A stretch of DNA of 64,000 bases from a virus (IMGVR_UViG_3300022893_000001:8925-72924), one strand, 5' to 3'. Positions 1 through 64,000 are shown, counted from the stretch's first letter. A program made the numbers and translations. Notes: generated by a model not told the origin, from the sequence alone.

Positions 1-585
1 TCCAACACCTTCGTCCTGCAGCCCGGCTCGCTCGCCTTCCCGACCATGCTGCAGGTCAACGAGTTCAACAACAAGGTCTACATGGGCGCGGGGAATAGCC
101 AGATGTTAGGCATCTCCGCCGAAGAGATTGCCCACGACCTGGTCAACATCTGGCGCAACCACAAGGGCTCCTCGGCCGATGAGGGACTGCCGGCCATCTG
201 GGTGTGTTCGCTCGATAACCCGACCGTCGAACAGGTCAAGCAACTGCCCGAGACGATGGAGTGGTACGAGAGCCAGCGCCTCTTTGCCAACTCTAAGGTC
301 CGGGAAGCGCGCCTGTTTGCGGCGCAGAGCCAATGGAGAAACATAACGAAACTCCATTTGTTCATGGGCGCGCTCTTGAACGTGCAGGGCGAGCCGTGGC
401 AGGACTTCGATTCGAAGAACCAGATCGCCAAGGTGCGCTGCCCCTACTGCGATCACCCGATGACGATGGGCGCGGCGATCTGCGGCCAGTGCCGCGAGAT
501 CGTGAATCTTGAGAAGTACAATCAGATTCGAGTGAGCCAGGATCTCCCCACGAGAGCCGTGGCCGCTGCGCCGAAGCCGAGCTAG
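1..585 (+). CDS. Hypothetical protein with C-terminal zinc ribbon (5' end may lie upstream of window)
   Basis: Frame open from base 1; CPYC-x10-CGQC; first gene of + strand virion block. Confidence 0.7.
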   Translation, partial: SNTFVLQPGSLAFPTMLQVNEFNNKVYMGAGNSQMLGISAEEIAHDLVNIWRNHKGSSADEGLPAIWVCSLDNPTVEQVKQLPETMEWYESQRLFANSKVREARLFAAQSQWRNITKLHLFMGALLNVQGEPWQDFDSKNQIAKVRCPYCDHPMTMGAAICGQCREIVNLEKYNQIRVSQDLPTRAVAAAPKPS

Positions 586-598
586 GAGGATCATCCGC

Positions 599-1297
599 AT
601 GGCTATCCCCACCGTAGAGCAAGCTATCGACGAGGCCAGTTTCCACCTGGGCGATATCAAGAAGCGCCGGTTCACTGTGCCCGATCTGCAGATGGCAGTG
701 GGGATGGCCTGGCGGGAAATGATCGAGGAGATGGTCAAGTGCCAGGACCAGCAGGTAGAACTCATGGCGTACTACACGCTGCCGGTGGGCACGCTGACGC
801 TTCTGCCGGCCACCGCGGGGATCAGTAATTTCGGATCGCTCCTGCGCCTCGAAGAGCGGCCGGCGGGCGCGTTGAACACCCAGTTCTTCCCCGTCATGTA
901 CGCCGAGACGCTGCCGCTGCCCTGGTCCCCCACGCACCGGCTCCTCTATTACACCTGGCGCTCAGGCGAGTTCGGGTTCAACCTGGCGACCCAGGCAGTG
1001 GAGCTCCGGATCGTCTACCTGCATTCGGGCGAAGTGCCAACCACCGGGCCGCTGGGGATCGACAACTGCCTCACCGTCGTTGCCAAACTCGCCGCGCGGT
1101 ACGCCGGCCCGCCGAAAGGCGTCAACGATATCCCGGCGCGGATGCACAAAGAGGTCTATGTGGACCCGAATCACATGCAGGCTCTGATCCAGCCCTCGTT
1201 GCGGATGCAGCAAGAGCGCCGGATCCAACCTGCTGCGTACGCTGTCGGCAGTAATAGGCGACGCCCTCGCGGCACTTTCCCTTATTTTGGTCCGTAG
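599..1297 (+). CDS. Putative head-tail adaptor / tail tubular protein A-like
   Basis: GGAGG SD at 585-589; 232 aa; N-terminal helices then beta-rich region; position upstream of nozzle-like gene. Confidence 0.5.
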   Translation: MAIPTVEQAIDEASFHLGDIKKRRFTVPDLQMAVGMAWREMIEEMVKCQDQQVELMAYYTLPVGTLTLLPATAGISNFGSLLRLEERPAGALNTQFFPVMYAETLPLPWSPTHRLLYYTWRSGEFGFNLATQAVELRIVYLHSGEVPTTGPLGIDNCLTVVAKLAARYAGPPKGVNDIPARMHKEVYVDPNHMQALIQPSLRMQQERRIQPAAYAVGSNRRRPRGTFPYFGP

Positions 1298-1332
1298 TCT
1301 GTTTACCGTACTGGAGAAAATGGAACACCACC

Positions 1333-1746
1333 ATGTCCTTTCAAACTGAGAAGATTCCCGGCACTCCCCTCTACAAGTCCCGCACGCCGCAAATCGCGCA
1401 GGGCAACTTACTCTTGGCCGATCTGAACGCCGGCCTCACCATCGTGGCCCCGGCGGGCCGCATCATTCAAATCACCGGCTTCATGTTCCACATGAATGGC
1501 ACCTTCGCCGGCCTTACCGATCTGCGCCTGCAGACCACAGAGACGCCGACGCCCACGCCGCTTGTCACCATCGTCGCCGCCCAGATGGGCGATACGCTGA
1601 TCCACACCGATTCGCTCGGTACGCATGTGCTGGCCCCGGCCTACTGGCTTCCCATTAAATCCGGCCTCCAGATCGTCAAGACCGGCGCGCCAGCGACCGG
1701 CGGCACCTCGGTCGACTACGCCATTCACTACGTCTTCGAGGGCTAA
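1333..1746 (+). CDS. Small beta-rich virion protein (decoration-like)
   Basis: 137 aa, beta-strand pattern, within structural operon. Confidence 0.55.
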   Translation: MSFQTEKIPGTPLYKSRTPQIAQGNLLLADLNAGLTIVAPAGRIIQITGFMFHMNGTFAGLTDLRLQTTETPTPTPLVTIVAAQMGDTLIHTDSLGTHVLAPAYWLPIKSGLQIVKTGAPATGGTSVDYAIHYVFEG

Positions 1747-1749
1747 CCC

Positions 1750-3651
1750 TTGAGCCTGGCTGAACTCAAGCAACGAGTGGTAGCCGATCTGCGCGGCTCC
1801 TGGACACGGGCCCGTACGGAGCCCAACGGGAGCCGCGCGCAAAATACGTATCTGACCAACCGGGCGTCGCGCGCCGAGAACGTCCGGTATGATGCCGGGC
1901 GAGTCATTGGCCGCGACGGGTTCATCGCCGGCAACGCCGCCACCGGCAAGATGACGACCATGTACCAGTGGCTCGCCTACGACGGCTACGCGGCGAACAT
2001 CATCGTGACGTTCGAGAATGGCGCGATCCGGATTCGCGACCTGGTCTTCCAGAACCAGATGACGTGCGAGGTGATTGCAGGCGGCTACGGCATCACCGTT
2101 GTCGAAGCCGGGACGCGCGTCTACATTTCCGTCTTTGCGCAGAACTTCACAGGCGCGACCGAAATGCGCGTGCTGTTCCCGATCCTATCGGGCGATAACA
2201 TCGACAACGCCTTCATGGGGCCGATGACCGTGAACCCCACGGTGTCCGAGCCCTACGAGGGATTCGTCACGGCGGGCCAGCACAAGTTCGGCTACATCGT
2301 CACTTCGCGCAGCGGCGCGCAACTCAAGCCCTCGCCCTACATGTCGGCGATCTTCAACCCGCTGTTGTTCACCACCACCGGCAACATGACGGCGCGCGTC
2401 CAGGTCAGTGCCGTGTGGCCGCAGGACGCTGCCTTTGTGAGCGCGGTGATGAACACCGTCGAACTCCCCGAGAAGTTCTTCATCGTGCCGGGCACCGAGC
2501 TCGCGGTCATCCCCGGCCAGCAGTACACCGTCCAACTGGACTGCTCGATCACCGACGAAGTGCTCCTGGCGACCGGCACCGAGATCCTGGGCAACTTCGA
2601 TTACTTTTCGCAGATGGGCGGCGTGGGGCCGCTGAAACCGTTTAACCTGGCGATGCTCGGCCGGCGGCTGTGCCTCTTTACGGGCGATAACGTGTATCTC
2701 TCGGACCAAGATGATTTCGAGCGCATCACGCCAGACCAGCACATGCTGCAAGTACCCGGCCAGCGGTGGATGGTAACCGGCGCGCAGATCAGGGGAGTCA
2801 ATTACTTTTTCGGGCCGAAATGGACGTATGGGGCGGTCGACAACGAGGACGTTCCGGTCCTGTGGTCTGCGCCCTATGTCATCTCGCAAACGCTGGGCAC
2901 GACGGCGATCCACGGCGTCTGCGTGACAACCAAAGGTGACATGTGCTGGGTGGCGAACGAGCAGGGGCTGTATGACTTCGAGGGCTCCTACAAAGACGTG
3001 CCAGTCTCTGACATGAATTCTCCGGAGTGGTTCCGCATCAACTGGGTGGCGGCACCCACCACGCTCTGGATTGTCGATGACACGATTGAACAGCGCGTGA
3101 TGGTCTTTGCCCCGCTCGACGGAGCGACCGACAACTCGCACCGCCTGACCTGGTCCTATGCGCGCGGGCGCGGTTCGACCGATGTCGACTTCTCGCTCGA
3201 TCCGCTCCCGGCTTCCTCGGCGGCGATGGTGCGCGAGCAGTTCACCCAGCGCCAGCGGCTGTGGCAGGGACCGCCGGCCGCAGCGCCGATCCTTGTCGAA
3301 GAGCGATCCGCGCTCGCCGATAACGGCGTGGCATTCATTCCGATCTGGGAATCGGGCGAAGTCTTCAAGCGGCGGCGCGAAGCCTCTTCCATCGACATGA
3401 AGGTTCATGCCGTGGAGGTAAAAGCCAAGGGTTTTGGGATTCTCCGCTCGCGCGTCTACGAAGCCGGGCGCGGCGTCTATGAGGATCTGGCGACCGAGAC
3501 GCTCCGGGAGCTCCCGCGCGACGCGATTGAAATGGGCTGCGACGTCATGAGCCACGACGTCACCGTCGAATTCAAAACCAACCAGGCGGGCGAGCGCATG
3601 GACATCTCGGACTTCACGGTTTTTCACGTTCCCTGGATCACCAACCGTTAG
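1750..3651 (+). CDS. Putative tail nozzle / DNA stabilisation protein (P22 gp10 / T7 gp12-like beta-propeller)
   Basis: 633 aa beta-rich with propeller-like repeats; order adaptor-nozzle-spike-ejection proteins; TTG start uncertain. Confidence 0.55.
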   Translation: MSLAELKQRVVADLRGSWTRARTEPNGSRAQNTYLTNRASRAENVRYDAGRVIGRDGFIAGNAATGKMTTMYQWLAYDGYAANIIVTFENGAIRIRDLVFQNQMTCEVIAGGYGITVVEAGTRVYISVFAQNFTGATEMRVLFPILSGDNIDNAFMGPMTVNPTVSEPYEGFVTAGQHKFGYIVTSRSGAQLKPSPYMSAIFNPLLFTTTGNMTARVQVSAVWPQDAAFVSAVMNTVELPEKFFIVPGTELAVIPGQQYTVQLDCSITDEVLLATGTEILGNFDYFSQMGGVGPLKPFNLAMLGRRLCLFTGDNVYLSDQDDFERITPDQHMLQVPGQRWMVTGAQIRGVNYFFGPKWTYGAVDNEDVPVLWSAPYVISQTLGTTAIHGVCVTTKGDMCWVANEQGLYDFEGSYKDVPVSDMNSPEWFRINWVAAPTTLWIVDDTIEQRVMVFAPLDGATDNSHRLTWSYARGRGSTDVDFSLDPLPASSAAMVREQFTQRQRLWQGPPAAAPILVEERSALADNGVAFIPIWESGEVFKRRREASSIDMKVHAVEVKAKGFGILRSRVYEAGRGVYEDLATETLRELPRDAIEMGCDVMSHDVTVEFKTNQAGERMDISDFTVFHVPWITNR

Positions 3652-3663
3652 ATAATTGCGTGC

Positions 3664-3906
3664 ATGGATCTGTTGCTAGTAAAGCCGATACGGCCCCTCG
3701 CCAATAGCATCCGCGAATCCGCGGGCCCGCCGCTGCCCAAGCTCATCGCCGAGGCGTTCGATTTGATCGACCTCAACCAGAACGAGATTCGCTCGGCGGT
3801 GCGCGCCTTGCAGAGCGCCCCGGCCCCCGTGGAAGGAGAGGCTCCTCCGCCCGTTGAGCCGCCGCCGGTCACCGGCCTGATCCGCGTGAGTTACGAATCA
3901 CTCTAA
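3664..3906 (+). CDS. Hypothetical virion-associated protein
   Basis: 80 aa ORF abutting the tailspike start. Confidence 0.55.
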   Translation: MDLLLVKPIRPLANSIRESAGPPLPKLIAEAFDLIDLNQNEIRSAVRALQSAPAPVEGEAPPPVEPPPVTGLIRVSYESL

Positions 3907-6900
3907 TGCCAGGCGAAGTTTTCTACGAAGATTCAGTTGACCGATCGCTCAACTCCAAACTGGGCGAGCGGTTCAGCGTGCTCGACATTTCGCCCATCGC
4001 GGGCAAGGGCGTCGACAACGAGTCCCCGGTGTTCGCCGAAGCCTACGACGACAAGATCAAGAAAGGCGGCGGGGCGATCTACGTGCCAGGCGCGGTGGGG
4101 CCCGGCTACAAACTCACGACGCCTCTCGAGCTCGCCGGCACCGTGCCCATCGAGTTCATTGGAGAGGGCCGCGCCTCGCGCATCTATCGCGGCGCAGACA
4201 TGCCGGCGGGCAAGGGCATGATCGACCTCAATGGTGCGCGCAAGGTCACCTTCCGGCATCTGTCCTTCGACGGCGAAGTGCTCACCTCGGCGCAACTTCT
4301 CTATTCGGAATTCGGGAGCGACCCCGCGCATCCGCTGCTCACCACCAACTCGACGTTCTGGCTGAAGGGCTGCGAGGACATCACCTTTGAGGATTGCGAC
4401 TTCGAACACACGGGCGGCTATGCGGCGTACATCGACGCGCGCTCACTCGACTGCCGGCGCATTCGCTTCGTGCGGTGCAGGTTCCGGAACAACCGCCCGC
4501 ACACGTTCGGCACGGCAGCGGCTGACATGATGGACCCGCTGCGGCGCGTGCGGGGCGTCAAGATCGACTGGGAGCGTCACTTCCCAGACCTCCTCGCCGG
4601 AAGCGCCTCGGTCTACGGCTCGTGGACCGGCGGCATTTTCTATCACAACCAGGCGACCGGCGGCTCCTCGCGTGTGCAGGATCTATCGGTCAACAACTGC
4701 CGGTTCGAGCGCAATACCGGCAACTGCGTCTGGGGCCACGGCTACGGCTTCACGGCGTTCCATCAGCGCATCCACGTCGACTACAACACCTTCTTAGACT
4801 GCGGGCTCGACGGCATCTTGTTCGGCAATGTGGTGGGCGGCTCGGCGATTGGCAACAGTATGCGGCGGATCGGCTACGTCTGCTCGGACGATGCCGGGCC
4901 CAGTGTCCCGCGCTGGCTCCCGAATCTCAACGCGACGGGGATCGACACCTCGGGCGTGGTCAAGCTGGTCACCTACGCCAACAACAATTTCTTGAATGTG
5001 AACGGCGGGGCGATCAACGGCGATGGCTTCGCCTACGGGACCATCACGGGGAACACGATCCGCGTCTCACGGCCGGGCGAGCCCGAATACTCCGAGGACT
5101 TCATTGGTTCGAGCTTCGGGCCCGGCGGCAACGGAGCGAACTGGTCCCAAGGCGTGGTGACCGGCAACACGTCCGACAAAGAAGGCGGGCTCGGCATCAC
5201 GATCTCGGGCAACTTTTGTGACAACCTGGGCGGCACCGCGATTGGACTCTTCGCCGCGCGCAACTGCCAGGCGTCTGCGAACACGATCATCGTGCCCAAT
5301 GCGGCGAACCAACAGCCCATCACTATCGGCGGCATCCTGACTGGGGCAAACCAGATGGCGACGGGCAACATCGTCACCGAGAACCGGATTCAATTCGCGC
5401 CGGCCTCGATAGCGCCCGCGATCTTCGAAGATCCGACCTATCGCGTGTTCACTGCCTCTGATGTCAACAACGTCATCAAGAACTACTGCACGGGCGCGAA
5501 CGTCTTCGAGTTCCAGCGCGATCCCAACTCGCTTTCGACAACGGCGCTGTTCTTCACGACCTCCAGTGTGGCGACCTGGCAGTCGCGTCACGGCATCATG
5601 CGCGAAGGCACCGCTGCCGGCTCGGCGCTGCGGTTCTATGCGCAGGACGCTGATGCATTCGGTTGGCTGCACATGCAGCTTCAGATGTACTGGGCAGTCG
5701 GACAGCGCGGGCCGCTGCTCAATGTCTCCGAGTGGGGCCCCTCCGTTTCGGGCGAGGGCGGCGTAATCACCACCGGCAACGTAACCTCGATGCCGTACGC
5801 GAATGCGATGGCGACGTCGAAGCTCTCGGCGTCAGGGTTCCTGGCAATGGGCGATGCGACGTACTGGGAGGTCGATGCCAACAAGCTCGGATCCGACTGG
5901 GCCCTGCTGCGCTGGGACGGGCTGCTCGGCAAGTGGCAGCAGTCGATCTCGACGACCGGCCCGCTGCCGGGCGGCGTCAGGATCTGGACCGACTTTGCCG
6001 GGAGTTCCAGCGGAGCTACCCATCCCGGCGAGCCGGATCAATCGGTGCAGTTCAACGACGGCGGCATATTCGGCGGCGACGCCTACTTCTCTTATGCCAA
6101 GGTCACACACCAGTTGACGCTGTTCAGCTTCGCCTACAACGGCATCACGATGGTCAACGGCGGTTTCCTCGGCGAGAACGTCAACGTCCGGAAGTACCTC
6201 TCGTTTGTGCCGAAGGCCAGTCTCAGTCCCGCAGGCGCGGATAGTTTCACCGGCAATGCTCTGCTCTATGCCGATAGCCCGTCAGGCCGGCTGCGCCTGG
6301 TCCGGGGCCTCACCTTCGACACCTACGAGGACTACGACTTCCAGTCGCGGAACTACTTCGCCAGCGGCACGGCGAACAACGCGATCCAGGCAGCGTCTGG
6401 TGGCGTCACCGCGCTCACCGCGAACTTCACGCACTCCGACCGCTTCACCGTGAATGTGCCGAACGGCGGCGTGAATGCGAAGTGGCTCATCGCGAACGAT
6501 TTTCTGGTGTTCATGCAGAAACCCACGGCGGCGGTATCCGCGCTGGGCGAGGTGCGGCTCTACGCCGATACCGACAATCTGATGTACATCTCAACGAACG
6601 GGCAACCCTATGGGCCCTTCATGAACTCCAGCCCTGGCGATCCAGAGGGTAGTGTTCAGTACAACCGTGGGGGCAGGTTTGCCGGGAACGCCAACCTCTT
6701 CTGGGACGAGGGAGTCAACCGACTGTACGTCACTTGCGCGTCGACGCTTCCGGCGATCAACGTCGACGGCGGCTGGATCCAATCCGCGGGCGGGTATCAA
6801 ACCGTTAGCGCCGGGCTCGCGGTTCAGGCTCTGAGCGGCGTAATTATCGGCCGGTACCTGGCGACCAACGAGTCACTCCTCTTCAAAGGACTGGCGACGG

Positions 6901-8531
6901 CTCCCGGTTTGTCTGATGCTTCGGGCGGTCCTCAAGTGCGGCTCTATGCCAGTTCAGGCGGCGTGATGTACATCTCGTCGAATGGCGCGGCGTGGGGACC
7001 GCTGAACAGCGGCACTCCGCCTGGCGGCGCGAGCGGCCAGATCCAGTACAACAAAAACGGAGCCTTCTTTGCGGACCCTTATCTGACCTGGAATTTCGAC
7101 GCCCTCGTCCTGACCCAGTATGGTTATTTCCAGACCAATTCGGTGAACAACAACGTCCACTGGGTGATGAATCGCACCTTTGCCCCGAACGCCACGGTCT
7201 ACTACGTGGGGATCGACGAGTCGGCGCGCTACTTTGTCCAGGCAGCTTCCATTGGTCCCGTGCTGCTCTACCTGACTCCAAGCGCCACGGCCACTTCATG
7301 TGTTCTGTCTACTCCGGGGACGGTGCAGGCGAATTTTGTAAATGCGCTCGGCTCAAGCTCGGCCACGATTCAAGCGGCCTCCGGTGGCGTGACCGCGCGT
7401 TGGATCTGCCCGAATGAATCGCTGATCTTCCTGGGAATAGCCCAGCCGGCCCTCTCGACCAGCGGGCAGGTGCGGATGTACGCCTCGACGGGCGGCGTAT
7501 TGTATGTCTCCGCGAATGGCGCGGCCTACGGTCCAATCGGCGGCTCGACGCCCCCGGCCGGCGCAGCCAATTATGTGCAGTACAACGGCAGCGGAGTCTT
7601 CGCCGCCAATGCTAGTTTCCAATGGGTTCCCTCCCAGGAGTGCCTGTACCTCTACAACAATCTCGCCTATTATGCCCTGCGCATGATCCGTCAGTCGGCT
7701 TCGGCTTCGGATTACGGCTGGGCGGTCATTGGGGACGGCAGTTGGATCATGGACGACAATACCCGTGGCATCAGGGTATTCACTTACACCGCCAACGCTA
7801 CGGCTTCCTTGTCTCTGTTCAATCTGAATTACGGGTACTTTCAGTCAGGGGCCGGCTTTGTGACCGGCAGCGCCAGCACCTCGGCCGTCAACGCGAGCAG
7901 CGGCGGCGTGTATGCCAAGTGGCTCATCACCAATGACTCGCTCATGTTCATTCAGAGCAACGAACCGGCCCGCTCGGCGGGCGGTCAGGTCAGGATTTAC
8001 GCCAATTACAACGGCCAGTTATACATCTCGACAGCCGGCCAGCCCTACGGCCCGTTCGGTGTCCCCGGGATCACCTCGACTACCCAGCCCCAGTGGACCG
8101 GCACCAACACCGGCTACAACTACACGTTCAACAACGCGAACAACTATTTCATCGTGAACGGAAACGGCGACGTCTCGGCCAACGGAGTCATGACTGCCAA
8201 CGGCGGCGTCGTTTCCAACAGCCAGCAGACAAATGCGGTCCAGTCTGCGGGCGGGTTTAATGCTGGATACAACAGTGGAGCCAACGGCGTCTATCAGATC
8301 GCCGGCGGCACCGTGATCAATAACCAGCGCCAGTTTGTTGGCTACGGCGGGATCAATACCACCGGCCACATGATCGCGAGCGGCAATTGCGTCGCGGCTT
8401 CGTATCAGATCACGGGCGGGTATTATGGGCAGGACTATACCCTTGAAATCACCGCCGGGCAGTTGAAGCTCAACGGCCAGCCGAAGAACTACATGTACTT
8501 CAAGGGCGGCATTATTTGGCAAGTAACTTAG
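3906..8531 (+). CDS. Tailspike/receptor-binding protein: N-terminal right-handed beta-helix (pectate-lyase-like depolymerase) plus four C-terminal repeat modules
   Basis: Pectate_lyase_3-like start (DNESPVFAEA...GGAIYVPG); Asn/Gly ladders; repeated QYN-x2-GxF and VRxYA-x5-YIS-NG-x2-YGP motifs. Confidence 0.8.
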   Translation: MPGEVFYEDSVDRSLNSKLGERFSVLDISPIAGKGVDNESPVFAEAYDDKIKKGGGAIYVPGAVGPGYKLTTPLELAGTVPIEFIGEGRASRIYRGADMPAGKGMIDLNGARKVTFRHLSFDGEVLTSAQLLYSEFGSDPAHPLLTTNSTFWLKGCEDITFEDCDFEHTGGYAAYIDARSLDCRRIRFVRCRFRNNRPHTFGTAAADMMDPLRRVRGVKIDWERHFPDLLAGSASVYGSWTGGIFYHNQATGGSSRVQDLSVNNCRFERNTGNCVWGHGYGFTAFHQRIHVDYNTFLDCGLDGILFGNVVGGSAIGNSMRRIGYVCSDDAGPSVPRWLPNLNATGIDTSGVVKLVTYANNNFLNVNGGAINGDGFAYGTITGNTIRVSRPGEPEYSEDFIGSSFGPGGNGANWSQGVVTGNTSDKEGGLGITISGNFCDNLGGTAIGLFAARNCQASANTIIVPNAANQQPITIGGILTGANQMATGNIVTENRIQFAPASIAPAIFEDPTYRVFTASDVNNVIKNYCTGANVFEFQRDPNSLSTTALFFTTSSVATWQSRHGIMREGTAAGSALRFYAQDADAFGWLHMQLQMYWAVGQRGPLLNVSEWGPSVSGEGGVITTGNVTSMPYANAMATSKLSASGFLAMGDATYWEVDANKLGSDWALLRWDGLLGKWQQSISTTGPLPGGVRIWTDFAGSSSGATHPGEPDQSVQFNDGGIFGGDAYFSYAKVTHQLTLFSFAYNGITMVNGGFLGENVNVRKYLSFVPKASLSPAGADSFTGNALLYADSPSGRLRLVRGLTFDTYEDYDFQSRNYFASGTANNAIQAASGGVTALTANFTHSDRFTVNVPNGGVNAKWLIANDFLVFMQKPTAAVSALGEVRLYADTDNLMYISTNGQPYGPFMNSSPGDPEGSVQYNRGGRFAGNANLFWDEGVNRLYVTCASTLPAINVDGGWIQSAGGYQTVSAGLAVQALSGVIIGRYLATNESLLFKGLATAPGLSDASGGPQVRLYASSGGVMYISSNGAAWGPLNSGTPPGGASGQIQYNKNGAFFADPYLTWNFDALVLTQYGYFQTNSVNNNVHWVMNRTFAPNATVYYVGIDESARYFVQAASIGPVLLYLTPSATATSCVLSTPGTVQANFVNALGSSSATIQAASGGVTARWICPNESLIFLGIAQPALSTSGQVRMYASTGGVLYVSANGAAYGPIGGSTPPAGAANYVQYNGSGVFAANASFQWVPSQECLYLYNNLAYYALRMIRQSASASDYGWAVIGDGSWIMDDNTRGIRVFTYTANATASLSLFNLNYGYFQSGAGFVTGSASTSAVNASSGGVYAKWLITNDSLMFIQSNEPARSAGGQVRIYANYNGQLYISTAGQPYGPFGVPGITSTTQPQWTGTNTGYNYTFNNANNYFIVNGNGDVSANGVMTANGGVVSNSQQTNAVQSAGGFNAGYNSGANGVYQIAGGTVINNQRQFVGYGGINTTGHMIASGNCVAASYQITGGYYGQDYTLEITAGQLKLNGQPKNYMYFKGGIIWQVT

Positions 8532-8539
8532 GAGAACTT

Positions 8540-8950
8540 ATGCAAATTTCAATCCCGATGCGCCCCAGGCTGTATCTGCTCGCGCTGATCGGTCAGGAGT
8601 CGGGCGGCTTAGAAGATGAGAAGCGCATGATCGCGACCGAATTGCTGTACAAGATCGAAGTGCCTTCAGACGAGATCGGCCTCTATGAGACGCCTATGCC
8701 GCAGGGCGGCGCGTACCTGCACCTCGACCGGATCGCCCAGGCTCCGGACCTCCCGGTGGATCTCACCGCCGCCGAGCTCCGCCGCGCGCAGTCGCTGTTC
8801 GCGGAGTGGAAGAACTACCGCCCCGGCGACGACCGCTTCGTTCGCCCGTTCCTCAAGACGATCCGCGAGGCGCTTGAGGCCGGCGATTCCGTGAGCGCGC
8901 CTCCGCCGGTTGCCGCTATCGCCAAGAGAAAGTCCGCAAACGGTCTATAA
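8540..8950 (+). CDS. Hypothetical protein (possible spike assembly chaperone)
   Basis: AGGAG SD then ATG 8540; directly after tailspike. Confidence 0.6.
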   Translation: MQISIPMRPRLYLLALIGQESGGLEDEKRMIATELLYKIEVPSDEIGLYETPMPQGGAYLHLDRIAQAPDLPVDLTAAELRRAQSLFAEWKNYRPGDDRFVRPFLKTIREALEAGDSVSAPPPVAAIAKRKSANGL

Positions 8951-8975
8951 GACCCATCAACAGAAAGAAGGAACC

Positions 8976-9464
8976 ATGAAGACCCCCGTCAAAGCCCCCC
9001 CCCGATCCGCTCCCACCTCGATAGATCCCTCGAAGATCCTGGTCAGAGCGATGAAGGGCTACCTCTACAGCCCATTCACCAAGCGACTCTATTACACCTA
9101 TAACCGGCAGGAAGTTGGGCCTTCGGAATATGAACGGCCCTGGTCAGTCAACCCAAACTATGGCTTCGAAACACCCATTTATCCGCTCAACCCAGTCGAC
9201 TACCCAACTGCCGAAACCGCCAATACCATCCTTGAATGGGCCAGGGCGCAGTGGCCTTCGAGCGGTCTGATCTTCGATATCTACGTCCCCACGCCGGAAG
9301 GTCACGTCACGCAACTGCAGTACTGGTTGGTGGTCACCAACGGGCAAGACCTGTATGAGATTTACAGCGCCGGCTGGTGGGCATTTGATCTCGACAAGGA
9401 CGGCCAGCAAGCCGCCTACGAGCAGCGCACCGCCGAACTGCGCGATGCGGGATTCTCCGTCTAG
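8976..9464 (+). CDS. Hypothetical protein, aromatic-rich
   Basis: GAAGGA SD then ATG 8976; protein-like composition. Confidence 0.6.
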   Translation: MKTPVKAPPRSAPTSIDPSKILVRAMKGYLYSPFTKRLYYTYNRQEVGPSEYERPWSVNPNYGFETPIYPLNPVDYPTAETANTILEWARAQWPSSGLIFDIYVPTPEGHVTQLQYWLVVTNGQDLYEIYSAGWWAFDLDKDGQQAAYEQRTAELRDAGFSV

Positions 9465-9573
9465 CAGTAGACTTGGTGCAACTCGCTTGGCCCGTCAACT
9501 GGGCTAATCTCCGCAGGCCAGCGAGGCAGGGCGGTCGAACCGATGCGGCCGCCCCGTAAAGAAAGGAGCCCGT

Positions 9574-9762
9574 ATGCCAATTATTCAAGTCATGGTGGTC
9601 ATCATCGTGGTCGGCGTGCTGCTGTACTTCGCCAACCTGTACATCCCGATGGCAACGCCGATTAAGCAAATCCTCAACATCGTTGTCATCCTCTTTTTGG
9701 TCCTGTGGCTGCTCTCAGTCTTTGGTCTGCTGCCTGGCGGCACGGTTCCTCGGCTCCGGTGA
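9574..9762 (+). CDS. Small two-TM membrane protein (Thivi_2564-like family; possible holin)
   Basis: AAGGAG SD; two hydrophobic helices separated by YIPM-x3-K-x-ILN. Confidence 0.7.
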   Translation: MPIIQVMVVIIVVGVLLYFANLYIPMATPIKQILNIVVILFLVLWLLSVFGLLPGGTVPRLR

Positions 9763-9805
9763 CAAATCGCGGTGGTAATGTTTAACGAAGAGGAATCGCC
9801 CCATC

Positions 9806-11299
9806 ATGGCAAAGTCTGACGACTACGCTGCTCAGGATCGACAGTTCGCCCAGCGCGGGGACCGATACCAGGAGGAAGCGCGGCAACGCGCCTACAACCA
9901 ACAGCAACGGCGCGGCTGGGCGCAGGACTACCAAGCCGAGCAGTACGATCCGATGCTCGCGGGCCAGGGCGGTTACAACCCGCAAGAAGCCGCCGACATC
10001 CGGGGCGACTATAGCGGCATTCCCACTACGCCCGAGGAGTTCCAAAGCAACTACCGCACGCAGCAAGAGCAGAACGATGCGGTGGGGAACCCGTGGGAAC
10101 GCGCAGCGTACTTCAATCCCGAAGGCATGGAGGCGGCGGGCCAGAGCGATAGTGATCGCGTGCGGGGCTCGATGGGCAGCTACCGGAGCGATATGCAGGG
10201 CGCGATGGACCCGTACGCCGCGAGTATGGAAGCGGCCATCGCAGACCAGCAGGGCCAGTCGATTGATCCCAGGTACAAGGCGATGCAGGACGCCACGATT
10301 GCCCAAACTGGTTCTGACCGGCGGGCCGCTGTCGATCCATCCCTCCTGCGTGCCGATAAGGCGGCTCTCGACACGATCCGCATGAGCCCCGAGGAGTATC
10401 AGCAAACGCTCGACGCCGCGGGGAACACGGTTGGGGAAAGCTATCGCGCGGCGGCGGATGACGTCGCTCGCCGCACGAGGGCCGCTGGGGCGAGCGCGCT
10501 GGGAATGGGTGCGGCGCGCGAGCGGCTCGAAAGAGCCTCGGCGGTCGACCGGGGCGATGCGATGCTCAACGCGAAGGTTGCGGCCGGCGCGGCGCGCGCG
10601 GGACGTGCCGGAACCGCCGAAGACTTCCGGTTGCGCGGCGAAGAGGGCACCTCCGACCGCATGGGACGCGCGGCGATGGAAGCGGGCGACTTCGAATTCA
10701 AAGGCAGATTTGGGATGGAAGACCAGCGCCTGGCGGCGGAGCGCGCCAAGCAGGGGACCAAACTCCAGGTTGCCAGCGAACTGGGCAAGGCGCGTCTTGC
10801 CAGTGCCAGCGAACTGGGCCGGGCGGGGATCGGCGTCGAAGAGGGCGCGGCGCAACGCGGGCAACAGCAACGGCAGTACAACGCCACCACCGGCACCGAG
10901 ATGGCGACCGGGATCGAGCGCGACACCACGGCGCGCAAACTTGGGAACACGGTCGACCGCCAGGCGGTCAACCAAGCCAACCAGGCCACCCGTTACGGCC
11001 AGGGGATGGGTATCCAGCAAGCCAAGACCGCTGGAGCGCAGAGAGTGGCGGATAAGCGGATCGACGCGCAGTATCGGGGACAGGATTACCTCGACCGCAC
11101 GCAGCAGCAAGCCGCCGCCGAGCAAGGGCAAGAGTACGACCGGGGACAGAACGCTTGGCAGACGCAGGGCGGCATGATGCAGAACACCACCAATTCGCAG
11201 ATCCAGCGCGACGCACAGCCCAAGCCTTGGGAGAAGGCGCTCGGTATGGTGATCGGCGGTGCAAAGGCCGCTTCCGGATTCAAGGCACTGGGAGGTTAA
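9806..11299 (+). CDS. Putative DNA ejection/pilot protein, Ala/Gln/Arg-rich helical
   Basis: 497 aa coiled-coil-like; C-terminal Gly-rich amphipathic tail (ALGMVIGGAKAASGF); upstream of giant internal protein. Confidence 0.55.
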   Translation: MAKSDDYAAQDRQFAQRGDRYQEEARQRAYNQQQRRGWAQDYQAEQYDPMLAGQGGYNPQEAADIRGDYSGIPTTPEEFQSNYRTQQEQNDAVGNPWERAAYFNPEGMEAAGQSDSDRVRGSMGSYRSDMQGAMDPYAASMEAAIADQQGQSIDPRYKAMQDATIAQTGSDRRAAVDPSLLRADKAALDTIRMSPEEYQQTLDAAGNTVGESYRAAADDVARRTRAAGASALGMGAARERLERASAVDRGDAMLNAKVAAGAARAGRAGTAEDFRLRGEEGTSDRMGRAAMEAGDFEFKGRFGMEDQRLAAERAKQGTKLQVASELGKARLASASELGRAGIGVEEGAAQRGQQQRQYNATTGTEMATGIERDTTARKLGNTVDRQAVNQANQATRYGQGMGIQQAKTAGAQRVADKRIDAQYRGQDYLDRTQQQAAAEQGQEYDRGQNAWQTQGGMMQNTTNSQIQRDAQPKPWEKALGMVIGGAKAASGFKALGG

Positions 11300-11303
11300 T
11301 TCG

Positions 11304-12275
11304 ATGCCGTCAGAATGGGTTAACGATTTTCAGCCGGCAGGAGCCGCTCCCGCCGCTCCCAAGCCGATGGGGGCCGCACCCGCGCCCATGCAGCAACCGG
11401 CACCACCGGCACAACGAAGGCCGATGGGACGCCAGCAGATGCAGCAGCCCGGCGGGGCTCCTCCCGGCGGCGGCGGTGGCCGCTGGTGGCAGAACCCAGG
11501 CGGGGCGATCCGGCCCCCGATGGGTGGTGCGCCCCCTGCGGCTGGTGGAGCTCCCCCGGCTGCGGGCGGTGCGCCTCCTGCGACGGGCGGTGCGCCTCCT
11601 GCCCAAGGTGGTAGCCTGCAAGCCGCGCCTCCCGGTACGAATCCCGCCTGGTCTGCCGTCAGTCAGGCACAACGCTTCGCGCAGCCTGCGGCACCCGCTG
11701 CCCCGGCCCCCGCTGCCGCACCACCCCCCGCACCGGCCCCGCCCCCGGCGGCACCGCCGCCAGCGCAGGGCAGTTCCTTGCAAGCCGCTCCCTCCGAAGG
11801 CAACGCCCAGTCTGCCTGGCAAGCGATTGCCGGCAACATGCAGAAGGGTTTGCAGGGGTATCCGTCCAGGGAAGCTGATCCTAGAGGGGCCGATCCCAGA
11901 TCGGACATGGCGCGGGCGCAAGAACAGCAGCGGTACGAACAGAGCCAAAGACAGTACGCGGCGGGCCCCGGCGGCGGCGGGCAATTTGACCGGGCCAGTT
12001 ATTTTGAGCCAGACCGCCGCAGTCGGGCGTTCGGACCCCCGCCTCCCAACGGAGTAGCCAGCTACGGCGTTGCGCCCGTGGAAGACAGGGCCCTCCAAGT
12101 CGCGCCCGAGTCGGCGGATGCGCGCACCGCCATCGAAGCTGCCGCCGGTCCCGCCCCGCCTCCAGAGTCTTCGCTTGTTTCCGCAGCCGCCGGCCGAGGA
12201 CTTCCGCCTCGTGGCATGGGACGCGGCGGAATGGGACGTTCGTTTGGCCGAGGACGAGGTGGTCCGGTCTATTAA
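11304..12275 (+). CDS. Pro/Gly/Ala/Gln-rich disordered protein with C-terminal RGG-like tail
   Basis: GGAGG SD at 11290; GGAPPA repeats; ends GRGGMGRSFGRGRGG. Confidence 0.6.
   Translation: MPSEWVNDFQPAGAAPAAPKPMGAAPAPMQQPAPPAQRRPMGRQQMQQPGGAPPGGGGGRWWQNPGGAIRPPMGGAPPAAGGAPPAAGGAPPATGGAPPAQGGSLQAAPPGTNPAWSAVSQAQRFAQPAAPAAPAPAAAPPPAPAPPPAAPPPAQGSSLQAAPSEGNAQSAWQAIAGNMQKGLQGYPSREADPRGADPRSDMARAQEQQRYEQSQRQYAAGPGGGGQFDRASYFEPDRRSRAFGPPPPNGVASYGVAPVEDRALQVAPESADARTAIEAAAGPAPPPESSLVSAAAGRGLPPRGMGRGGMGRSFGRGRGGPVY
11523..11610 (+). repeat. Four 21-bp tandem units encoding GGAPPA(A/T/Q)
   Basis: Direct reading of ggyggwgckccycck-type units. Confidence 0.85.
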
Positions 12276-12278
12276 GCT

Positions 12279-13811
12279 ATGGCCTCCTACCCTCCCCTGA
12301 AGTACGGTACGCCGCCCATCATCGATCCGCGAACCCAGCGGCCATTCGAAGAAGAGGAAGATCCGTTGGGCATGGGCATGAACACTCGGCGGAATATAGA
12401 CGCTGTCCCCGCGCGCGTGCTTCCCCCGGCTCCGGTTCCAGGGCAATACGGGAATACCGGCTTCGAGCGGCCAGGGCAGTATGCGAATTCTCCCACCGGG
12501 CCCCCGCCGCCGGGCCCGCGATTCACCGACCAGGTCATGGGCGGCGGAGGCGAGTCGCAAGACGAGTGGAATCGTGGCGGGCTCGATGATGTCCTGGCGA
12601 GTAATCCTCTGCCATTGCCTGAAGTGCCAAAAGGTCCGATCCAGACCCTCACTGGCAAACCGCCTACGGTAGGTGAAGAGTGGATCGACCCGGGCGAAGA
12701 CCCGTTCCTGACCGACTGGAACTCTGCCGCTGCGGAACGTGACGCCCACAAACGGGCGAAGCCGCTGATGGGTGACAAGAAGTACGACAAGCCGCTCTGG
12801 CAGAAGCTGCTCATGGTTGGCTCGAACGCCGCCGCAGGGTACGTCAATGCCGGCCGGCGCACGCACATCGATCCGTTCAGCGACAAGGAAATTGCGGCCC
12901 GGCCCAAGTACACCGCCGCGATGGACGAATGGGGTACCGAGGAGAAGGCGCTCGAATCCAGGATGGGGAGCCTGCAGCAGAAGTACCAACTGCGGCGCCA
13001 GGCCGATGCCGACCAGCGCGCCAACAAACTCTCCAAGCGCCAGGACATCATCGCCGATGCCCAGATCGAAGAGCTCAACGCGCGAGCCGAGCAGCGACGC
13101 CGGCCCCCGGTGGTCAAGCCCACCAACCCGTTCATGTATACGCCTGGCGGCGCGCTGAACACGCTGACGGGAAAGATCCAGGAGGGGACCGAGCCACCGG
13201 AGAAGCAGCAGAAGATCGATGCGCAGCAAGTAATTTTGGATCCTAAGTCGACGCCGGAACAGATTGAGAAGGCGAAAGACTACCTGCGGATGATCCATCC
13301 CCCGAAGCAGGGCGGCGGTGGCGGGGCCAGCGGCGTCATGGAGCGGTTCGAGGCCACTCAGCGCCGGCTCGAATTGCAGAACCAGCGCAAGATGCAGACC
13401 GACGTCGACGAGATCGAGTACGGCGTTCCCGGCAAGCCGGGACTGTGGCAGCGGCGTTCCAAGATTGGCAACGAGATGTCTGCGCTCGACAAGAACAAGC
13501 CCAAGCCCGGCACTCCTGAATCGAGCGACGAATACCAGAAGTGGCTGAAAACCTGGAAGGCGAACGCCGATCCGGACGCTGCCGCCGAGTACGACATCCT
13601 CACCAACGAACTGCGCAACGTCACCAAGAAGAAGCTCGACAACGGCTGGATTGACCGCGACCAGTACAACAAGATCATGCAGGGCTTGGCCGGCGGTGCG
13701 CCTGCCGGTGGTGGGGGCGCGGCGGCTACGGGCGGCGGCGGGCAGCAGACCACGGGCAAGACGACGCCGGGCAAGATGCGCAAGCACCTTGGGGCATTCG
13801 ACTCTCAGTAG
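12279..13811 (+). CDS. Putative DNA ejection protein (Pro-rich N-terminus, coiled-coil C-terminus)
   Basis: 510 aa; immediately upstream of giant protein. Confidence 0.55.
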   Translation: MASYPPLKYGTPPIIDPRTQRPFEEEEDPLGMGMNTRRNIDAVPARVLPPAPVPGQYGNTGFERPGQYANSPTGPPPPGPRFTDQVMGGGGESQDEWNRGGLDDVLASNPLPLPEVPKGPIQTLTGKPPTVGEEWIDPGEDPFLTDWNSAAAERDAHKRAKPLMGDKKYDKPLWQKLLMVGSNAAAGYVNAGRRTHIDPFSDKEIAARPKYTAAMDEWGTEEKALESRMGSLQQKYQLRRQADADQRANKLSKRQDIIADAQIEELNARAEQRRRPPVVKPTNPFMYTPGGALNTLTGKIQEGTEPPEKQQKIDAQQVILDPKSTPEQIEKAKDYLRMIHPPKQGGGGGASGVMERFEATQRRLELQNQRKMQTDVDEIEYGVPGKPGLWQRRSKIGNEMSALDKNKPKPGTPESSDEYQKWLKTWKANADPDAAAEYDILTNELRNVTKKKLDNGWIDRDQYNKIMQGLAGGAPAGGGGAAATGGGGQQTTGKTTPGKMRKHLGAFDSQ

Positions 13812-13819
13812 GTTGAACA

Positions 13820-16800
13820 ATGGCAGCGCCATCCCTAGCAGCCCCCAAAGGCTTCGATCTCGACGGAGCACGCCGGGAGGGTTACAACGATACCGAGATC
13901 GCGGACTACCTCGCCGGCTCGCGGGGCTTCGATATTGCCGGGGCGCGCAAAGAAGGCTATTCCGATCAAGAGATAATCGGGCACCTCAACAAGCCGAAAG
14001 CGATGGCGTCGACCGTGCCTGGGGCCGAGCGCACCGGCACGCCTGGTCTGCAGAAGACGGCGGCGATCCCGCCCGAGCTCGGCGGGCCTCCCACGCCCAG
14101 GCAGGAACCTCAGCAGCCTACCCCGATGGCACCGCCCGACTATTCGGCGGGCGATCTCTACCAATCCAATCAGCCTACCGACCTTGGTTTCGAGCCAACC
14201 GTGGACCCCTTCTCAACAGGTCCAGCGCGCGCGCCTCGTCCTCAGATGACCCAGCAAGCCGCTGGCGACGAGATGACCCGCGTGGCGCGCGGGGACGTGG
14301 GAGCATCGCCCTATCCGAAGCCAGGCCGCTTGCCGATCCTCGGCGGGCGAGTGGCCCCCAAGCCTTTCTACCAGCTTGAGAAGCCCGGTGTCGCGGGCAT
14401 CCCCGGCACCGAGCGCACCGGGTTGCCCGGCGTCCAATCAGTGGCCCAACCGCGAGTGGAGTATGACCCGCTCGGCGCGCGCCCAGACGCGCAGTATTTA
14501 GCCAAGCTGCACGCCGGTATCCCGGTCGAATCCGACGAGATCCCCAGTGCCCAGTCGATGCCAGGCGCGGCCGGGCTGATCTCGAAAGTCGGTTCACGCA
14601 GCGCACTGGGAGTGGTTAAATCGCTGGGCACCTCCGGGAGACTTCTCGGCGACACGCCCGGCCAGCGCGGCATGATCGGGCTGAAACAAGCGGGCACAGC
14701 CATCGAGGACGTCACGCAACTGATGCTCGATCAGATCCCGCCGCCTACCCTGGAAGAATCCCACCTGATCGGCAGCAAGAACTTCGTTGAGGATCCGAAC
14801 CAGCTTCGCAATCCCTATTACATGGCGAACCTGGGAGCCAATGCCGGCGGCTCGATGGTGGCCTTCATGCTGCCGGAAATTGCGCTCTTCCGAGGCGCTG
14901 CCTTGGCGGCTACCGGCGCGCGCGCTGGCGTGCTCTCTTCGATTGCCGAGACGATGGCGAACTCGGCAGAGGTCTACCAACAGGCCAAAGACGCGGGCAT
15001 GAGCGAGATCGAAGCCGCTGACCTGTTCCGCAAGAACATCCCCCTCGATTTCCCGATCACCTACGGGATGAACCGGCTGGGGATCTTCAACGACAAGCTC
15101 AAGAGCAGAACGGCTCGCGCGGTTCTCAGCCCGGTCACCGAAGCCGCGCAGGAAGTGGGTCAGGCGGTTCCCCAGAACTACTTACTCAAGCAGCCGCTCT
15201 TCAAGGGATGGGAAGAGAACGCCCTCGGCTCCGCGTTCGGCGGTCCAGTCGGGGCGATGATGAGCCCGGTCGACACTTTGATGGGCGCACCGCCCACGCC
15301 GCACCACGACACCACGCAGTACCAACCTGGCCCGCAGGGCCCGCAAACCTCCAGGTACCCGCTGTTAAGCCAGGCTGGAACAGCGGCCCCCGTCGTTCCG
15401 CCCTCGGCCCCGCACCACGAGCTTCCCCCGGACCCATACGAAGGGCCCCTCGACGCCTACGGCGGCGGCGCGGCCCGAGAAGCGCCAGCGGTCCCCACGG
15501 TGTCTCCCTTCCCACGGGTTCAGACTCCCCCGCCTGGCGTCGACCTGGGCCATGTGCGGCCGCTCGACAAGGAAGGGGAGAAGCCGCCAGAGCAGACTGC
15601 GCCGCCGGAACAGAAGCAACCTCCTCCGCCGCCCCCGAATGTGGACGCGGTCTACGAGGACGCGAAGACCTTCGCCGCGGATCTTCCGGAGCTCGGCGTA
15701 GGCGCGATCCGCCGGCAGTTCGGCGTCACCAAGGACGATGCCCGCGTGATCCTCGACCGCATGGTCGCAGACGGGCTCTTCGCGCAGAAGGAATTGAAGG
15801 GCGGCGGCACCTCGTTCGTCAACCTCGCCTGGCAGCGCGGCCAGGCCGGCAAGGGGATGGTGACCAAGGGCAAAGGCGTTGAGGAAGCTGTCTCCGAGTT
15901 CCTTCCGCCGGATGAGGAAGAGGAGGCTCCGCCGCCAGGCCAGCAAGCCCCGCCCCCCGGCCAGCCGCCGCCCTCATCGCTTGAAGATCAACGAAAGGAG
16001 GGGGAAGAACAGAGACAACAAGAGCCGCCAGCATTGGGGCAGGCACCTCCGCCTGCCACAGCGGCCCCTCCCCAGATCGACGCGGGCAAGGTCACCTCGA
16101 TTGAGGAGCGCCCCGAGCGGCCACCCGAGCCCCGGCTCGCCGAAGACGTATTCGAGATGGATCCGAATACCATCGAGGCCGATCCGGTTCGCTTCCAGTT
16201 CAAACGGGATACCGGCGGCAAGGCTGGAGTAGGCGATGAACTGAAAGACCCAGACGTCCCCTGGAACCGCCGGATGGCCGGCACAATCACCGTCTGGAAA
16301 GACCCGGCAGACGGCAAGACCTACGTCGTCAACGGGCACCACCGGCTTGAGAAAGCCCAGCGCATGGGCGTTCCCAGTATCAAAGTGCAGTATTCCACTG
16401 CAAAAACGGCCCAGGAAGCCAGGGCCGAGGGCGCGCTCGACAACATCGCCGAGGGCAGAGGCACCGCCATCGACGCGGCCAAGTTCCTGCGCGACACCGG
16501 CATCACTCCCGAGGAAGCCAAGGGGCGCGGCGTTCACCTCAAAGGCGAAAAGGCCAGGCAGGGTACCGCGCTCGCCAAGCTGCCAGACAGGCTCTTCGAA
16601 CAGATCCTGAGCGGAGACTTGAACGTCGAACGGGCCACGATTATCGGCGAAGGGCTCACCAATCCGGACGACATGCTGGCAGTGGCAGAGGCCGGCTCGA
16701 AGATGAACGACGCCCAGTTGCGGGAACTCATCCGGCGTCAGAGCGGCCGAGCTCGAACCGAAGAGACTCAGGTTTCCCTGTTCGGGGAAGACGTCATCTC

Positions 16801-19800
16801 GAAGAGTCTGATCCGCGAAGAGGCCACGCTGTCGGAAGCCATCCGGAAGCAACTCTCGAACGAGAAGCGGCTGTTCGCCACAGTCGGAACCAAGGGCGCA
16901 GCGACGACGCTTGAACAGGGCGGGAACGTCATCGCTACCGACAAGAACCGCGCCATCGCCGATGCCGCCGCGCAGGCTCTGGAGATCTATGACCGTCTGA
17001 GTCTACAGACTGGTCCGGTTGCCGATGCCTTAGCCGCCGGGGCCAAGGAGATGGCCGGCGGCGCGAACTTTGCTACCGTCAGGGAGAACACTTATGCCGC
17101 AGTCCGAAACGCCGTACAGGAAGCTATCGGCGGAGGAAAAGAATCGCGTGCTGGACAGCCTCAGGCGCAAGATCGAGGCCGGGACGCTGGTACCGGAGAA
17201 CGAGCACCCGCCGGCCCAGCAAAAGCAGCCCCCGCAAAAGTAGAGGAGATCGGCAAGGTCACCTCGGTCGAGCAGGGCGAGACATTCACCGCGCGGATGC
17301 AAGCCGCCGAGACTGCCGATGAGGGGCGGAAGATCCTGGGCGAGGCCGAGAAGGCCATTGGTAGCCTGCAGCAGGACATTGGCGTCACGCCTACAGTTGG
17401 ACAGGTCGAGCCGAATTACTTTGTAGGGCTCCACGTTCTTAACGACAAAACCATCAAGAAGGCGGTCAAAGAGGCCCAGGCCAAAGATCCGGCCAAGGCG
17501 GCGCAACTCGAAGCCATGATGCGCGACGCCTTCCACGCTCGCGAGAAGGAATGGCCGCGCCTCCAGGGCATCGAGGACCAGAGGGAAGCGGATCGCTACG
17601 AGGAATTCAAGGCCCAGCGAGGACCGAAACTCCCGAAGGAACTGACCAAAGCCGCCCCGCGCTACGGCGCATTCGAACTCCAGTTTGAGTCCGATGTTGA
17701 CAAGGCTGCGTACATCACAGCCCAGGCGAAACCCTCCAAGCGGGATGCCGACTATCTCAAATTTGTGATGGACGCCACCGGCAAGTCGGAGGCCGAGGTC
17801 CGGAAGGCAGGAGCCGCCATCCGCGCCTCCCTCAAGACGATAGCGAAGGGCGCTGATCCCGCCGATGGCCCGCTTGAGGTTCCTCTTCATGTCCAGGTGA
17901 AACCGGGCGAGGACTTGGGCCGCGTCTCCTCCGTAGAGGCGAAGCCGAAGCAGACCGGCCCCATGAGCCCGCTCGGCAAGATGGGGCCGGCCAAACCGAA
18001 AGCGGCGGTCTACCACGGGGACGTCTCCGACCGGGAAATCACCGAGGAGAATCTCAAGAACGACGTTGAGACGGGCGTCTGGCGCTTCGCCACCGCGCGC
18101 GGGCGCACCGGCAAGGGCCGCACCGGCACGGTCTACACCAACCAGGCGGGGATGCGCGTCCTGCAAAACGTCTTCGAGATGGAACGGCTTGAGGGCGTCT
18201 CGATGGACGACGTCAATGTCGCCAAGCTGCTCACCGCCCTCGACAAGAATCTCAGTCTGAGGGATCTGAGTCCGGAAGGCCGCGCCGCCCTGAGGGAGTT
18301 CAAGAAGAATCTGAACGAGTACCGGCAGCAGCATGGGCCCGGCGCATCCATCAGCTTTGTTGTGGCCGAGCGCGGCCACGGCATGGGCATCCGCAAGACG
18401 ATCCGCGAGGAACTGATTCACGGCATTCAGCGCATCTTCGGGATTAACTCCGTGGACACCGTCGAAAACATGCTGCTGATGCCGGCCTTTGACAAGGCGT
18501 GGACGTGGCTGGAAGAAAACGGGTACCCAGATATAGGGGCGATGGACGCTCTCGACGAGATTACCGCCAAGGTGCTCGCCGGGGAGGATGTAGGGCTTAC
18601 CCTGGAAGAGCAGCTTACGGTAGCCAAAGCCTACCGAAAGGCGCTGATCGAAGCACACGGTAACGACGTAGTCACACTGTTCCGATACGTCAAAGCCGGC
18701 GAGGTGAAGGAGACATTCCGTGGCACAGAGACGCGAAAAGAAGATGGTGGACGCGCCGCCCCAGTTCAGCAAGAAAGCGGTTTCGAACTTCAACGAGGCG
18801 CAGTTAGCGGCCGAGGCGGCACGGTTAGCCGGGGAGGACGAGGAGAAGGCGTTCGAGAACGCCTTACGCTCTCGGTGGAGCCAGTCGGGCGAATCACCCG
18901 ATTCCTCCGAAGACTCCACGGCGGGTCGCAAGCCCAGTTAGTTCAGGCGTCCAACGGCAAATACTACGTCGTCAAGTTCGCCGACAACCCGCAGGACGCG
19001 CGGGTTCCCGTCAACGAACTGATAGCCGGGCGTCTCTTCCACGCGCTTGGCTTCAAGACCCCGCTGCCGGTGGTTCTCGAATATGGCGGGGACCAGGATC
19101 TGTCCTACGTCTGGCACGGCGGGAAGGAACTGAAGATCAAGGCCGGCCCGGCAATCGCCACCGAGTTCGTCGTCGACCCCGAGCGCGGCGGCAAGGTCTA
19201 TGACGAACTGCGGGACAGCGACTTCTCCAAGGTGACCAACGTTTCCGACCTGGTCAATGCCCTGGTGGTCGACAAGTGGCTCGCCAACTGGGACTCGCGC
19301 CAGGCAGTCTTCCACGCAGACAGTTCCGGCGAAGGCTATGTCGTCACGCTGATCGATCACGGCTTCGTCTTCAACGGCGATAGTTGGCAGTTCAAGACCA
19401 ACGCTTGGTCCGGTGTGTACCACCAGCAGAACGTCTACGATGGCGTCCGGTCGATGGACGACTTTGCCCCCACCATCGAAAAGATCCGGAAGCTCGATCC
19501 GGATTACATCCGTAGCATGTTTGAGGCGGTCCCGGAAGAGTACAAGGAATTCGCCGATGACGAAGACCGGGGGCATCTGGCCGATGAAGTAATCAAACGC
19601 CGCGCCAAGCTCGAAGACTTCATCCTCGAACTCACTAACGTCAAATTCGGCCAGTTCACATTCAACAACTGGGAAGGTCACAAGGCGCGGAGGCCCGGCC
19701 AGGGGTTGCTGTTCTCGCGCAAGAAGAACACGATTCAGGGCGAGCAGAGTCAACTTGGGTTGTTCGACCTGGCCGCGACAGCCGCGACAGGCCAGGTCCA

Positions 19801-22800
19801 GCATGTAACCGCCGAGGGGCTCACCAAGCCCGAAGCGCGCGAGACGGTCGCCTGGCTTGAGAAGGCCGATCTGCCTGGCTCGGTCGAAGCGGCCAAGGTT
19901 CTCGAAGCGGCTGTAGCGGATGCGCCGGCCAAGGAACCCGTCAAGTTTGAGACGACCGAGGCTCCTGCCGAGACGAAGGAGCCCGCTGCCGAGACGGGGA
20001 AACGGGGCGAGCAGACCCGCATCGAGATGGAGGAGCAGCCCGACAACGAGGCGATCCTCCAGGGCGAGCGCCTCACCGCGGCGTTTGCCGGGGAGCTCTC
20101 GCCGGAAGAGAAGCGCCGGAAGCTGAAGCGGGCCGAGGTCGAACAGACCGGGCTCTTCGAGACGAGCGAGGAGAGGGTAGAGCGTCCTGGGCTGCTGTTC
20201 CGCCGGGACGACCGGAAGACCACCAGCGCCCGGGCCATCAAATACCTGGCAGACCTGGCGAGCGGCAAGGTCAAACCCAACTGGTCCCATGCCTACGAGG
20301 CGGTGACCCGGCTCATCACCTCGGCCAAGTCCAAGGAATACAACTCGCCCGATCTGCTCGTCACCGGCCAGGGCTTCGAGAAGAAAGCAGACGGCACCTG
20401 GAAGAACCCGGAAGCCATCAAGCGGGCCGTCAACCTGATCAAGAACTATGCGAACTTCGACGGCAAGAAGTACGCGAACGACGAGGCGCGCATCGAGGCT
20501 TTCGTAGAGCACGTCAAAGAGAACCTGATCTGGCTGTACAAGAAGTACGAGGCGCAGCACGGCGATCTGATCAAGCGGGCCAAGCAGTGGTACGACGGAG
20601 GCCGGAAGCTCGCCGAACGCTACGCCAAGGTGGCCGGCGTCGAACCGCACCAGATGAGCGCGGTGATCGCGGTCCTCTCGCCGAAGAAGGATTGGTTTCA
20701 GAACATAGACCTGGCGCGGCGCATCGCCGATTTCTGGGCGATCCGCCACAAAGTGAAGTGGAACGCCCCGGCGATGGAAAAGGGCTACGCCAAGATGCTC
20801 AAGTCCAAAGCCGAGATGGACGAGGACACTCGGAAGAAGACGGAGAAGCGGAACAAGGTCAGGCGGGCCAGGCTCAACGCCAAGAATTCCAGAGGGAGGA
20901 AGAAGGCTAGGGAAACGGGCGTGGCCTTCGAGGCGGCGGTCTTCGAAGCCGAGGTTTTCACCCCGAGCCGCGACCTGCAGAAAGCGTACGCGCGCATCCG
21001 AGGGAAGGCGTTCGCCGAGATCAAGCGGCCCTATGACCGCGCGGTCTGGATGCGAATGTGGGACGAGGGCCACCACAGCCGGAACTACAACGTCCTGACG
21101 CCCGAGGGCGAGTCGCAGGGCGTCGCAACCTCGACCGCCGAGAAGACCAAGGGCAAACCCCTGACGTCGGTCTGGCAGAGTTACGACGCCGTCACCAAGG
21201 CGCTCTCGATCCTCGATGACGGCTCGATGAAGAACATCAGCGCCAAGCTGGGCAAGCAGCACAAGGTGCGGTCCTTCTACAACAACATCGTCGATCCGGA
21301 CTCGCCGAACCTCCACGTCACCATCGACACCCACGCGGTGGCGGCGGGCTTCCTGCGGCCGCTCGGCCAGTGGGACAAGGAGGTCAAGGACAATCTCAAC
21401 GCGCCCTCCAAGGTGAGCGGCGAATCGCCCACCTACGGTCTGGTGGCGCGGGCCTACCGGGAAGCGGCGGCGGAGATGGGACTCCTGCCGCGCGAATTCC
21501 AGTCCATCACCTGGGAAGCGGTGCGCGGGCTGTTCTCGCCGTCGTTCAAAAAGGGTAATAAAACTGTCATAAAGAACATCTGGATCGATGTTGCGCAAGG
21601 TAAAATTACAGCAGCAGCAGCGAGAGAGAAGATCTATGGCCTTGCAGGAAAAATCGATAGACCGGCATGGGCTGGAGCAATACCGGGACGAGTTTCCGAT
21701 ACTCGAACAGATGTTGGACGACAAGCTGCCGCTGACACGAAGGCAGTACCTGGGCATGGCGCACCCCGGAGCGGATCCGAACGTGCCGCTGGACATGGAA
21801 CTGGAGGCGGAACTGCCGCCGCCGTTCGTGCACCCGAGTCTAAAAGAGGAACTGAACCCCGACGAGGAGTAGGGACCGTCCAGCGGGCCCTCGGCTTTGG
21901 TCCCGGCGGCGTCTGGGGCACTCCCAACGACTGGGTCGAACGCTCGGCCTTCAAATTCGCCACCAAACCCAGTCAGACCGGCTCGGTCTATGCGAACCGA
22001 TCCGCGATGAATCTCATCGGGTATGTCATCAGGGACACCAAGACCACCGGGGCTTCTTTCGGTTCTCAGACAATCCAGATTCTCCTCGACGCCCTCGACG
22101 GCAAGCCCGTCCCCGCTGCCAAGTGGGAGAAGCTCAACCTCAACGACCTGTCTGCCAATGCGCACAAGGAACTGGCGAAGTTCCGCGCACAGATCGTCAA
22201 CTGGAAGAACACGATCCAGGCCGCTGATCCCCAGGCTTCGCTGAACTTCGTGCTGGCGTCTCCAGCCGAGACGATGGAGTACGTCAAGGAGACGGCGAGC
22301 GAAGAGTACATACACGGGGCCCAGCGCCACTCCCCGGTTGGTATGCCGGCCCTCGTGGGGATGATGAAGACCGCGCCCTTCCAGAGCGGCTGGAAGCGTC
22401 TGATCCAGATTGGCTACGACGTCTCGATTGACCCGGCTGACAGCATACAGGACATCCATAGGAAAGCCATCGAGGCTTTCAACGAAGTCACCGCCAAGGT
22501 GCTCAGTGGGCAGGAGCTCGGTCTGTCGCTGGCCGAGCGCATCGAGATCGCCAAAGCCTACCGGAAGGCGCTCATCAACTTCCACGGCAGCGACACCGTC
22601 CTCCTCCGGTTCAAGTACGTCAAAGCGGGGGCGGTGAGGGACGCCTTCTTTGATAAGCAGCCTGCGGCGACCGCCGCGCCCGTGCCCGCTGCCGCTACGA
22701 CGCCGCCGTCGAACTTCCTCAGTTGGGTGCGCCAGGCGGCGGGGATTGCGCCCCGAATTGAGGAGCGCCAGGCACCGGCCCGGCGGATCGAGGAACGTGA

Positions 22801-25800
22801 ACAGACCGAGACGGCCCCGGATGTAATGAAGGCTCGCCGGCCCCCGCAGCAGCCGCAGCAGCCCGCTACCCAGGCGGTCACCACCACCACGCAGCCGCCG
22901 GCTACCGGAGCCGCCGCGCCCGCGATGTCCCGCTCGGCGCGCTTCGACCAACTCAACGAGACGGTAGACCAGACCGGCAAGGAGCGGGACAAGACCCGGT
23001 ACGAGAAGTTCAAGGAGTCGCTGACGACCTTCGGCCACTCGATGACGCGCCAGTTCGTCGACATCCCGGCCGGCGCGACCTACGCCAGTTTCAAGCAGAA
23101 GCTGAACTTCGTATCGAAGGCGCAGGGCACCGCCATCCACAAAGCCGCCCAGGCCATCATCGACCAACTCGAGAAGCTCTCCCCGGCGCAGTACGACGCT
23201 TTCGTTCGCGTCATCTTCTACGACGATCTCTCCGCGCGCGTCAAACAGCAGATCGCGGAGGGTACGCCTGTCCTCGACAAGGACATTGGCTGGGGCATCA
23301 AGGACTCACACGAGCTCTACGCCATGCGGGCCGAGGCGCGCGACCGGGTCCGGAACGATCCACAGATCGTCGAAGCCCTCCGCCAGCGCAAGGCCATGTG
23401 GGCGAAGATCAAGCCCGAGTACATCGCCGCCATGAAGAAGGCGGGCGTCGATATCGAGAAAGCCCTCTCGCGCAAAGACTACTTCCGCCATCGTGTGATC
23501 GAGCATCTCCAAGCCCAGGAGTTACCTGGGAACGAGGGGACCGGAGCCGGCCAGCGGTTCAAGCTGCCCACCGGCCGATCCTGGCTCAAGAAGGCGCACG
23601 TCAACGCCAAGGCGTACTCCATCGACTACATTCGCGCCGAGTTCGAAGTACTCAGCGAGATGATGTACGACACCGAGAGGGCCGGATTCATCGGCTGGTT
23701 GAAGCACGACAGCGGCCACAACATCGCCCCGCGGCTAATGCGCCAGGCGGCGGCGCATAACAAGAAAGTCATCATGCCGACCTTCGTCAAGATGGCGAAG
23801 TATTACAACAAGAAGAATCCCCGCGCGACCCCGGTGACCGCCGAGATGATGTACCAGCGCGTCATGAAGTCGCGCCCGAATGACCCAGGTTGGCGCACGC
23901 GCGTCACCAAGCGGATGGCCGGCGCGGATTACATCGGGAGCCTGGAGAAGGCATACAATACGTTCGCTCTCAAGACCCACCAGATCTATACGGCGGATAA
24001 GCGGGACCACTTCTTCTTTAAGCCCACGATCTCAGACGCGCTCGCCAATGCCATCGAGGCGGCGGGCATGGGTACGGTCCTCGCCAATCAGATCCAGAAG
24101 CTCAAGGTCAAGGGCAAGCGCCGGGGGCAGATGGTCCTGCCGCGTGAAGTCATCGAAACGATGAAAGAGTTCATGCAGCCCCCGTCCGACAAGACGAGTA
24201 AGTGGACCGAGAAGCTCTGGACGAAGCCTATGGGCTGGTGGAAGCAGTCTAAGCTGATCCATCCCGTCTCGGTGGTCAAGTACAACCTCAGGAACCTGTC
24301 GGGCGATCTGGAGCGCGTGGTGATCGCCAACCCGAAAGCACTCAAGATGGTTGGGCGGTCCACAATGGAGATCCGCCAGTTCCTCAAGACCGGCAAGCCG
24401 CCGTCGAAGGAGTTCGAGGCATGGTGGCGGCGCGGCGGCATGGACGCAAACCTCCAGGTAGCCGAGATCGGGGACGTCAACAAACTCAGAAAGCTCAAGC
24501 ACCTCAGAGAGGACTTCCGCTCGACCAGCACGGCGGATAAGGGAATAGACTACGCCGTCGATAAGTGGGAGCGCGTCTGGGGCAAAACGCGACAGTTGAC
24601 CGATTTCCGCGAAGGGATTTTGCGCTACGCCACGTTCCTCGAATATCAACGCCAGATCGCCGCGAATGCCGGCGGGCGTCCGGATAACTTTGGAGCCTCG
24701 CTCCGCGACGAAGTCATGGCGATCCGGAACCATGATGACCGGGCCTACAAACTATCGAATGATCTGATGCTCGCCTACGACGAGGTGTCTGCGCTCGGCC
24801 AGAGACTCCGCCGGAACTGGGTTCCCTTCTGGAGCTTCCAAGAAAAGAACGCCCAGGCATACAAGCGGCTCGTGGGCAACGCCGTCGCGGATGGCAGAAC
24901 CTCGGCGGCGATAGGCTACGCCGCACTCGGAGGCGCTGCCGTGGCGGCGCGCGTGGGTGTCTATACAGCCGCCAAGGTGGGCAAGACGCTCACACTGGCG
25001 CTGGCGCTCAAGACCCTGAGCGAACTGTGGAACAACTACGTCTTCGACGATGAGGAAGACGACCTCCCGGAGAACGTCAGGAAGAGTTCGCATATCATCC
25101 TGGGCCGGGACGCAAATGGCAAAGTGCTGGCCTTCACGCGCGTGGGCACCTCGGACGATCTGCTCGAATGGGGCGGGCTCGAAGCCGCGCCGTACTACGT
25201 GCGCGAGTACCTCAACGGCCGGATGAGCTACGAGGATCTGGCTAAGGAGATCGCCTTCCGACCCTTCGGCGTCCCGATTCCGCTCAAGCCGGCGTTCAAC
25301 AAGATCGCCCAGTCGATCACGCCGTTCATCAAGACGACCGCTGAACTGGCGAGCGGGCGCGCCTGGTTCCCGAACTTCTTTGAACAGCGCGAGATTCGCA
25401 GCCGGGGCGAGTACATCGCCCGCGAGCTCGGTGTGACCGCCCTCTACAAAGCCGCGTGGAGTAAGCCGCAGCCCAAGGTCTTCTCGGTCGACAAGCTGCT
25501 CGACCTCTTCGTATATCGGTACGATCCCGGCGAAACACACTACAACGCTTTCAAATACGATAAGGTCGCAAAATGGGGGGCCGAACATGGCGAAGATCCC
25601 GGCGGCGGGCTCTCGCAGAAGAAAGCGGCCCAGGCGCTCTATGACATCCGCATGGCTATCCGGTATGACGACGAGCGGGCCCAGGCGGCGGCGCTCATCG
25701 CCTACAAAGAAGTCGGCGGCACCAGGGCGAATCTCAAAGAATCGATTGATCGCCTGCACCCGCTCGGGAGCCTCAAGAAATCCCTGCGCGACGAGTACAA

Positions 25801-25942
25801 GAAGTCTCTGAGCCCCGCCGAAGCGATCCAACTGCAGAAGGCGGAACTATTCTGGGTTGAGAACTTCCAGTCCAAGTGGAAGGCGCTCGACCGGGCCGCT
25901 GCGGCCGCGAAGCTGCCCGATAAGAAAGTGAGGAAGAAGTAA
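13820..25942 (+). CDS. Giant (4040 aa) polyvalent internal virion/ejection protein: FtsK-gamma-like wHTH, ParB-like domain, two zincin-like repeats, HipA-like kinase, HhH-glycosylase-like domain, LPD38-like C-terminus
   Basis: N-terminal FDxxGARxEGYxDxEI tandem repeat; YVVNGHHRL; GGSQ..VVKF..NE..NWD..IDHG; KVRSFYNNI..VTIDTHA; PFWSF..LWN C-terminal region. Confidence 0.85.
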   Translation: MAAPSLAAPKGFDLDGARREGYNDTEIADYLAGSRGFDIAGARKEGYSDQEIIGHLNKPKAMASTVPGAERTGTPGLQKTAAIPPELGGPPTPRQEPQQPTPMAPPDYSAGDLYQSNQPTDLGFEPTVDPFSTGPARAPRPQMTQQAAGDEMTRVARGDVGASPYPKPGRLPILGGRVAPKPFYQLEKPGVAGIPGTERTGLPGVQSVAQPRVEYDPLGARPDAQYLAKLHAGIPVESDEIPSAQSMPGAAGLISKVGSRSALGVVKSLGTSGRLLGDTPGQRGMIGLKQAGTAIEDVTQLMLDQIPPPTLEESHLIGSKNFVEDPNQLRNPYYMANLGANAGGSMVAFMLPEIALFRGAALAATGARAGVLSSIAETMANSAEVYQQAKDAGMSEIEAADLFRKNIPLDFPITYGMNRLGIFNDKLKSRTARAVLSPVTEAAQEVGQAVPQNYLLKQPLFKGWEENALGSAFGGPVGAMMSPVDTLMGAPPTPHHDTTQYQPGPQGPQTSRYPLLSQAGTAAPVVPPSAPHHELPPDPYEGPLDAYGGGAAREAPAVPTVSPFPRVQTPPPGVDLGHVRPLDKEGEKPPEQTAPPEQKQPPPPPPNVDAVYEDAKTFAADLPELGVGAIRRQFGVTKDDARVILDRMVADGLFAQKELKGGGTSFVNLAWQRGQAGKGMVTKGKGVEEAVSEFLPPDEEEEAPPPGQQAPPPGQPPPSSLEDQRKEGEEQRQQEPPALGQAPPPATAAPPQIDAGKVTSIEERPERPPEPRLAEDVFEMDPNTIEADPVRFQFKRDTGGKAGVGDELKDPDVPWNRRMAGTITVWKDPADGKTYVVNGHHRLEKAQRMGVPSIKVQYSTAKTAQEARAEGALDNIAEGRGTAIDAAKFLRDTGITPEEAKGRGVHLKGEKARQGTALAKLPDRLFEQILSGDLNVERATIIGEGLTNPDDMLAVAEAGSKMNDAQLRELIRRQSGRARTEETQVSLFGEDVISKSLIREEATLSEAIRKQLSNEKRLFATVGTKGAATTLEQGGNVIATDKNRAIADAAAQALEIYDRLSLQTGPVADALAAGAKEMAGGANFATVRENTYAAVRNAVQEAIGGGKESRAGQPQAQDRGRDAGTGERAPAGPAKAAPAKVEEIGKVTSVEQGETFTARMQAAETADEGRKILGEAEKAIGSLQQDIGVTPTVGQVEPNYFVGLHVLNDKTIKKAVKEAQAKDPAKAAQLEAMMRDAFHAREKEWPRLQGIEDQREADRYEEFKAQRGPKLPKELTKAAPRYGAFELQFESDVDKAAYITAQAKPSKRDADYLKFVMDATGKSEAEVRKAGAAIRASLKTIAKGADPADGPLEVPLHVQVKPGEDLGRVSSVEAKPKQTGPMSPLGKMGPAKPKAAVYHGDVSDREITEENLKNDVETGVWRFATARGRTGKGRTGTVYTNQAGMRVLQNVFEMERLEGVSMDDVNVAKLLTALDKNLSLRDLSPEGRAALREFKKNLNEYRQQHGPGASISFVVAERGHGMGIRKTIREELIHGIQRIFGINSVDTVENMLLMPAFDKAWTWLEENGYPDIGAMDALDEITAKVLAGEDVGLTLEEQLTVAKAYRKALIEAHGNDVVTLFRYVKAGEVKETFRGTETRKEDGGRAAPVQQESGFELQRGAVSGRGGTVSRGGRGEGVRERLTLSVEPVGRITRFLRRLHGGSQAQLVQASNGKYYVVKFADNPQDARVPVNELIAGRLFHALGFKTPLPVVLEYGGDQDLSYVWHGGKELKIKAGPAIATEFVVDPERGGKVYDELRDSDFSKVTNVSDLVNALVVDKWLANWDSRQAVFHADSSGEGYVVTLIDHGFVFNGDSWQFKTNAWSGVYHQQNVYDGVRSMDDFAPTIEKIRKLDPDYIRSMFEAVPEEYKEFADDEDRGHLADEVIKRRAKLEDFILELTNVKFGQFTFNNWEGHKARRPGQGLLFSRKKNTIQGEQSQLGLFDLAATAATGQVQHVTAEGLTKPEARETVAWLEKADLPGSVEAAKVLEAAVADAPAKEPVKFETTEAPAETKEPAAETGKRGEQTRIEMEEQPDNEAILQGERLTAAFAGELSPEEKRRKLKRAEVEQTGLFETSEERVERPGLLFRRDDRKTTSARAIKYLADLASGKVKPNWSHAYEAVTRLITSAKSKEYNSPDLLVTGQGFEKKADGTWKNPEAIKRAVNLIKNYANFDGKKYANDEARIEAFVEHVKENLIWLYKKYEAQHGDLIKRAKQWYDGGRKLAERYAKVAGVEPHQMSAVIAVLSPKKDWFQNIDLARRIADFWAIRHKVKWNAPAMEKGYAKMLKSKAEMDEDTRKKTEKRNKVRRARLNAKNSRGRKKARETGVAFEAAVFEAEVFTPSRDLQKAYARIRGKAFAEIKRPYDRAVWMRMWDEGHHSRNYNVLTPEGESQGVATSTAEKTKGKPLTSVWQSYDAVTKALSILDDGSMKNISAKLGKQHKVRSFYNNIVDPDSPNLHVTIDTHAVAAGFLRPLGQWDKEVKDNLNAPSKVSGESPTYGLVARAYREAAAEMGLLPREFQSITWEAVRGLFSPSFKKGNKTVIKNIWIDVAQGKITAAAAREKIYGLAGKIDRPAWAGAIPGRVSDTRTDVGRQAAADTKAVPGHGAPRSGSERAAGHGTGGGTAAAVRAPESKRGTEPRRGVGTVQRALGFGPGGVWGTPNDWVERSAFKFATKPSQTGSVYANRSAMNLIGYVIRDTKTTGASFGSQTIQILLDALDGKPVPAAKWEKLNLNDLSANAHKELAKFRAQIVNWKNTIQAADPQASLNFVLASPAETMEYVKETASEEYIHGAQRHSPVGMPALVGMMKTAPFQSGWKRLIQIGYDVSIDPADSIQDIHRKAIEAFNEVTAKVLSGQELGLSLAERIEIAKAYRKALINFHGSDTVLLRFKYVKAGAVRDAFFDKQPAATAAPVPAAATTPPSNFLSWVRQAAGIAPRIEERQAPARRIEEREQTETAPDVMKARRPPQQPQQPATQAVTTTTQPPATGAAAPAMSRSARFDQLNETVDQTGKERDKTRYEKFKESLTTFGHSMTRQFVDIPAGATYASFKQKLNFVSKAQGTAIHKAAQAIIDQLEKLSPAQYDAFVRVIFYDDLSARVKQQIAEGTPVLDKDIGWGIKDSHELYAMRAEARDRVRNDPQIVEALRQRKAMWAKIKPEYIAAMKKAGVDIEKALSRKDYFRHRVIEHLQAQELPGNEGTGAGQRFKLPTGRSWLKKAHVNAKAYSIDYIRAEFEVLSEMMYDTERAGFIGWLKHDSGHNIAPRLMRQAAAHNKKVIMPTFVKMAKYYNKKNPRATPVTAEMMYQRVMKSRPNDPGWRTRVTKRMAGADYIGSLEKAYNTFALKTHQIYTADKRDHFFFKPTISDALANAIEAAGMGTVLANQIQKLKVKGKRRGQMVLPREVIETMKEFMQPPSDKTSKWTEKLWTKPMGWWKQSKLIHPVSVVKYNLRNLSGDLERVVIANPKALKMVGRSTMEIRQFLKTGKPPSKEFEAWWRRGGMDANLQVAEIGDVNKLRKLKHLREDFRSTSTADKGIDYAVDKWERVWGKTRQLTDFREGILRYATFLEYQRQIAANAGGRPDNFGASLRDEVMAIRNHDDRAYKLSNDLMLAYDEVSALGQRLRRNWVPFWSFQEKNAQAYKRLVGNAVADGRTSAAIGYAALGGAAVAARVGVYTAAKVGKTLTLALALKTLSELWNNYVFDDEEDDLPENVRKSSHIILGRDANGKVLAFTRVGTSDDLLEWGGLEAAPYYVREYLNGRMSYEDLAKEIAFRPFGVPIPLKPAFNKIAQSITPFIKTTAELASGRAWFPNFFEQREIRSRGEYIARELGVTALYKAAWSKPQPKVFSVDKLLDLFVYRYDPGETHYNAFKYDKVAKWGAEHGEDPGGGLSQKKAAQALYDIRMAIRYDDERAQAAALIAYKEVGGTRANLKESIDRLHPLGSLKKSLRDEYKKSLSPAEAIQLQKAELFWVENFQSKWKALDRAAAAAKLPDKKVRKK
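17094..17243 (+). CDS. Nested +1-frame ORF 1 (49 aa, MPQSETPYRKLSAEEKNRVLDSLRRKIEAG...)
   Basis: AGGGAG SD at 17081-17086, ATG 17094, TAG 17241-17243; amphipathic helix; main frame here is R/G/A/P filler. Confidence 0.6.
   Translation: MPQSETPYRKLSAEEKNRVLDSLRRKIEAGTLVPENEHPPAQQKQPPQK
18720..18941 (+). CDS. Nested +1-frame ORF 2 (73 aa) overlapping the start of the kinase domain
   Basis: AAGGAG SD at 18707-18712, GTG 18720; helical core FNEAQLAAEAARLAGEDEEKAFENALRSRW; main frame is Gly/Arg filler. Confidence 0.6.
   Translation: MAQRREKKMVDAPPQFSKKAVSNFNEAQLAAEAARLAGEDEEKAFENALRSRWSQSGESPDSSEDSTAGRKPS
21636..21872 (+). CDS. Nested +1-frame ORF 3 (78 aa, acidic, ...LPLTRRQYLGMAHP...ELEAELPPPF...)
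   Basis: ATG 21636 after purine-rich GAGAGAAG; genome-typical G/C-ending codons in this frame, many A/T-ending codons and filler residues in main frame. Confidence 0.7.
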   Translation: MALQEKSIDRHGLEQYRDEFPILEQMLDDKLPLTRRQYLGMAHPGADPNVPLDMELEAELPPPFVHPSLKEELNPDEE

Positions 25943-26173
25943 ATGCTGCTAGGTCCATACAAACGGGCGACGGTGATCACGCCGCACGATACCAATCCGA
26001 TCAACGTGCCCTGCGAGGCTCTGATCGCAGACACCGGGGGCACTGTGAATGTGGTCGACTGGGCGGGCGTAACATTGACGCTCACGCTGGCAACGGGCGT
26101 GCCGCTGGAGTTCACGCCGCGCATCGTAAAAACCGGCGGTGCAGCCGCTGGCCTCAAGGCACTTTGCAGGTAA
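25943..26173 (+). CDS. Spike-base protein, RcGTA Rcc01079-like
   Basis: 76 aa; ITPHDT...L...GG.V.V...G..LP....RIVKTG..A.L.AL pattern. Confidence 0.55.
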   Translation: MLLGPYKRATVITPHDTNPINVPCEALIADTGGTVNVVDWAGVTLTLTLATGVPLEFTPRIVKTGGAAAGLKALCR

Positions 26174-26182
26174 GATAAGCCA

Positions 26183-26521
26183 ATGCTGACCGAGGACTTG
26201 GAAATCTACCAGGGCGACGACTATGTCGTGACGGTGACCGTCAAGAAGGCGGATGGCACTGCCGCCGATCTGACCGGGCACACCGCGAAGGCGCAGATCC
26301 GGCGCACGCCCGCGGATTCCGGCCCGGTGATGGCCGAGTTTGGAACCCAAGTCCAGTTGCCCAACCTCGTTATTCTTACCCTGACCGCCATCCAGACGCT
26401 TCCGCTCGCCGGCACCTACTTCTGGGACGTCCAGATCAAGTCTTCCGCTGGCGCGGTGACGACACTCGCCCGTGGCCGAGTCCTCTCCCCGCAGGAAATC
26501 ACGCGCGAAGTAGGGGCTTGA
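26183..26521 (+). CDS. BppU N-terminal-like / fibre-anchoring beta-sandwich protein
   Basis: IYQGDD..DLTG.TAKAQIR..YFWDVQI..T.ARG.V pattern. Confidence 0.6.
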
Positions 26522-26522
26522 C

Positions 26523-29500
26523 GTGAAGAGAACCGTCGAGCTTGAGGCGATCATCGTTCGCCCGAATCTGCTTGTGACCCTGAACGGGTCAACCGATTTC
26601 GTCATCTCTCTGCAGGCGGGTCAACCGATACCCGGCCCGGTTGGTCCCCCCGGTCCCCAAGGCATACCCGGCCCGGTTGGTCCCCAAGGCATACCCGGAA
26701 ACACGGGCCCCAAAGGCGATAAAGGCGATACCGGAAGCACCGGAGCCACGGGCAGTACCGGAGCCACCGGAAGCCAGGGCCCCCCAGGCAATACAGGCCC
26801 CCAAGGCATACCCGGTGTCCCCGGCGAAATTGGTCCGGTTGGTCCCGCTGGCAGCACCGGCAGCACTGGAGCCACGGGCCCCCAAGGCATTCAAGGCATA
26901 CCCGGAGTCCCCGGAACGCAAGGCCCCCAAGGCATCCAAGGCAACCCCGGAGCCAAAGGTGATACCGGCACCGCCGGCACGCCCGGCGCTCCTGGTGCGA
27001 TCTCGATTGTGCAGGATGAAGGCATCGCGGTCCCAGTTCAGAACACGCTGAACTTCGTGGGGGCGGGCGTCACGGTCACCAACGATGCGCCTGGCACTCG
27101 AACTCTCATCACCATCCCCGGCGCAACCGCTGGCGCGAATCAGACGCCCTGGACGAGCGACATAGACGCCGCGAACTTCAACCTCCATAGCGCGGGCGGG
27201 ATTGGCCTGGGCGTAGGAACCTCGGCGCAAGTTAGCGTTGGAATCACTGTCGGCGGCACGTCGATCTTCGACAGCCTCTCGCAACTCAACGGACTCGCGG
27301 CCGGCTGGGCCGGCATCTCTCTGCAAAGCGACGGCGGCAAGGGGCTGACCCTGAGAGTCCAGGGTTCGGCCAGAGCTTTTCCGAATATCGCCGAGCTCGC
27401 GCTCAACAACGTCCCGCTCGTCTTCAGGATGGATAACAACGAGCGGATGAGGCTCATCCCCTCAGGGCTGCTCGGCATCGGCAAAGTCCCGGCCACTTAC
27501 AGGCTGGAGGTGGCTGGAGACGTGGACGTGACCGGAACCTACAGGGTTAACGGTGTCCCCTTCACCTCTGGTCAACCCCAGACGCCTTGGGCGCAGGACA
27601 TCAACGCCGCCACCTTCAAGCTCAACAACTCTGGCGGGATCGGCATAGGCGTGGCCTCGCCCACTCAGGCTCTGCACGTAGCCAAAGCAGACAACAACGA
27701 CGTTATCCTGGTTTCCGGCTCTAGCACCAGCGTGTACATGGCGTTCCAGTCGAACGCCACGTCTGGCCGCATCACGCACTTTAATGGCTCGGCATGGGGG
27801 AATATTCTCCTCGCCCCGTTCGGCGGAAAAGTGGGCATCGGCATCCCCGCTACGATCAACTACCCGCTCGACGTTGTAGGTGATGTCAACATCTCTGCCG
27901 GCAGTGTCTACCGCATCAACGGTGTCCCGCTTAGTACCGGCGTGCCTACTTCCAGGCAAGTGATTGCCGGGACCGGCATGTCTGGCGGCGGCGCACTGAC
28001 TGCGGATGTAACTTTGAATGCGCTGCCCATGATCGCGAGCGGCGCGACGGGGCGCGGCGGTACTGTACCCACGCCAGGAGCGACGGCGGGATCGACTAAG
28101 TTCCTCCGCGAGGACGCAACGTGGGGAGTCCCGGTGGGCGCGGCCCAGACGCCTTGGCTCACCGATATTAACGGCAACGGCAAGATCCTCTACAGTGTCG
28201 CTGCCATAGGCATTCAGGTAGCCAGCCCACAGGTTGCCCTGCAAATAGCCGGTCAAATCTGGTCAACCGCCGACACAGTCATCCTGGAATACGCCGCCCA
28301 TAGTAGCGGGTACGGGCGGGTAGGATGCATGAGCTTCCATCCGTTGACACTCTGGACTAACCAATTGGAGCGGATGCGGATCACCGCCGCAGGCGCTATC
28401 GGCATCGGCAACAGCACTCCATTCTCGAAGTTGAGTTTCGGCAACACGGACCCCACCTCTGCATCCCGTATCGCTTTCTACGAGGCACCGGACGGACTAA
28501 GTTTTCGTGGCATCGGCATGTGCAACCCGACAGGAGCCACCTGGGGGGTGGCTATCTGGGCACACGGCACCCTTGCACCAACGGAAACCAATGCCAGAGT
28601 ATTCGTTCAGGACAACGGCAACGTGGGGATCGGCACGACGGCACCCGCGCACGCGCTCGACATTGTAGGCAACTGCAACATCACCGGCCAGTATCTAGTC
28701 AATGGCGTCCCCATCAGCACTGGTGGCGCGGCCCAAACCCCGTGGACCTCCAACATTGACGGTGGCGGGTTCAGCCTGTCCAATGTCGCGCGGATCTCCA
28801 CCACCAGCACTCTCGCACTCGTCATGGACTCTCCCGCCGCTACCGCCTGCCAGATGTACTTCCAGACCGCAGGCGCAAACAAGTGGGCAGTCGGCAAAGG
28901 CGCAGGCGACAACAGCGACGACTACAACATCTACTCCTTTATCGCTCCCGGCATTATTGTGCGAGTCAAACCGGATGGCAATTTTATTGTTACCGGCCCA
29001 ATGTCGTTCAATACATCCATTATCGGCAACGGTAAGGCCGTCGCAGAGACATCGGATGCCTATCTGCGTCTCAACCAGTCCAACCAGTTCAGCCTCGGTA
29101 TCTGGCTCGGTCCCAGTGCCGTAAAGATGGCTGGCGGGCATTTATACATAGGCACCAACGGCGCCGACACCGGATCTATTGACATTTCCGCCACTGCTTC
29201 GGACACCGTGAACCGAATCACCATAAACGGCAATGCCGGTGGCGGCATCATATGCAGAAACCGCATCACCCTGTCTAGTGATAACGTCACCGGGACATAT
29301 GCGTCAGCCGCCATGGAAGTTCGCCAGACCAATGAGACGCAAGGTGTAGCTGGCGATAACACCTATGCTCCCCGTATTGGCTTTCACTGGACCGGGGCGG
29401 TAGCTTCGCAAATCGGCATGGACGGCAACGGCATAATCCGCACGTTCAACAATCCAGGGACGGGATATGAGCAATTTGCCTGCTCCTACCTGACTGCGTA

Positions 29501-30026
29501 TGGCAACGTCAACGTCACGGGCGGCTACTACGTCAATGGCGTAGCCCTCGCCACGGGCCAAGCCCAGACGCCGTGGGCACAGGCGATAAATGGCAATGGG
29601 CAAACTCTCACCGGAGTGTCCGGTATAGGCATCAACTCCGGCTTGGTCAACTCGCACAAGCTAACCGTCATCCCCGCTGCCAATCCCGGTACTGGTACCG
29701 TCGGGGATTACCCTGTTGTCATTGGGGAGTCCTCAAACAACAGCGTCTACCGCCTATGCTTCGGCTATGGCGTGTACTACTCGGGCGTTTATAGCGGGTC
29801 GATCCAGGTGTATAGTAACAGTGCCCCGGGGTTCCTGTACCTGAACCACATGCCGGGGGCAGCAGCAGGCGTTTGCATAGGAGTCCCCGCCTATACGTCT
29901 CTCACCCAGGCTTGGGTCAAGAACATGACCGTGTGCATGGCCCTCGACGACACCGGTAACAGGCTGTACTTCTATGTGCGTAACAATGGCGCGGTAATGA
30001 AAACCGGTTACGTTACCCTAGTGTAG
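26523..30026 (+). CDS. Collagen-containing fibre protein with five QTPW repeat modules
   Basis: About 41 consecutive Gly-X-Y triplets; repeated GxVGIG and LDVxG..Y.VNGV shaft motifs; QTPW at 27141, 27579, 28146, 28734, 29565. Confidence 0.85.
26634..27002 (+). repeat. Collagen-like (GXY)n region
   Basis: Uninterrupted G-X-Y triplets in translation. Confidence 0.95.
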
Positions 30027-30047
30027 AATATCCAGGAGATATACCCA

Positions 30048-30335
30048 ATGACTTACAAAGAATCCGCTGAACTTATGAGCGACCAGTCGTTTCAAGGGCG
30101 CATCAAGGTGGCGGTACTCAAGTACGCCGACAGCATCATGATCGAGGCCGGTAGCGTCCCGGCGCATAATACCCGCGAAAAATGGGCAGTGCAAACGATG
30201 CAGAACCCACAGATGGTGGCGATGCAGGTTCAGCCGCCCACGGTGATGGACCCAGCGGTGCAGACGGCCGGGGCGACGGTTACAGATGAGGCTTTGCAGG
30301 GCGCGGTGGAAGGGGTTGTGAATAAACTACTCTAA
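30048..30335 (+). CDS. Hypothetical protein (fibre chaperone candidate)
   Basis: AGGAG SD; follows fibre gene. Confidence 0.65.
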   Translation: MTYKESAELMSDQSFQGRIKVAVLKYADSIMIEAGSVPAHNTREKWAVQTMQNPQMVAMQVQPPTVMDPAVQTAGATVTDEALQGAVEGVVNKLL

Positions 30336-30685
30336 TGCAAAGTCTGACCTTGCCCTTCTATCAACGGGTTTTTCTCTGGAATATTATTGGGAACCATGCC
30401 GCCCCCAACCTCAAGGAGGCCAGCGTGGGGCTGCGCGTCATCGAGAAACTGCGCCTCACCGACGAGGAGCAGTTGGAAAGCGAGTTCGCCGTCAACGGCC
30501 AGCAGTACGGCTGGAAGCTGCCAGACCCAGACTACGGGACCAAGACCGTGGACCTCGAAACCGACGAGGGGAAGTCGCTGGCGGCGGCAATCGAGGCCGC
30601 GCCTACCCGCGTGATGGACGCCGTCTGGTTGCAGCCGATTGTCGATAAACTGACCGTTTCGCCGAACGGCTCCAAGCCCTCGTAG
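30335..30685 (+). CDS. Hypothetical protein (fibre chaperone candidate)
   Basis: TAATG overlap with previous gene; last gene of structural block. Confidence 0.65.
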   Translation: MQSLTLPFYQRVFLWNIIGNHAAPNLKEASVGLRVIEKLRLTDEEQLESEFAVNGQQYGWKLPDPDYGTKTVDLETDEGKSLAAAIEAAPTRVMDAVWLQPIVDKLTVSPNGSKPS

Positions 30686-30688
30686 CTG

Positions 30689-30731
30689 TTGCGCAAAGCC
30701 CCGTTTCACTGTATTCTGGCTTTGCGCAAAA
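30689..30731 (+). promoter_or_regulatory. Sigma70-like promoter TTGCGC-N17-TATTCT inside a 12-bp inverted repeat of TTGCGCAA operator-like sites
   Basis: TTGCGC 30689-94; TATTCT 30712-17; TTGCGCAAAGCC...GGCTTTGCGCAA (30689-30700 / 30718-30729). Confidence 0.6.
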
Positions 30732-30734
30732 GCG

Positions 30735-30953
30735 ATGCAGAAGAACGGTTTCGGCAACTTCCCTGAACGCTCCGAGATCCTCAGAAACCATCCAGGACTC
30801 CTCAGCCGCGTAGCCCGTGGGCTGGGGATGTCCCCGGCGGCGGTATCGAGGACGTTCCACGGGATCACGCGCGAAACCAATCCCACGATTGTCGAAGCCC
30901 TGCAACGGGCCATCGCCGAAGCGCCAGAACTGAAAGGAACAGAGGTGAAGTAA
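30735..30953 (+). CDS. Small HTH transcriptional regulator (Cro-like)
   Basis: LSRVARGLGMSPAAVSRTFHG helix-turn-helix. Confidence 0.75.
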   Translation: MQKNGFGNFPERSEILRNHPGLLSRVARGLGMSPAAVSRTFHGITRETNPTIVEALQRAIAEAPELKGTEVK

Positions 30954-32263
30954 TGGCAGACCAGGAACAAGCCCTCGTCCGGGGCTCAGGCCACGTCACG
31001 CGCACCGTGATGGGAGAAGAGACGGAATACCAGGCGGTCGATATCGCCGGCACGGGCCAGGATGCCTATGCCACGGCGCTCATCCAGTCGCGCTACGTGA
31101 TGGCGGTCAAACGGCCACGCAGCGAGGAACAGTTTCGTAGCGAACTGATGAAGCGCGTATTGGATAAGGATTTCGCCTCAATCTGCGAGTACTCGCGCCC
31201 AGTCGGGAGAGAGAAGAACGCGCAGGGCAAGTGGGTCGAGAAGATTGCCAAGGGCCCGACGATCCACCTGTTGAGGACCGCGCTGCGCCTGTTCAAAAAC
31301 AACTCCTCGGAACCCACGGTCATCACTGAGACTCCGGAGCTCCGAGTCGTTGCCATAACTATATCGGACTACGAATCGAATTTTCACGTTGTTCGCACGT
31401 TCACCTTAGAGAAGCGGATCGAGAAGCGGGCCGTTCAGGACCGCCAGACTGGCGAGTGGGGCCCGCCGCCAGGCCGGCAGATCCTCGGCGAGCGCGTCAA
31501 TACGGACGGCGAACGGGTCTACATCTGCCGCACGACGCTCGATGAGTTGCGGAAAGAAGACTTGCGCCTGACCGCCTTGACCAAGCGCGCCGCCGCCGAA
31601 GAGTTCCTCCCCAAGCACATCATTCTGGCTGCGCTGGCGAAGGCTGTCCAGACCACCCAGGAACATGACACCAAAGATCCGGCCGGCGCGAAGAACCGGC
31701 TGATCGACGCCTTCGCCGGTCTGAATATCATGGCGGTCGATCTTGAGCAGTACATCGGCCATCCGCTCGACCGGCTGTCGACCGACGAGCTCGCGAACCT
31801 CCGGAGCGTTTGGTCCCGCATCTCGAATGAGGAGGCGACCTGGGAAGATTGCCTGGCCGAGCGCAATCCCACCGGCACCAGCGAGGACGCCGAGAAGGTC
31901 AAGCAGGACAAGCTCGCCGCGCTGCGCGGTCAAACCGTAACCCACACAGAAGAAGCGAAGGGTAAAAGCGCACCTGGGGGGCCGAACGAAAAGGCCGTTC
32001 GCCTGAACGCGGAACTCGACGAATCAACCAAAGTTGGAACGGTGAAAACAGTGGACGCCCCCGCTCCGGATAAACAGTTCATCACGTCCGATCAGGCGCA
32101 GGAGTTCGCTCAGGTCATCCACGAGAACCATCTCGACGACGAGCAGATCCAGAAGCTCGTGAAAGCCGGCGGGGCCGATAGGTACGACCGCATGAGGTCC
32201 GATCTCTTCGAAGTCGTCTTGAAGATGGCGAAGGCCACCAAGGGCAAGGACAAGAAGAAATGA
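30953..32263 (+). CDS. Putative recombination / ssDNA-annealing-associated protein
   Basis: 436 aa; V.RPR.E...Y.RP.G...GPTI pattern; coupled to SMC-like ATPase; function by context only. Confidence 0.35.
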   Translation: MADQEQALVRGSGHVTRTVMGEETEYQAVDIAGTGQDAYATALIQSRYVMAVKRPRSEEQFRSELMKRVLDKDFASICEYSRPVGREKNAQGKWVEKIAKGPTIHLLRTALRLFKNNSSEPTVITETPELRVVAITISDYESNFHVVRTFTLEKRIEKRAVQDRQTGEWGPPPGRQILGERVNTDGERVYICRTTLDELRKEDLRLTALTKRAAAEEFLPKHIILAALAKAVQTTQEHDTKDPAGAKNRLIDAFAGLNIMAVDLEQYIGHPLDRLSTDELANLRSVWSRISNEEATWEDCLAERNPTGTSEDAEKVKQDKLAALRGQTVTHTEEAKGKSAPGGPNEKAVRLNAELDESTKVGTVKTVDAPAPDKQFITSDQAQEFAQVIHENHLDDEQIQKLVKAGGADRYDRMRSDLFEVVLKMAKATKGKDKKK

Positions 32264-33600
32264 CTCGCCGGCTGAAGTCTGTTCAAATTAAAAACATCAA
32301 GGGTATCGAATCGCTAACCTTTGATACCAGCGCCGTGACGGTCTTACGAGGCAAGAACGGCGCTGGAAAAACTTCCGTGGTCGACGCGCTCATCAGCGTG
32401 TTTGAGGGGGGCCACGATCCGGGTTTGATTCGTGCGGGGGCCAAAGAGGGATCGGTCCTCCTCACACTCGACGATGGCGTCACCATCCGAAAGGTCATCA
32501 AACCCGAGAGATCTACGCTCGAAGTTCGCACCGCCGATAAAGGGAAAGTCTCGGCGGAAGCCACCTTTGTCAAGAAGCTCACGAGCGGCTTGAGGTTCAA
32601 TCCGGCGGCGTTCATCAGCCTCAGTGGCAAGGAGCGCGCCGCCGAACTGGGGAAGGTGATGCCGATCACCTTCACGGGCCGCGAGGTCAACCAGGCGGCG
32701 AACGAAGCGATCCTCCTCGACAGCGAGGCAATCGATCAGCGGCGGTTCACTGAGATCCGCGACGGGCGGTATGCGACCCGCACCGAGGTAGCGCGCGAGC
32801 AGTCGATGGCCGAAGGGTTCATCGTCGAAACCGAGAAGGCGCTGCCCACGGGCACGCATAGCTCGTGGCAGGGTACGGTGGAGATGCTTCGCGCCCAGGT
32901 GGGCGACGGGAAAGCCGAACTGGAACGGGATCTGGCCGAGGTGGAGCGCAAGGCCAGAGGCGTCGTCAACGAGTTGCGGGGCATCCTGGACTCGCGGCTC
33001 GCCACGATCAAGAAGGACTACGACGAGAAGGTAGCCGCGCTCAACCTGGAATACGACACCGACCAGGCGCGCATCGTCCAGGACACGGCGACTTCGAAGG
33101 AAAGACTCCACGCAGCCTCCAACGATCAACTGGGACAATTGATTAGCCTCCTCGCCAAGGCGGAGCAATCCTTGGCGGATCAGAATCGCGTTGAAGGCCA
33201 GCGCCAGCAGCTTGAAAAGATGCGGGCCACCGCACAGCAACTGCAGAATCGCTGGGTCCATCTCGACGCCGCGGTTAAGGGACTCGACAGACTCAAATCT
33301 GCCAAGCTCGCCACTTTGCCCGTTCCAGGGGTAGAGGTGCGGCTCGACGACAAAAATATGCCCGAAGTTTTTGTCGAAGGAGTCCCCTGGCCGCACGTAA
33401 ACAAATCGATGCAATGCAAAATCGCGATCACCATCGCGGCTCAGGCATTGGGCGATCTCCCCTTGATGGTCTTGGACGAGTCTGAGGTTCTAGACGAAGA
33501 CTCTATGCACATGTTGATCGACGCGGCGAAGTCGATTGGACTGCAGATCATCATGGCGCGCGTGGAATCGGGGGCCGCACTGGAGGCGGTCGAAGCGTGA
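32260..33600 (+). CDS. SMC/Rad50/RecF-like ABC ATPase with coiled coil
   Basis: IKNIKGI; Walker A GKNGAGKT; central coiled coil; Walker B LMVLDE. Confidence 0.85.
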   Translation: MTRRLKSVQIKNIKGIESLTFDTSAVTVLRGKNGAGKTSVVDALISVFEGGHDPGLIRAGAKEGSVLLTLDDGVTIRKVIKPERSTLEVRTADKGKVSAEATFVKKLTSGLRFNPAAFISLSGKERAAELGKVMPITFTGREVNQAANEAILLDSEAIDQRRFTEIRDGRYATRTEVAREQSMAEGFIVETEKALPTGTHSSWQGTVEMLRAQVGDGKAELERDLAEVERKARGVVNELRGILDSRLATIKKDYDEKVAALNLEYDTDQARIVQDTATSKERLHAASNDQLGQLISLLAKAEQSLADQNRVEGQRQQLEKMRATAQQLQNRWVHLDAAVKGLDRLKSAKLATLPVPGVEVRLDDKNMPEVFVEGVPWPHVNKSMQCKIAITIAAQALGDLPLMVLDESEVLDEDSMHMLIDAAKSIGLQIIMARVESGAALEAVEA

Positions 33601-34061
33601 GGGCCCTCACTCTCTACCAGCCGTATGCCTCGCTGATCGCCATCGGAGCCAAGCAGTACGAGACGCGCGCCTGGGCTATCGGGGACTGGCCGGTCCCCAT
33701 CGCCATTCATGCCGGCAAGATCCAGCCCGGCAAGAAAAAGCAAGAGGTGGCCGATCTGTTCTGGGACCGCTATTTCACCGAGGTTCTTCAGGAGGCTGGC
33801 TACCATACCCCGGACGAATTGCCGAGCGGCGCAGTTGTTTGCATCGCCACGGTCGAAGATTGCATTCTCATCACCGACAAGAATCGGCATGACATCCCTA
33901 TGCGTACGCCGGAAGAGTGGTTGTCGTTCGGCGACTTCGCCGAGGGCCGGTACGCCTGGAAACTTTCTAACGTGAGGCGAATCGAGCCGCCGATTGTGGC
34001 TCGCGGTTACCAAAACATTTGGGAATGGGACGCGCCACCGGAGGTTCTGGCGCTCCTCTAG
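33597..34061 (+). CDS. ASCH domain protein
   Basis: ALTLYQPYASLIAIGAKQYETRAW...IAIHAGK...ARGYQNIWEW. Confidence 0.9.
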   Translation: MRALTLYQPYASLIAIGAKQYETRAWAIGDWPVPIAIHAGKIQPGKKKQEVADLFWDRYFTEVLQEAGYHTPDELPSGAVVCIATVEDCILITDKNRHDIPMRTPEEWLSFGDFAEGRYAWKLSNVRRIEPPIVARGYQNIWEWDAPPEVLALL

Positions 34062-34073
34062 GGAGACAACTCG

Positions 34074-34436
34074 ATGGACAGACGACGGTTCGAGGTACTC
34101 GACCGCCTGATACAGGGCGGCTGGACGGACGTGAAGCAAGAGGATATTCCAGACGACGTCATGGAAGCGGCCGAGGAAGGCCGGCCCCTCCCGACACTGG
34201 GCCCGTGCCGGGAGACGCGCTTCAGCATTCCCATCTGGGATCCCCCGGCGATCCCCGGAAAGCGAATCAGACCGCCGGCCAAGAAGGCGGAGCATCCGCG
34301 CATCCTCACCCAGGAACAGCGCGACCGCCGCAACGCCCGTAAGCGGGCCCAGTGGTTTTACAAATACGGGCCGCGCGAGAGGCCCAAGCAACAGGAGAAT
34401 CAGAACGAATGCCGGGATGCACTTTTACGGGCGTGA
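34074..34436 (+). CDS. Hypothetical protein
   Basis: GGGAGA SD; 120 aa; fills gap in + operon. Confidence 0.5.
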   Translation: MDRRRFEVLDRLIQGGWTDVKQEDIPDDVMEAAEEGRPLPTLGPCRETRFSIPIWDPPAIPGKRIRPPAKKAEHPRILTQEQRDRRNARKRAQWFYKYGPRERPKQQENQNECRDALLRA

Positions 34437-34441
34437 GGATT

Positions 34442-34891
34442 ATGGATCTGGGAGAACGTGGAGTCACCAATGGCTTCATGGTTTCCTGCGTGATGGCGGC
34501 TGATCTCACCAGCCGCGTGGCGAAGGAGTTCGGCTGGGACGATCTGATGAACGTCGATGGCTGGGAGAAGGTATCGCTCAAGAGCGCGGTGGGCGAGGGT
34601 TCGGGAACCCTGAAACCGAATACCAAGAACGCCCCGCCGCTGTCCTTCGTATTCGATTCGATCAAAGCCTTCCAGGCGACCGAGTCCGACACCGAGAACG
34701 GCAAGCAGAAACACGAGGTCCGTTTTACGGTACGCTCCTCTCAGAAGGACGCGATGATCCTCCTCGACCACTACTGGCGCACCAACAAGGAGCTCCACTC
34801 CGCGTTCACCGTCAAGTTCCAAGAACTCCTCGATCAGGGCAAGGACGAGAAGCCGGAAGGGACCAGGGCGAGCGCCGGGCTTGAGGAATAG
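34442..34891 (+). CDS. Hypothetical protein
   Basis: GAGGA SD before ATG 34442; typical codon usage. Confidence 0.6.
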   Translation: MDLGERGVTNGFMVSCVMAADLTSRVAKEFGWDDLMNVDGWEKVSLKSAVGEGSGTLKPNTKNAPPLSFVFDSIKAFQATESDTENGKQKHEVRFTVRSSQKDAMILLDHYWRTNKELHSAFTVKFQELLDQGKDEKPEGTRASAGLEE

Positions 34892-35620
34892 ATGACGGCC
34901 CTCGAAGCCTGGAAGGAGAGTCTTCCCGAGGTGGCCGAGGAGCGTCTGCCCAAGGCGCTGAAGCTGGTAGTGCTCGGCGCTCCCAGGACGAAGAAGAATT
35001 CTCCGGTAATAGTCCGTAACATCACCGACGCTTTCCTGAAGGACTTCATCTGGGCGTGGGAGTCGGAGAAGCCTCCCCGCCCGATCCTCAGCGAGGCCGA
35101 GATCTGGGAGTGGCTCAAAAACCGGGACACCGTGCTGCCGCATCCCAGGCTGCTCCCCTCCCAGGCGTACCGCGACTGGCACGCAGCGGCCATCAAAGCG
35201 GTCCTACCTGTCCTCGAACCGCTACGGCGGTTCTTCCCCGTCACATACGCATGTCACTTACTGTGCAAGGTTTATCGAGATGCGGATCGCGGAGACTGGG
35301 CCGGCTACATCCAGGGAATAGGGGACTTTTTAGAGGACGTGGGAATCGTCGAAGACGACGTGCTCCTCCGATCGTTTGATGGCTCCCGGCTCTACAAGGA
35401 TGCGGAGAATCCGCGAGTCGAACTGTGGCTGAGTCCCTGGACGCAGGAAGGGAACATGGGGCTGTTCGAGCGGCCGGCGCGCGAATGGGCCGAGCATGAG
35501 GAGCCCGAACCGGACCCGGTGGACTCCCTCAACGCCGATACGGAGGAGATGATCTCGGCGGATGAAGAACAGCGGGGGGGCTACAGGCCCCTCGTTAGTA
35601 GATATGCCACCAATCGGTGA
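34892..35620 (+). CDS. rusA: RusA-like Holliday junction resolvase
   Basis: G.P.TKKNS...D.RGD....IQGIGDFL..VGIVEDD...D.ENPRVEL. Confidence 0.7.
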   Translation: MTALEAWKESLPEVAEERLPKALKLVVLGAPRTKKNSPVIVRNITDAFLKDFIWAWESEKPPRPILSEAEIWEWLKNRDTVLPHPRLLPSQAYRDWHAAAIKAVLPVLEPLRRFFPVTYACHLLCKVYRDADRGDWAGYIQGIGDFLEDVGIVEDDVLLRSFDGSRLYKDAENPRVELWLSPWTQEGNMGLFERPAREWAEHEEPEPDPVDSLNADTEEMISADEEQRGGYRPLVSRYATNR

Positions 35621-35634
35621 AAGGGCGCATTTAA

Positions 35635-35988
35635 ATGACGAGTATTTTCCTCGAAGACAGTTTCGACGCCGCGCACCGATTGCCGCATGTGCCGCCAGAC
35701 CACAAGTGCGCCAGGTTGCACGGGCATACGTACCGTATCCGCATCGAGGTCACCGGGCCCGTGGGCGAACAGACCGGCTGGATCATGGATTACGCCAAAC
35801 TTCGGACTGTCTGGAGGGAGGTCAAATACTATCTCGATCACCGGGATCTGAACGTGCATTTCGCCAATCCAACCTGCGAGATCATCGCGATCTGGATCGC
35901 CGAGAAACTGAAGGAACTGAAGATTGCCGGCCTCTCCCGGATCGAGCTCCGGGAAACCGAGCACTGCGGTGTAGTCTACGTTCCATGA
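35635..35988 (+). CDS. queD: 6-carboxy-5,6,7,8-tetrahydropterin synthase (QueD)
   Basis: FDAAHRLP..HKCARLHGHTY..DH..LN..NPTCE; canonical CxxxHGH motif. Confidence 0.92.
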   Translation: MTSIFLEDSFDAAHRLPHVPPDHKCARLHGHTYRIRIEVTGPVGEQTGWIMDYAKLRTVWREVKYYLDHRDLNVHFANPTCEIIAIWIAEKLKELKIAGLSRIELRETEHCGVVYVP

Positions 35989-36596
35989 CCTTTCTGCTCG
36001 ACACCTCGGAAGACCTGGCTGTCTGTGCGTCTGATTTGAATGTCGACGTCGCCCAGGTGGGGCAACTCCTGACGCCGCTCAACCGGCTCGCCAATCGCGG
36101 CGGGCTCTTTGCGATAGACAACGGAGCCTACTCCGAGGGTCTGCAACTCAAAGCCTTCGAAACCAGGCTAGAGAAGGAATTGCCAAACCGGAAGCGGTGC
36201 AAGTTCGTCGTCGTCCCGGACGTCGTGGGCTCCCAGCGCCGTACGCTGGAACTCTTCCCGATCTGGCAGGAGCGGCTCATGGGATGGCCCCTGGCGCTCG
36301 CCATCCAGAACGGCGTAGAACACTTCGATCTGCCGTGGGCGGAGATCGAGGCGGTCTTCATCGGCGGAGACAACCAGTTCAAGATCTCCGCGCCGGCCCT
36401 TCATGTGATCCGCACCGCCCAGGCGCTCGGCAAGTGGACCCATGTGGGCAGAGTCAATACGGCGGATCGCTATGAGTGGTGTGTCAAACACGGCGTAGAC
36501 TCCATCGACGGCAGCGGCATCAGCCTGTACTCGCACATGCGCCGGCAGATTATCAGCGACCAACCTTCGCTTCCCCTCGTGGAGGCTTTCACATGA
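35985..36596 (+). CDS. TGT/DpdA-like TIM-barrel protein (putative deazaguanine-DNA insertase)
   Basis: ATGA overlap with queD; IDNGAY, V.PDVVG, IQNG, FIGG, HVGRVN, DSIDGSG motifs. Confidence 0.55.
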   Translation: MTFLLDTSEDLAVCASDLNVDVAQVGQLLTPLNRLANRGGLFAIDNGAYSEGLQLKAFETRLEKELPNRKRCKFVVVPDVVGSQRRTLELFPIWQERLMGWPLALAIQNGVEHFDLPWAEIEAVFIGGDNQFKISAPALHVIRTAQALGKWTHVGRVNTADRYEWCVKHGVDSIDGSGISLYSHMRRQIISDQPSLPLVEAFT

Positions 36597-36853
36597 GGTA
36601 TCCCCTCGACGTTAACCTTGCAGGACTGCTGCAACCAGGCTTTCGCGTGAACATGCACCGCGCCGGGGAAGACCTGGTGGAGATCGAGATCGTCACGTCC
36701 GACATTACCTATCAACTATCCGGCGTCATGCGCCCAGGCTCGGCGGCGCGGGACTTGGACAACCTGGTGCATCTCCTGGTGGAGCAAATCATTGGACATG
36801 AAGACGAGATCAAAGCCAAGCTCAAAGCCAAGGATTCCGCGAGCGCCCAGTGA
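36593..36853 (+). CDS. Hypothetical protein
   Basis: GGAGG SD; ATGA overlap. Confidence 0.6.
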   Translation: MRYPLDVNLAGLLQPGFRVNMHRAGEDLVEIEIVTSDITYQLSGVMRPGSAARDLDNLVHLLVEQIIGHEDEIKAKLKAKDSASAQ

Positions 36854-37190
36854 ACCCGAGGAGCGGTTCGCGCTCACCTGGAAGACGCTCAAGGGCCCGG
36901 CGTTCGAGCGCGAGTACCGCTTCTGCGAGCGGAAGTGGCGCTTCGATTTCGCCTGGCCGGCCGCGAAGGTTGCCGTGGAGATCGAGGGCGGGATTCACGA
37001 TCACGGGCCAAGCCGCGGCTATCACCTTCGCAAGGCCGGCTTCTTGAAAGATGCCACCAAATATAACCGCGCGGCGGTCCTGGGCTGGAGGGTAATGAGA
37101 TTAGCGCCCTCCCAGATCCAGCCTGGGACGCTCATCGAACTGGCCGAAATGATCGAGGAGGTGCTTAGTGGACGACAAAGAGATACTTGA
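36798..37190 (+). CDS. PD-(D/E)xK nuclease, Vsr/DUF559-like
   Basis: EYRF...WRFDFAWP..KVAVEIEGG..KYN.A..LGWRV.R. Confidence 0.75.
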   Translation: MKTRSKPSSKPRIPRAPSEPEERFALTWKTLKGPAFEREYRFCERKWRFDFAWPAAKVAVEIEGGIHDHGPSRGYHLRKAGFLKDATKYNRAAVLGWRVMRLAPSQIQPGTLIELAEMIEEVLSGRQRDT

Positions 37191-37377
37191 GCGGGTCCGG
37201 GAGGCCATCGCCTGCCTGGACGAGGCTGCTTGGGCCACCCAGATGAACACGCGCGAGCAGCGCAAGCTGCACACCCGCATTCAGGACGCTGGCGACCGGC
37301 TGATCGAGGTGCGCGAGGAACTCCAGGTGCGGATCGCGGCCCGAGAGAACCTCGCGCGTGTGCTTGAGCGGAAGTGA
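37168..37377 (+). CDS. Small coiled-coil protein
   Basis: 69 aa helical ORF ending the operon. Confidence 0.55.
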   Translation: MDDKEILERVREAIACLDEAAWATQMNTREQRKLHTRIQDAGDRLIEVREELQVRIAARENLARVLERK

Positions 37378-37379
37378 GC

Positions 37380-37802
37380 CTACTTAGGCTGCGCTATCGG
37401 AGGTGTCGGAGGCTTGGGACCGCTGGGGCCGGTAGGAGGCTTGCCATCAGCGTCCACTAGAATCCAGCGATACCTGGAATGCTCGGTCCCGACCACGAAG
37501 ACCAACAGCCAGCACTTGCCACTTACACCATCGCCGGGATTGAGCGGAGGCCAGATGGTCCCCGGAGGTGTGGGCGCAGGCGGTATCGGCAGCGTATTGT
37601 CCGGACGATCAGGAATGTGGATCGGGTAGGAGGGATGCCCGCCCGAGGGCAGCGTATTGTCAGGGAGGTTGACGCCTGGGGGCGTGGGAGGCAGCACGAT
37701 GGGATTCGAGGGGCGGTTGATGCCTGGGTGTCCCTGGCCGTAGCCGGGATCGATGGGGTTGCCGCTGGCGTCGACGGGAGTGATGATCGCGAGTTGGCTC
37801 AT
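37380..37802 (-). CDS. Proline-rich repeat protein (PDNTLP repeats) on opposite strand
   Basis: MSQLAIITPVD..PDNTLP x2..IWPP..WLLVFVVG..YRWILVD; ATG at 37802. Confidence 0.7.
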   Translation of the reverse strand: MSQLAIITPVDASGNPIDPGYGQGHPGINRPSNPIVLPPTPPGVNLPDNTLPSGGHPSYPIHIPDRPDNTLPIPPAPTPPGTIWPPLNPGDGVSGKCWLLVFVVGTEHSRYRWILVDADGKPPTGPSGPKPPTPPIAQPK

Positions 37803-37994
37803 GCCGGCATGATACCCCGAAAAACCCAAAAAACACCTTGCGCAAAGGGAATTGCTATTGATAGACTTGACCCGTTCGACGGAAGCGGTTCGGCTGATCA
37901 CTGAACTGTACGAACGATTCTGCTAAGGCCACCGGGGGGTTTCCAAGACCTTCTTTCCGCTCCCCGGAGCCTTGGCAAGAGAAAGAAGGCCACG

Positions 37995-38864
37995 ATGGCG
38001 CGAACCCGTAATATAAAACCGGGGTTCTTCCGAAACGAAGACCTCGCCGAGCTTGGCGCGTATGCCATGCTCCTCTACGCTGGACTCTGGACTATAGCTG
38101 ACCGTGAAGGTCGACTGGAGGACAGACCCAAGCGAATCAAGGTTGACGTGCTTCCTTACTTCGATCAGCCGGTCGATGAGTTGCTTGATTCCCTTGCAAA
38201 GGCGGGGTTTATCATTCGCTACGACGGGTTCATTGCGATCCCCACATGGGCGAAGCATCAGAATCCCCACGTCAAGGAAACACCGAGCATCATACCTGCA
38301 CCAGACGAGAACCGGACTAGCACAGTGCAAGAACCGGACAAGAACAGTTCTAGCCGGGCCTTAACCCTTAACCCTTCTTCCTTAACCCTTAACCCTTCCT
38401 CCCTTCCTGCCGCTGTCGCGGCTGAGTGTGTTCCCTCAAAGATTGTTTTTTCTCCTGATACCGAGAACACTTCAGTTCTAGTAACCCGCTCAAAAGCCCG
38501 TTGGGAAGTCGATGACCAATACGCGGCGTTCGTCTCGACGTGGCGGGAAGCGCAACCCAACTGCCTCCCCAGCGAATTCGAAGCCGCCTATCGGCCCTTC
38601 CTGGCCCTCGCCTTCGAGCAGAGGGTAGCGGCGGTCAGGGGAATCACTCAGCGCCTCAGGACAGGCACCTGGACGCCGGTCAAGTGGCGAATGTGCGGGA
38701 AGCCCGTCGCCTACCTCCAGGAGGAATGGAAGCGCATCATCCCCGATGTAGTCGAGATCCCCCGGAAGCTATCGAAGACAGAAACGCTGATGTCCGAAAT
38801 GTTTGAAGAGGCGGAGGAGGAGGATAGACGTCGTGCACAAGCTAACCGCAGCACAGGCAACTAG
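37995..38864 (+). CDS. Phage replication initiator / replisome organiser
   Basis: MARTRNIKPGFF.NE.L...LLYAGLW..ADREGRLEDRP.RIK. Confidence 0.8.
   Translation: MARTRNIKPGFFRNEDLAELGAYAMLLYAGLWTIADREGRLEDRPKRIKVDVLPYFDQPVDELLDSLAKAGFIIRYDGFIAIPTWAKHQNPHVKETPSIIPAPDENRTSTVQEPDKNSSSRALTLNPSSLTLNPSSLPAAVAAECVPSKIVFSPDTENTSVLVTRSKARWEVDDQYAAFVSTWREAQPNCLPSEFEAAYRPFLALAFEQRVAAVRGITQRLRTGTWTPVKWRMCGKPVAYLQEEWKRIIPDVVEIPRKLSKTETLMSEMFEEAEEEDRRRAQANRSTGN
38359..38408 (+). repeat. Two 21-bp tandem units (four CCTTAAC copies) inside initiator gene; iteron candidate
   Basis: ccttaacccttaacccttctt / ccttaacccttaacccttcct. Confidence 0.8.
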
Positions 38865-39366
38865 ACAGGTCAACCGGCTGAGTGGGCTCCCCCGGTTCGC
38901 CGAACTGGGCAAGCCGGGAATCGCCGAGATGGTCCGGGTACTGTGCGACCGTGCCTCGGACGAGGACCATGCCGAGCGCACGGTGACCCGGTGGATCGAC
39001 ACGAGCAAGTGGCTCCCCAGTTGTGCGGAGCTCGTGGAGGCGCTCGACGCAACGCCCGAGAAAGCCCTGTCGCTCAAGCCGAACTGGGAGTGCGAGCACT
39101 GCCAGGGCAGCGCCTACGAGCGGATCTGGCTCCTGGTGACCTACGTGCGCCATCCGAGCGGGCACCAGAAAGAGTGCGAGGAGAAGGAAATTACGGCCGA
39201 GGTGGCCCAGCAACTGATGAACGAGGTCGACGGGCACTTCCAGAAAGTCTGTAGCGCGGTCAAGTATTGCCGGTGTAAGTTTGGGCAGGAGATCAAGCGG
39301 CTTCGCCTCATCAAGATGGCCGAGAACGAAGACAAAGCGCACCGGGGCAGCAAGAGGGAAAAGTGA
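38833..39366 (+). CDS. Replication-associated protein (helicase loader/inhibitor-like plus Cys cluster)
   Basis: Overlaps initiator 3' end; W.....KWLPSCAEL; CEHC..CRC. Confidence 0.45.
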   Translation: MHKLTAAQATRQVNRLSGLPRFAELGKPGIAEMVRVLCDRASDEDHAERTVTRWIDTSKWLPSCAELVEALDATPEKALSLKPNWECEHCQGSAYERIWLLVTYVRHPSGHQKECEEKEITAEVAQQLMNEVDGHFQKVCSAVKYCRCKFGQEIKRLRLIKMAENEDKAHRGSKREK

Positions 39367-40121
39367 AGGAAGTTCAACTCGCTTTCGATTACTTCACGCT
39401 CGACGCCGAGACGCGAGCTTACGTGCAGGAGCGGGCCGAACGCATCCACAACCTTGCCAGGATGAGCGCCTCAAGTATCGTGCAGATCGGGCAGTACCTG
39501 GGCCAGGTGAAGGAGCGGATCGGTCACGGCAACTTCCTGGGCTGGATCGGGCAGGAGTTCAACTGGTCCGAGCGAAGCGCGCAGCGGTTCATACAGGTAC
39601 ATGGGCAGTTCAAATCCGCCAAATTGGCGGATTTGGAGATCGACTTGAGCGCGCTCTACCTGATCGCCGCGCCATCGATGCCCGAGCCGGTACGTGCCTC
39701 GGTCATGCGCCGTGCCGAGAACGGCGAGCCGGTGACCCGCATGGGTACGCGCGCCCTCGTGCAGCGGTTCGCCGAGACTGGCGAGATGCCCGAGGAAGAC
39801 GTGACGCTCGACGAACTGATTAAAGAGCGGATAGCTTTACGCGCCCCCGCGCCGCCGCCGCGATTGAAGCCCTCGCCGGCCGAGGAAGCCCGCCTCAGGG
39901 AACTCGACAAAATGCGCGCCCAAGCGAAGCTCAACGGTGAGCGCAACTTCAAAATCTTCAGCGTCGTCCACGCTATCGAGGCGTTGAACGGGACTGAATT
40001 TACAGCCAAGGAACTAGCCGGTGAAATCCTGAAGATGGATACGCCCGACAAAGACTGGCGGGGGCAATCGGAAGGTGCGCGGCGAATGCTCGCGGCCATT
40101 TGTCAGGAGTTGAAGAAGTGA
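39363..40121 (+). CDS. DUF3102-domain protein
   Basis: IVQIGQYLGQVKERIGHGNFLGWIGQEFNWSERSAQRFIQV. Confidence 0.8.
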   Translation: MKEVQLAFDYFTLDAETRAYVQERAERIHNLARMSASSIVQIGQYLGQVKERIGHGNFLGWIGQEFNWSERSAQRFIQVHGQFKSAKLADLEIDLSALYLIAAPSMPEPVRASVMRRAENGEPVTRMGTRALVQRFAETGEMPEEDVTLDELIKERIALRAPAPPPRLKPSPAEEARLRELDKMRAQAKLNGERNFKIFSVVHAIEALNGTEFTAKELAGEILKMDTPDKDWRGQSEGARRMLAAICQELKK

Positions 40122-40636
40122 CCACCAACCGCACATACACGATGATTGAACTCGTCGAGGAGGCTCTCGACTCTACAGGGAGTGCCAAGACGGTAGAAGT
40201 CCGGAGGTGGATGCAGTTGAATCGGCGCGTCAGTCTCGATGAGCATTTCTGCCTCATCGAGGCCGAGGGACTGGACGCCATGATCCGCCGCTACCGCAAG
40301 TCGCGTGACCGCACACCGGAGGAGGAAGCTGATGGCTTCAGCCTCTGCTTCGATTTCGGTTTGGAACAGATCGAGCTTCCTTCGGAAATCTCCGTGCCGG
40401 TTGACATGAACAACGTCGCGTACGGATCTTGCGATTGGCCTCTGCTCGAAGAAGCCACGCTTGACGATCTCGACAAACACATGGTCCTGCTCCACGTACA
40501 GCAGATTCAACTGGGTGTCAGCCGCGAGAACATACTGAGGCTGCGCCAAGCGGCCGCTTCTATCGTGCCGGGACGCACCGACATTCCCTTGCGCGTGCTG
40601 CGGGAGATTGCCCGAGGCGAGAGGCAATCTCCCTAG
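40118..40636 (+). CDS. Hypothetical protein
   Basis: AGGAG SD; GTGA overlap with previous stop. Confidence 0.6.
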   Translation: MTTNRTYTMIELVEEALDSTGSAKTVEVRRWMQLNRRVSLDEHFCLIEAEGLDAMIRRYRKSRDRTPEEEADGFSLCFDFGLEQIELPSEISVPVDMNNVAYGSCDWPLLEEATLDDLDKHMVLLHVQQIQLGVSRENILRLRQAAASIVPGRTDIPLRVLREIARGERQSP

Positions 40637-40640
40637 CGGT

Positions 40641-41036
40641 TTACTGGACGTCGCCGAAGGTGATGATGACCTCCCCGTTGTTGCGAACGGTGAGCGCCGT
40701 GCCATCCGGCCAGGTGAAACAGCCGAACTGGAGGCCGGCTCCCTTCATCGTCTCCGTCGTCTCGCGCAACTGATCGAGCACCTCGCGGAGCGGGCCCATG
40801 TTGCCGGCCACGGTGAGCGCCGTCGCTGCCTTGGCCGCTTTGTTCTCGTGTTTCGGGCTCAGTCTGATGCTCAACTCCTCGTCTGCCCACTTTGAAAGCC
40901 GCTTGGCGGCGGCTTTGATCGGATCGGCGGATTTGGCATCAGCGGCGGCTTCCCGCTTCTCTCTTTGCTGGCGCGCGTACCAGTCGCGCGAGTACTGCCG
41001 CGCTTTCTCTTTCTGTGCTTCCGTTTTCTTTGCCAT
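40641..41036 (-). CDS. Hypothetical protein, basic N-terminus
   Basis: ATG 41036 after AGGAG; MAKKTEAQKEKAR... Confidence 0.6.
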   Translation of the reverse strand: MAKKTEAQKEKARQYSRDWYARQQREKREAAADAKSADPIKAAAKRLSKWADEELSIRLSPKHENKAAKAATALTVAGNMGPLREVLDQLRETTETMKGAGLQFGCFTWPDGTALTVRNNGEVIITFGDVQ

Positions 41037-41137
41037 ATACTGGGGTTCTCCTGTCAGTAGTGTTCGGTTTGGTTCTGTTGATGCAGGCACCTGAGGAGCG
41101 GAGTTCTTGGAGGACTTCCGCCCCTCAGGGGCTCTCA

Positions 41138-41461
41138 TCAGAGCTTGCGATACTCCTCGCGATGGAACTCGCACAGCAAGAACGGGCAGTCGTTGATCCC
41201 GTCGTAGTCGACGGCCCGCACCTTCCCTGAGCACTTGGGCCCCGGCATCCGGCAAGCGTCCTGCGGGCCCCACGAGTCGTGGCCGGTCCAATCCCTGTCA
41301 TCGCCCGGCGGGACCAGCCGCTCGAAGATCTGCTCGCGGATTGCTTGCTCGATCTCGACCGGCTTGACCTCGGCGATCTTGGCGATCTCCTTGATCGAGC
41401 GCCCCGAGAGGAACTCGACCCACATGGCGCGCGGCTCTCTGAGCATCACAGGGGGATCCAT
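41138..41461 (-). CDS. Hypothetical protein with HTH-like and Cys/His motifs
   Basis: GRSIKEIAKIAEVKPVEIEQAIR; C-x4-C..C..H. Confidence 0.5.
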   Translation of the reverse strand: MDPPVMLREPRAMWVEFLSGRSIKEIAKIAEVKPVEIEQAIREQIFERLVPPGDDRDWTGHDSWGPQDACRMPGPKCSGKVRAVDYDGINDCPFLLCEFHREEYRKL

Positions 41462-42084
41462 TTCTCGAACCGCGCCATCGCCCGTTCGAGCGCCTGGAGG
41501 CCCCCCGGCTCCTCCCTCGCCACCGCTTCGAGAGCCGGGAGCCCGCCGTCAATCGAGGCGATCACCTCGGAGCGCGTGGCCTCCCGTCCCTCGCAGTACC
41601 ACTCGACGAATTCGGGCTCGCCCATCTGGAGGAGCGGCCCGGTTTCGCTCCGGAAGATCTCGTAGTGGCGGGTCACCCAGAGCATGGCGACGCCGGGATT
41701 GCGCGTGAGAGCCAGGCCCGGCGCGTTCTCCACCAGTTGGGCGTTGTTCATCCGCTCGTCCTCGCGGCGCACCATCCGCGGATTCGAGAGGAACGGGCAG
41801 TTCTTGGCAGACCAGGTCGCGCACTCCTGGTGCGACGGGGGCTCGGACGACGTCCGGTTGACGCCGCACATGGGCCCGGCGACGAAGACCTTGTAGACGC
41901 CAAGCGGCTCGCCGCAGACCCAGCACAGCCGGCGCTTGACGGCGGCGGTGAACTTCTTGGGATCCATCGCGCGGAACTCGGGCAGACCGTCCACGTAGGC
42001 GACGAACCAGGGAATGGGAACGCCACGGTCAGTGAGCTTCAGGGAGCGCATACGCTCGGGGAGGGTTTCGAGGTTGATGGTCAT
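41446..42084 (-). CDS. Conserved-looking Cys-rich phage protein
   Basis: G.PIPWFV...EFR...LCWVCG...GPMC..NR.SSEPPSH.EC...CPFL. Confidence 0.7.
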   Translation of the reverse strand: MTINLETLPERMRSLKLTDRGVPIPWFVAYVDGLPEFRAMDPKKFTAAVKRRLCWVCGEPLGVYKVFVAGPMCGVNRTSSEPPSHQECATWSAKNCPFLSNPRMVRREDERMNNAQLVENAPGLALTRNPGVAMLWVTRHYEIFRSETGPLLQMGEPEFVEWYCEGREATRSEVIASIDGGLPALEAVAREEPGGLQALERAMARFEKWIPL

Positions 42085-42887
42085 AGTTTGATTGCATCGC
42101 ACGCCGGATTGGCGAGGTCTACGGTCGAATGGAGGTAGCGGTTGGTGACCGCCACCGAGGAATGCCCCAAGGTCAACTGGATCTGGGTCAGGTCTGCTTT
42201 GCCCTTCATGGCGAGCCGGGCGAACGTCCTCCGCAGATCGTGCGGAGCCAGTTGCGGCACGCCGATCCGCTTGCCGGCGGCTTTCACCACCGCGTGAATG
42301 TGGTCCGGTGTCAGCCCCTCGTCAGCCGCCCGGCCGCGCCAGACCCGCCGGATCACCGGGCCCGTGGAGATGCCCGCCGCCTCGATCCAGCAATTTAACG
42401 GCAGGATGGCCCAGGACGGCACGGGGACCGTCCGGACCCGCCGGCCCTTGCCAACCAGGTCCAGAAGCACCAGACGCCCGTCCAGGCTCTGCAAGTGGGC
42501 AAATTTCAGGTCTGAGAGCTCTGAGCGGCGGAGGGCGCAGCCGGCGAGCAGCGCCAGGAGACAGCGGTCGCGGGTCTGAACCAGGTCTTCGCCGCCTGGC
42601 GCGAGGAGATCGGACACCTGTTCGAGCGAGAGCCAGGTTCCCATCCGCACGCCGCGTACCGGGATCGCCTTCATGTACTGGATGGCGGGATCGGCCCCCT
42701 CGGCCCGCGCCTTGAATTTGAGCGCGCTGAGTTTGACGTTGCAGGTTGACGGCGCGGCCCCCTGGTCCCGGTAGGCGGCGATGTAGGACTGGATGCCGGC
42801 GACAGTCAGTTCGCCATCGAAGTCGCGGTAGACCGCCGCGTAGCGGGCCCGCGAGTGCGGACTGTTGAGCGTTTCGAGGTTGGTCAT
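42081..42887 (-). CDS. Tyrosine recombinase (XerC/D-like, no arm-binding domain)
   Basis: LRRSEL; GKGRRVR; HDLRRTFA; LGHSS; YL catalytic set (R-K-H-R-H-Y). Confidence 0.93.
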   Translation of the reverse strand: MTNLETLNSPHSRARYAAVYRDFDGELTVAGIQSYIAAYRDQGAAPSTCNVKLSALKFKARAEGADPAIQYMKAIPVRGVRMGTWLSLEQVSDLLAPGGEDLVQTRDRCLLALLAGCALRRSELSDLKFAHLQSLDGRLVLLDLVGKGRRVRTVPVPSWAILPLNCWIEAAGISTGPVIRRVWRGRAADEGLTPDHIHAVVKAAGKRIGVPQLAPHDLRRTFARLAMKGKADLTQIQLTLGHSSVAVTNRYLHSTVDLANPACDAIKL

Positions 42888-43087
42888 CGCGGCATCCTTG
42901 CGAGCCGGTCGAGTTCGGCGTCGACGCCCCGTTGCAACTCGGGATCTTTCATCGCGTTCCGGTACGTCATCGCCCCGGCGATGAACGTGCCATGCAGCAC
43001 GGCGAAGGCAACCGGAATTTTCGGCATGGGATGGCCTTCGAGGATCTGGTCGATCCAGGCGTTAAACTTCTCGCGCAGGTAGGTCAT
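42884..43087 (-). CDS. Hypothetical protein
   Basis: ATGA-coupled to recombinase gene. Confidence 0.6.
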   Translation of the reverse strand: MTYLREKFNAWIDQILEGHPMPKIPVAFAVLHGTFIAGAMTYRNAMKDPELQRGVDAELDRLARMPR

Positions 43088-43244
43088 CGCTTCTCCCCTC
43101 CTTCTGCCGGATCAGATCGTTGGCGAGGGCCATGCTCTTTGCGACAAGCCCAGGCTTGCCATCCCTCGAAGCGGCTCCGCCCCCCAGTCCCAGGAGGAAC
43201 ACGAGCATCTGAAAATCGCCTTCGGACAACTCGAACCGGATCAT
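43062..43244 (-). CDS. Hypothetical protein
   Basis: 60 aa, overlaps neighbours in operon. Confidence 0.5.
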   Translation of the reverse strand: MIRFELSEGDFQMLVFLLGLGGGAASRDGKPGLVAKSMALANDLIRQKEGRSDDLPAREV

Positions 43245-43557
43245 TGGGGCGGCTCCTGTGCTTTCGCTTTCGCTTTTCGCGCCGAGGCAATAATGGCCTC
43301 TTCGACGGCTACCCTCTGCGCCCTTTGAATGTAGGCGAGAAACCCATCAATCTCGGCATCGATTAGCTGCCTCACCTGGCCGCTCGGATACTGGACAGCT
43401 TCGCGGTAGACCCGCGCCCCGGCAAAGAAGGTCGTGCGCAGCAGATCGAGCGTGAGCCGGTCCCGACCGTGCCGCTCGCCGCATCCGGCGCTTGTCCGTG
43501 GAACACATGATCGAGGTACTGCAGGAAGGATCTTTCCAGAGGGTTTTCTATCTTCAT
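43241..43557 (-). pseudogene. Frameshifted gene (MKIENPLERSF...D / ERHGRDRLTLDLLRTTFFAGARVY...)
   Basis: Two halves in different frames joined near 43480; each end has an ATGA overlap with its neighbour. Confidence 0.65.
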
Positions 43558-43742
43558 CGCTTGGACTCCAGGCGCACCCACATGCTCAGAATCAGCCGGG
43601 CTAGGATCTGTTCGGCCCGGTTGAGTTCCTCGGTCAGCCAGTAGTGGCCGCGCGGAGTCACGATCTCGACGTGGCCGTTCTCGAGAGCGGTAGCCGCAAA
43701 AGCGGGCATACGTGTTTCGTCAGGAATGCTAAGTACTATCAA
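43554..43742 (-). CDS. Hypothetical protein
   Basis: GAGGTG SD; first gene left of AT-rich divergent spacer. Confidence 0.55.
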   Translation of the reverse strand: MIVLSIPDETRMPAFAATALENGHVEIVTPRGHYWLTEELNRAEQILARLILSMWVRLESKR

Positions 43743-43809
43743 CGTTTCACCTCAAAGTAAATATACCAATAATTTTGATGGCATAATATAGTTTACGAAG
43801 AATCACTCT
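43743..43809. promoter_or_regulatory. AT-rich divergent promoter region
   Basis: Extended -10 TGgCATAAT at 43779-43787; divergent flanking genes. Confidence 0.55.
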
Positions 43810-44124
43810 ATGCCACGAAAACGAAAGAAGCGCGTCCTGTCGCCAGCGCCCACCACTACCACTACCACCAAACCCAAACGCAAGAAGCACGTCCCCTCGC
43901 TCCAAGTCATGATGAAAGTGCTCAACCAGAAGGAGCTCGAATCGTTGCGCGAGAAAGCCACCCGGTATTCCATGTCGATGTCGGACTACCTGCGTGAGCG
44001 GGCCGGCTTCGACGCGGTGCGCCGGCCCATTGGACGCCCGGCGCGCAAGTTCCCCTGCCCGGTGTGCGCCGTAGTAGTCACCCAGACCGAATACCCCAAG
44101 CACATGAAGGAAGCCCATGCCTGA
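43810..44124 (+). CDS. Ribbon-helix-helix-like protein with C-terminal C2H2 zinc finger
   Basis: ELESLREKATRYSMSMSDYLRERA; CPVC-x11-HMKEAH. Confidence 0.6.
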   Translation: MPRKRKKRVLSPAPTTTTTTKPKRKKHVPSLQVMMKVLNQKELESLREKATRYSMSMSDYLRERAGFDAVRRPIGRPARKFPCPVCAVVVTQTEYPKHMKEAHA

Positions 44125-44353
44125 GCCCATCGACGACATGTATGCCAAACTCCAGACGCAACGCGGGCTCATGAAAGCCATGCTCAAGCACGTTGGCGAG
44201 CCGGGGTTTTGCAAGGGCTGCGGGCAGGAGATCGCCTGGGTCTTCCATCGCGACACCAGCAAGAACACGCCCTACGATCTCGATGGCACGAACCACTTCA
44301 TCACCTGTCCCAAGGCGAAGGACTTCCGGCAGAAGAAGGCCGGCGGCGAATGA
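44117..44353 (+). CDS. Small zinc-binding protein
   Basis: CKGCG.EI.W...DGTNHF.TCP. Confidence 0.65.
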   Translation: MPEPIDDMYAKLQTQRGLMKAMLKHVGEPGFCKGCGQEIAWVFHRDTSKNTPYDLDGTNHFITCPKAKDFRQKKAGGE

Positions 44354-44577
44354 GGAAGAAACTCAGCGATCACGAGCGCGACGTGGTGCGCGAAGCCATG
44401 CTGCACCTCGACCAGTCCGAGGAAGAGGTGATTCGCCTGGCGCTGCGGTTAGCCATCCGTGAGTACGAGAAGGAAGCGACCGTCTGCCAGAACTTCCCGC
44501 GCCTGAGCGAGCAGTTCGACCGCCAGCGCCGGGACTGCCAGCGGCTGCTTGCCAAGTTCGGGGAGCCCACCCAATGA
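44350..44577 (+). CDS. Hypothetical helical protein
   Basis: ATGA overlaps at both ends. Confidence 0.55.
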   Translation: MRKKLSDHERDVVREAMLHLDQSEEEVIRLALRLAIREYEKEATVCQNFPRLSEQFDRQRRDCQRLLAKFGEPTQ

Positions 44578-44780
44578 ACCTTCCCAGGATCGCAACCGAT
44601 CCGACGATGTCGTCGAACAAGCTCTACTTCATGCCGCAAGACGTGGTGGCGGCGCTGGGCCGGCTCTACCTCAAGTTGTACTGGGGCGAGATCACCCAGA
44701 GCGAATACGACGAGAAGGCCCAGGTCATTGTCGACGGGGCCAGTACCCGCATCGGCGTCATTCGAAATATCGGAGGATAA
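44574..44780 (+). CDS. Hypothetical protein
   Basis: ATGA overlap. Confidence 0.55.
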   Translation: MNLPRIATDPTMSSNKLYFMPQDVVAALGRLYLKLYWGEITQSEYDEKAQVIVDGASTRIGVIRNIGG

Positions 44781-44783
44781 TAA

Positions 44784-45713
44784 ATGCTGGCCGTTCTGCA
44801 ATCGGGGAACTCCCCCGGCGAGGGGCTGCAGCCCCAGAGAGACTCGTCAGAACAAGACGAAAACAGCACTCTGCCTTTGGCAGATAATCCTGGTTCAAGT
44901 CCAGGCGGCCAGCTTAAAATCGCCGTGCTCGCCACTTCGAGCGCCGGCAACTCGACCTTCGTAAGCGATGGAACAAGCCGTCTGTTAGTCGACTGCGGGC
45001 TGTCGCTGCTCGACACCGCTACGCGCCTGGCGGCAATCGGCGAGTCGGTCGATGCCATCGACGCCGTGCTCCTGACGCATCCGCATATCGATCACTGCGC
45101 CGGCCTGGGGACGCTCATCCGGCGCTGGCGTCGCGGCGGTCGCCTCGTGCCGATCTTCTGCTCGTGGGAAACCAACCTGGCGCTCGGCACGGTGATCCCG
45201 GCGTTCTGGTTCCAGCCGATCCATCAGAATTCCCGCTGGCAGGTAGGCGAGATCTCCTGCGAGAGCTTCCCTATCGAGCACGATACGGCCGAGCCGCTCG
45301 GCTTCGCCGTCCAACTGGGCAAGATGCGCGCCGCGTTCGCGCTCGACCTGGGCAAGATCGATGAGGCGCTCGGCGAGTACCTGGCCGATTCGGACTTGGT
45401 GTTCCTCGAAGCCAATCACGATCCCGACATGCTCCGCGTCGGGCCGTATGCCTACACCCTGAAGACGAGGATCGCCCAGACGCACCTGTCCAACGAAGCC
45501 GCCTGTGAGTGGATCGGGGAGCACATGACGCACCGGACCCGGCATCTGCTGCTCGGCCATCTGTCCGAGACGACGAATGACCCGGAACTGGTGCGCCTGA
45601 TGGCGCGGCGGGAACTGGATCGCCTAGAGCTCTCCGCCGCGCTCGACGTTATTTCGCCGGGATCTTCGTCTGGACCGTGGCTGCTGCCGCTGGAGCGGGC
45701 TCGGCAGACATAG
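44784..45713 (+). CDS. Metallo-beta-lactamase-fold hydrolase (YycJ/WalJ-like nuclease)
   Basis: SSAGNS; VDCG; THPHIDH; HD; LEANHD; HLSN; GHLS. Confidence 0.88.
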   Translation: MLAVLQSGNSPGEGLQPQRDSSEQDENSTLPLADNPGSSPGGQLKIAVLATSSAGNSTFVSDGTSRLLVDCGLSLLDTATRLAAIGESVDAIDAVLLTHPHIDHCAGLGTLIRRWRRGGRLVPIFCSWETNLALGTVIPAFWFQPIHQNSRWQVGEISCESFPIEHDTAEPLGFAVQLGKMRAAFALDLGKIDEALGEYLADSDLVFLEANHDPDMLRVGPYAYTLKTRIAQTHLSNEAACEWIGEHMTHRTRHLLLGHLSETTNDPELVRLMARRELDRLELSAALDVISPGSSSGPWLLPLERARQT

Positions 45714-45957
45714 CCGCCGCCCCGCTGGGCGCTGCGCCGTCGACGACAGTCGCGGTGTAGTAGCCGCCCATGACGAACGTGTCGGAGGCAATGGGGAGGG
45801 TAACTGAGAAGGACGCTCGCGGCGAGAAGCCGGGCGCGGCGGAGACTTCCTGGAGGTTGATACTGACGGCATCAGTGGCCGGCGCTTCGCCCGTGGCGGG
45901 GATCGACGCGAGGTTCTTATTCTGGCAGCGGAAGCTGATCGTGAGGGACGTAGCCAT
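45649..45957 (-). CDS. Hypothetical protein
   Basis: 102 aa beta-rich; convergent overlap with MBL gene. Confidence 0.5.
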   Translation of the reverse strand: MATSLTISFRCQNKNLASIPATGEAPATDAVSINLQEVSAAPGFSPRASFSVTLPIASDTFVMGGYYTATVVDGAAPSGAAAMSAEPAPAAAATVQTKIPAK

Positions 45958-46060
45958 GCGGTCTATCGTGTCACAGTCACAAAGTAAATAATCGCCAGCG
46001 AGACGATCCAGTAGAACGCCATCGCGCCCCAGATGAGCAGCCGCTTGAACGTCTCACGCT

Positions 46061-46258
46061 TCATCGGTCGCACTCGCAATCGGCCCAGCGCCTGGTGCAC
46101 TCCGGACACCAGACGCCCCAGGAGGGATCGTCAGCCGTCTGTGAGCCGCCTGTACCTGCCGCCTGTTGCGCCGCCGCCCGCGCAGCCGCGGCTTCCGCCG
46201 CCACCTCCTCGGCGAGCCGCTTCTTGTACTCGATAGCCTTGCGCTGCGCGAACGTCAT
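46061..46258 (-). CDS. Small protein with Cys tail (CPEC..CEC)
   Basis: ATGA overlap. Confidence 0.5.
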   Translation of the reverse strand: MTFAQRKAIEYKKRLAEEVAAEAAAARAAAQQAAGTGGSQTADDPSWGVWCPECTRRWADCECDR

Positions 46259-46482
46259 TTCCGCCGGCCCTCCTTCTTCTTCTCCGCCAGTTGGGCGCGC
46301 ACGATCACCTTGACTGCCAGGTCGTAGATGGCGTCATAACTCACGCTGAACCGCCGCCTGGTCCCCTTCTGGCGTAACTCAATGTGCCTGGGGTGAAGCT
46401 CCACCAGGAGCGGGCGAGATCGCCCGCCGTCCCTGATGCCTACCGCCGTTTCCCGTCTTACTACCTTATCGAGCCGCGTCAC
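46255..46482 (-). CDS. Small basic hypothetical protein
   Basis: GGAGG SD then GTG 46482. Confidence 0.55.
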   Translation of the reverse strand: MTRLDKVVRRETAVGIRDGGRSRPLLVELHPRHIELRQKGTRRRFSVSYDAIYDLAVKVIVRAQLAEKKKEGRRK

Positions 46483-46647
46483 TTGGGTTCCTCCATCTTC
46501 GGACGGTTCGGACATTCCATCCAATGCCGGCGCAGGATGCGATGGTAAACATCGGCCCCGCAGCCCCACCAGCACTTGGCCGTTAGTCCGGGGGGACAGC
46601 CGGTGTTATTCGGGTCGCCCGGCTTGCGCCCGCTCTTCTGTTTCTTC

Positions 46648-47073
46648 TTAGTCATATTGGTCCTCGGTTAGCTCGGCTTCGGGCTCCTCCTCGTCTGCGA
46701 AGTAGCCTGGCGGGATGTTATCGGGGTTGTCGAACTCTTCGAGCATGTCGCGCTCGATGTCTACCAGGTCGCTGTCGCCCACGGCGTTGCTGATGGCGTC
46801 GTCGAGGTCTTCGTACTCGCCGGTCGTGTCCCCGCAGTAGTCGCAGTTGCAGACGTAGCTGCCCGTGCCTACGCGCGCCACGCTGGGGATCGCCTGGAAG
46901 CCCCTAGCCTCCCGGTCGATAAAGTCGTCCGAGCGGTTGATGTGCTCGGACCATTCCACCTTGCCCGTCCGGTAGACGTGCAGCTTGTGCCAGTTGCGGT
47001 GGTGTTCGTGGGCGGAGTATTCGGGCGCAGCGGCGATCACCGCTTCGCGCGCCTGTTCGCGGAGCGTGCTCAT
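46648..47073 (-). CDS. Acidic hypothetical protein (CNCDYC)
   Basis: 141 aa in early-type array. Confidence 0.7.
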   Translation of the reverse strand: MSTLREQAREAVIAAAPEYSAHEHHRNWHKLHVYRTGKVEWSEHINRSDDFIDREARGFQAIPSVARVGTGSYVCNCDYCGDTTGEYEDLDDAISNAVGDSDLVDIERDMLEEFDNPDNIPPGYFADEEEPEAELTEDQYD

Positions 47074-47297
47074 GCGGTCTTCTCCGCGACGTCGTCGGGC
47101 TCCATGCCCATTTCGAGCAGCCTGGCGCGGGCCTCGCTGCGGCTCAACGGGGTTGTCTTGTTGGCGCGGTCCTGCCAGGCTCCGCGTTCGCCCCCGTTCT
47201 CGTCTCGAAAGAAGTAGTCCTCGCCGATTCGGACGACGGACTCGGTTGTGAATTCGTACTCTTGCGTAGCCAGTACGATGGCTTTGTCTTTTGCCAT
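47070..47297 (-). CDS. Hypothetical protein
   Basis: GAGGTGAGG SD. Confidence 0.7.
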   Translation of the reverse strand: MAKDKAIVLATQEYEFTTESVVRIGEDYFFRDENGGERGAWQDRANKTTPLSRSEARARLLEMGMEPDDVAEKTA

Positions 47298-47358
47298 AAC
47301 CTCACCTCGGGGAAAGAATCCCAGCGGAGCGCACTGTCACTGCGCCCTCCGCGACTCT

Positions 47359-47895
47359 CTACTTCTTTTGCTTTTGGATCAGCTTGGTCAGTCGGACCTG
47401 TTCGACCAGGTCAGCCGCTCGTTGCTCCTCTTGCTTCGCCCACTCCCACGGGGTTGCAGGGTTCGCTTTGTCCGGGATGCCAAACTCCGCCTTGACCATC
47501 GCCACGGCTCCGTAATAGCCGCGCGCCTCGCGCAAGGCATCCTCGTCTACCTGGCCGTTCGAGTTCACCGGGATCAGAGGCCGGTCGTCGTCGTCGGACG
47601 CGCGCACCTCCCACAACTCCCCGCCCAGCGCGGCAAACATGCCCGCGCTATAAGCCCCGCCGGCACTGTGATGGCCGAAAAACGAGATGCCCGCCTTGGC
47701 CCAGTCGGTCACCTCCTGGGCATGGCCGTAATTGGCGTCGCCGTCGTATAACTGGGTATAGAGTTCGGTTTCCTCCTGGATCGTGTCTTCGTCGTACCCG
47801 ACTTCGTCCACATTCACGCAAAGGCCGATATCCTCGGCCATCCGCTCTGCCTTCTTCGCTGGGGCATAAATCGTAAAGCTGCATCGGTCGCCCAT
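47359..47895 (-). CDS. Hypothetical protein
   Basis: GGAGGTG SD; TAATG coupling. Confidence 0.75.
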   Translation of the reverse strand: MGDRCSFTIYAPAKKAERMAEDIGLCVNVDEVGYDEDTIQEETELYTQLYDGDANYGHAQEVTDWAKAGISFFGHHSAGGAYSAGMFAALGGELWEVRASDDDDRPLIPVNSNGQVDEDALREARGYYGAVAMVKAEFGIPDKANPATPWEWAKQEEQRAADLVEQVRLTKLIQKQKK

Positions 47896-48197
47896 TACTT
47901 CACCTCCTGTTTTTCGAGTCTGATCTTGAACACGGAACTACCCATCTCGCCGTCGCCATAGCCCTCGCCGTCGCCGATTGTCATCGAACCCAGGACTTCC
48001 AGGTCGCCTTCGGCGAGTTCGACGGTGTCCATGTCGTAGCGGAGGTTATATTCCGCCGCTTGCTGCATGGCAAGGTACGTCACCGGGCTCCAACCGCCGC
48101 ACACGCTCTCGTCTTCGTAGATCTCCATCGCCAAATGGGTGTCGTCCGGGTCGCCCTCATAGGGACGCCAGGAAAGAATCGCCATGACTGCCGCCAT
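47895..48197 (-). CDS. Acidic hypothetical protein
   Basis: GGAGGTG SD; TAATG coupling. Confidence 0.7.
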   Translation of the reverse strand: MAAVMAILSWRPYEGDPDDTHLAMEIYEDESVCGGWSPVTYLAMQQAAEYNLRYDMDTVELAEGDLEVLGSMTIGDGEGYGDGEMGSSVFKIRLEKQEVK

Positions 48198-48700
48198 TAC
48201 TTCACCTCCGCTTTCGATATGTCCGTTGCCGCCGCCGGAACGTCCTCGTGGTCGAAGTCATCGACCTTGCCCCGGTAGCCGCACGCGACGCAGTAGGCCG
48301 GCGAGTCTCCGCCCCACTCGGTGTCCTGGCACTGGGCGTCATCCGTGGACGTCTCGATGTCGTCCTCATCGTGTTCGATCAGCCGCGCGTTGACCTGCAT
48401 CGTGATTTCAATGCGGTCAATGCGCTTGCACTTCGGACACCAGAAGCGCGTGAGCGGCTTGTGATCGCTCATCACCTCGCTTGCCGGTTCCGGCTGTTGA
48501 ATCCACTTTTCGAGCGACGTGAACGCTAGCGCCCACTCATCGAAGAACGCCTCCAGCGTGTTATACAGATCCGCCTCGCCAGGTTCGTTCGATACCTGGA
48601 TCACCGGCCCGCAGTCTATCGGTAGCTCGCGCAGGTAGACGGGCAGGACTTCGTTAAGCCCGTTCACTACCGTGCCGATTTGAAATTTGATGTTACTCAT
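48197..48700 (-). CDS. Acidic protein with two CxxC pairs
   Basis: GAGGTG SD then ATG 48700; CPKC...CVAC. Confidence 0.7.
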   Translation of the reverse strand: MSNIKFQIGTVVNGLNEVLPVYLRELPIDCGPVIQVSNEPGEADLYNTLEAFFDEWALAFTSLEKWIQQPEPASEVMSDHKPLTRFWCPKCKRIDRIEITMQVNARLIEHDEDDIETSTDDAQCQDTEWGGDSPAYCVACGYRGKVDDFDHEDVPAAATDISKAEVK

Positions 48701-48918
48701 CGCTTCACCTCTAATTTGAATTGCCAATCCTCGGATAATGCGCGGTTCCGCTGGCTCACATAGAAGCCGGCATCCTCGCGCGATAACTGAAACTCGCTCA
48801 TGAAATAATCGGCCAACTCTTGATCGGTCGAAGATTCATCGTTCACGAGTGCCATCGCAATTAAATCGGCGCGCTCGCGCGCCAGTACGGCACTCGCCCG
48901 GTGGGCTGGTATCTTCAT
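48697..48918 (-). CDS. Hypothetical protein
   Basis: GGAGG SD, ATG 48918. Confidence 0.6.
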   Translation of the reverse strand: MKIPAHRASAVLARERADLIAMALVNDESSTDQELADYFMSEFQLSREDAGFYVSQRNRALSEDWQFKLEVKR

Positions 48919-49157
48919 CGCTCCCATGCCTCCCGAATCAATTCGCCTTCGCCGTCGTTGGCCTCCACCGGCTCGACTTCGATTACCTCCCATTGGTAGG
49001 CGGCACGCGCCTCGGTGCGCTCGCGCTTAGTGGGCTCCAGTGCCACCATCTCGCGTTTCCACTCGCGCGCCCACGTCTCCGCCTTGCGCTTCGAAGTGAA
49101 CTCATAGGGGAATGTGTCGCAAGCGTGGCCGTTATCCCAATACACCTTGTAGGTCAC
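48915..49157 (-). CDS. Hypothetical protein
   Basis: GGAGG SD, GTG 49157. Confidence 0.6.
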   Translation of the reverse strand: MTYKVYWDNGHACDTFPYEFTSKRKAETWAREWKREMVALEPTKRERTEARAAYQWEVIEVEPVEANDGEGELIREAWER

Positions 49158-49486
49158 CGCTTGGCCTCCAACTGGGCCCGGCACGCCTCATAGAGCAAGG
49201 CGCGAAACGCGAGATAGCCCGCCTGGTTCAGCGTGTCCACAACCGCCGCATAGCGGTTGTCTTCTTCGATCCAGAGCAAGTCGAGCCCGCCCGAATAGTC
49301 GCAAGGCGGGGACTCTTTAATCCAGATGACGGCTAACTCCTGGGCCCGGTCTTTGAGCGTCTGGATAGCGTACTCGCTCAACCATTCCGGTTGATTGCAT
49401 GGGTTGTTCGGACAATCCCGGTGATGGTCCGACTGATCGTCCTGAATGAACATGCCGCAGTTGCAGTCAACCTTATTCCTCTTCAT
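49154..49486 (-). CDS. Hypothetical protein with N-terminal Cys/His cluster
   Basis: CNCG...HHRDCP..PC. Confidence 0.6.
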   Translation of the reverse strand: MKRNKVDCNCGMFIQDDQSDHHRDCPNNPCNQPEWLSEYAIQTLKDRAQELAVIWIKESPPCDYSGGLDLLWIEEDNRYAAVVDTLNQAGYLAFRALLYEACRAQLEAKR

Positions 49487-49670
49487 GGAAGCCCCACTCG
49501 CCCACGGTGTTACCGTTCGCGTCCCGGATCTTGCCTTCGTCGTTCCGGTCGAAGTCGGTGCGCCTCGCCAGTTGTTTCAATGCCAGGGCTACGTCGTCGC
49601 GCGATTGCATGGCGTCGTTGCCCATTTCGATTTGGAGTCGGAATACTACCGTTGCTCGTTTGATTCTCAT
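49473..49670 (-). CDS. Hypothetical protein
   Basis: GAGGTG SD; G.IRD.NGNTVG.W pattern. Confidence 0.7.
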   Translation of the reverse strand: MRIKRATVVFRLQIEMGNDAMQSRDDVALALKQLARRTDFDRNDEGKIRDANGNTVGEWGFHEEE

Positions 49671-49682
49671 CGCTCGTCACCT

Positions 49683-49925
49683 CTAACCTTTCTTCCACTG
49701 CGCCACTTCTAGACTGGTCAACTCAGGGATGGCAGACATAGAAACCTCCGCCGCCCCCGAGCCAATCCAGTCTTCAAAAAGATCCTCCCGGACCTTGATA
49801 ATGAGCCAAGCGGGAATGCCTGTAATGGGCGCGGCCACCCGCTCCCCGCTTTCTACGTCGATCACTAACAATGTGTAGTGCCGAGCGAGTGCAATGCAGT
49901 CGATGCGTACCTTTTGAACTGCCAT
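49683..49925 (-). CDS. Hypothetical protein
   Basis: GAGGTG SD. Confidence 0.65.
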   Translation of the reverse strand: MAVQKVRIDCIALARHYTLLVIDVESGERVAAPITGIPAWLIIKVREDLFEDWIGSGAAEVSMSAIPELTSLEVAQWKKG

Positions 49926-49977
49926 CTTTCACCTCGAAACCAACTTATCCCGGCTCCGCCAAGAGCCTTACCACTTG

Positions 49978-50020
49978 AGCATGACACGAGCAACTACACC
50001 GCGCAACTTTATTTTCAAAT
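49978..50020 (-). promoter_or_regulatory. Sigma70-like promoter TTGCGC-N17-CATGCT with A/T-rich UP element
   Basis: Minus-strand TTGCGC 50006-50001; CATGCT 49983-49978; ATTTGAAAATAAAG immediately upstream. Confidence 0.5.
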
Positions 50021-50038
50021 CCGCGGTGGAGCTCTGGA

Positions 50039-50096
50039 TCAGCCGTCTGTCAGCCGCCTGCGCGCGCCACTTCAGCCGTCTGTCAGCCGCCTGCGC
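50039..50096. repeat. Two 25-bp direct repeats TCAGCCGTCTGTCAGCCGCCTGCGC
   Basis: Exact copies at 50039-50063 and 50072-50096; near-copy at 46131-46152. Confidence 0.9.
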
Positions 50097-50177
50097 CCGC
50101 CCGGCGGGCCGGCTCCGCCGGCCGCGCGGCCTGGGCCGGGGCCCGGCGGGAGCCCTCGCCCCCGCCCGCCCGCCCGC

Positions 50178-50447
50178 CTACTTGCGCCACCGGCACGGCA
50201 CTTGCCCGGTCGCGCACTTCGCGGCAAACTCTCGCCGCGCTCGCGCCTCGGCGCGCTCGAAAGCTACCGCCTCGGCTGCGGCTTCCTCCGCCGCTTCGCA
50301 CTCTGAATCGGTCGCGCATCCGCCGAGCGTGCGCACCTGGGCCGGCGGAGGGGCTCGGCGGGAACCCCCCGCCGCCGTCCAACCCGCCGCCGCCATCAGG
50401 ACCGCGCCCGCGATCAGGACCAACCACTCGCGCCAACGGGAACTCAT
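50178..50447 (-). CDS. Small membrane-anchored/secreted protein with CATDSECE motif
   Basis: Hydrophobic N-terminus; GGAGG-like SD. Confidence 0.6.
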   Translation of the reverse strand: MSSRWREWLVLIAGAVLMAAAGWTAAGGSRRAPPPAQVRTLGGCATDSECEAAEEAAAEAVAFERAEARARREFAAKCATGQVPCRWRK

Positions 50448-50641
50448 ACCGCCGTCCCCCCGATGCCTTTGAACAGTTCGCCTGGGTCAAGTTCAAGCTC
50501 CAAAACGACACGCGCGGGCCTGGAGTCGTTCGCCAGGCGCATAATCGCGAGCCGCATGTCCAGGTGCACGTCGCCCCCGGTATGGAACCCAAGATCCTCC
50601 AGAGTCGCGAGCGCGTTGTCTAACGCCTCCCGGATTCTCAC
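50444..50641 (-). CDS. Hypothetical protein, paralog of N-terminus of 52669-53013
   Basis: GTGA overlap; IREALDNALATLEDLGFHTGGDVH. Confidence 0.65.
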   Translation of the reverse strand: MRIREALDNALATLEDLGFHTGGDVHLDMRLAIMRLANDSRPARVVLELELDPGELFKGIGGTAV

Positions 50642-50874
50642 GGGGCCACCATGAGCAGAACTTCCTCGGCTCCGTACACTTTCGACTCGCCGCAGGACTC
50701 GCACTCCCCGCCGCGCGTGTCGGGCTCGTACCCGCTGAAATGCTGGGCTCCGCAACCCAGGCAGTAACTGACGTATTCGGTCCCGAACATGCTCGTTCGA
50801 ACCGCTTGCATGAGTTCGTCCAAGTCAATCTTGGAAGCCGCCTCACGCGCGTTAAATTTGGCCTTCTGAGCCAT
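50638..50874 (-). CDS. Zinc-ribbon protein (CLGC..EPD..CESC)
   Basis: GAGGTG SD; two CxxC. Confidence 0.75.
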   Translation of the reverse strand: MAQKAKFNAREAASKIDLDELMQAVRTSMFGTEYVSYCLGCGAQHFSGYEPDTRGGECESCGESKVYGAEEVLLMVAP

Positions 50875-50956
50875 CACTACACCTCGACTATGGGAAAGTA
50901 TCCCCCCGGACCATCGCGCGCCCCCAGTGGAACGCGCGGGCCCGAAGTCACACTCT

Positions 50957-51250
50957 CTAGATGTCACAGCAACCGCAACAGGGCGCATCTTCGCATCGTC
51001 CCCGCCGGTTGCGCGTGAAGGTTTGCCCGTCGCCGAAGGTCACCACATTGACCTCCGCCCCGGCTCGCCGGTACGGCCAACGCGAGCCCGCCGCAGCCGC
51101 TCGTCCCCGCCGCCCCTGAGCCACGAGCACGCGAGCCGCGCCCGCCTGGTCCTCAGGGAGTAACCAGCCCTTCTGGCCGGCGTCCCATTCGCCCCCCATC
51201 GCGCGCAACTGGGCCCGGTGCGGGTAAGTGTCGCCCGTTATCAGGATCAC
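50957..51250 (-). CDS. Phage protein with ITGDTYP...W and RCEDAPCCGCC motifs
   Basis: GAGGTG SD then GTG 51250. Confidence 0.7.
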   Translation of the reverse strand: MILITGDTYPHRAQLRAMGGEWDAGQKGWLLPEDQAGAARVLVAQGRRGRAAAAGSRWPYRRAGAEVNVVTFGDGQTFTRNRRGRCEDAPCCGCCDI

Positions 51251-51555
51251 GCCGCACCTCCCCGGTTCATCGTGAGAGCCTCTTGCAGTTCGCTCTCGTG
51301 ACACGATAGATCCCCGCAAACGCATAGGCCCGTTTCCTGCATACCGTGCGCCTGTGGGCGCGCTACGGGCCCATAGAGCACCTCTACCAGGTCAAGCCCG
51401 CCGGGCCGGTTCATCGACCCATCCCGCCACGCGATCCACCGCAACGGCCACGGTCCCGGCTCGCGCTCGCAAATTATGCCGGCGTCAATGTCGCCCCAGC
51501 CGTTCCAGTCAACGTGCGTGCCAACGGGCAACGCATCGAAAGTCTCGAATGTCAT
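51247..51555 (-). CDS. Hypothetical protein
   Basis: GAGGTGAGG SD then ATG 51555. Confidence 0.6.
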   Translation of the reverse strand: MTFETFDALPVGTHVDWNGWGDIDAGIICEREPGPWPLRWIAWRDGSMNRPGGLDLVEVLYGPVARPQAHGMQETGLCVCGDLSCHESELQEALTMNRGGAA

Positions 51556-51569
51556 AACCTCACCTCTCC

Positions 51570-51743
51570 CTATTTCCAACCGAATAACCAGCACGCCATG
51601 CGCCAGCAAATTAAACCGCCGATCCCCAGGCATAGCAGATTCCATGCCATTTGGAATAAGAAACAAACGCCCATCACGATGAACATAGCCGCCATAGCCA
51701 GGAAGCCCGCCACCTTGCCAATTACGTCAATAACAACTCTCAT
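51570..51743 (-). CDS. 57-aa hydrophobic two-TM protein (below ORF-track cutoff)
   Basis: GAGGTG SD; MRVVIDVIGKVAGFLAMAAMFIVMGVCFLFQMAWNLLCLGIGGLICWRMACWLFGWK. Confidence 0.6.
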   Translation of the reverse strand: MRVVIDVIGKVAGFLAMAAMFIVMGVCFLFQMAWNLLCLGIGGLICWRMACWLFGWK

Positions 51744-51828
51744 GCTTTCACCTCAACCTTTACCGCGATAGATTCGCGCCGGGCTCCCTCCGCTCACACT
51801 GCGGAGTGAACCCATGCGAGCCCGCCGC

Positions 51829-52317
51829 CTAGCGCCCCTGTTCGATCACCGTGCCAATGGTGTAGGACTCGCGCGCCTCTTCCATGTACTCGGAGATCAT
51901 CGCTTCGTCGTCGCGATCCTCTCCGCCTGGGTGCGCGGCTTCGTATTGCTCCGCCCCGCCGTTCTCGCACACGTATGAGAGCAACGCCCAGGTTGCCGCC
52001 GCCTCTGAATCGTGCAGAGTGACGCGAGCGGGAAGTCCCCGCCCGCCATCCCCGCCGCTAATCGACAGCGCCCACTTGAGCGACGCATACGGCCCCCGGC
52101 TACAGTGCCGCAACGGTAGGAAGCGCACGCCTTCCCCCAGTTGCATCAGGAATTCTTCGAACGACACCGGGAGCGTATACGCTCCCCCGTTCGCCGGGTC
52201 AACGGCCCGGTTGAATCCCGGCTGGTCCTGAATTTCCCACAGTAGGCGCATGGCCTGGGTAAACTGCGCCTCCATCTGGACAGGCGTCATGCCGCGCTTA
52301 GATAATGGCGTCGCCAT
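51829..52317 (-). CDS. Hypothetical protein
   Basis: GAGGAG SD, ATG 52317. Confidence 0.65.
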   Translation of the reverse strand: MATPLSKRGMTPVQMEAQFTQAMRLLWEIQDQPGFNRAVDPANGGAYTLPVSFEEFLMQLGEGVRFLPLRHCSRGPYASLKWALSISGGDGGRGLPARVTLHDSEAAATWALLSYVCENGGAEQYEAAHPGGEDRDDEAMISEYMEEARESYTIGTVIEQGR

Positions 52318-52319
52318 GT

Positions 52320-52667
52320 TTAGTACTCCTCGGCGAGCATGATCGTTAACACGCGCGTCGTTACGCCTGGGTTCGCCGGGTCGTCGCTCCCGTATTCGAG
52401 CCCTTTGTCGTAATAGTCGATTTTCCAGTTGACCTTGCCGGCCCCGGCTTGATCGAACGAGCCGAAGTCCCGCTCCCCGTAAGGATCGTTTTTCTCGCTG
52501 AACTGATCGAACAGTTCGACCCGCTCGCGTATCCTCGACTGCACCGCATCCGGCAACGCCCGTATACCAGGCGTCACAACCACTTTCGAGCAAACGCCCA
52601 TAGCCGTTCGCGCCAAATCGTTTAGCTTGGCGATCGCGTGCGCGTCTCGCTTTGATGCCGCCGCCAT
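52320..52667 (-). CDS. DUF3768-domain protein
   Basis: IA.LND..R..NDPYGERDFG..WKIDYYD..S.DPA.P..T.RVLTIMLAEEY. Confidence 0.9.
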   Translation of the reverse strand: MAAASKRDAHAIAKLNDLARTAMGVCSKVVVTPGIRALPDAVQSRIRERVELFDQFSEKNDPYGERDFGSFDQAGAGKVNWKIDYYDKGLEYGSDDPANPGVTTRVLTIMLAEEY

Positions 52668-52668
52668 G

Positions 52669-53013
52669 TTATTGTTTCTCCCGAAATTCGCGGTAGTCCA
52701 CGAGAATGTCGTCGTCGCCGGCCATCTTGGCGAAATAATCTTCCGGGTCATCCGGTCCCCAGATGTACGTCTGGATATCTTCCGGGTCATCCGCCGGGAA
52801 CTGCAAGCGGAGCATGGCTTCGACCTCGTCTAGCGTGCGCTCGCAATAGAGCCCGGTCCCCATCACCTCATCCGCCGGCATGGCCGCGCGATCAAGCCGC
52901 CGGATAGCCGCCGCCAAGTCATCGTGAATGTCGCCCCCGGCTGTATAGCCGAGCGTCTCCAGAGCCGTTAGCGCGTTTTTGAGCCCGTCGCGCACGGTCA
53001 TATTCGTCGTCAT
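52669..53013 (-). CDS. Hypothetical protein
   Basis: GAGGTG SD; acidic C-terminus. Confidence 0.7.
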   Translation of the reverse strand: MTTNMTVRDGLKNALTALETLGYTAGGDIHDDLAAAIRRLDRAAMPADEVMGTGLYCERTLDEVEAMLRLQFPADDPEDIQTYIWGPDDPEDYFAKMAGDDDILVDYREFREKQ

Positions 53014-53094
53014 CAAATCACCTCAACTTTGAAATTGGGAAAGAATCCCGCCGCTGAAAGGCCCGGCTTCCACCGGGCCCGCTCGCGCGACTCT

Positions 53095-53418
53095 TTAGCC
53101 AAATAGAAACGTCGCCATTGAACCCATGACCATATTCCCCACCTGGAATAGCGGGCCCTCGTCGCCCCAGTTGCCGTAGGCGTCCCGGTAGGCTTTCACT
53201 ACCAGGCGGTAGCCCTCCAGAGCGCCCCGGATCGAGGTGTCCAGTTCCGAGCCCGGCTCCACCTCGACAAACGCCCGCTGGAATTCCGGGTCGCCGTCTA
53301 TGAGCGACTCCAGAACCCCGTCTACCTCATAGGGCCCGATCTGATATTTGATGACGGGCACGCCGTCGCCATAGCCCCAGTCAAGCCCGCCAGTTACTAA
53401 CTCTGTACCTTGATCCAT
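53095..53418 (-). CDS. Hypothetical protein
   Basis: AGGAG SD. Confidence 0.65.
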   Translation of the reverse strand: MDQGTELVTGGLDWGYGDGVPVIKYQIGPYEVDGVLESLIDGDPEFQRAFVEVEPGSELDTSIRGALEGYRLVVKAYRDAYGNWGDEGPLFQVGNMVMGSMATFLFG

Positions 53419-53669
53419 GAGAGTTTCTCCTGTTCTTTCTCGACACTGCCCCAGGCGCGCCCGGCCACGGTTGCCGCCATCGTGCGCACACTCGACAGTT
53501 CGACCCAGGCTGTCCCGTCGCCGGCCACCGGCTGAATTAACAGCCGATTCTTTCCCCAGGACACCTTGACGTCTTTAACGACACAATCTATCCAGAGGTC
53601 GCCGGCCCGCAACTGCACCGGCTGACCCACGGCTATGCTCATCTCGTTCGCTGTGTAACGGGCGCTCAT
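53397..53669 (-). CDS. Small beta-barrel (SH3-like) protein
   Basis: DVKVSWG..RLLIQPVAGDG.AWV. Confidence 0.6.
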   Translation of the reverse strand: MSARYTANEMSIAVGQPVQLRAGDLWIDCVVKDVKVSWGKNRLLIQPVAGDGTAWVELSSVRTMAATVAGRAWGSVEKEQEKLSWIKVQS

Positions 53670-54154
53670 TTCGACGCCTCCGCCCACTGCGCAGTCTGGA
53701 GGTAGCCCGCCCAGTGCGCCATTGCCCGCTCGCGCGTGCCGTGCAGTTCATGCGTGCCAAACGGCCCGCCCTCCATCCGCCAGTGGTCCCCGGACCGGGT
53801 CAGAGCCAGCGACACCCCGCCCCGTTGCGCCACGGCTTCTAACGTGCGCTGCGCGGCGTTCATGTAGATCCCCGCCGCCCAGTCGGATATCACGTCAAGG
53901 TTGGTGCACTCCGCCGCTATCGGGGACGTGTGCGAAATGAAGGGTTGATTCCCCTCCGCCCAGTCGCGCTCGGTTGCGTAGATATCCGCGCCCCAGTTGC
54001 AATCATCGACGCCGAAGGTCACCACCGGGAACCGCTCGTCTATGCGGGCATCCGCCCCGCCCACCGCGATAAATCCCGGATACTCAAACGTCGCCGGGAG
54101 CCCGCGCTTGACGAGTTCGTCAGTCACGGCTTGCACAAGTTCTAGAGTCTTCAT
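53666..54154 (-). CDS. Hypothetical protein
   Basis: GAGGTG SD, ATG 54154. Confidence 0.65.
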   Translation of the reverse strand: MKTLELVQAVTDELVKRGLPATFEYPGFIAVGGADARIDERFPVVTFGVDDCNWGADIYATERDWAEGNQPFISHTSPIAAECTNLDVISDWAAGIYMNAAQRTLEAVAQRGGVSLALTRSGDHWRMEGGPFGTHELHGTRERAMAHWAGYLQTAQWAEASK

Positions 54155-54252
54155 AACTATCCTTTTCACCTCGAAATTTGCGCCCTTCAAATCTGCGATA
54201 GAGTCGCACTTGATCCCGGCGGAGTCACACTCCCCGCCGGGCCCTTGCAAAC

Positions 54253-54498
54253 CTACAGCGGGTGCACGCGATCCGCCGGCCACTTAGCCTTTGCGGCTTC
54301 CCACAACTCAACCGCATCCGGCTCCGCCAAACCAGCCCCCAGGTAGAGCCCGCGCAACTCGGCGTAACGCATCCGGTTCGCGACGCTCTCCCGGACATCC
54401 GCCGGGCCCGCCTGGTACCAGAACCACGCGCCCGCCGCTACCATCTCGGCGCGCATCCGCCCCAGGTCCATCCGCCGGTCCTCCGCGCGCGCCTTCAC
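54253..54498 (-). CDS. Hypothetical protein
   Basis: GGAGGTG SD, GTG 54498. Confidence 0.55.
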   Translation of the reverse strand: MKARAEDRRMDLGRMRAEMVAAGAWFWYQAGPADVRESVANRMRYAELRGLYLGAGLAEPDAVELWEAAKAKWPADRVHPL

Positions 54499-54800
54499 TT
54501 GGACACCTCCGCCACCTTGGCCGGCGCGCTCTTCTGAGCCCACGCCCCGTTACCCTTCGACGCCTTCACGCCTTCACACTCGCTATCGGTCGCACAAGCC
54601 GCCGCCGCGCGCCAGCAACGCTTGCACTCATGCAAGCCATGCTTGATCGCCTCCGCCCGCTCAGCGTGCAACTGGTGAGCCTTGCCGCCGCGCGTGCTGC
54701 ACGTCACCGTCTTGTGGAACGCCTTGCTCGCGTTGCCGAAATGCACCGTTTCGGCGAGCATCCCCGCCGCCATCACCAGCCCTAACAGAACCGTCTTCAT
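54495..54800 (-). CDS. Small secreted protein with Ada-like metal-binding pattern and CATDSECE motif
   Basis: Signal-peptide-like start; FH...C...EA..HG..ECKRC. Confidence 0.65.
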   Translation of the reverse strand: MKTVLLGLVMAAGMLAETVHFGNASKAFHKTVTCSTRGGKAHQLHAERAEAIKHGLHECKRCWRAAAACATDSECEGVKASKGNGAWAQKSAPAKVAEVSK

Positions 54801-54881
54801 TTCACTTTCACCTCAACTAAGAAATTCGGGAAAGATTCCCGCTCGGCGCGCCCCAGTCGGGATGCGCCTAGCGTGAGCCTG

Positions 54882-55715
54882 TCACGCGCACTGGGCCCAT
54901 ACAATCGGCCCAGGCTTAACCGGCGTCCCCGCCTCTATCGCCCGCTCGATATTGACCAACTGCAAATCTTTCTTGAACGCATGGCCGATAGACTTCTCAA
55001 CCCGGACATACTCGGAGAGCAGAGCCCGGTTGTGCTCGCCGGCAATCTGCAACGCTTCCGGCGGAGCAAAGATACAGAACACACAAGAGAGCCGGGGCAT
55101 TCCCAACTGGTACGCGAAGTGCGACCGTGTCCCCGCCGCGCGGTTGCGCGCCCATACCTGCGCCTCTGTCCAGTCTTTAATCGGGAGCCACTTGTCTATG
55201 GTCCGTTTCCCGTTCGATGCCTCTTTGTCAAAAGCAAACTGGGGCATCGCTTTGCGCTTGTCCGACTCCTCAGACCTCAACCCCAGGCAGTTCAGAATGC
55301 GCACCGGACGTTTGCACTCCGCCTTCGACTCACCAGCCGCCGCGCGTGCCGCTCGCACCTCCCGGACCAACTTAGTAAACAGAGTGTAAATCTGTCCCCG
55401 CTTGTGGTCACTCGTGCAGAATCGCGTTGACGGGCCCGGCCACATTCCCCGCTCCTCTACATGGTTGAGTAAGTCGCCCTGGGGACGGCGCACAACCTCA
55501 AACCGCACTCCGTAGTGCGCTACTTGCTCCGCCGCCAGTTCCTTAGTGCCGGCCCATTCAACCCGGCCCAAATCGGCGTGCACCGCAACTAACTTAGAAG
55601 TCACGCCCGCCGCCTCAACGCCAGTGAACACAAAGTCCAGCATGGCTTGGCTATCCTTGCCCGCTGACGTGTTCACTAACACGACGTCGTATGATTTGAA
55701 GTCGGGCGCGATCAT
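54882..55715 (-). CDS. PAPS-reductase-family (AANH fold) protein
   Basis: SAGKDS PP-loop; RFCTSDHKRG; GLRSEES..R; WLPIKDW..VW; G..RLSCVFCI. Confidence 0.85.
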   Translation of the reverse strand: MIAPDFKSYDVVLVNTSAGKDSQAMLDFVFTGVEAAGVTSKLVAVHADLGRVEWAGTKELAAEQVAHYGVRFEVVRRPQGDLLNHVEERGMWPGPSTRFCTSDHKRGQIYTLFTKLVREVRAARAAAGESKAECKRPVRILNCLGLRSEESDKRKAMPQFAFDKEASNGKRTIDKWLPIKDWTEAQVWARNRAAGTRSHFAYQLGMPRLSCVFCIFAPPEALQIAGEHNRALLSEYVRVEKSIGHAFKKDLQLVNIERAIEAGTPVKPGPIVWAQCA

Positions 55716-55921
55716 GCGCCCACCTCCTCATTGCCATACAACGCGATGGTTGCCTGTTTATCGAGGTAATCAATCGCTCGCGATAACAGCCGCTGTGCCG
55801 GCGTCGTCACATAGTACGCTTCCCGGATCACCTTCACTCGTGCCGTGTCGAGCACCTTGATTGCTTCGATCAACTCTGTGTACCGTTCCATTTTTTTCTG
55901 TGGGCTCCTTTTCTTTCCCAT
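55712..55921 (-). CDS. Hypothetical basic protein
   Basis: ATGA overlap with PAPS-reductase gene; first gene of leftward array. Confidence 0.55.
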   Translation of the reverse strand: MGKKRSPQKKMERYTELIEAIKVLDTARVKVIREAYYVTTPAQRLLSRAIDYLDKQATIALYGNEEVGA

Positions 55922-55977
55922 CCGCCAACGTTGGTCGGAAGTAGTGAAGATGGCTAGTAGGGCCCTATGGTTACAGG

Positions 55978-56011
55978 TATTTTCAAAATAAGTTTGAAGT
56001 ATTTTCAAACT
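55978..56011. promoter_or_regulatory. AT-rich operator-like inverted repeat AGTTTGAA-gtatt-TTCAAACT in divergent spacer
   Basis: 8-bp perfect arms 55991-56011; GTATTTTCAAA repeated at 55978 and 55999. Confidence 0.55.
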
Positions 56012-56129
56012 GAGCGTAAGCCCTTCTGTTTTCATGTATATATGGAGCTTGTAAAATCTGCAAAAAATCTTCTCTATATGTACCCGCCGGGCTCCGCCGG
56101 GCTCCCCGGTTCGGCACAATCGGCTCTAT

Positions 56130-56960
56130 ATGGGAACCTCCGCCACCGGGCCCGCCGGGCTCCCCCTCCGGGACACCGGGCGCAAGTGCACCGTGTGCTC
56201 TCATCCTGACCGGGAACGCATCGATGCCGCCATCGTTGCCGGCGTCGATTCATTCAACGCCCTAGCAAGTCGATTCGAGTTGGACGACTCCGCGATTCAA
56301 CGCCATAGCGTCACTCACCTTCCCGTGCGACTCGTTCGAAATGCCGAAGCCCTCCAGGCTCAGTCAGATAAAGAGTTCGTGAAACTTGCGGTGACGCTCG
56401 CAAGCAACCGGCTCGCTCGCCTCCAGGCGCGACGCGATCAACTGGAGGAAATCCGCCAGGCGCGAGCATCCGCCGCCGAAGCCGGCGTGCCTGGGGACCA
56501 TACCGGGCTCATAGTCAAGCGACGGCGCGCCGTGCGCATTGACAAGTCAACCTGGGCGCAGGTAACCGACAGCGAGATTGACACCGGGCTATTGGCTGAG
56601 GAGCGTGCTATCGAGCTTGCCGTTGCGCGTGAGACTGGGGAATGGCTTGCTCAGACTGGGCGGGGCTCGTTCGGGGCCGGCGGGGCCGGCGGGGTCGGTC
56701 CGTTGGTGGTTGTGCTTGCATCCGGCTTGCATCCGTTGCCCGGCTCGGCTCCACAGGAAGCCCGCCACCGAATCCAGGACGCTCGCCGGGCCCGGCAGAT
56801 GACCGCCGCCGAGGCTGAGGGCGTAGACCAAGTCCCACTGTCGATGATCGACATCGAGGTAGGCGAGGATACCCGACAAGAGGCAATGTCAGGTGTAGAC
56901 GTAGACGTGCCTGGTCCTGGGGTAGCTGTAGACGAGGACGAGGACGACGCCCTGTCCTGA
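56130..56960 (+). CDS. HTH protein with Cys/His cluster, terminase small subunit-like
   Basis: CTVCSHP.R..ID..I..G......LA.RF......IQRH...H; coiled middle; acidic disordered tail; no TerL follows. Confidence 0.45.
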   Translation: MGTSATGPAGLPLRDTGRKCTVCSHPDRERIDAAIVAGVDSFNALASRFELDDSAIQRHSVTHLPVRLVRNAEALQAQSDKEFVKLAVTLASNRLARLQARRDQLEEIRQARASAAEAGVPGDHTGLIVKRRRAVRIDKSTWAQVTDSEIDTGLLAEERAIELAVARETGEWLAQTGRGSFGAGGAGGVGPLVVVLASGLHPLPGSAPQEARHRIQDARRARQMTAAEAEGVDQVPLSMIDIEVGEDTRQEAMSGVDVDVPGPGVAVDEDEDDALS

Positions 56961-57739
56961 CGACAGCCCGCGCGCGAGACGACGCCCCCCCCATGCCCCG
57001 CGCGAAGCGGGGCCCCGCGCCCGCGCCCGTGAAGGGTGTATTCGCTGACAAGTGAAGTACGCAGGGGAGTCTGTGGGGAGGAGATCTGGACCTTTCCCGA
57101 AATGTCAGGGTGAGGTTGACGAGGTTGACGGGGATGCCGCAATAACCGCAATAACTGGGGTTTCTGCGGTTTTGACGGATCGAGGCTAGTAGTTCTAGTT
57201 ACGGCCCCCAGGTGTTTTTGGGTGGGGCCCCCTTTTTTAGGGTGGTGGGTCGCATTTTGGAGGGAATTTTGGGAAGTTTGGCCCCCTCTCATCCCCCGCA
57301 CGGGACTACGTTCCTATGGTTTCGCGGCGGGCCAAGTTGGGAGCCGGGAAATCCGGCTCGAAGCTACAGTTTCGGATCGCTCTTAACTTCGTTGCGATCT
57401 TGGGGAAGGGAGTGTTGAGACTGTCCCCGTGCTGTAGCGGCCCGAATCCAGGAGGCCAGCGGGTCATTCACCCACGCTTTCGGTATTGCAGAGCCTCCGG
57501 ATCCGACGATTGGAGCCGTCCCCGTGATTGTGTTCTGTTCCGCCAGCGGCCGCGGGGAGCCGGATGGTGGGACCGTATACAGCGCGGAGCTCGATCCAGG
57601 AAACGCAGAACTGGTGTGGCGGGCCTGGTTTTGGACTTCCGTCGCGGTCCTTCGGGATGTGTTCCCTATGAACATGAACGGACCTATGATGCACCCAAGA
57701 ATCGACGACGTCAACCGAGTGGACGCGGAGGGATTTTGA

Positions 57740-57916
57740 TTTGCACTACGTATGGTGTAGTGCAAAACGGGGGAGTTGTGATATGCTCCGGGTGTCCGGT
57801 CTGTGAACAATTTGAACGCACGGGTGCCCCAGGAGCAATTCTGGGGCATTCGTGTCTTTGTAGTGCAGTTCCCTTGAACCTACCCCCGGCTTTGCACTAC
57901 ACTTCGGTAGTGCAAA
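57740..57916. promoter_or_regulatory. Two inverted repeats TTTGCACTAC-N6/7-GTAGTGCAAA plus a half-site
   Basis: 57740-57766 and 57891-57916; half-site GTAGTGCAG at 57860. Confidence 0.7.
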
Positions 57917-58116
57917 ACCCCAAGCTCGCGAGGCCGAATGTGTTGTATTTGCGGATCGCGAAAACGGAGCAGGAGGCGTTTGCCTCGATGGCGCGGGTGT
58001 ATGGCATACAAATTTCTGTGTGGGCGCGGTATCAGTTGCGATTGGCGGCGGCGATGGAACTGAACCGGGCGGGACTGCCCGTGCCGTTTCTGGACAACGG
58101 GGAGGTGAAGGGATGA
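57910..58116 (+). CDS. Ribbon-helix-helix (CopG/Arc-like) regulator
   Basis: VLYLRI-x2-EQEAFASMARVYG-x-ISVWARYQLR; GTG start inside inverted repeat (start uncertain). Confidence 0.55.
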   Translation: MQNPKLARPNVLYLRIAKTEQEAFASMARVYGIQISVWARYQLRLAAAMELNRAGLPVPFLDNGEVKG

Positions 58117-58340
58117 AGCAATGCAGGATCTGCGGGACTGATCTGGAGAAGGATCTGTTCTCGTACGTGGCGCAAAAGCCTACGTGTTGTATCTGTACGG
58201 CGAGTTTCGTGGGCGGGGATTTCTCCGAGGCGCGGATCGAGGGAGTGCGGAAGGTGCTCAACCTGGGGCCGGGGGAGTATTTGTCGGAGCGGGACACCCA
58301 GTTGCTGGCGGTAGGGCTTTTGGGGAGGCTGCATCGATGA
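58113..58340 (+). CDS. Zinc-binding hypothetical protein
   Basis: CRIC...CCIC; ATGA overlaps. Confidence 0.6.
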   Translation: MKQCRICGTDLEKDLFSYVAQKPTCCICTASFVGGDFSEARIEGVRKVLNLGPGEYLSERDTQLLAVGLLGRLHR

Positions 58341-58564
58341 AGGACAGGGAGCACGCGCCGTTTTTCCAGGTGACGGACATCACGACGCGGAAGATCATCT
58401 GGGTGAAGGTGGATGCGGTGGCGGCGGTGCGGGACAACCATGTGGAGTTGGTGGGTGGGCAGACGCTGTATGTAGCCGAGGAAGAGGACGCGATCATGGA
58501 GCGGATCGAGGACCAGTTTTTGACGTACGAGGAGATCTGGGTCCGGAAGGCGGCGAAGTCATGA
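58337..58564 (+). CDS. FlbD-like small protein
   Basis: IWVKVDAVAAV..T.YV.E...I. Confidence 0.55.
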   Translation: MKDREHAPFFQVTDITTRKIIWVKVDAVAAVRDNHVELVGGQTLYVAEEEDAIMERIEDQFLTYEEIWVRKAAKS

Positions 58565-59130
58565 AGGACGCCGCGTTCGAGAAGTTCGCCGAAGGCCGGT
58601 CCTACGACGAGATCGAGGCGCAGGAAGTGGCGGATGACGCCGATGTTTTGACGCCGGTCCAGGAGGCGCTGGTCGAGATGCGGGCGCGATTGGGGATGAC
58701 GCAGCCTCAGTTGGCGTATCGGCTGGGCGTGAATCCGGTGACGGTGTGCCGTTGGGAGACGGTGCGGCCCCCGAAGGGGATTTTCCTCTACAAACTCGCC
58801 GATTTCGCGCGGGAAGTGGAAGACCAAGCGGTGGCGGCGGTGTTCGACAAGGAGATCCTCTACCAGGGGCGTGGAACATGGCGTGGAACACTGGGGCGGA
58901 ATGCGTGGAACGCCCGTGAAACAAGGAGGAGGCGCATGAGAATCGTGCAGTTCAAGCAGCATCCGGACATGGCCCCGGTGTGGTTCAACGCCGACCATGT
59001 GGCGGCGGTGGTGGCCGGGTCGAGCGGGCGACCGACAATGGTGGAGACGGTGGGCGGGGGCACGTACTCGATCTTCGAGGCGGCGGAGACGGTGATGGAC
59101 GACATTGCGAAGGCCGAGGACGAAGGATGA
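58561..59130 (+). CDS. XRE-family HTH protein fused in frame to an FlbD-like domain that has its own internal start (ATG 58936)
   Basis: MRARLGMTQPQLAYRLGVNPVTVCRWE; AGGAGGAGG SD before internal ATG. Confidence 0.7.
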   Translation: MKDAAFEKFAEGRSYDEIEAQEVADDADVLTPVQEALVEMRARLGMTQPQLAYRLGVNPVTVCRWETVRPPKGIFLYKLADFAREVEDQAVAAVFDKEILYQGRGTWRGTLGRNAWNARETRRRRMRIVQFKQHPDMAPVWFNADHVAAVVAGSSGRPTMVETVGGGTYSIFEAAETVMDDIAKAEDEG

Positions 59131-59345
59131 GACTGACCCAGTTGCATTTGACCGAGGCGGCGATGGCCGAAGCGCGCCGGCTGACCGAAAAGAAGACCAT
59201 CGAGGAGTACCGGGCGGCGGCGGAGCGGGCCCTGACGACCCATGCCGAACTGGTGGCCTTTCGCACGCGGCTGCGCAAGCTCATGGTAGAAAAAAAGCAG
59301 CGTGAGCGAGTCAACGATCCAACCGAGCGTCAACCGGGGGCCTGA
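59127..59345 (+). CDS. Helical hypothetical protein
   Basis: ATGA overlap. Confidence 0.5.
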   Translation: MRLTQLHLTEAAMAEARRLTEKKTIEEYRAAAERALTTHAELVAFRTRLRKLMVEKKQRERVNDPTERQPGA

Positions 59346-59607
59346 CGGAACACCGGCCCATCCGAAGCCGCTTAACCTGCATACCTGCGCGAAGGGGCCG
59401 TTGCTGCTGCGGTCGAAGAAACGCTCCTGCGAGCAGTGCGCCTCGGCCGCGCACCTGACCAAGATCTTTTTCGGGCCCCGGACGTGCGAAGGGAACCAGC
59501 CGCACCTCTACGACGGGCCGGTGATCACCGAAAACGCCGGCTTGTGGTCTTCAAGGACGTGCTCGCGGTGCGGAAGACTCGCTATCACGGATACCGTGTG
59601 GGAGTGA
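59302..59607 (+). CDS. Cys-rich hypothetical protein
   Basis: CEQC, CSRC. Confidence 0.5.
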   Translation: MSESTIQPSVNRGPDGTPAHPKPLNLHTCAKGPLLLRSKKRSCEQCASAAHLTKIFFGPRTCEGNQPHLYDGPVITENAGLWSSRTCSRCGRLAITDTVWE

Positions 59608-59614
59608 AAACGAC

Positions 59615-59878
59615 ATGACCATCAACGAAGCGATGACGGCGGTGATGGACCGGATGCGCGTGGACTTCCCGTGGGAAGTGATCCTCGACGCGGACGAGCC
59701 GATGGTCATCGTCAAAGTGCCGATGGAGGACCACAAGGCCATCAACGACAAGAAAACGGGCCCCATCTTGCGCCTGGCGCGCGCCATCGCTGACGAGCAC
59801 GGGTTTACGATCACCGGGGGCCGCGCGGTCCACAAAGGCAATATCCGCGGGTTCGGGCTTTTGATCGGAGTCGGCTAG
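59615..59878 (+). CDS. Hypothetical protein
   Basis: 87 aa, last of + block. Confidence 0.6.
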   Translation: MTINEAMTAVMDRMRVDFPWEVILDADEPMVIVKVPMEDHKAINDKKTGPILRLARAIADEHGFTITGGRAVHKGNIRGFGLLIGVG

Positions 59879-60162
59879 ATATCGAGCGGAGCGGGGCTCC
59901 ACTCCGCGTCGGGCGGGGCAGTGGCCTTTTCAAACTCTTGCCGGAACAACTCGCGCCGGGCGGCGAGCTCCTCTTCGCTCACGCCGCGCGTGAACAGCTT
60001 CTCGCCCTGGTGCTTCTGGGAAGCGGCGAGCTTCTGGATGATCTCCCACCGCTCCCGGCGCTGCACGAGGATGTTGTAGGCGTTCGCACTGCCGATCTCC
60101 TGGATCGCGTCGTCGCAGGCGTGCTCGAACACTTCAATGGCGAGCGTAATCTTCCCGTTCAT
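59875..60162 (-). CDS. Hypothetical protein
   Basis: ATGA-type coupling in minus block. Confidence 0.6.
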   Translation of the reverse strand: MNGKITLAIEVFEHACDDAIQEIGSANAYNILVQRRERWEIIQKLAASQKHQGEKLFTRGVSEEELAARRELFRQEFEKATAPPDAEWSPAPLDI

Positions 60163-60404
60163 GTAACCAACTTTCCGTCGTCGTAGATGGCAATCGAATC
60201 CTCGATGACGCGCGGGGTGGCGAACGAGCCGAGCATCATGGCTTCGTCGGCTTCCTGTTTGCCCTTCTCGATCCGGTAGGCGAGGTACTCGCGCGCCTCC
60301 GCTACGGTTTGAAACTTCATCAGGTGCTCGGCGTGGGGCGTGGCAAAACGCAGCAACACCTTGTTGTCCGAAGGAAACTTAAAATCCGGATCGCCCGCGA
60401 ACAT
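60159..60404 (-). CDS. Hypothetical protein
   Basis: MFAGDPDF...; overlap with neighbours. Confidence 0.55.
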   Translation of the reverse strand: MFAGDPDFKFPSDNKVLLRFATPHAEHLMKFQTVAEAREYLAYRIEKGKQEADEAMMLGSFATPRVIEDSIAIYDDGKLVT

Positions 60405-60607
60405 CAGACCTTTTCCTCGCAAAACGTGGGATCCGGGACCGGCGGTTGGTGCATGGCGGCGGGCGCGTACGAGATCTCGCGCAGAATTCTGGCTAAATCC
60501 CGCGACTGGACGACGGATAGCTTGGTCCCGGCGGGCGCGTCGAACACCAGCTTCCACTCGTCGTTCTGTTCAAGGACCGTCGTTACTTGGATGCCGTGAA
60601 TGTCCAT
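60404..60607 (-). CDS. Hypothetical protein
   Basis: AAGGAG SD. Confidence 0.55.
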   Translation of the reverse strand: MDIHGIQVTTVLEQNDEWKLVFDAPAGTKLSVVQSRDLARILREISYAPAAMHQPPVPDPTFCEEKV

Positions 60608-60617
60608 TCGTTTCTCC

Positions 60618-60838
60618 TTACGCCAGTTGCCCGGCGGTCATTTGGCCTTTGCGCGACCGGAGCTCGCGCCGCCGCGCCGTCAGGCGAGCCATCGCGCCTC
60701 CTGGCGTACGCACCGAAAATACGTGGTACGGCGACATTTGGCTCGCCCGGCCGGCAACGTGGCATCCCGAGCAGGAGAATTCCCCCGTGGGAGCCAGCGT
60801 CACTTCCAGTTTCAAACACACCGGGCACTTCAGGTTAG
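60618..60838 (-). CDS. Zinc-ribbon protein (CPVC...CSGC)
   Basis: MSTSHISNLKCPVC; ATGA overlap. Confidence 0.55.
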
Positions 60839-61029
60839 AAATGTGACTTGTACTCATCGTGCGACTCCGTCCGTTGCAGGACGTCCCACCGCTCCGTGCC
60901 GGGGTTCCATGCCATCGGCGCTTTACAGGTGATGCAGCAGTTGGGCAGGTGCAAACTGGCGAAGGCCGGCGCATGGCCGAAAATCTTGCACGCCACTTCG
61001 CGGAGCCACTTCGACTGGAACCACTTCAT
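60835..61029 (-). CDS. Small Cys/His protein
   Basis: C.IFGH..CITC. Confidence 0.55.
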   Translation of the reverse strand: MKWFQSKWLREVACKIFGHAPAFASLHLPNCCITCKAPMAWNPGTERWDVLQRTESHDEYKSHF

Positions 61030-61268
61030 TTCTTTTTTCCTTGCGAGCGGGCGAAGTCCATCGCCGCTTTCTGATGCATTTCGAGCAAGCTGAAGTCGGT
61101 CTTAGACATCGTGCCGTGACTGGGGTTGTAGATGTCCACTTCGAGGCGCGGCTTCATCACGCCGAGCGGGTCGACGCCTTGCGGAGTCGGGTCCGAATTG
61201 CGACAGCCTGGGCAGTGTTCTGACATGGGATTCCTCGTCAAAACCGGGCGCGGGTCTGATAAGGCCAT
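61026..61268 (-). CDS. Hypothetical protein
   Basis: GAGGTG SD; start 61268 or 61226. Confidence 0.5.
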   Translation of the reverse strand: MALSDPRPVLTRNPMSEHCPGCRNSDPTPQGVDPLGVMKPRLEVDIYNPSHGTMSKTDFSLLEMHQKAAMDFARSQGKKK

Positions 61269-61301
61269 CTTCGCGGGATCACCTCACCGCGCCCGGCTCT
61301 C

Positions 61302-61350
61302 TTGCTAAAGGAGGACTCCAGCGTATCATTTCCGGGGCTTTGCGCAAAGC
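61302..61350 (+). promoter_or_regulatory. Promoter TTGCTA-N16-TATCAT with downstream 14-bp palindrome GCTTTGCGCAAAGC
   Basis: -35 61302-07; -10 61324-29; palindrome 61337-61350. Confidence 0.55.
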
Positions 61351-61470
61351 AATATGTTAGAGTGAGGTTGTCGCTTCACCTCGACATCCGAGCGCCGCGG
61401 AATCTGCGCCAACAGACCCACGGCGCTCTCCCGTTTCCGAGATGCGGAAGGTGAACGGGAGAGGTGAAGA

Positions 61471-61833
61471 ATGGCAAAGGCGAAGAACAAAGAGGAGCAG
61501 CCCAGGATCGATATCGCCGTGATTCTCGAGATGGACGAGATTCACTTCCTGACGCTCCTCGGTATGCTCACCAACGGGCTGCTCAAAATTTCCGAGAGCC
61601 TGACCGACATCGTCGCGCAGTCCAAGTCGGCGTGCCACGCCACCGAGCACTTGGTCAAGATCGGCGAGACGATCATGCGTACCGGCGAGATCGCGCACGC
61701 GATGCCGCCCTGCGAGATGCTCGACACCTACACGCGCGTCGAACGCAAGGTCATGGAGCGGGTCTGCGATCTGCTCCTCTCGCAGAAGCACGATCATCAC
61801 GCCCACAAACCCGAAAGCGCCGAAGTACACTGA
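61471..61833 (+). CDS. Hypothetical helical protein
   Basis: GGAGAGGTG SD. Confidence 0.7.
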   Translation: MAKAKNKEEQPRIDIAVILEMDEIHFLTLLGMLTNGLLKISESLTDIVAQSKSACHATEHLVKIGETIMRTGEIAHAMPPCEMLDTYTRVERKVMERVCDLLLSQKHDHHAHKPESAEVH

Positions 61834-62009
61834 TGCTCGTCGACTTTGTCTCCGTCGTCGCGTTCTTCGTCATCGTCTTTGTGCTGCGCATCCAGATGAA
61901 AGAGCCGCCGGTTGCCACCTGGGCCGCGTTCGCCTTCGTCTTGTCGGTCTTCTGGTTTATCGCGCTCATCCTCCACTGGCTGTGGACGCCCGCGAAGGTG
62001 CTGCGATGA
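61833..62009 (+). CDS. 58-aa two-TM membrane protein
   Basis: TGATG coupling; two hydrophobic segments. Confidence 0.6.
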   Translation: MLVDFVSVVAFFVIVFVLRIQMKEPPVATWAAFAFVLSVFWFIALILHWLWTPAKVLR

Positions 62010-62506
62010 GTCCCAACGACCGCTATTTCCTGAAGAGCCTGGGCATCAAACCCGAGGAGATCCAGCCGGCCAAAGAGACGGGCGTCTACGAGACGTGCCC
62101 CAAGTGCGCGGGCCGGCATGTGCGGAACCTCAAGACGGGCAACATATTCTGCCTGTCCTGCCTGGCGCGCGAGTGGCGCGACTTCGAGCGCGACCAAGCC
62201 CTCCAACTGGCGAATAACCTGAAGGCCGCTGGCTTCCGGGAGCCCATCGTCCCCTACCGGGGCTGGCAGATCGCGCACCTCTCCGGTACGGGCTGGTGCT
62301 ATCGCCTGGCGGGGGACAACATCTTCGGCCACTGGATGAAAGCCAAGTCGCTCCACGATGCCGAACTGCGGATCGAACGCTACGACGCGACGCCGCCCGA
62401 GGAGCCCGATGAGCCCATCGTGCCGGCGAACAAGTGCCGCGAGTGCGGCGAGCCCTGCGGCCAGATGGAATGGTGCGGGCCCTGCGGAAAGGCGAAATTT
62501 CTATGA
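62006..62506 (+). CDS. Protein with two zinc-finger-like Cys clusters
   Basis: CPKC..CLSC; CREC..CGPC. Confidence 0.65.
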   Translation: MSPNDRYFLKSLGIKPEEIQPAKETGVYETCPKCAGRHVRNLKTGNIFCLSCLAREWRDFERDQALQLANNLKAAGFREPIVPYRGWQIAHLSGTGWCYRLAGDNIFGHWMKAKSLHDAELRIERYDATPPEEPDEPIVPANKCRECGEPCGQMEWCGPCGKAKFL

Positions 62507-62895
62507 GCACACAAGGAGCCGACCAACAGATCGCCGAATGGCGCGACCGCTACGACGCCGTGAAAATCGACCGCGACCAACTCCGGATCTTCGCCGATGA
62601 AATGAAGAGGGCCCTCAACTGGGAACACTCCGAGCGCATCCGACAAGTGGCGCTGAACACCGAGCTTCAGACGGCGATTGGCAAGGAGCGCGATCAAGTG
62701 GAGCGGCTCGGCCGCGCGCTCTTCGTCCTCAACGCACGGTTCCATTCGGTCTGCAACGGGATCGGCCCGCATGTATCGGCTCTCTACCTGGACGACCTCG
62801 CAGAAGTCAGGGCGCTTCTCGCGGATGATAGTATTTCTTCGAAGGAGCCGACATGCCCTACGACACCCCAGTCCAAGAACAATACCAATACCTGA
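62503..62895 (+). CDS. Coiled-coil hypothetical protein
   Basis: Overlap coupling; helical. Confidence 0.55.
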   Translation: MSTQGADQQIAEWRDRYDAVKIDRDQLRIFADEMKRALNWEHSERIRQVALNTELQTAIGKERDQVERLGRALFVLNARFHSVCNGIGPHVSALYLDDLAEVRALLADDSISSKEPTCPTTPQSKNNTNT

Positions 62896-63542
62896 ATCCC
62901 CCGGTAGTGAATCCTCTGGAGGATCCCACTCCGGTTCCCACGGTGGTCGAACCTCCGACCGCCATCCAGATTGGCGGCTTGCTGACGGCCATCCGGCGCA
63001 TCGCTCCTTTGAGTGCGCGCCGCGTCGTCGAGATCATCGACGAGTTCGCTCTCCACTATTACCCCGATGGCATCCCCGAAGGCGGCGGGGAAGCCGAGCC
63101 GCCGCCCGATGTGGTCATGAACAATTCGATCAGTTCGGCCTCGATCCTCACGCTCTCGACGGTGCCCAAGGAAGTAGTGCCGGTGTTTCCCGCCGGCAGT
63201 GCGCTCGAATTCCGCGGGTGCGCGGTCACCTTCACGTTCGGCACGCTCCCGTATGTCGACGCGGGCGGCTTGGCCGCGCTCCAGATGAAGATCGGCGACG
63301 TAGTGGTGTCCGAAGACCTCTCGTGCGGATTCATGTTGGGTTCGGCGAATTCGACGGCGGCGTTTACCGCGCTCCCCGGCATCGCGCTCCAGCCCGATCT
63401 GCCGCTGATGCTCGTCATGGTAGGCGGCACGCTGACCGGCGGCGATTCAAGCATGATGCTCGACATCACCTACGGCAAGCATCCACCGGCCGGCGCGGCG
63501 TTCGAGCGATCACTTCCTCCGTATAAGTTTGGAGTTGCCTAA
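62853..63542 (+). CDS. Protein with Pro-rich N-terminus and beta-sandwich C-terminus (possible virion decoration protein)
   Basis: AAGGAG SD; C-terminal strand pattern ending TGGDS.M.LDITY. Confidence 0.6.
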   Translation: MPYDTPVQEQYQYLNPPVVNPLEDPTPVPTVVEPPTAIQIGGLLTAIRRIAPLSARRVVEIIDEFALHYYPDGIPEGGGEAEPPPDVVMNNSISSASILTLSTVPKEVVPVFPAGSALEFRGCAVTFTFGTLPYVDAGGLAALQMKIGDVVVSEDLSCGFMLGSANSTAAFTALPGIALQPDLPLMLVMVGGTLTGGDSSMMLDITYGKHPPAGAAFERSLPPYKFGVA

Positions 63543-63751
63543 TGCCTGAAGAAACCATCAAAGAAACCGTGCTCGTCGAAGAACGCGAAGTCCTGCCGCC
63601 GCCCACGCTCGAAGAGCTTCATATCTTCCTGCTCCAGGTGCGGGAAGCCGCCTACATTGGCGCGCGCCAGACCGCCATCCTGATCGACGACTGGCTCGAA
63701 AAGTACCCGCTCCCGTTGCCGCCGCCTCCGGAGGAGGACGTGGCGGAGTAA
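63542..63751 (+). CDS. Small acidic/Pro-rich protein
   Basis: TAATG coupling. Confidence 0.6.
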   Translation: MPEETIKETVLVEEREVLPPPTLEELHIFLLQVREAAYIGARQTAILIDDWLEKYPLPLPPPPEEDVAE

Positions 63752-64000
63752 CAATTTCCGGTTGGCAGGTTCCTTCCGCCGGGAGCCAACTATACGAGGC
63801 GCGGCACTGCGTTCGGACGACCAGTGCCGCGTCGTTGGCCTTATACTCGCCTCTAAGTGCCCCGTCCGAATAAACCCCTCAAGCCGGAAGCCGGCATTCC
63901 CCTCACTCCCGAACAACTGGCGCGCCAGGTAGGCTCCTACAACCGCACCAAGTTCATCGCGCCTTCGGGCGAACTGATCTGGCAAGCCAATCCTGGGATG

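Follow-up and report, generated by a model that had tools for sequence, protein, structure and literature searches.

Three small open reading frames, ORF1 to ORF3, were found in the +1 frame of a single giant gene in the viral sequence examined here (the window, 64000 nucleotides), and it is very probable that they are real genes translated separately from the giant protein. At the level of sequence, comparisons establish that the nested frames are protein-coding and under selection, that the main frame is maintained across them and that each small gene is linked to a domain of the giant protein. An earlier sequence-only reading had placed the three ORFs at domain junctions in the +1 frame of a 4040-codon ORF, with Shine-Dalgarno (SD) sequences before ORF1 and ORF2, and all of these assignments were confirmed (Table 1). 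The three ORFs are also present in L002, a close relative (83% identical).

Table 1. Coordinates of the giant gene, its domains and the nested genes in the window
Feature	Coordinates	Strand	Remarks
Giant polyvalent-type virion protein gene, 4040 aa (main frame)	13820..25942	+	single open frame, 12.1 kb
ParB-like domain, aa 777-1091, NGHHR motif (main frame)	16148..17092	+	C-terminal part of PHROG 21, E 5e-59
ORF1 SD AGGGAG, 7 nt before ATG	17081..17086	+	
ORF1, 49 aa, pI 9.3 (+1 frame)	17094..17243	+	candidate companion of ParB-like domain
Repeat domain copy 1, aa 1414-1633, REELIHGIQR motif	18059..18718	+	paralogous to aa 2703-2943
ORF2 SD AAGGAG, 7 nt before GTG	18707..18712	+	identical in L002
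ORF2, 73 aa, pI 5.4 (+1 frame)	18720..18941	+	5' edge of kinase module
HipA_2-like kinase domain, aa 1708-1965 (main frame)	18941..19714	+	PHROG 3162
DUF7178 domain, aa 2140-2625 (main frame)	20237..21694	+	Pfam PF23802, E 8e-26; alignment A2
TTGCGCAA palindrome, 38 nt before ORF3 ATG	21591..21598	+	possible control site
ORF3, 78 aa, pI 4.5 (+1 frame)	21636..21872	+	candidate companion of DUF7178

The giant gene is located within the structural module and is followed by tail-fibre genes. Its product (P0001) matched Pfam DUF7178 and PHROG 21, 3842 and 3162, and the presence of unrelated domains in one polypeptide (ParB-like, HipA_2-like kinase, DUF7178 and a repeat domain present twice) fits a protein of the polyvalent type. 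No LPD or MuF Pfam match was found in P0001 itself, and distant giant relatives sharing DUF7178 bear LPD38, LPD22, ART-PolyVal and MuF_C. The ParB label is based on the NGHHR motif and on Iyer, Burroughs, Anand, de Souza and Aravind 2017 (PMC5512222), with no Pfam match, and relatives of this domain were found on 32 viral contigs. The kinase domain has 64 shorter relatives, nearly all of 245-299 aa with Pfam PF20613 (HipA_2). The two repeat-domain copies share 36% identity over 247 aa, and a similar domain comes after the ORF3-family gene in L014/L016; this domain appears to be peptidase-like, and 'zincin', the label of the sequence-only reading, and MPTase are putative names for it.

The AF2 model of DUF7178 (pLDDT 78.5, pTM 0.76) had its best structural matches to queuine-salvage DUF2419 and to 8-oxoG, 3-meA, EndoIII and MutY glycosylases (Z 9.4-5.6), with Z of 9.4, 9.3 and 9.2, rmsd of 5.0, 3.8 and 4.3, and 228, 184 and 216 aligned residues for the top three VIA-align matches. 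Approximately 17 of the 22 top VIA-align rows belong to the HhH-GPD DNA glycosylase superfamily, and the predicted fold is probably like that of these enzymes. A Foldseek search gave no significant match.

Number and length by themselves do not set the three +1 ORFs apart from chance. The +1 frame of the giant gene includes 17 ORFs of at least 49 aa against 16.0 +/- 2.4 expected under a synonymous-shuffle null, the longest is 117 aa against 187 aa expected, and eleven others are as long as or longer than ORF1. These counts and lengths agree with the view that the ORFs are chance open frames, the result of low-complexity linkers rich in G/A/R/P in a gene of 62% G+C. Against this, GC3 of the main frame is only 0.42 in the ORF1 segment, 0.50 in the ORF2 segment and 0.31 in the ORF3 segment, compared with 0.79 for the gene, and these values cannot be explained by amino acid composition alone. 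The +1 frame in the same segments is gene-like, with GC1/2/3 of 0.65/0.42/0.85 (ORF1), 0.60/0.50/0.79 (ORF2) and 0.73/0.31/0.77 (ORF3), where the giant-gene average is 0.65/0.45/0.79. The frame-specific codon signal foreseen in the sequence-only reading is present and strong, including the G/C-ending codons it had described for ORF3, which carries the strongest signal of the three. An unbiased sliding frame scan of the whole giant gene flagged 17075-17285, 18725-18905 and 21605-21905, together with one weak Pro-rich patch (15935-16085), and a codon-usage likelihood scan flagged only the three nested segments. A collagen-like repeat at 26641-27051 likewise sets off the frame scan, an observation that fits chance open frames.

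A search of 1.84e9 representative proteins returned an identical 78-aa entry for ORF3 and 11 small proteins related to it (53-90 aa, 39-57% identity, E<=1e-3; alignment A1), and an HMM located a family member at the 3' end of DUF7178 in eight further loci. This position beside DUF7178 is constant throughout the family. The family member is nested in a long ORF behind DUF7178 in L010, L016, L018 and L021, and is a separate gene after a stand-alone DUF7178 gene in L019 and L020, so that the free homologues anticipated beside stand-alone domain homologues were found for ORF3. In L017, it is convergent (tail-to-tail, on the opposite strand) with a gene encoding DUF7178 and Hydrolase_2. Among the ORF3 loci other than the free-standing trio (L017/L019/L020), identity was 0.28-0.44 in the nested frame versus 0.09-0.27 in the main frame, no better than in the third frame.

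The ORF3 family has pI values mostly of 4.2-5.9, and the AF2 model of ORF3 (pLDDT 80.4, pTM 0.67) consists of five short helices. The ATG is conserved and in the window is preceded by only a weak SD-like purine run, with strong SDs in L017, L018 and L021. A longer ORF3 beginning at 21588 was rejected, as a stop is found there in L002. The TTGCGCAA palindrome occurs five times in the window against 1.37 expected, a number reached in one of 100 shuffles, and is possibly a control site.

For ORF1, a family core (P-Y-x-K-L-S-x-E-x-x-x-x-V-L-x-x-L) was found in the +1 frame straight after the ParB-like domain in L023/24, L025, L026, L027, L028 and L044, with weaker occurrences in L040 and L045. When a 3-sequence HMM was compared with 9228 six-frame ORFs, the best matches outside the seed were +1 ORFs right behind a ParB-like domain, and about ten phage lineages have a family member nested behind a ParB-like domain. 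The corresponding nested ATGs of L023, L027, L031, L040, L045 and L047 have SD-like motifs in front of them. In L002, AAGGAG is present at identical spacing in surrounding sequence that has diverged, and ORF1 is open, the indels there being multiples of three. The sequence-only reading had looked to starts, SDs and open frames in homologues; in L002 all three ORFs are retained, with the SDs of ORF1 and ORF2, and the ORF1 SD and ATG are also kept in distant relatives.

No relatives of ORF2 were detectable beyond L002, where it shares 81% aa identity. Omega was 0.24-0.32 in the nested frame versus 0.90-1.03 in the main frame, and 18 of 43 nested-frame changes were synonymous (binomial P 0.003); on comparison with this one relative, ORF2 is under purifying selection in the nested frame and the overlapping main frame is neutral. 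The dN/dS comparison in both frames proposed by the sequence-only reading succeeded for ORF2 but not for the other two. For ORF1, dN/dS is saturated (~1 in both frames) and thus uninformative, and ORF3 is identical in L002, hence gives no selection signal of its own in the window. Together with the conserved SDs and starts, the ORF3 and ORF1 families and the apparent selection on ORF2 refute, for practical purposes, a chance origin of the ORFs, which is considered extremely improbable.

The 12.1-kb gene has only four strong SD sites followed after 5-9 nt by ATG or GTG; ORF1 and ORF2 each begin at one of these, with a spacer of 7 nt. No sigma-70 promoter was found in 16900-22000 by a sigma-70 scan. 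SD-like sequences within genes can stimulate frameshifting, as in prfB, and programmed +1 frameshifting from the giant frame would yield truncated isoforms made up of a domain and a small-peptide tail. ORF1 and ORF3 lie directly after domains and ORF2 before one, all are stop-terminated in the same +1 register, and the internal SD-like sequences are possible stimulators. However, the ATG and GTG codons are conserved with SDs at initiation spacing, the ORF2 SD overlaps the last +1-frame stop (TGA, 18705-18707) only four codons before the GTG, no shift site of the slippery or stop-codon kind was detected, and the ORF3 family is separate in L019/L020 and on the strand opposite the DUF7178 gene in L017. 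Frameshifting is therefore very unlikely.

Comparison of the window with L002 revealed two exchange blocks, 16037-17216 (ParB-like domain and ORF1) and 18716-19886 (ORF2 and kinase), between flanks that are at least 95% identical, and ORF1 and ORF2 sit at the edges of these blocks. The small genes are thus linked to, and co-transferred with, an effector domain, as are the genes of toxin-immunity pairs. The sequence-only reading had proposed cassettes of a domain and a small gene, and the exchange blocks, the nested, free and convergent forms of the ORF3/DUF7178 pair and the recurrence of ORF1 with ParB-like domains all support it. The probability of the main frame staying open given the nested peptide is 0.009-0.31 per locus, and it is open across the nested gene in the window, L002, L009, L010, L012, L016, L018 and L021. 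As this is against expectation, both frames appear to be used.

The nested frames could also be fossils of swallowed small genes that have lost expression and retain a residual codon signature. The free-standing forms support a fusion origin, and the ORF3 SD is weak in the window, but nesting persists in lineages whose flanking domains share only 32-47% identity, the motifs of the families and the starts have been preserved, as have the open frames, and ORF2 appears to be under purifying selection while the main frame is neutral. Such fossils are highly improbable.

Taken as a whole, the explanation considered most probable, with fair confidence, is a giant gene built from cassettes in which small genes are read through out of register. 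The gene for the phage polyvalent virion protein would have been built by joining domain cassettes, and at three joints the giant frame would cross a small gene that was already there, with a shift of one base. As the giant frame runs through the small gene, the same DNA would encode a linker and a complete small gene. The main-frame product at these joints would be a compositionally odd, unconserved and probably disordered linker, and the small genes, each with its own ribosome-binding site, start and stop, would be translated independently by internal initiation. This agrees with the overprinting of inter-domain linkers described in the sequence-only reading, and the free-standing forms in L019 and L020 are consistent with the origin it called 'captured in frame'. 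The predicted pairs are ORF1 with the upstream ParB-like domain, ORF2 with the downstream HipA_2-like kinase and ORF3 with the upstream DUF7178.

Whether the small proteins are physical partners of the adjacent domains is evenly balanced. If they are, binding of each to its matching domain would take place in the producing cell and would most likely keep that domain inactive, or escort it, up to the packaging of the giant protein. An inhibitor or immunity role specifically is possible but somewhat doubtful. No match of the small proteins to known inhibitor, antitoxin or chaperone families or folds was found, and a lytic phage may need no self-protection. For ORF2, a HipB-type antitoxin was considered and rejected, as it has no HipB-like HTH and no homology to known antitoxins; no Pfam family scored above noise. 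Stand-alone HipA_2 kinases have a conserved neighbour gene of 72-74 aa, which shows no similarity to ORF2 and parallels it in position only.

Helper proteins are known from the Dar system of phage P1, and the small proteins may be real but act in assembly or packaging, as chaperones or adaptors that help the adjacent domain to fold or bring the giant protein into the procapsid. The linkage of domain and small gene serves this reading equally well, the giant gene lies in the structural module adjoining tail-fibre genes, and the small proteins bear no toxin-immunity or antitoxin signature. Packaging and processing of polyvalent proteins have also been reported (PMC5512222). The acidity of ORF3 beside an apparently DNA-glycosylase-like fold would, however, also suit a DNA-mimic inhibitor. 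A helper role is judged rather unlikely. Under the favoured cassette explanation, a general rule can be put forward tentatively: giant polyvalent virion genes may arise by fusion through out-of-register read-through of cognate partner genes, with linkers as by-products and the small proteins as built-in inhibitors or escorts. If so, 'junk' linkers would conceal an entire set of small proteins absent from annotation, one per injected enzyme, and the gene studied here would hold three such pairs, in a two-frame layout that escapes standard annotation.

No published description of such nested companion genes was found. Embedded genes are known in the lambda spanins, where Rz1 lies in Rz, and in phiX174, where E lies in D and B in A; embedded, overlapped and separated arrangements of one spanin gene pair occur among different phages. 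The arrangement resembles Rz/Rz1 in that a larger gene encloses, in its +1 frame, the whole of a small gene equipped with its own start, and the ORF3/DUF7178 pair is nested or separate in different phages. In contrast to both systems, the overlap here covers an unconserved linker of the host gene and not a functional domain, and three unrelated nested genes occupy one host gene; the embedded genes of neither system resemble those here in sequence or fold. The partners here would also be enzyme domains of a virion-delivered protein, whereas those of Rz/Rz1 are lysis proteins.

As in the toxin-immunity cassettes of polymorphic toxins and in HipB-HipA, the small gene is tightly linked to and co-swapped with an effector domain, but here the small genes overlap the effector gene in another frame instead of following it, and ORF2 lacks an HTH. 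Small acidic phage inhibitors of DNA glycosylases include Ugi (PBS1/2) and p56 (phi29), and ORF3 resembles these in being small, acidic and tied to a domain with an apparently DNA-glycosylase-like fold. Its presumed target would differ, as it is the phage's own domain and not the host UDG. ORF3 had no sequence or fold match to solved structures, and its role as a glycosylase inhibitor is a guess by analogy.

In protein architecture there is a parallel with the polyvalent proteins of phages and conjugative elements (PMC5512222), which are likewise giant multi-domain proteins of the virion module, with ParB-like, kinase and repeated peptidase-like domains and modules swapped between relatives. 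In a term search of that paper, overlapping genes and frameshifts were unmentioned, and the sole 'reading frame' match concerned neighbouring cassette genes. The nested companion genes and the proposed read-through origin of the linkers are additions to that description.

The 4040-aa protein P0001 is encoded in a structural module, immediately 5' of tail-fibre-related genes, in a source virus record of 72.9 kb that is rated 99% complete and has a G+C content of ~62%. Distant giant relatives that share DUF7178 carry LPD22, LPD38, ART-PolyVal and MuF_C, so that P0001 is probably one of the polyvalent proteins described by Iyer et al. 2017 (PMC5512222). Neither the ParB-like segment nor the DUF7178 profile had a significant match in PDB sequence searches. 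An antisense ORF of 1409 codons (window 18938-23167, minus strand) lies opposite the giant gene in a frame with only 17 stops in 12 kb, and is a shadow frame of the kind typical of a high-GC3 gene.

Positions of the giant gene, its domains, the nested ORFs and the small neighbours of stand-alone HipA_2 kinases
Feature	Position	Frame or orientation	Comment
Giant gene (P0001)	window 13820-25942	plus strand, main frame	4040 aa
ParB-like domain	P0001 aa 777-1091	main frame	C-terminal part of PHROG 21, E 5e-59; NGHHR motif
Repeat domain, two copies	P0001 aa 1414-1633 and 2703-2943	main frame	36% identity between copies
Kinase	P0001 aa 1708-1965	main frame	shorter relatives nearly all 245-299 aa, with Pfam HipA_2
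DUF7178	P0001 aa 2140-2625	main frame	
ORF1	window 17094-17243	+1 frame	49 aa
ORF2	window 18720-18941	+1 frame	73 aa
ORF3	window 21636-21872	+1 frame	78 aa
HipA_2 neighbour gene	L055 2216-2434	divergent to kinase	
HipA_2 neighbour gene	L056 2186-2410	divergent to kinase	
HipA_2 neighbour gene	L058 1687-1908	divergent to kinase	

The sequence-only reading had described three small ORFs in the +1 frame at domain junctions of the giant gene, and all three are present. ORF length was dropped as evidence for genes, as it agrees with a synonymous-shuffle null: the giant gene contains 17 +1 ORFs of at least 49 aa against 16.0 +/- 2.4 after shuffling, and the longest is 117 aa against 187 aa. GC1/2/3 is 0.65/0.45/0.79 for the giant gene overall, and for the main frame in the ORF1, ORF2 and ORF3 segments it is 0.84/0.67/0.42, 0.79/0.61/0.50 and 0.76/0.73/0.31, respectively, with a normal gene-like GC pattern in the +1 frame. 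A main-frame GC3 of 0.31 across 78 codons cannot be produced by amino-acid composition; in the nested segments, it is the second codon positions of another frame that determine the giant frame's synonymous sites. The frame-specific codon signal was recovered by both scans of the giant gene, a GC-phase scan that flagged just 17075-17285, 18725-18905, 21605-21905 and, weakly, a Pro-rich patch, and a codon-usage likelihood scan that flagged the three ORF segments and nothing else. The 117-aa +1 ORF in the Pro-rich patch (15879-16232) was rejected because its codon signal is not gene-like. When the frame scan was run as a control on the stop-to-stop ORFs of the window, the output was noisy (upstream extensions, shadow ORFs), and the sole internal match inside a real gene was a collagen-like GXY repeat in a tail-fibre gene (26523-30026), where a 136-codon +1 ORF (26641-27051) was discarded as a false positive.

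A strong SD followed after 5-9 nt by ATG or GTG occurs four times in the 12.1-kb giant gene, and two of these sites, each with a 7-nt spacer, are where ORF1 and ORF2 start. The other two are at window 24941 and 24421; one is an in-frame GTG (GGAGG, 7 nt) with a possible 333-aa C-terminal product, and the other is a +2-frame ATG opening a 39-codon ORF without codon signal. The three small proteins had no match in Pfam, PHROGs or PDB sequence searches, and tblastn against cultured phages gave no significant match.

A protein search found one giant protein, P0002 (JGI contig L002), with 83% identity to P0001. The comparison of L002 with the window revealed a mosaic, with 95-100% identity outside two blocks, 16037-17216, which includes the ParB-like domain and nearly all of ORF1, and 18716-19886, which begins at ORF2 codon 2 and extends through the kinase. 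These limits put ORF1 and ORF2, each along with a domain, at the border of a block that was exchanged. No close relatives were found by megablast of the giant gene against phages or with aa 761-1627 and the kinase as queries against viral contigs; a metagenome scan gave three distant loci in which the nested peptides were unmatched, and genome-contig searches with a kinase alignment and a 5-sequence ORF3 alignment gave none.

Two further features of this region were recorded. The motif G[KR]V[TS]S[IV]E occurs three times in P0001 (aa 756, 1145 and 1367; window about 16085, 17252 and 17918), the first two copies flanking the ParB-like and ORF1 block, one per edge; the motif may mark recombination joints or sites of protease processing. 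In the exchanged kinase module, the putative catalytic and Mg-binding motifs read LIDNAF and NAD in L002 (~5400-5450) but LIDHGF and NWD in the window (~19330-19400), and a difference in activity between the two kinase variants is possible.

ORF1 is strongly diverged in L002, but its indels (3, 6 and 12 nt) leave the frame open, and it retains the ATG, the 7-nt distance to the SD (AAGGAG in L002) and the +1 codon signature. The dN/dS between the two copies is saturated and was set aside as evidence of selection. ParB-like relatives were found on 32 viral contigs, and an HMM built from three ORF1 sequences (window, L002, L023) was run on 9228 six-frame ORFs. The top non-seed matches (L026, L025, L027 and L028) were all +1 ORFs immediately 3' of the ParB-like domain, and a second round added L044 (E 8e-4) and, weakly, L040 and L045. 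Most members of this conserved ORF1 family have an AGGAG-like SD 5-9 nt 5' of an ATG, and they share the core P-x-Y-x-K-L-S-x-E-x-x-x-x-V-L-x-x-L. Among the ParB-like relatives, no ORF of this family was found in the low-G+C group or beside stand-alone ParB-like proteins.

ORF2 is limited on the 5' side by the last +1-frame stop, a TGA (18705-18707) that overlaps the SD four codons upstream of the GTG. It has 81% identity to its L002 counterpart, and 18 of the 43 substitutions are synonymous in the nested frame against 9.5 expected (P 0.003). In this comparison with a single relative, the nested frame has an omega of 0.24-0.32 and the main frame one of 0.90-1.03, so that the proposed comparison of dN/dS in both frames indicated purifying selection on ORF2. 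No match to ORF2 was found in a near-length word search or in Atlas.

ORF3 is identical in L002, where a stop removes the extension to 21588 and thus fixes the ORF3 start at 21636. A HMMER search of 1.84 billion representative proteins gave 12 matches at E<=1e-3, all of 53-90 aa, one identical and eleven 39-57% identical, and their alignment (A1) has the motif YPILxxMxxxGxPLTRExYLxLxxPGxDPxxPLxxELEAELPPEFRxP. In six-frame translations of all fetched loci, the A1 HMM placed the family at the DUF7178 3' end in each case. In L010/11, L016 (identical in sequence to L014/15), L018 and L021/22, the gene lies within an open main frame of 1245 to >2061 codons, in the +1 frame. The DUF7178 gene of L020 and L019 ends at a stop, the small gene there being a gene of its own that overlaps no more than the 3' end of the DUF7178 gene, and in L017 the small gene is tail-to-tail, on the opposite strand, with an 834-aa Hydrolase_2 and DUF7178 gene. 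A weak ORF3-like +1 ORF is also present in the cultured Rhodobacteraceae phage LS06-2018-MD07 (L004 4004-4246). The sequence-only reading had asked whether homologues occur as free genes beside the stand-alone domain, and for ORF3 L019 and L020 provide them. As the domain 3' of the small gene varies among loci, the partner of the ORF3 family is DUF7178.

With the free-standing trio L017/L019/L020 left out, core identity in the ORF3 family is 0.28-0.44 in the nested frame and 0.09-0.27 in the main frame, the latter no higher than in the third frame. ORF3 overlaps the conserved DUF7178 tail AGKIDRPAWAG (AGGINxPxWAG in relatives) with its first 15-20 codons, and nested N-termini are variable there. 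In L018 (1463-1490), GCAGGAGGCATCAATG encodes the conserved main-frame motif AGGIN, and the same bases form the AGGAGG SD and ATG of the nested gene. The palindrome TTGCGCAA occurs five times in the window (21591, 30689, 30722, 37838 and 61340) against 1.37 expected, a count reached in 1 of 100 shuffles; the copy at 21591 is within the giant gene, 38 nt 5' of the ORF3 ATG. An operator or promoter role is possible for the palindrome, but a sigma-70 scan detected no promoter near this copy.

ORF3 has a pI of 4.5, in a mostly acidic family, and its predicted structure of five short helices (pLDDT 80.4, pTM 0.67) is confident for its size; fold searches against PDB gave no match. The DUF7178 model (pLDDT 78.5, pTM 0.76) had no significant Foldseek match. 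The best VIA-align matches had Z scores of 9.4 and 9.2 for queuine-salvage DUF2419, 9.3 and 7.6 for 8-oxoguanine glycosylases, and 7.2 to 5.6 for 3-methyladenine glycosylases, EndoIII and MutY, with about 17 of the 22 highest-ranked rows from one superfamily, and a glycosylase-like fold is predicted with moderate strength.

When the synonymous codons of each nested peptide were resampled, the chance of the giant frame staying open was 0.31 for ORF1, 0.085 for ORF2, 0.047 for ORF3 and 0.009-0.17 in relatives. The main frame is open across the nested peptide in all loci tested against these chances, which argues that read-through is selected and that these stretches are truly dual-coding. Programmed frameshifting into the +1 segments, instead of separate genes, is unlikely because the nested starts are conserved, a +1 stop lies upstream of the ORF2 start, and the ORF3 family has separate and convergent forms. 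Compensated frameshifts or assembly indels were ruled out, as independent assemblies share the layout and the distant giant homologues P0003-P0005 contain no in-frame counterparts of the nested peptides. Three distant giant genes, L009, L010 and L012, likewise have one +1 segment each in the codon-usage scan. That in L009 (6451-6663; 70 codons, gene-like signal), in a giant gene with ART-PolyVal, LPD38 and MuF_C, is at another junction and of another family, unrelated to ORF1-3.

As judged by sequence comparison, the giant gene contains three nested coding frames that are under selection or conserved as families and have their own starts, within a main frame kept open. Each small gene is linked to one domain, and ORF3 also occurs in free-standing arrangements of ancestral type. 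The proposal that domain and small gene form cassettes is supported by this linkage and by the free ORF3 forms, and capture by fusion would be the route: the giant gene may have grown via read-through fusion across small partner genes, whose products would be made separately from the giant protein and would either inhibit or escort their cognate domains. The layout would then offer a concrete growth route for polyvalent proteins and account for their odd R/G/A/P linkers. Such small proteins are missing from phage annotation because gene callers forbid a gene within a gene, and two of the three nested ORFs belong to conserved families without a Pfam or PHROG entry. The small genes may flag domains requiring a dedicated partner, which would help in approaching the function of uncharacterised effector domains such as DUF7178, and candidate natural inhibitors or chaperones for DNA-acting enzymes and kinases may be found among their products.

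Out-of-frame embedded genes are classical in phages, as with Rz1 in Rz and in phiX174. Overlaps or frameshifts are not mentioned in the polyvalent-protein paper (PMC5512222), and full-text literature searches for DUF7178/PF23802 and nested or embedded phage genes gave no description of such a layout. In bacteria, genes for stand-alone HipA_2 kinases of 277 aa keep a conserved, divergently oriented neighbour gene of 72-74 aa that belongs to no known family (75% identity between L055 and L056). As this neighbour has no similarity to ORF2, its pairing with the kinase parallels that of ORF2 in position only.
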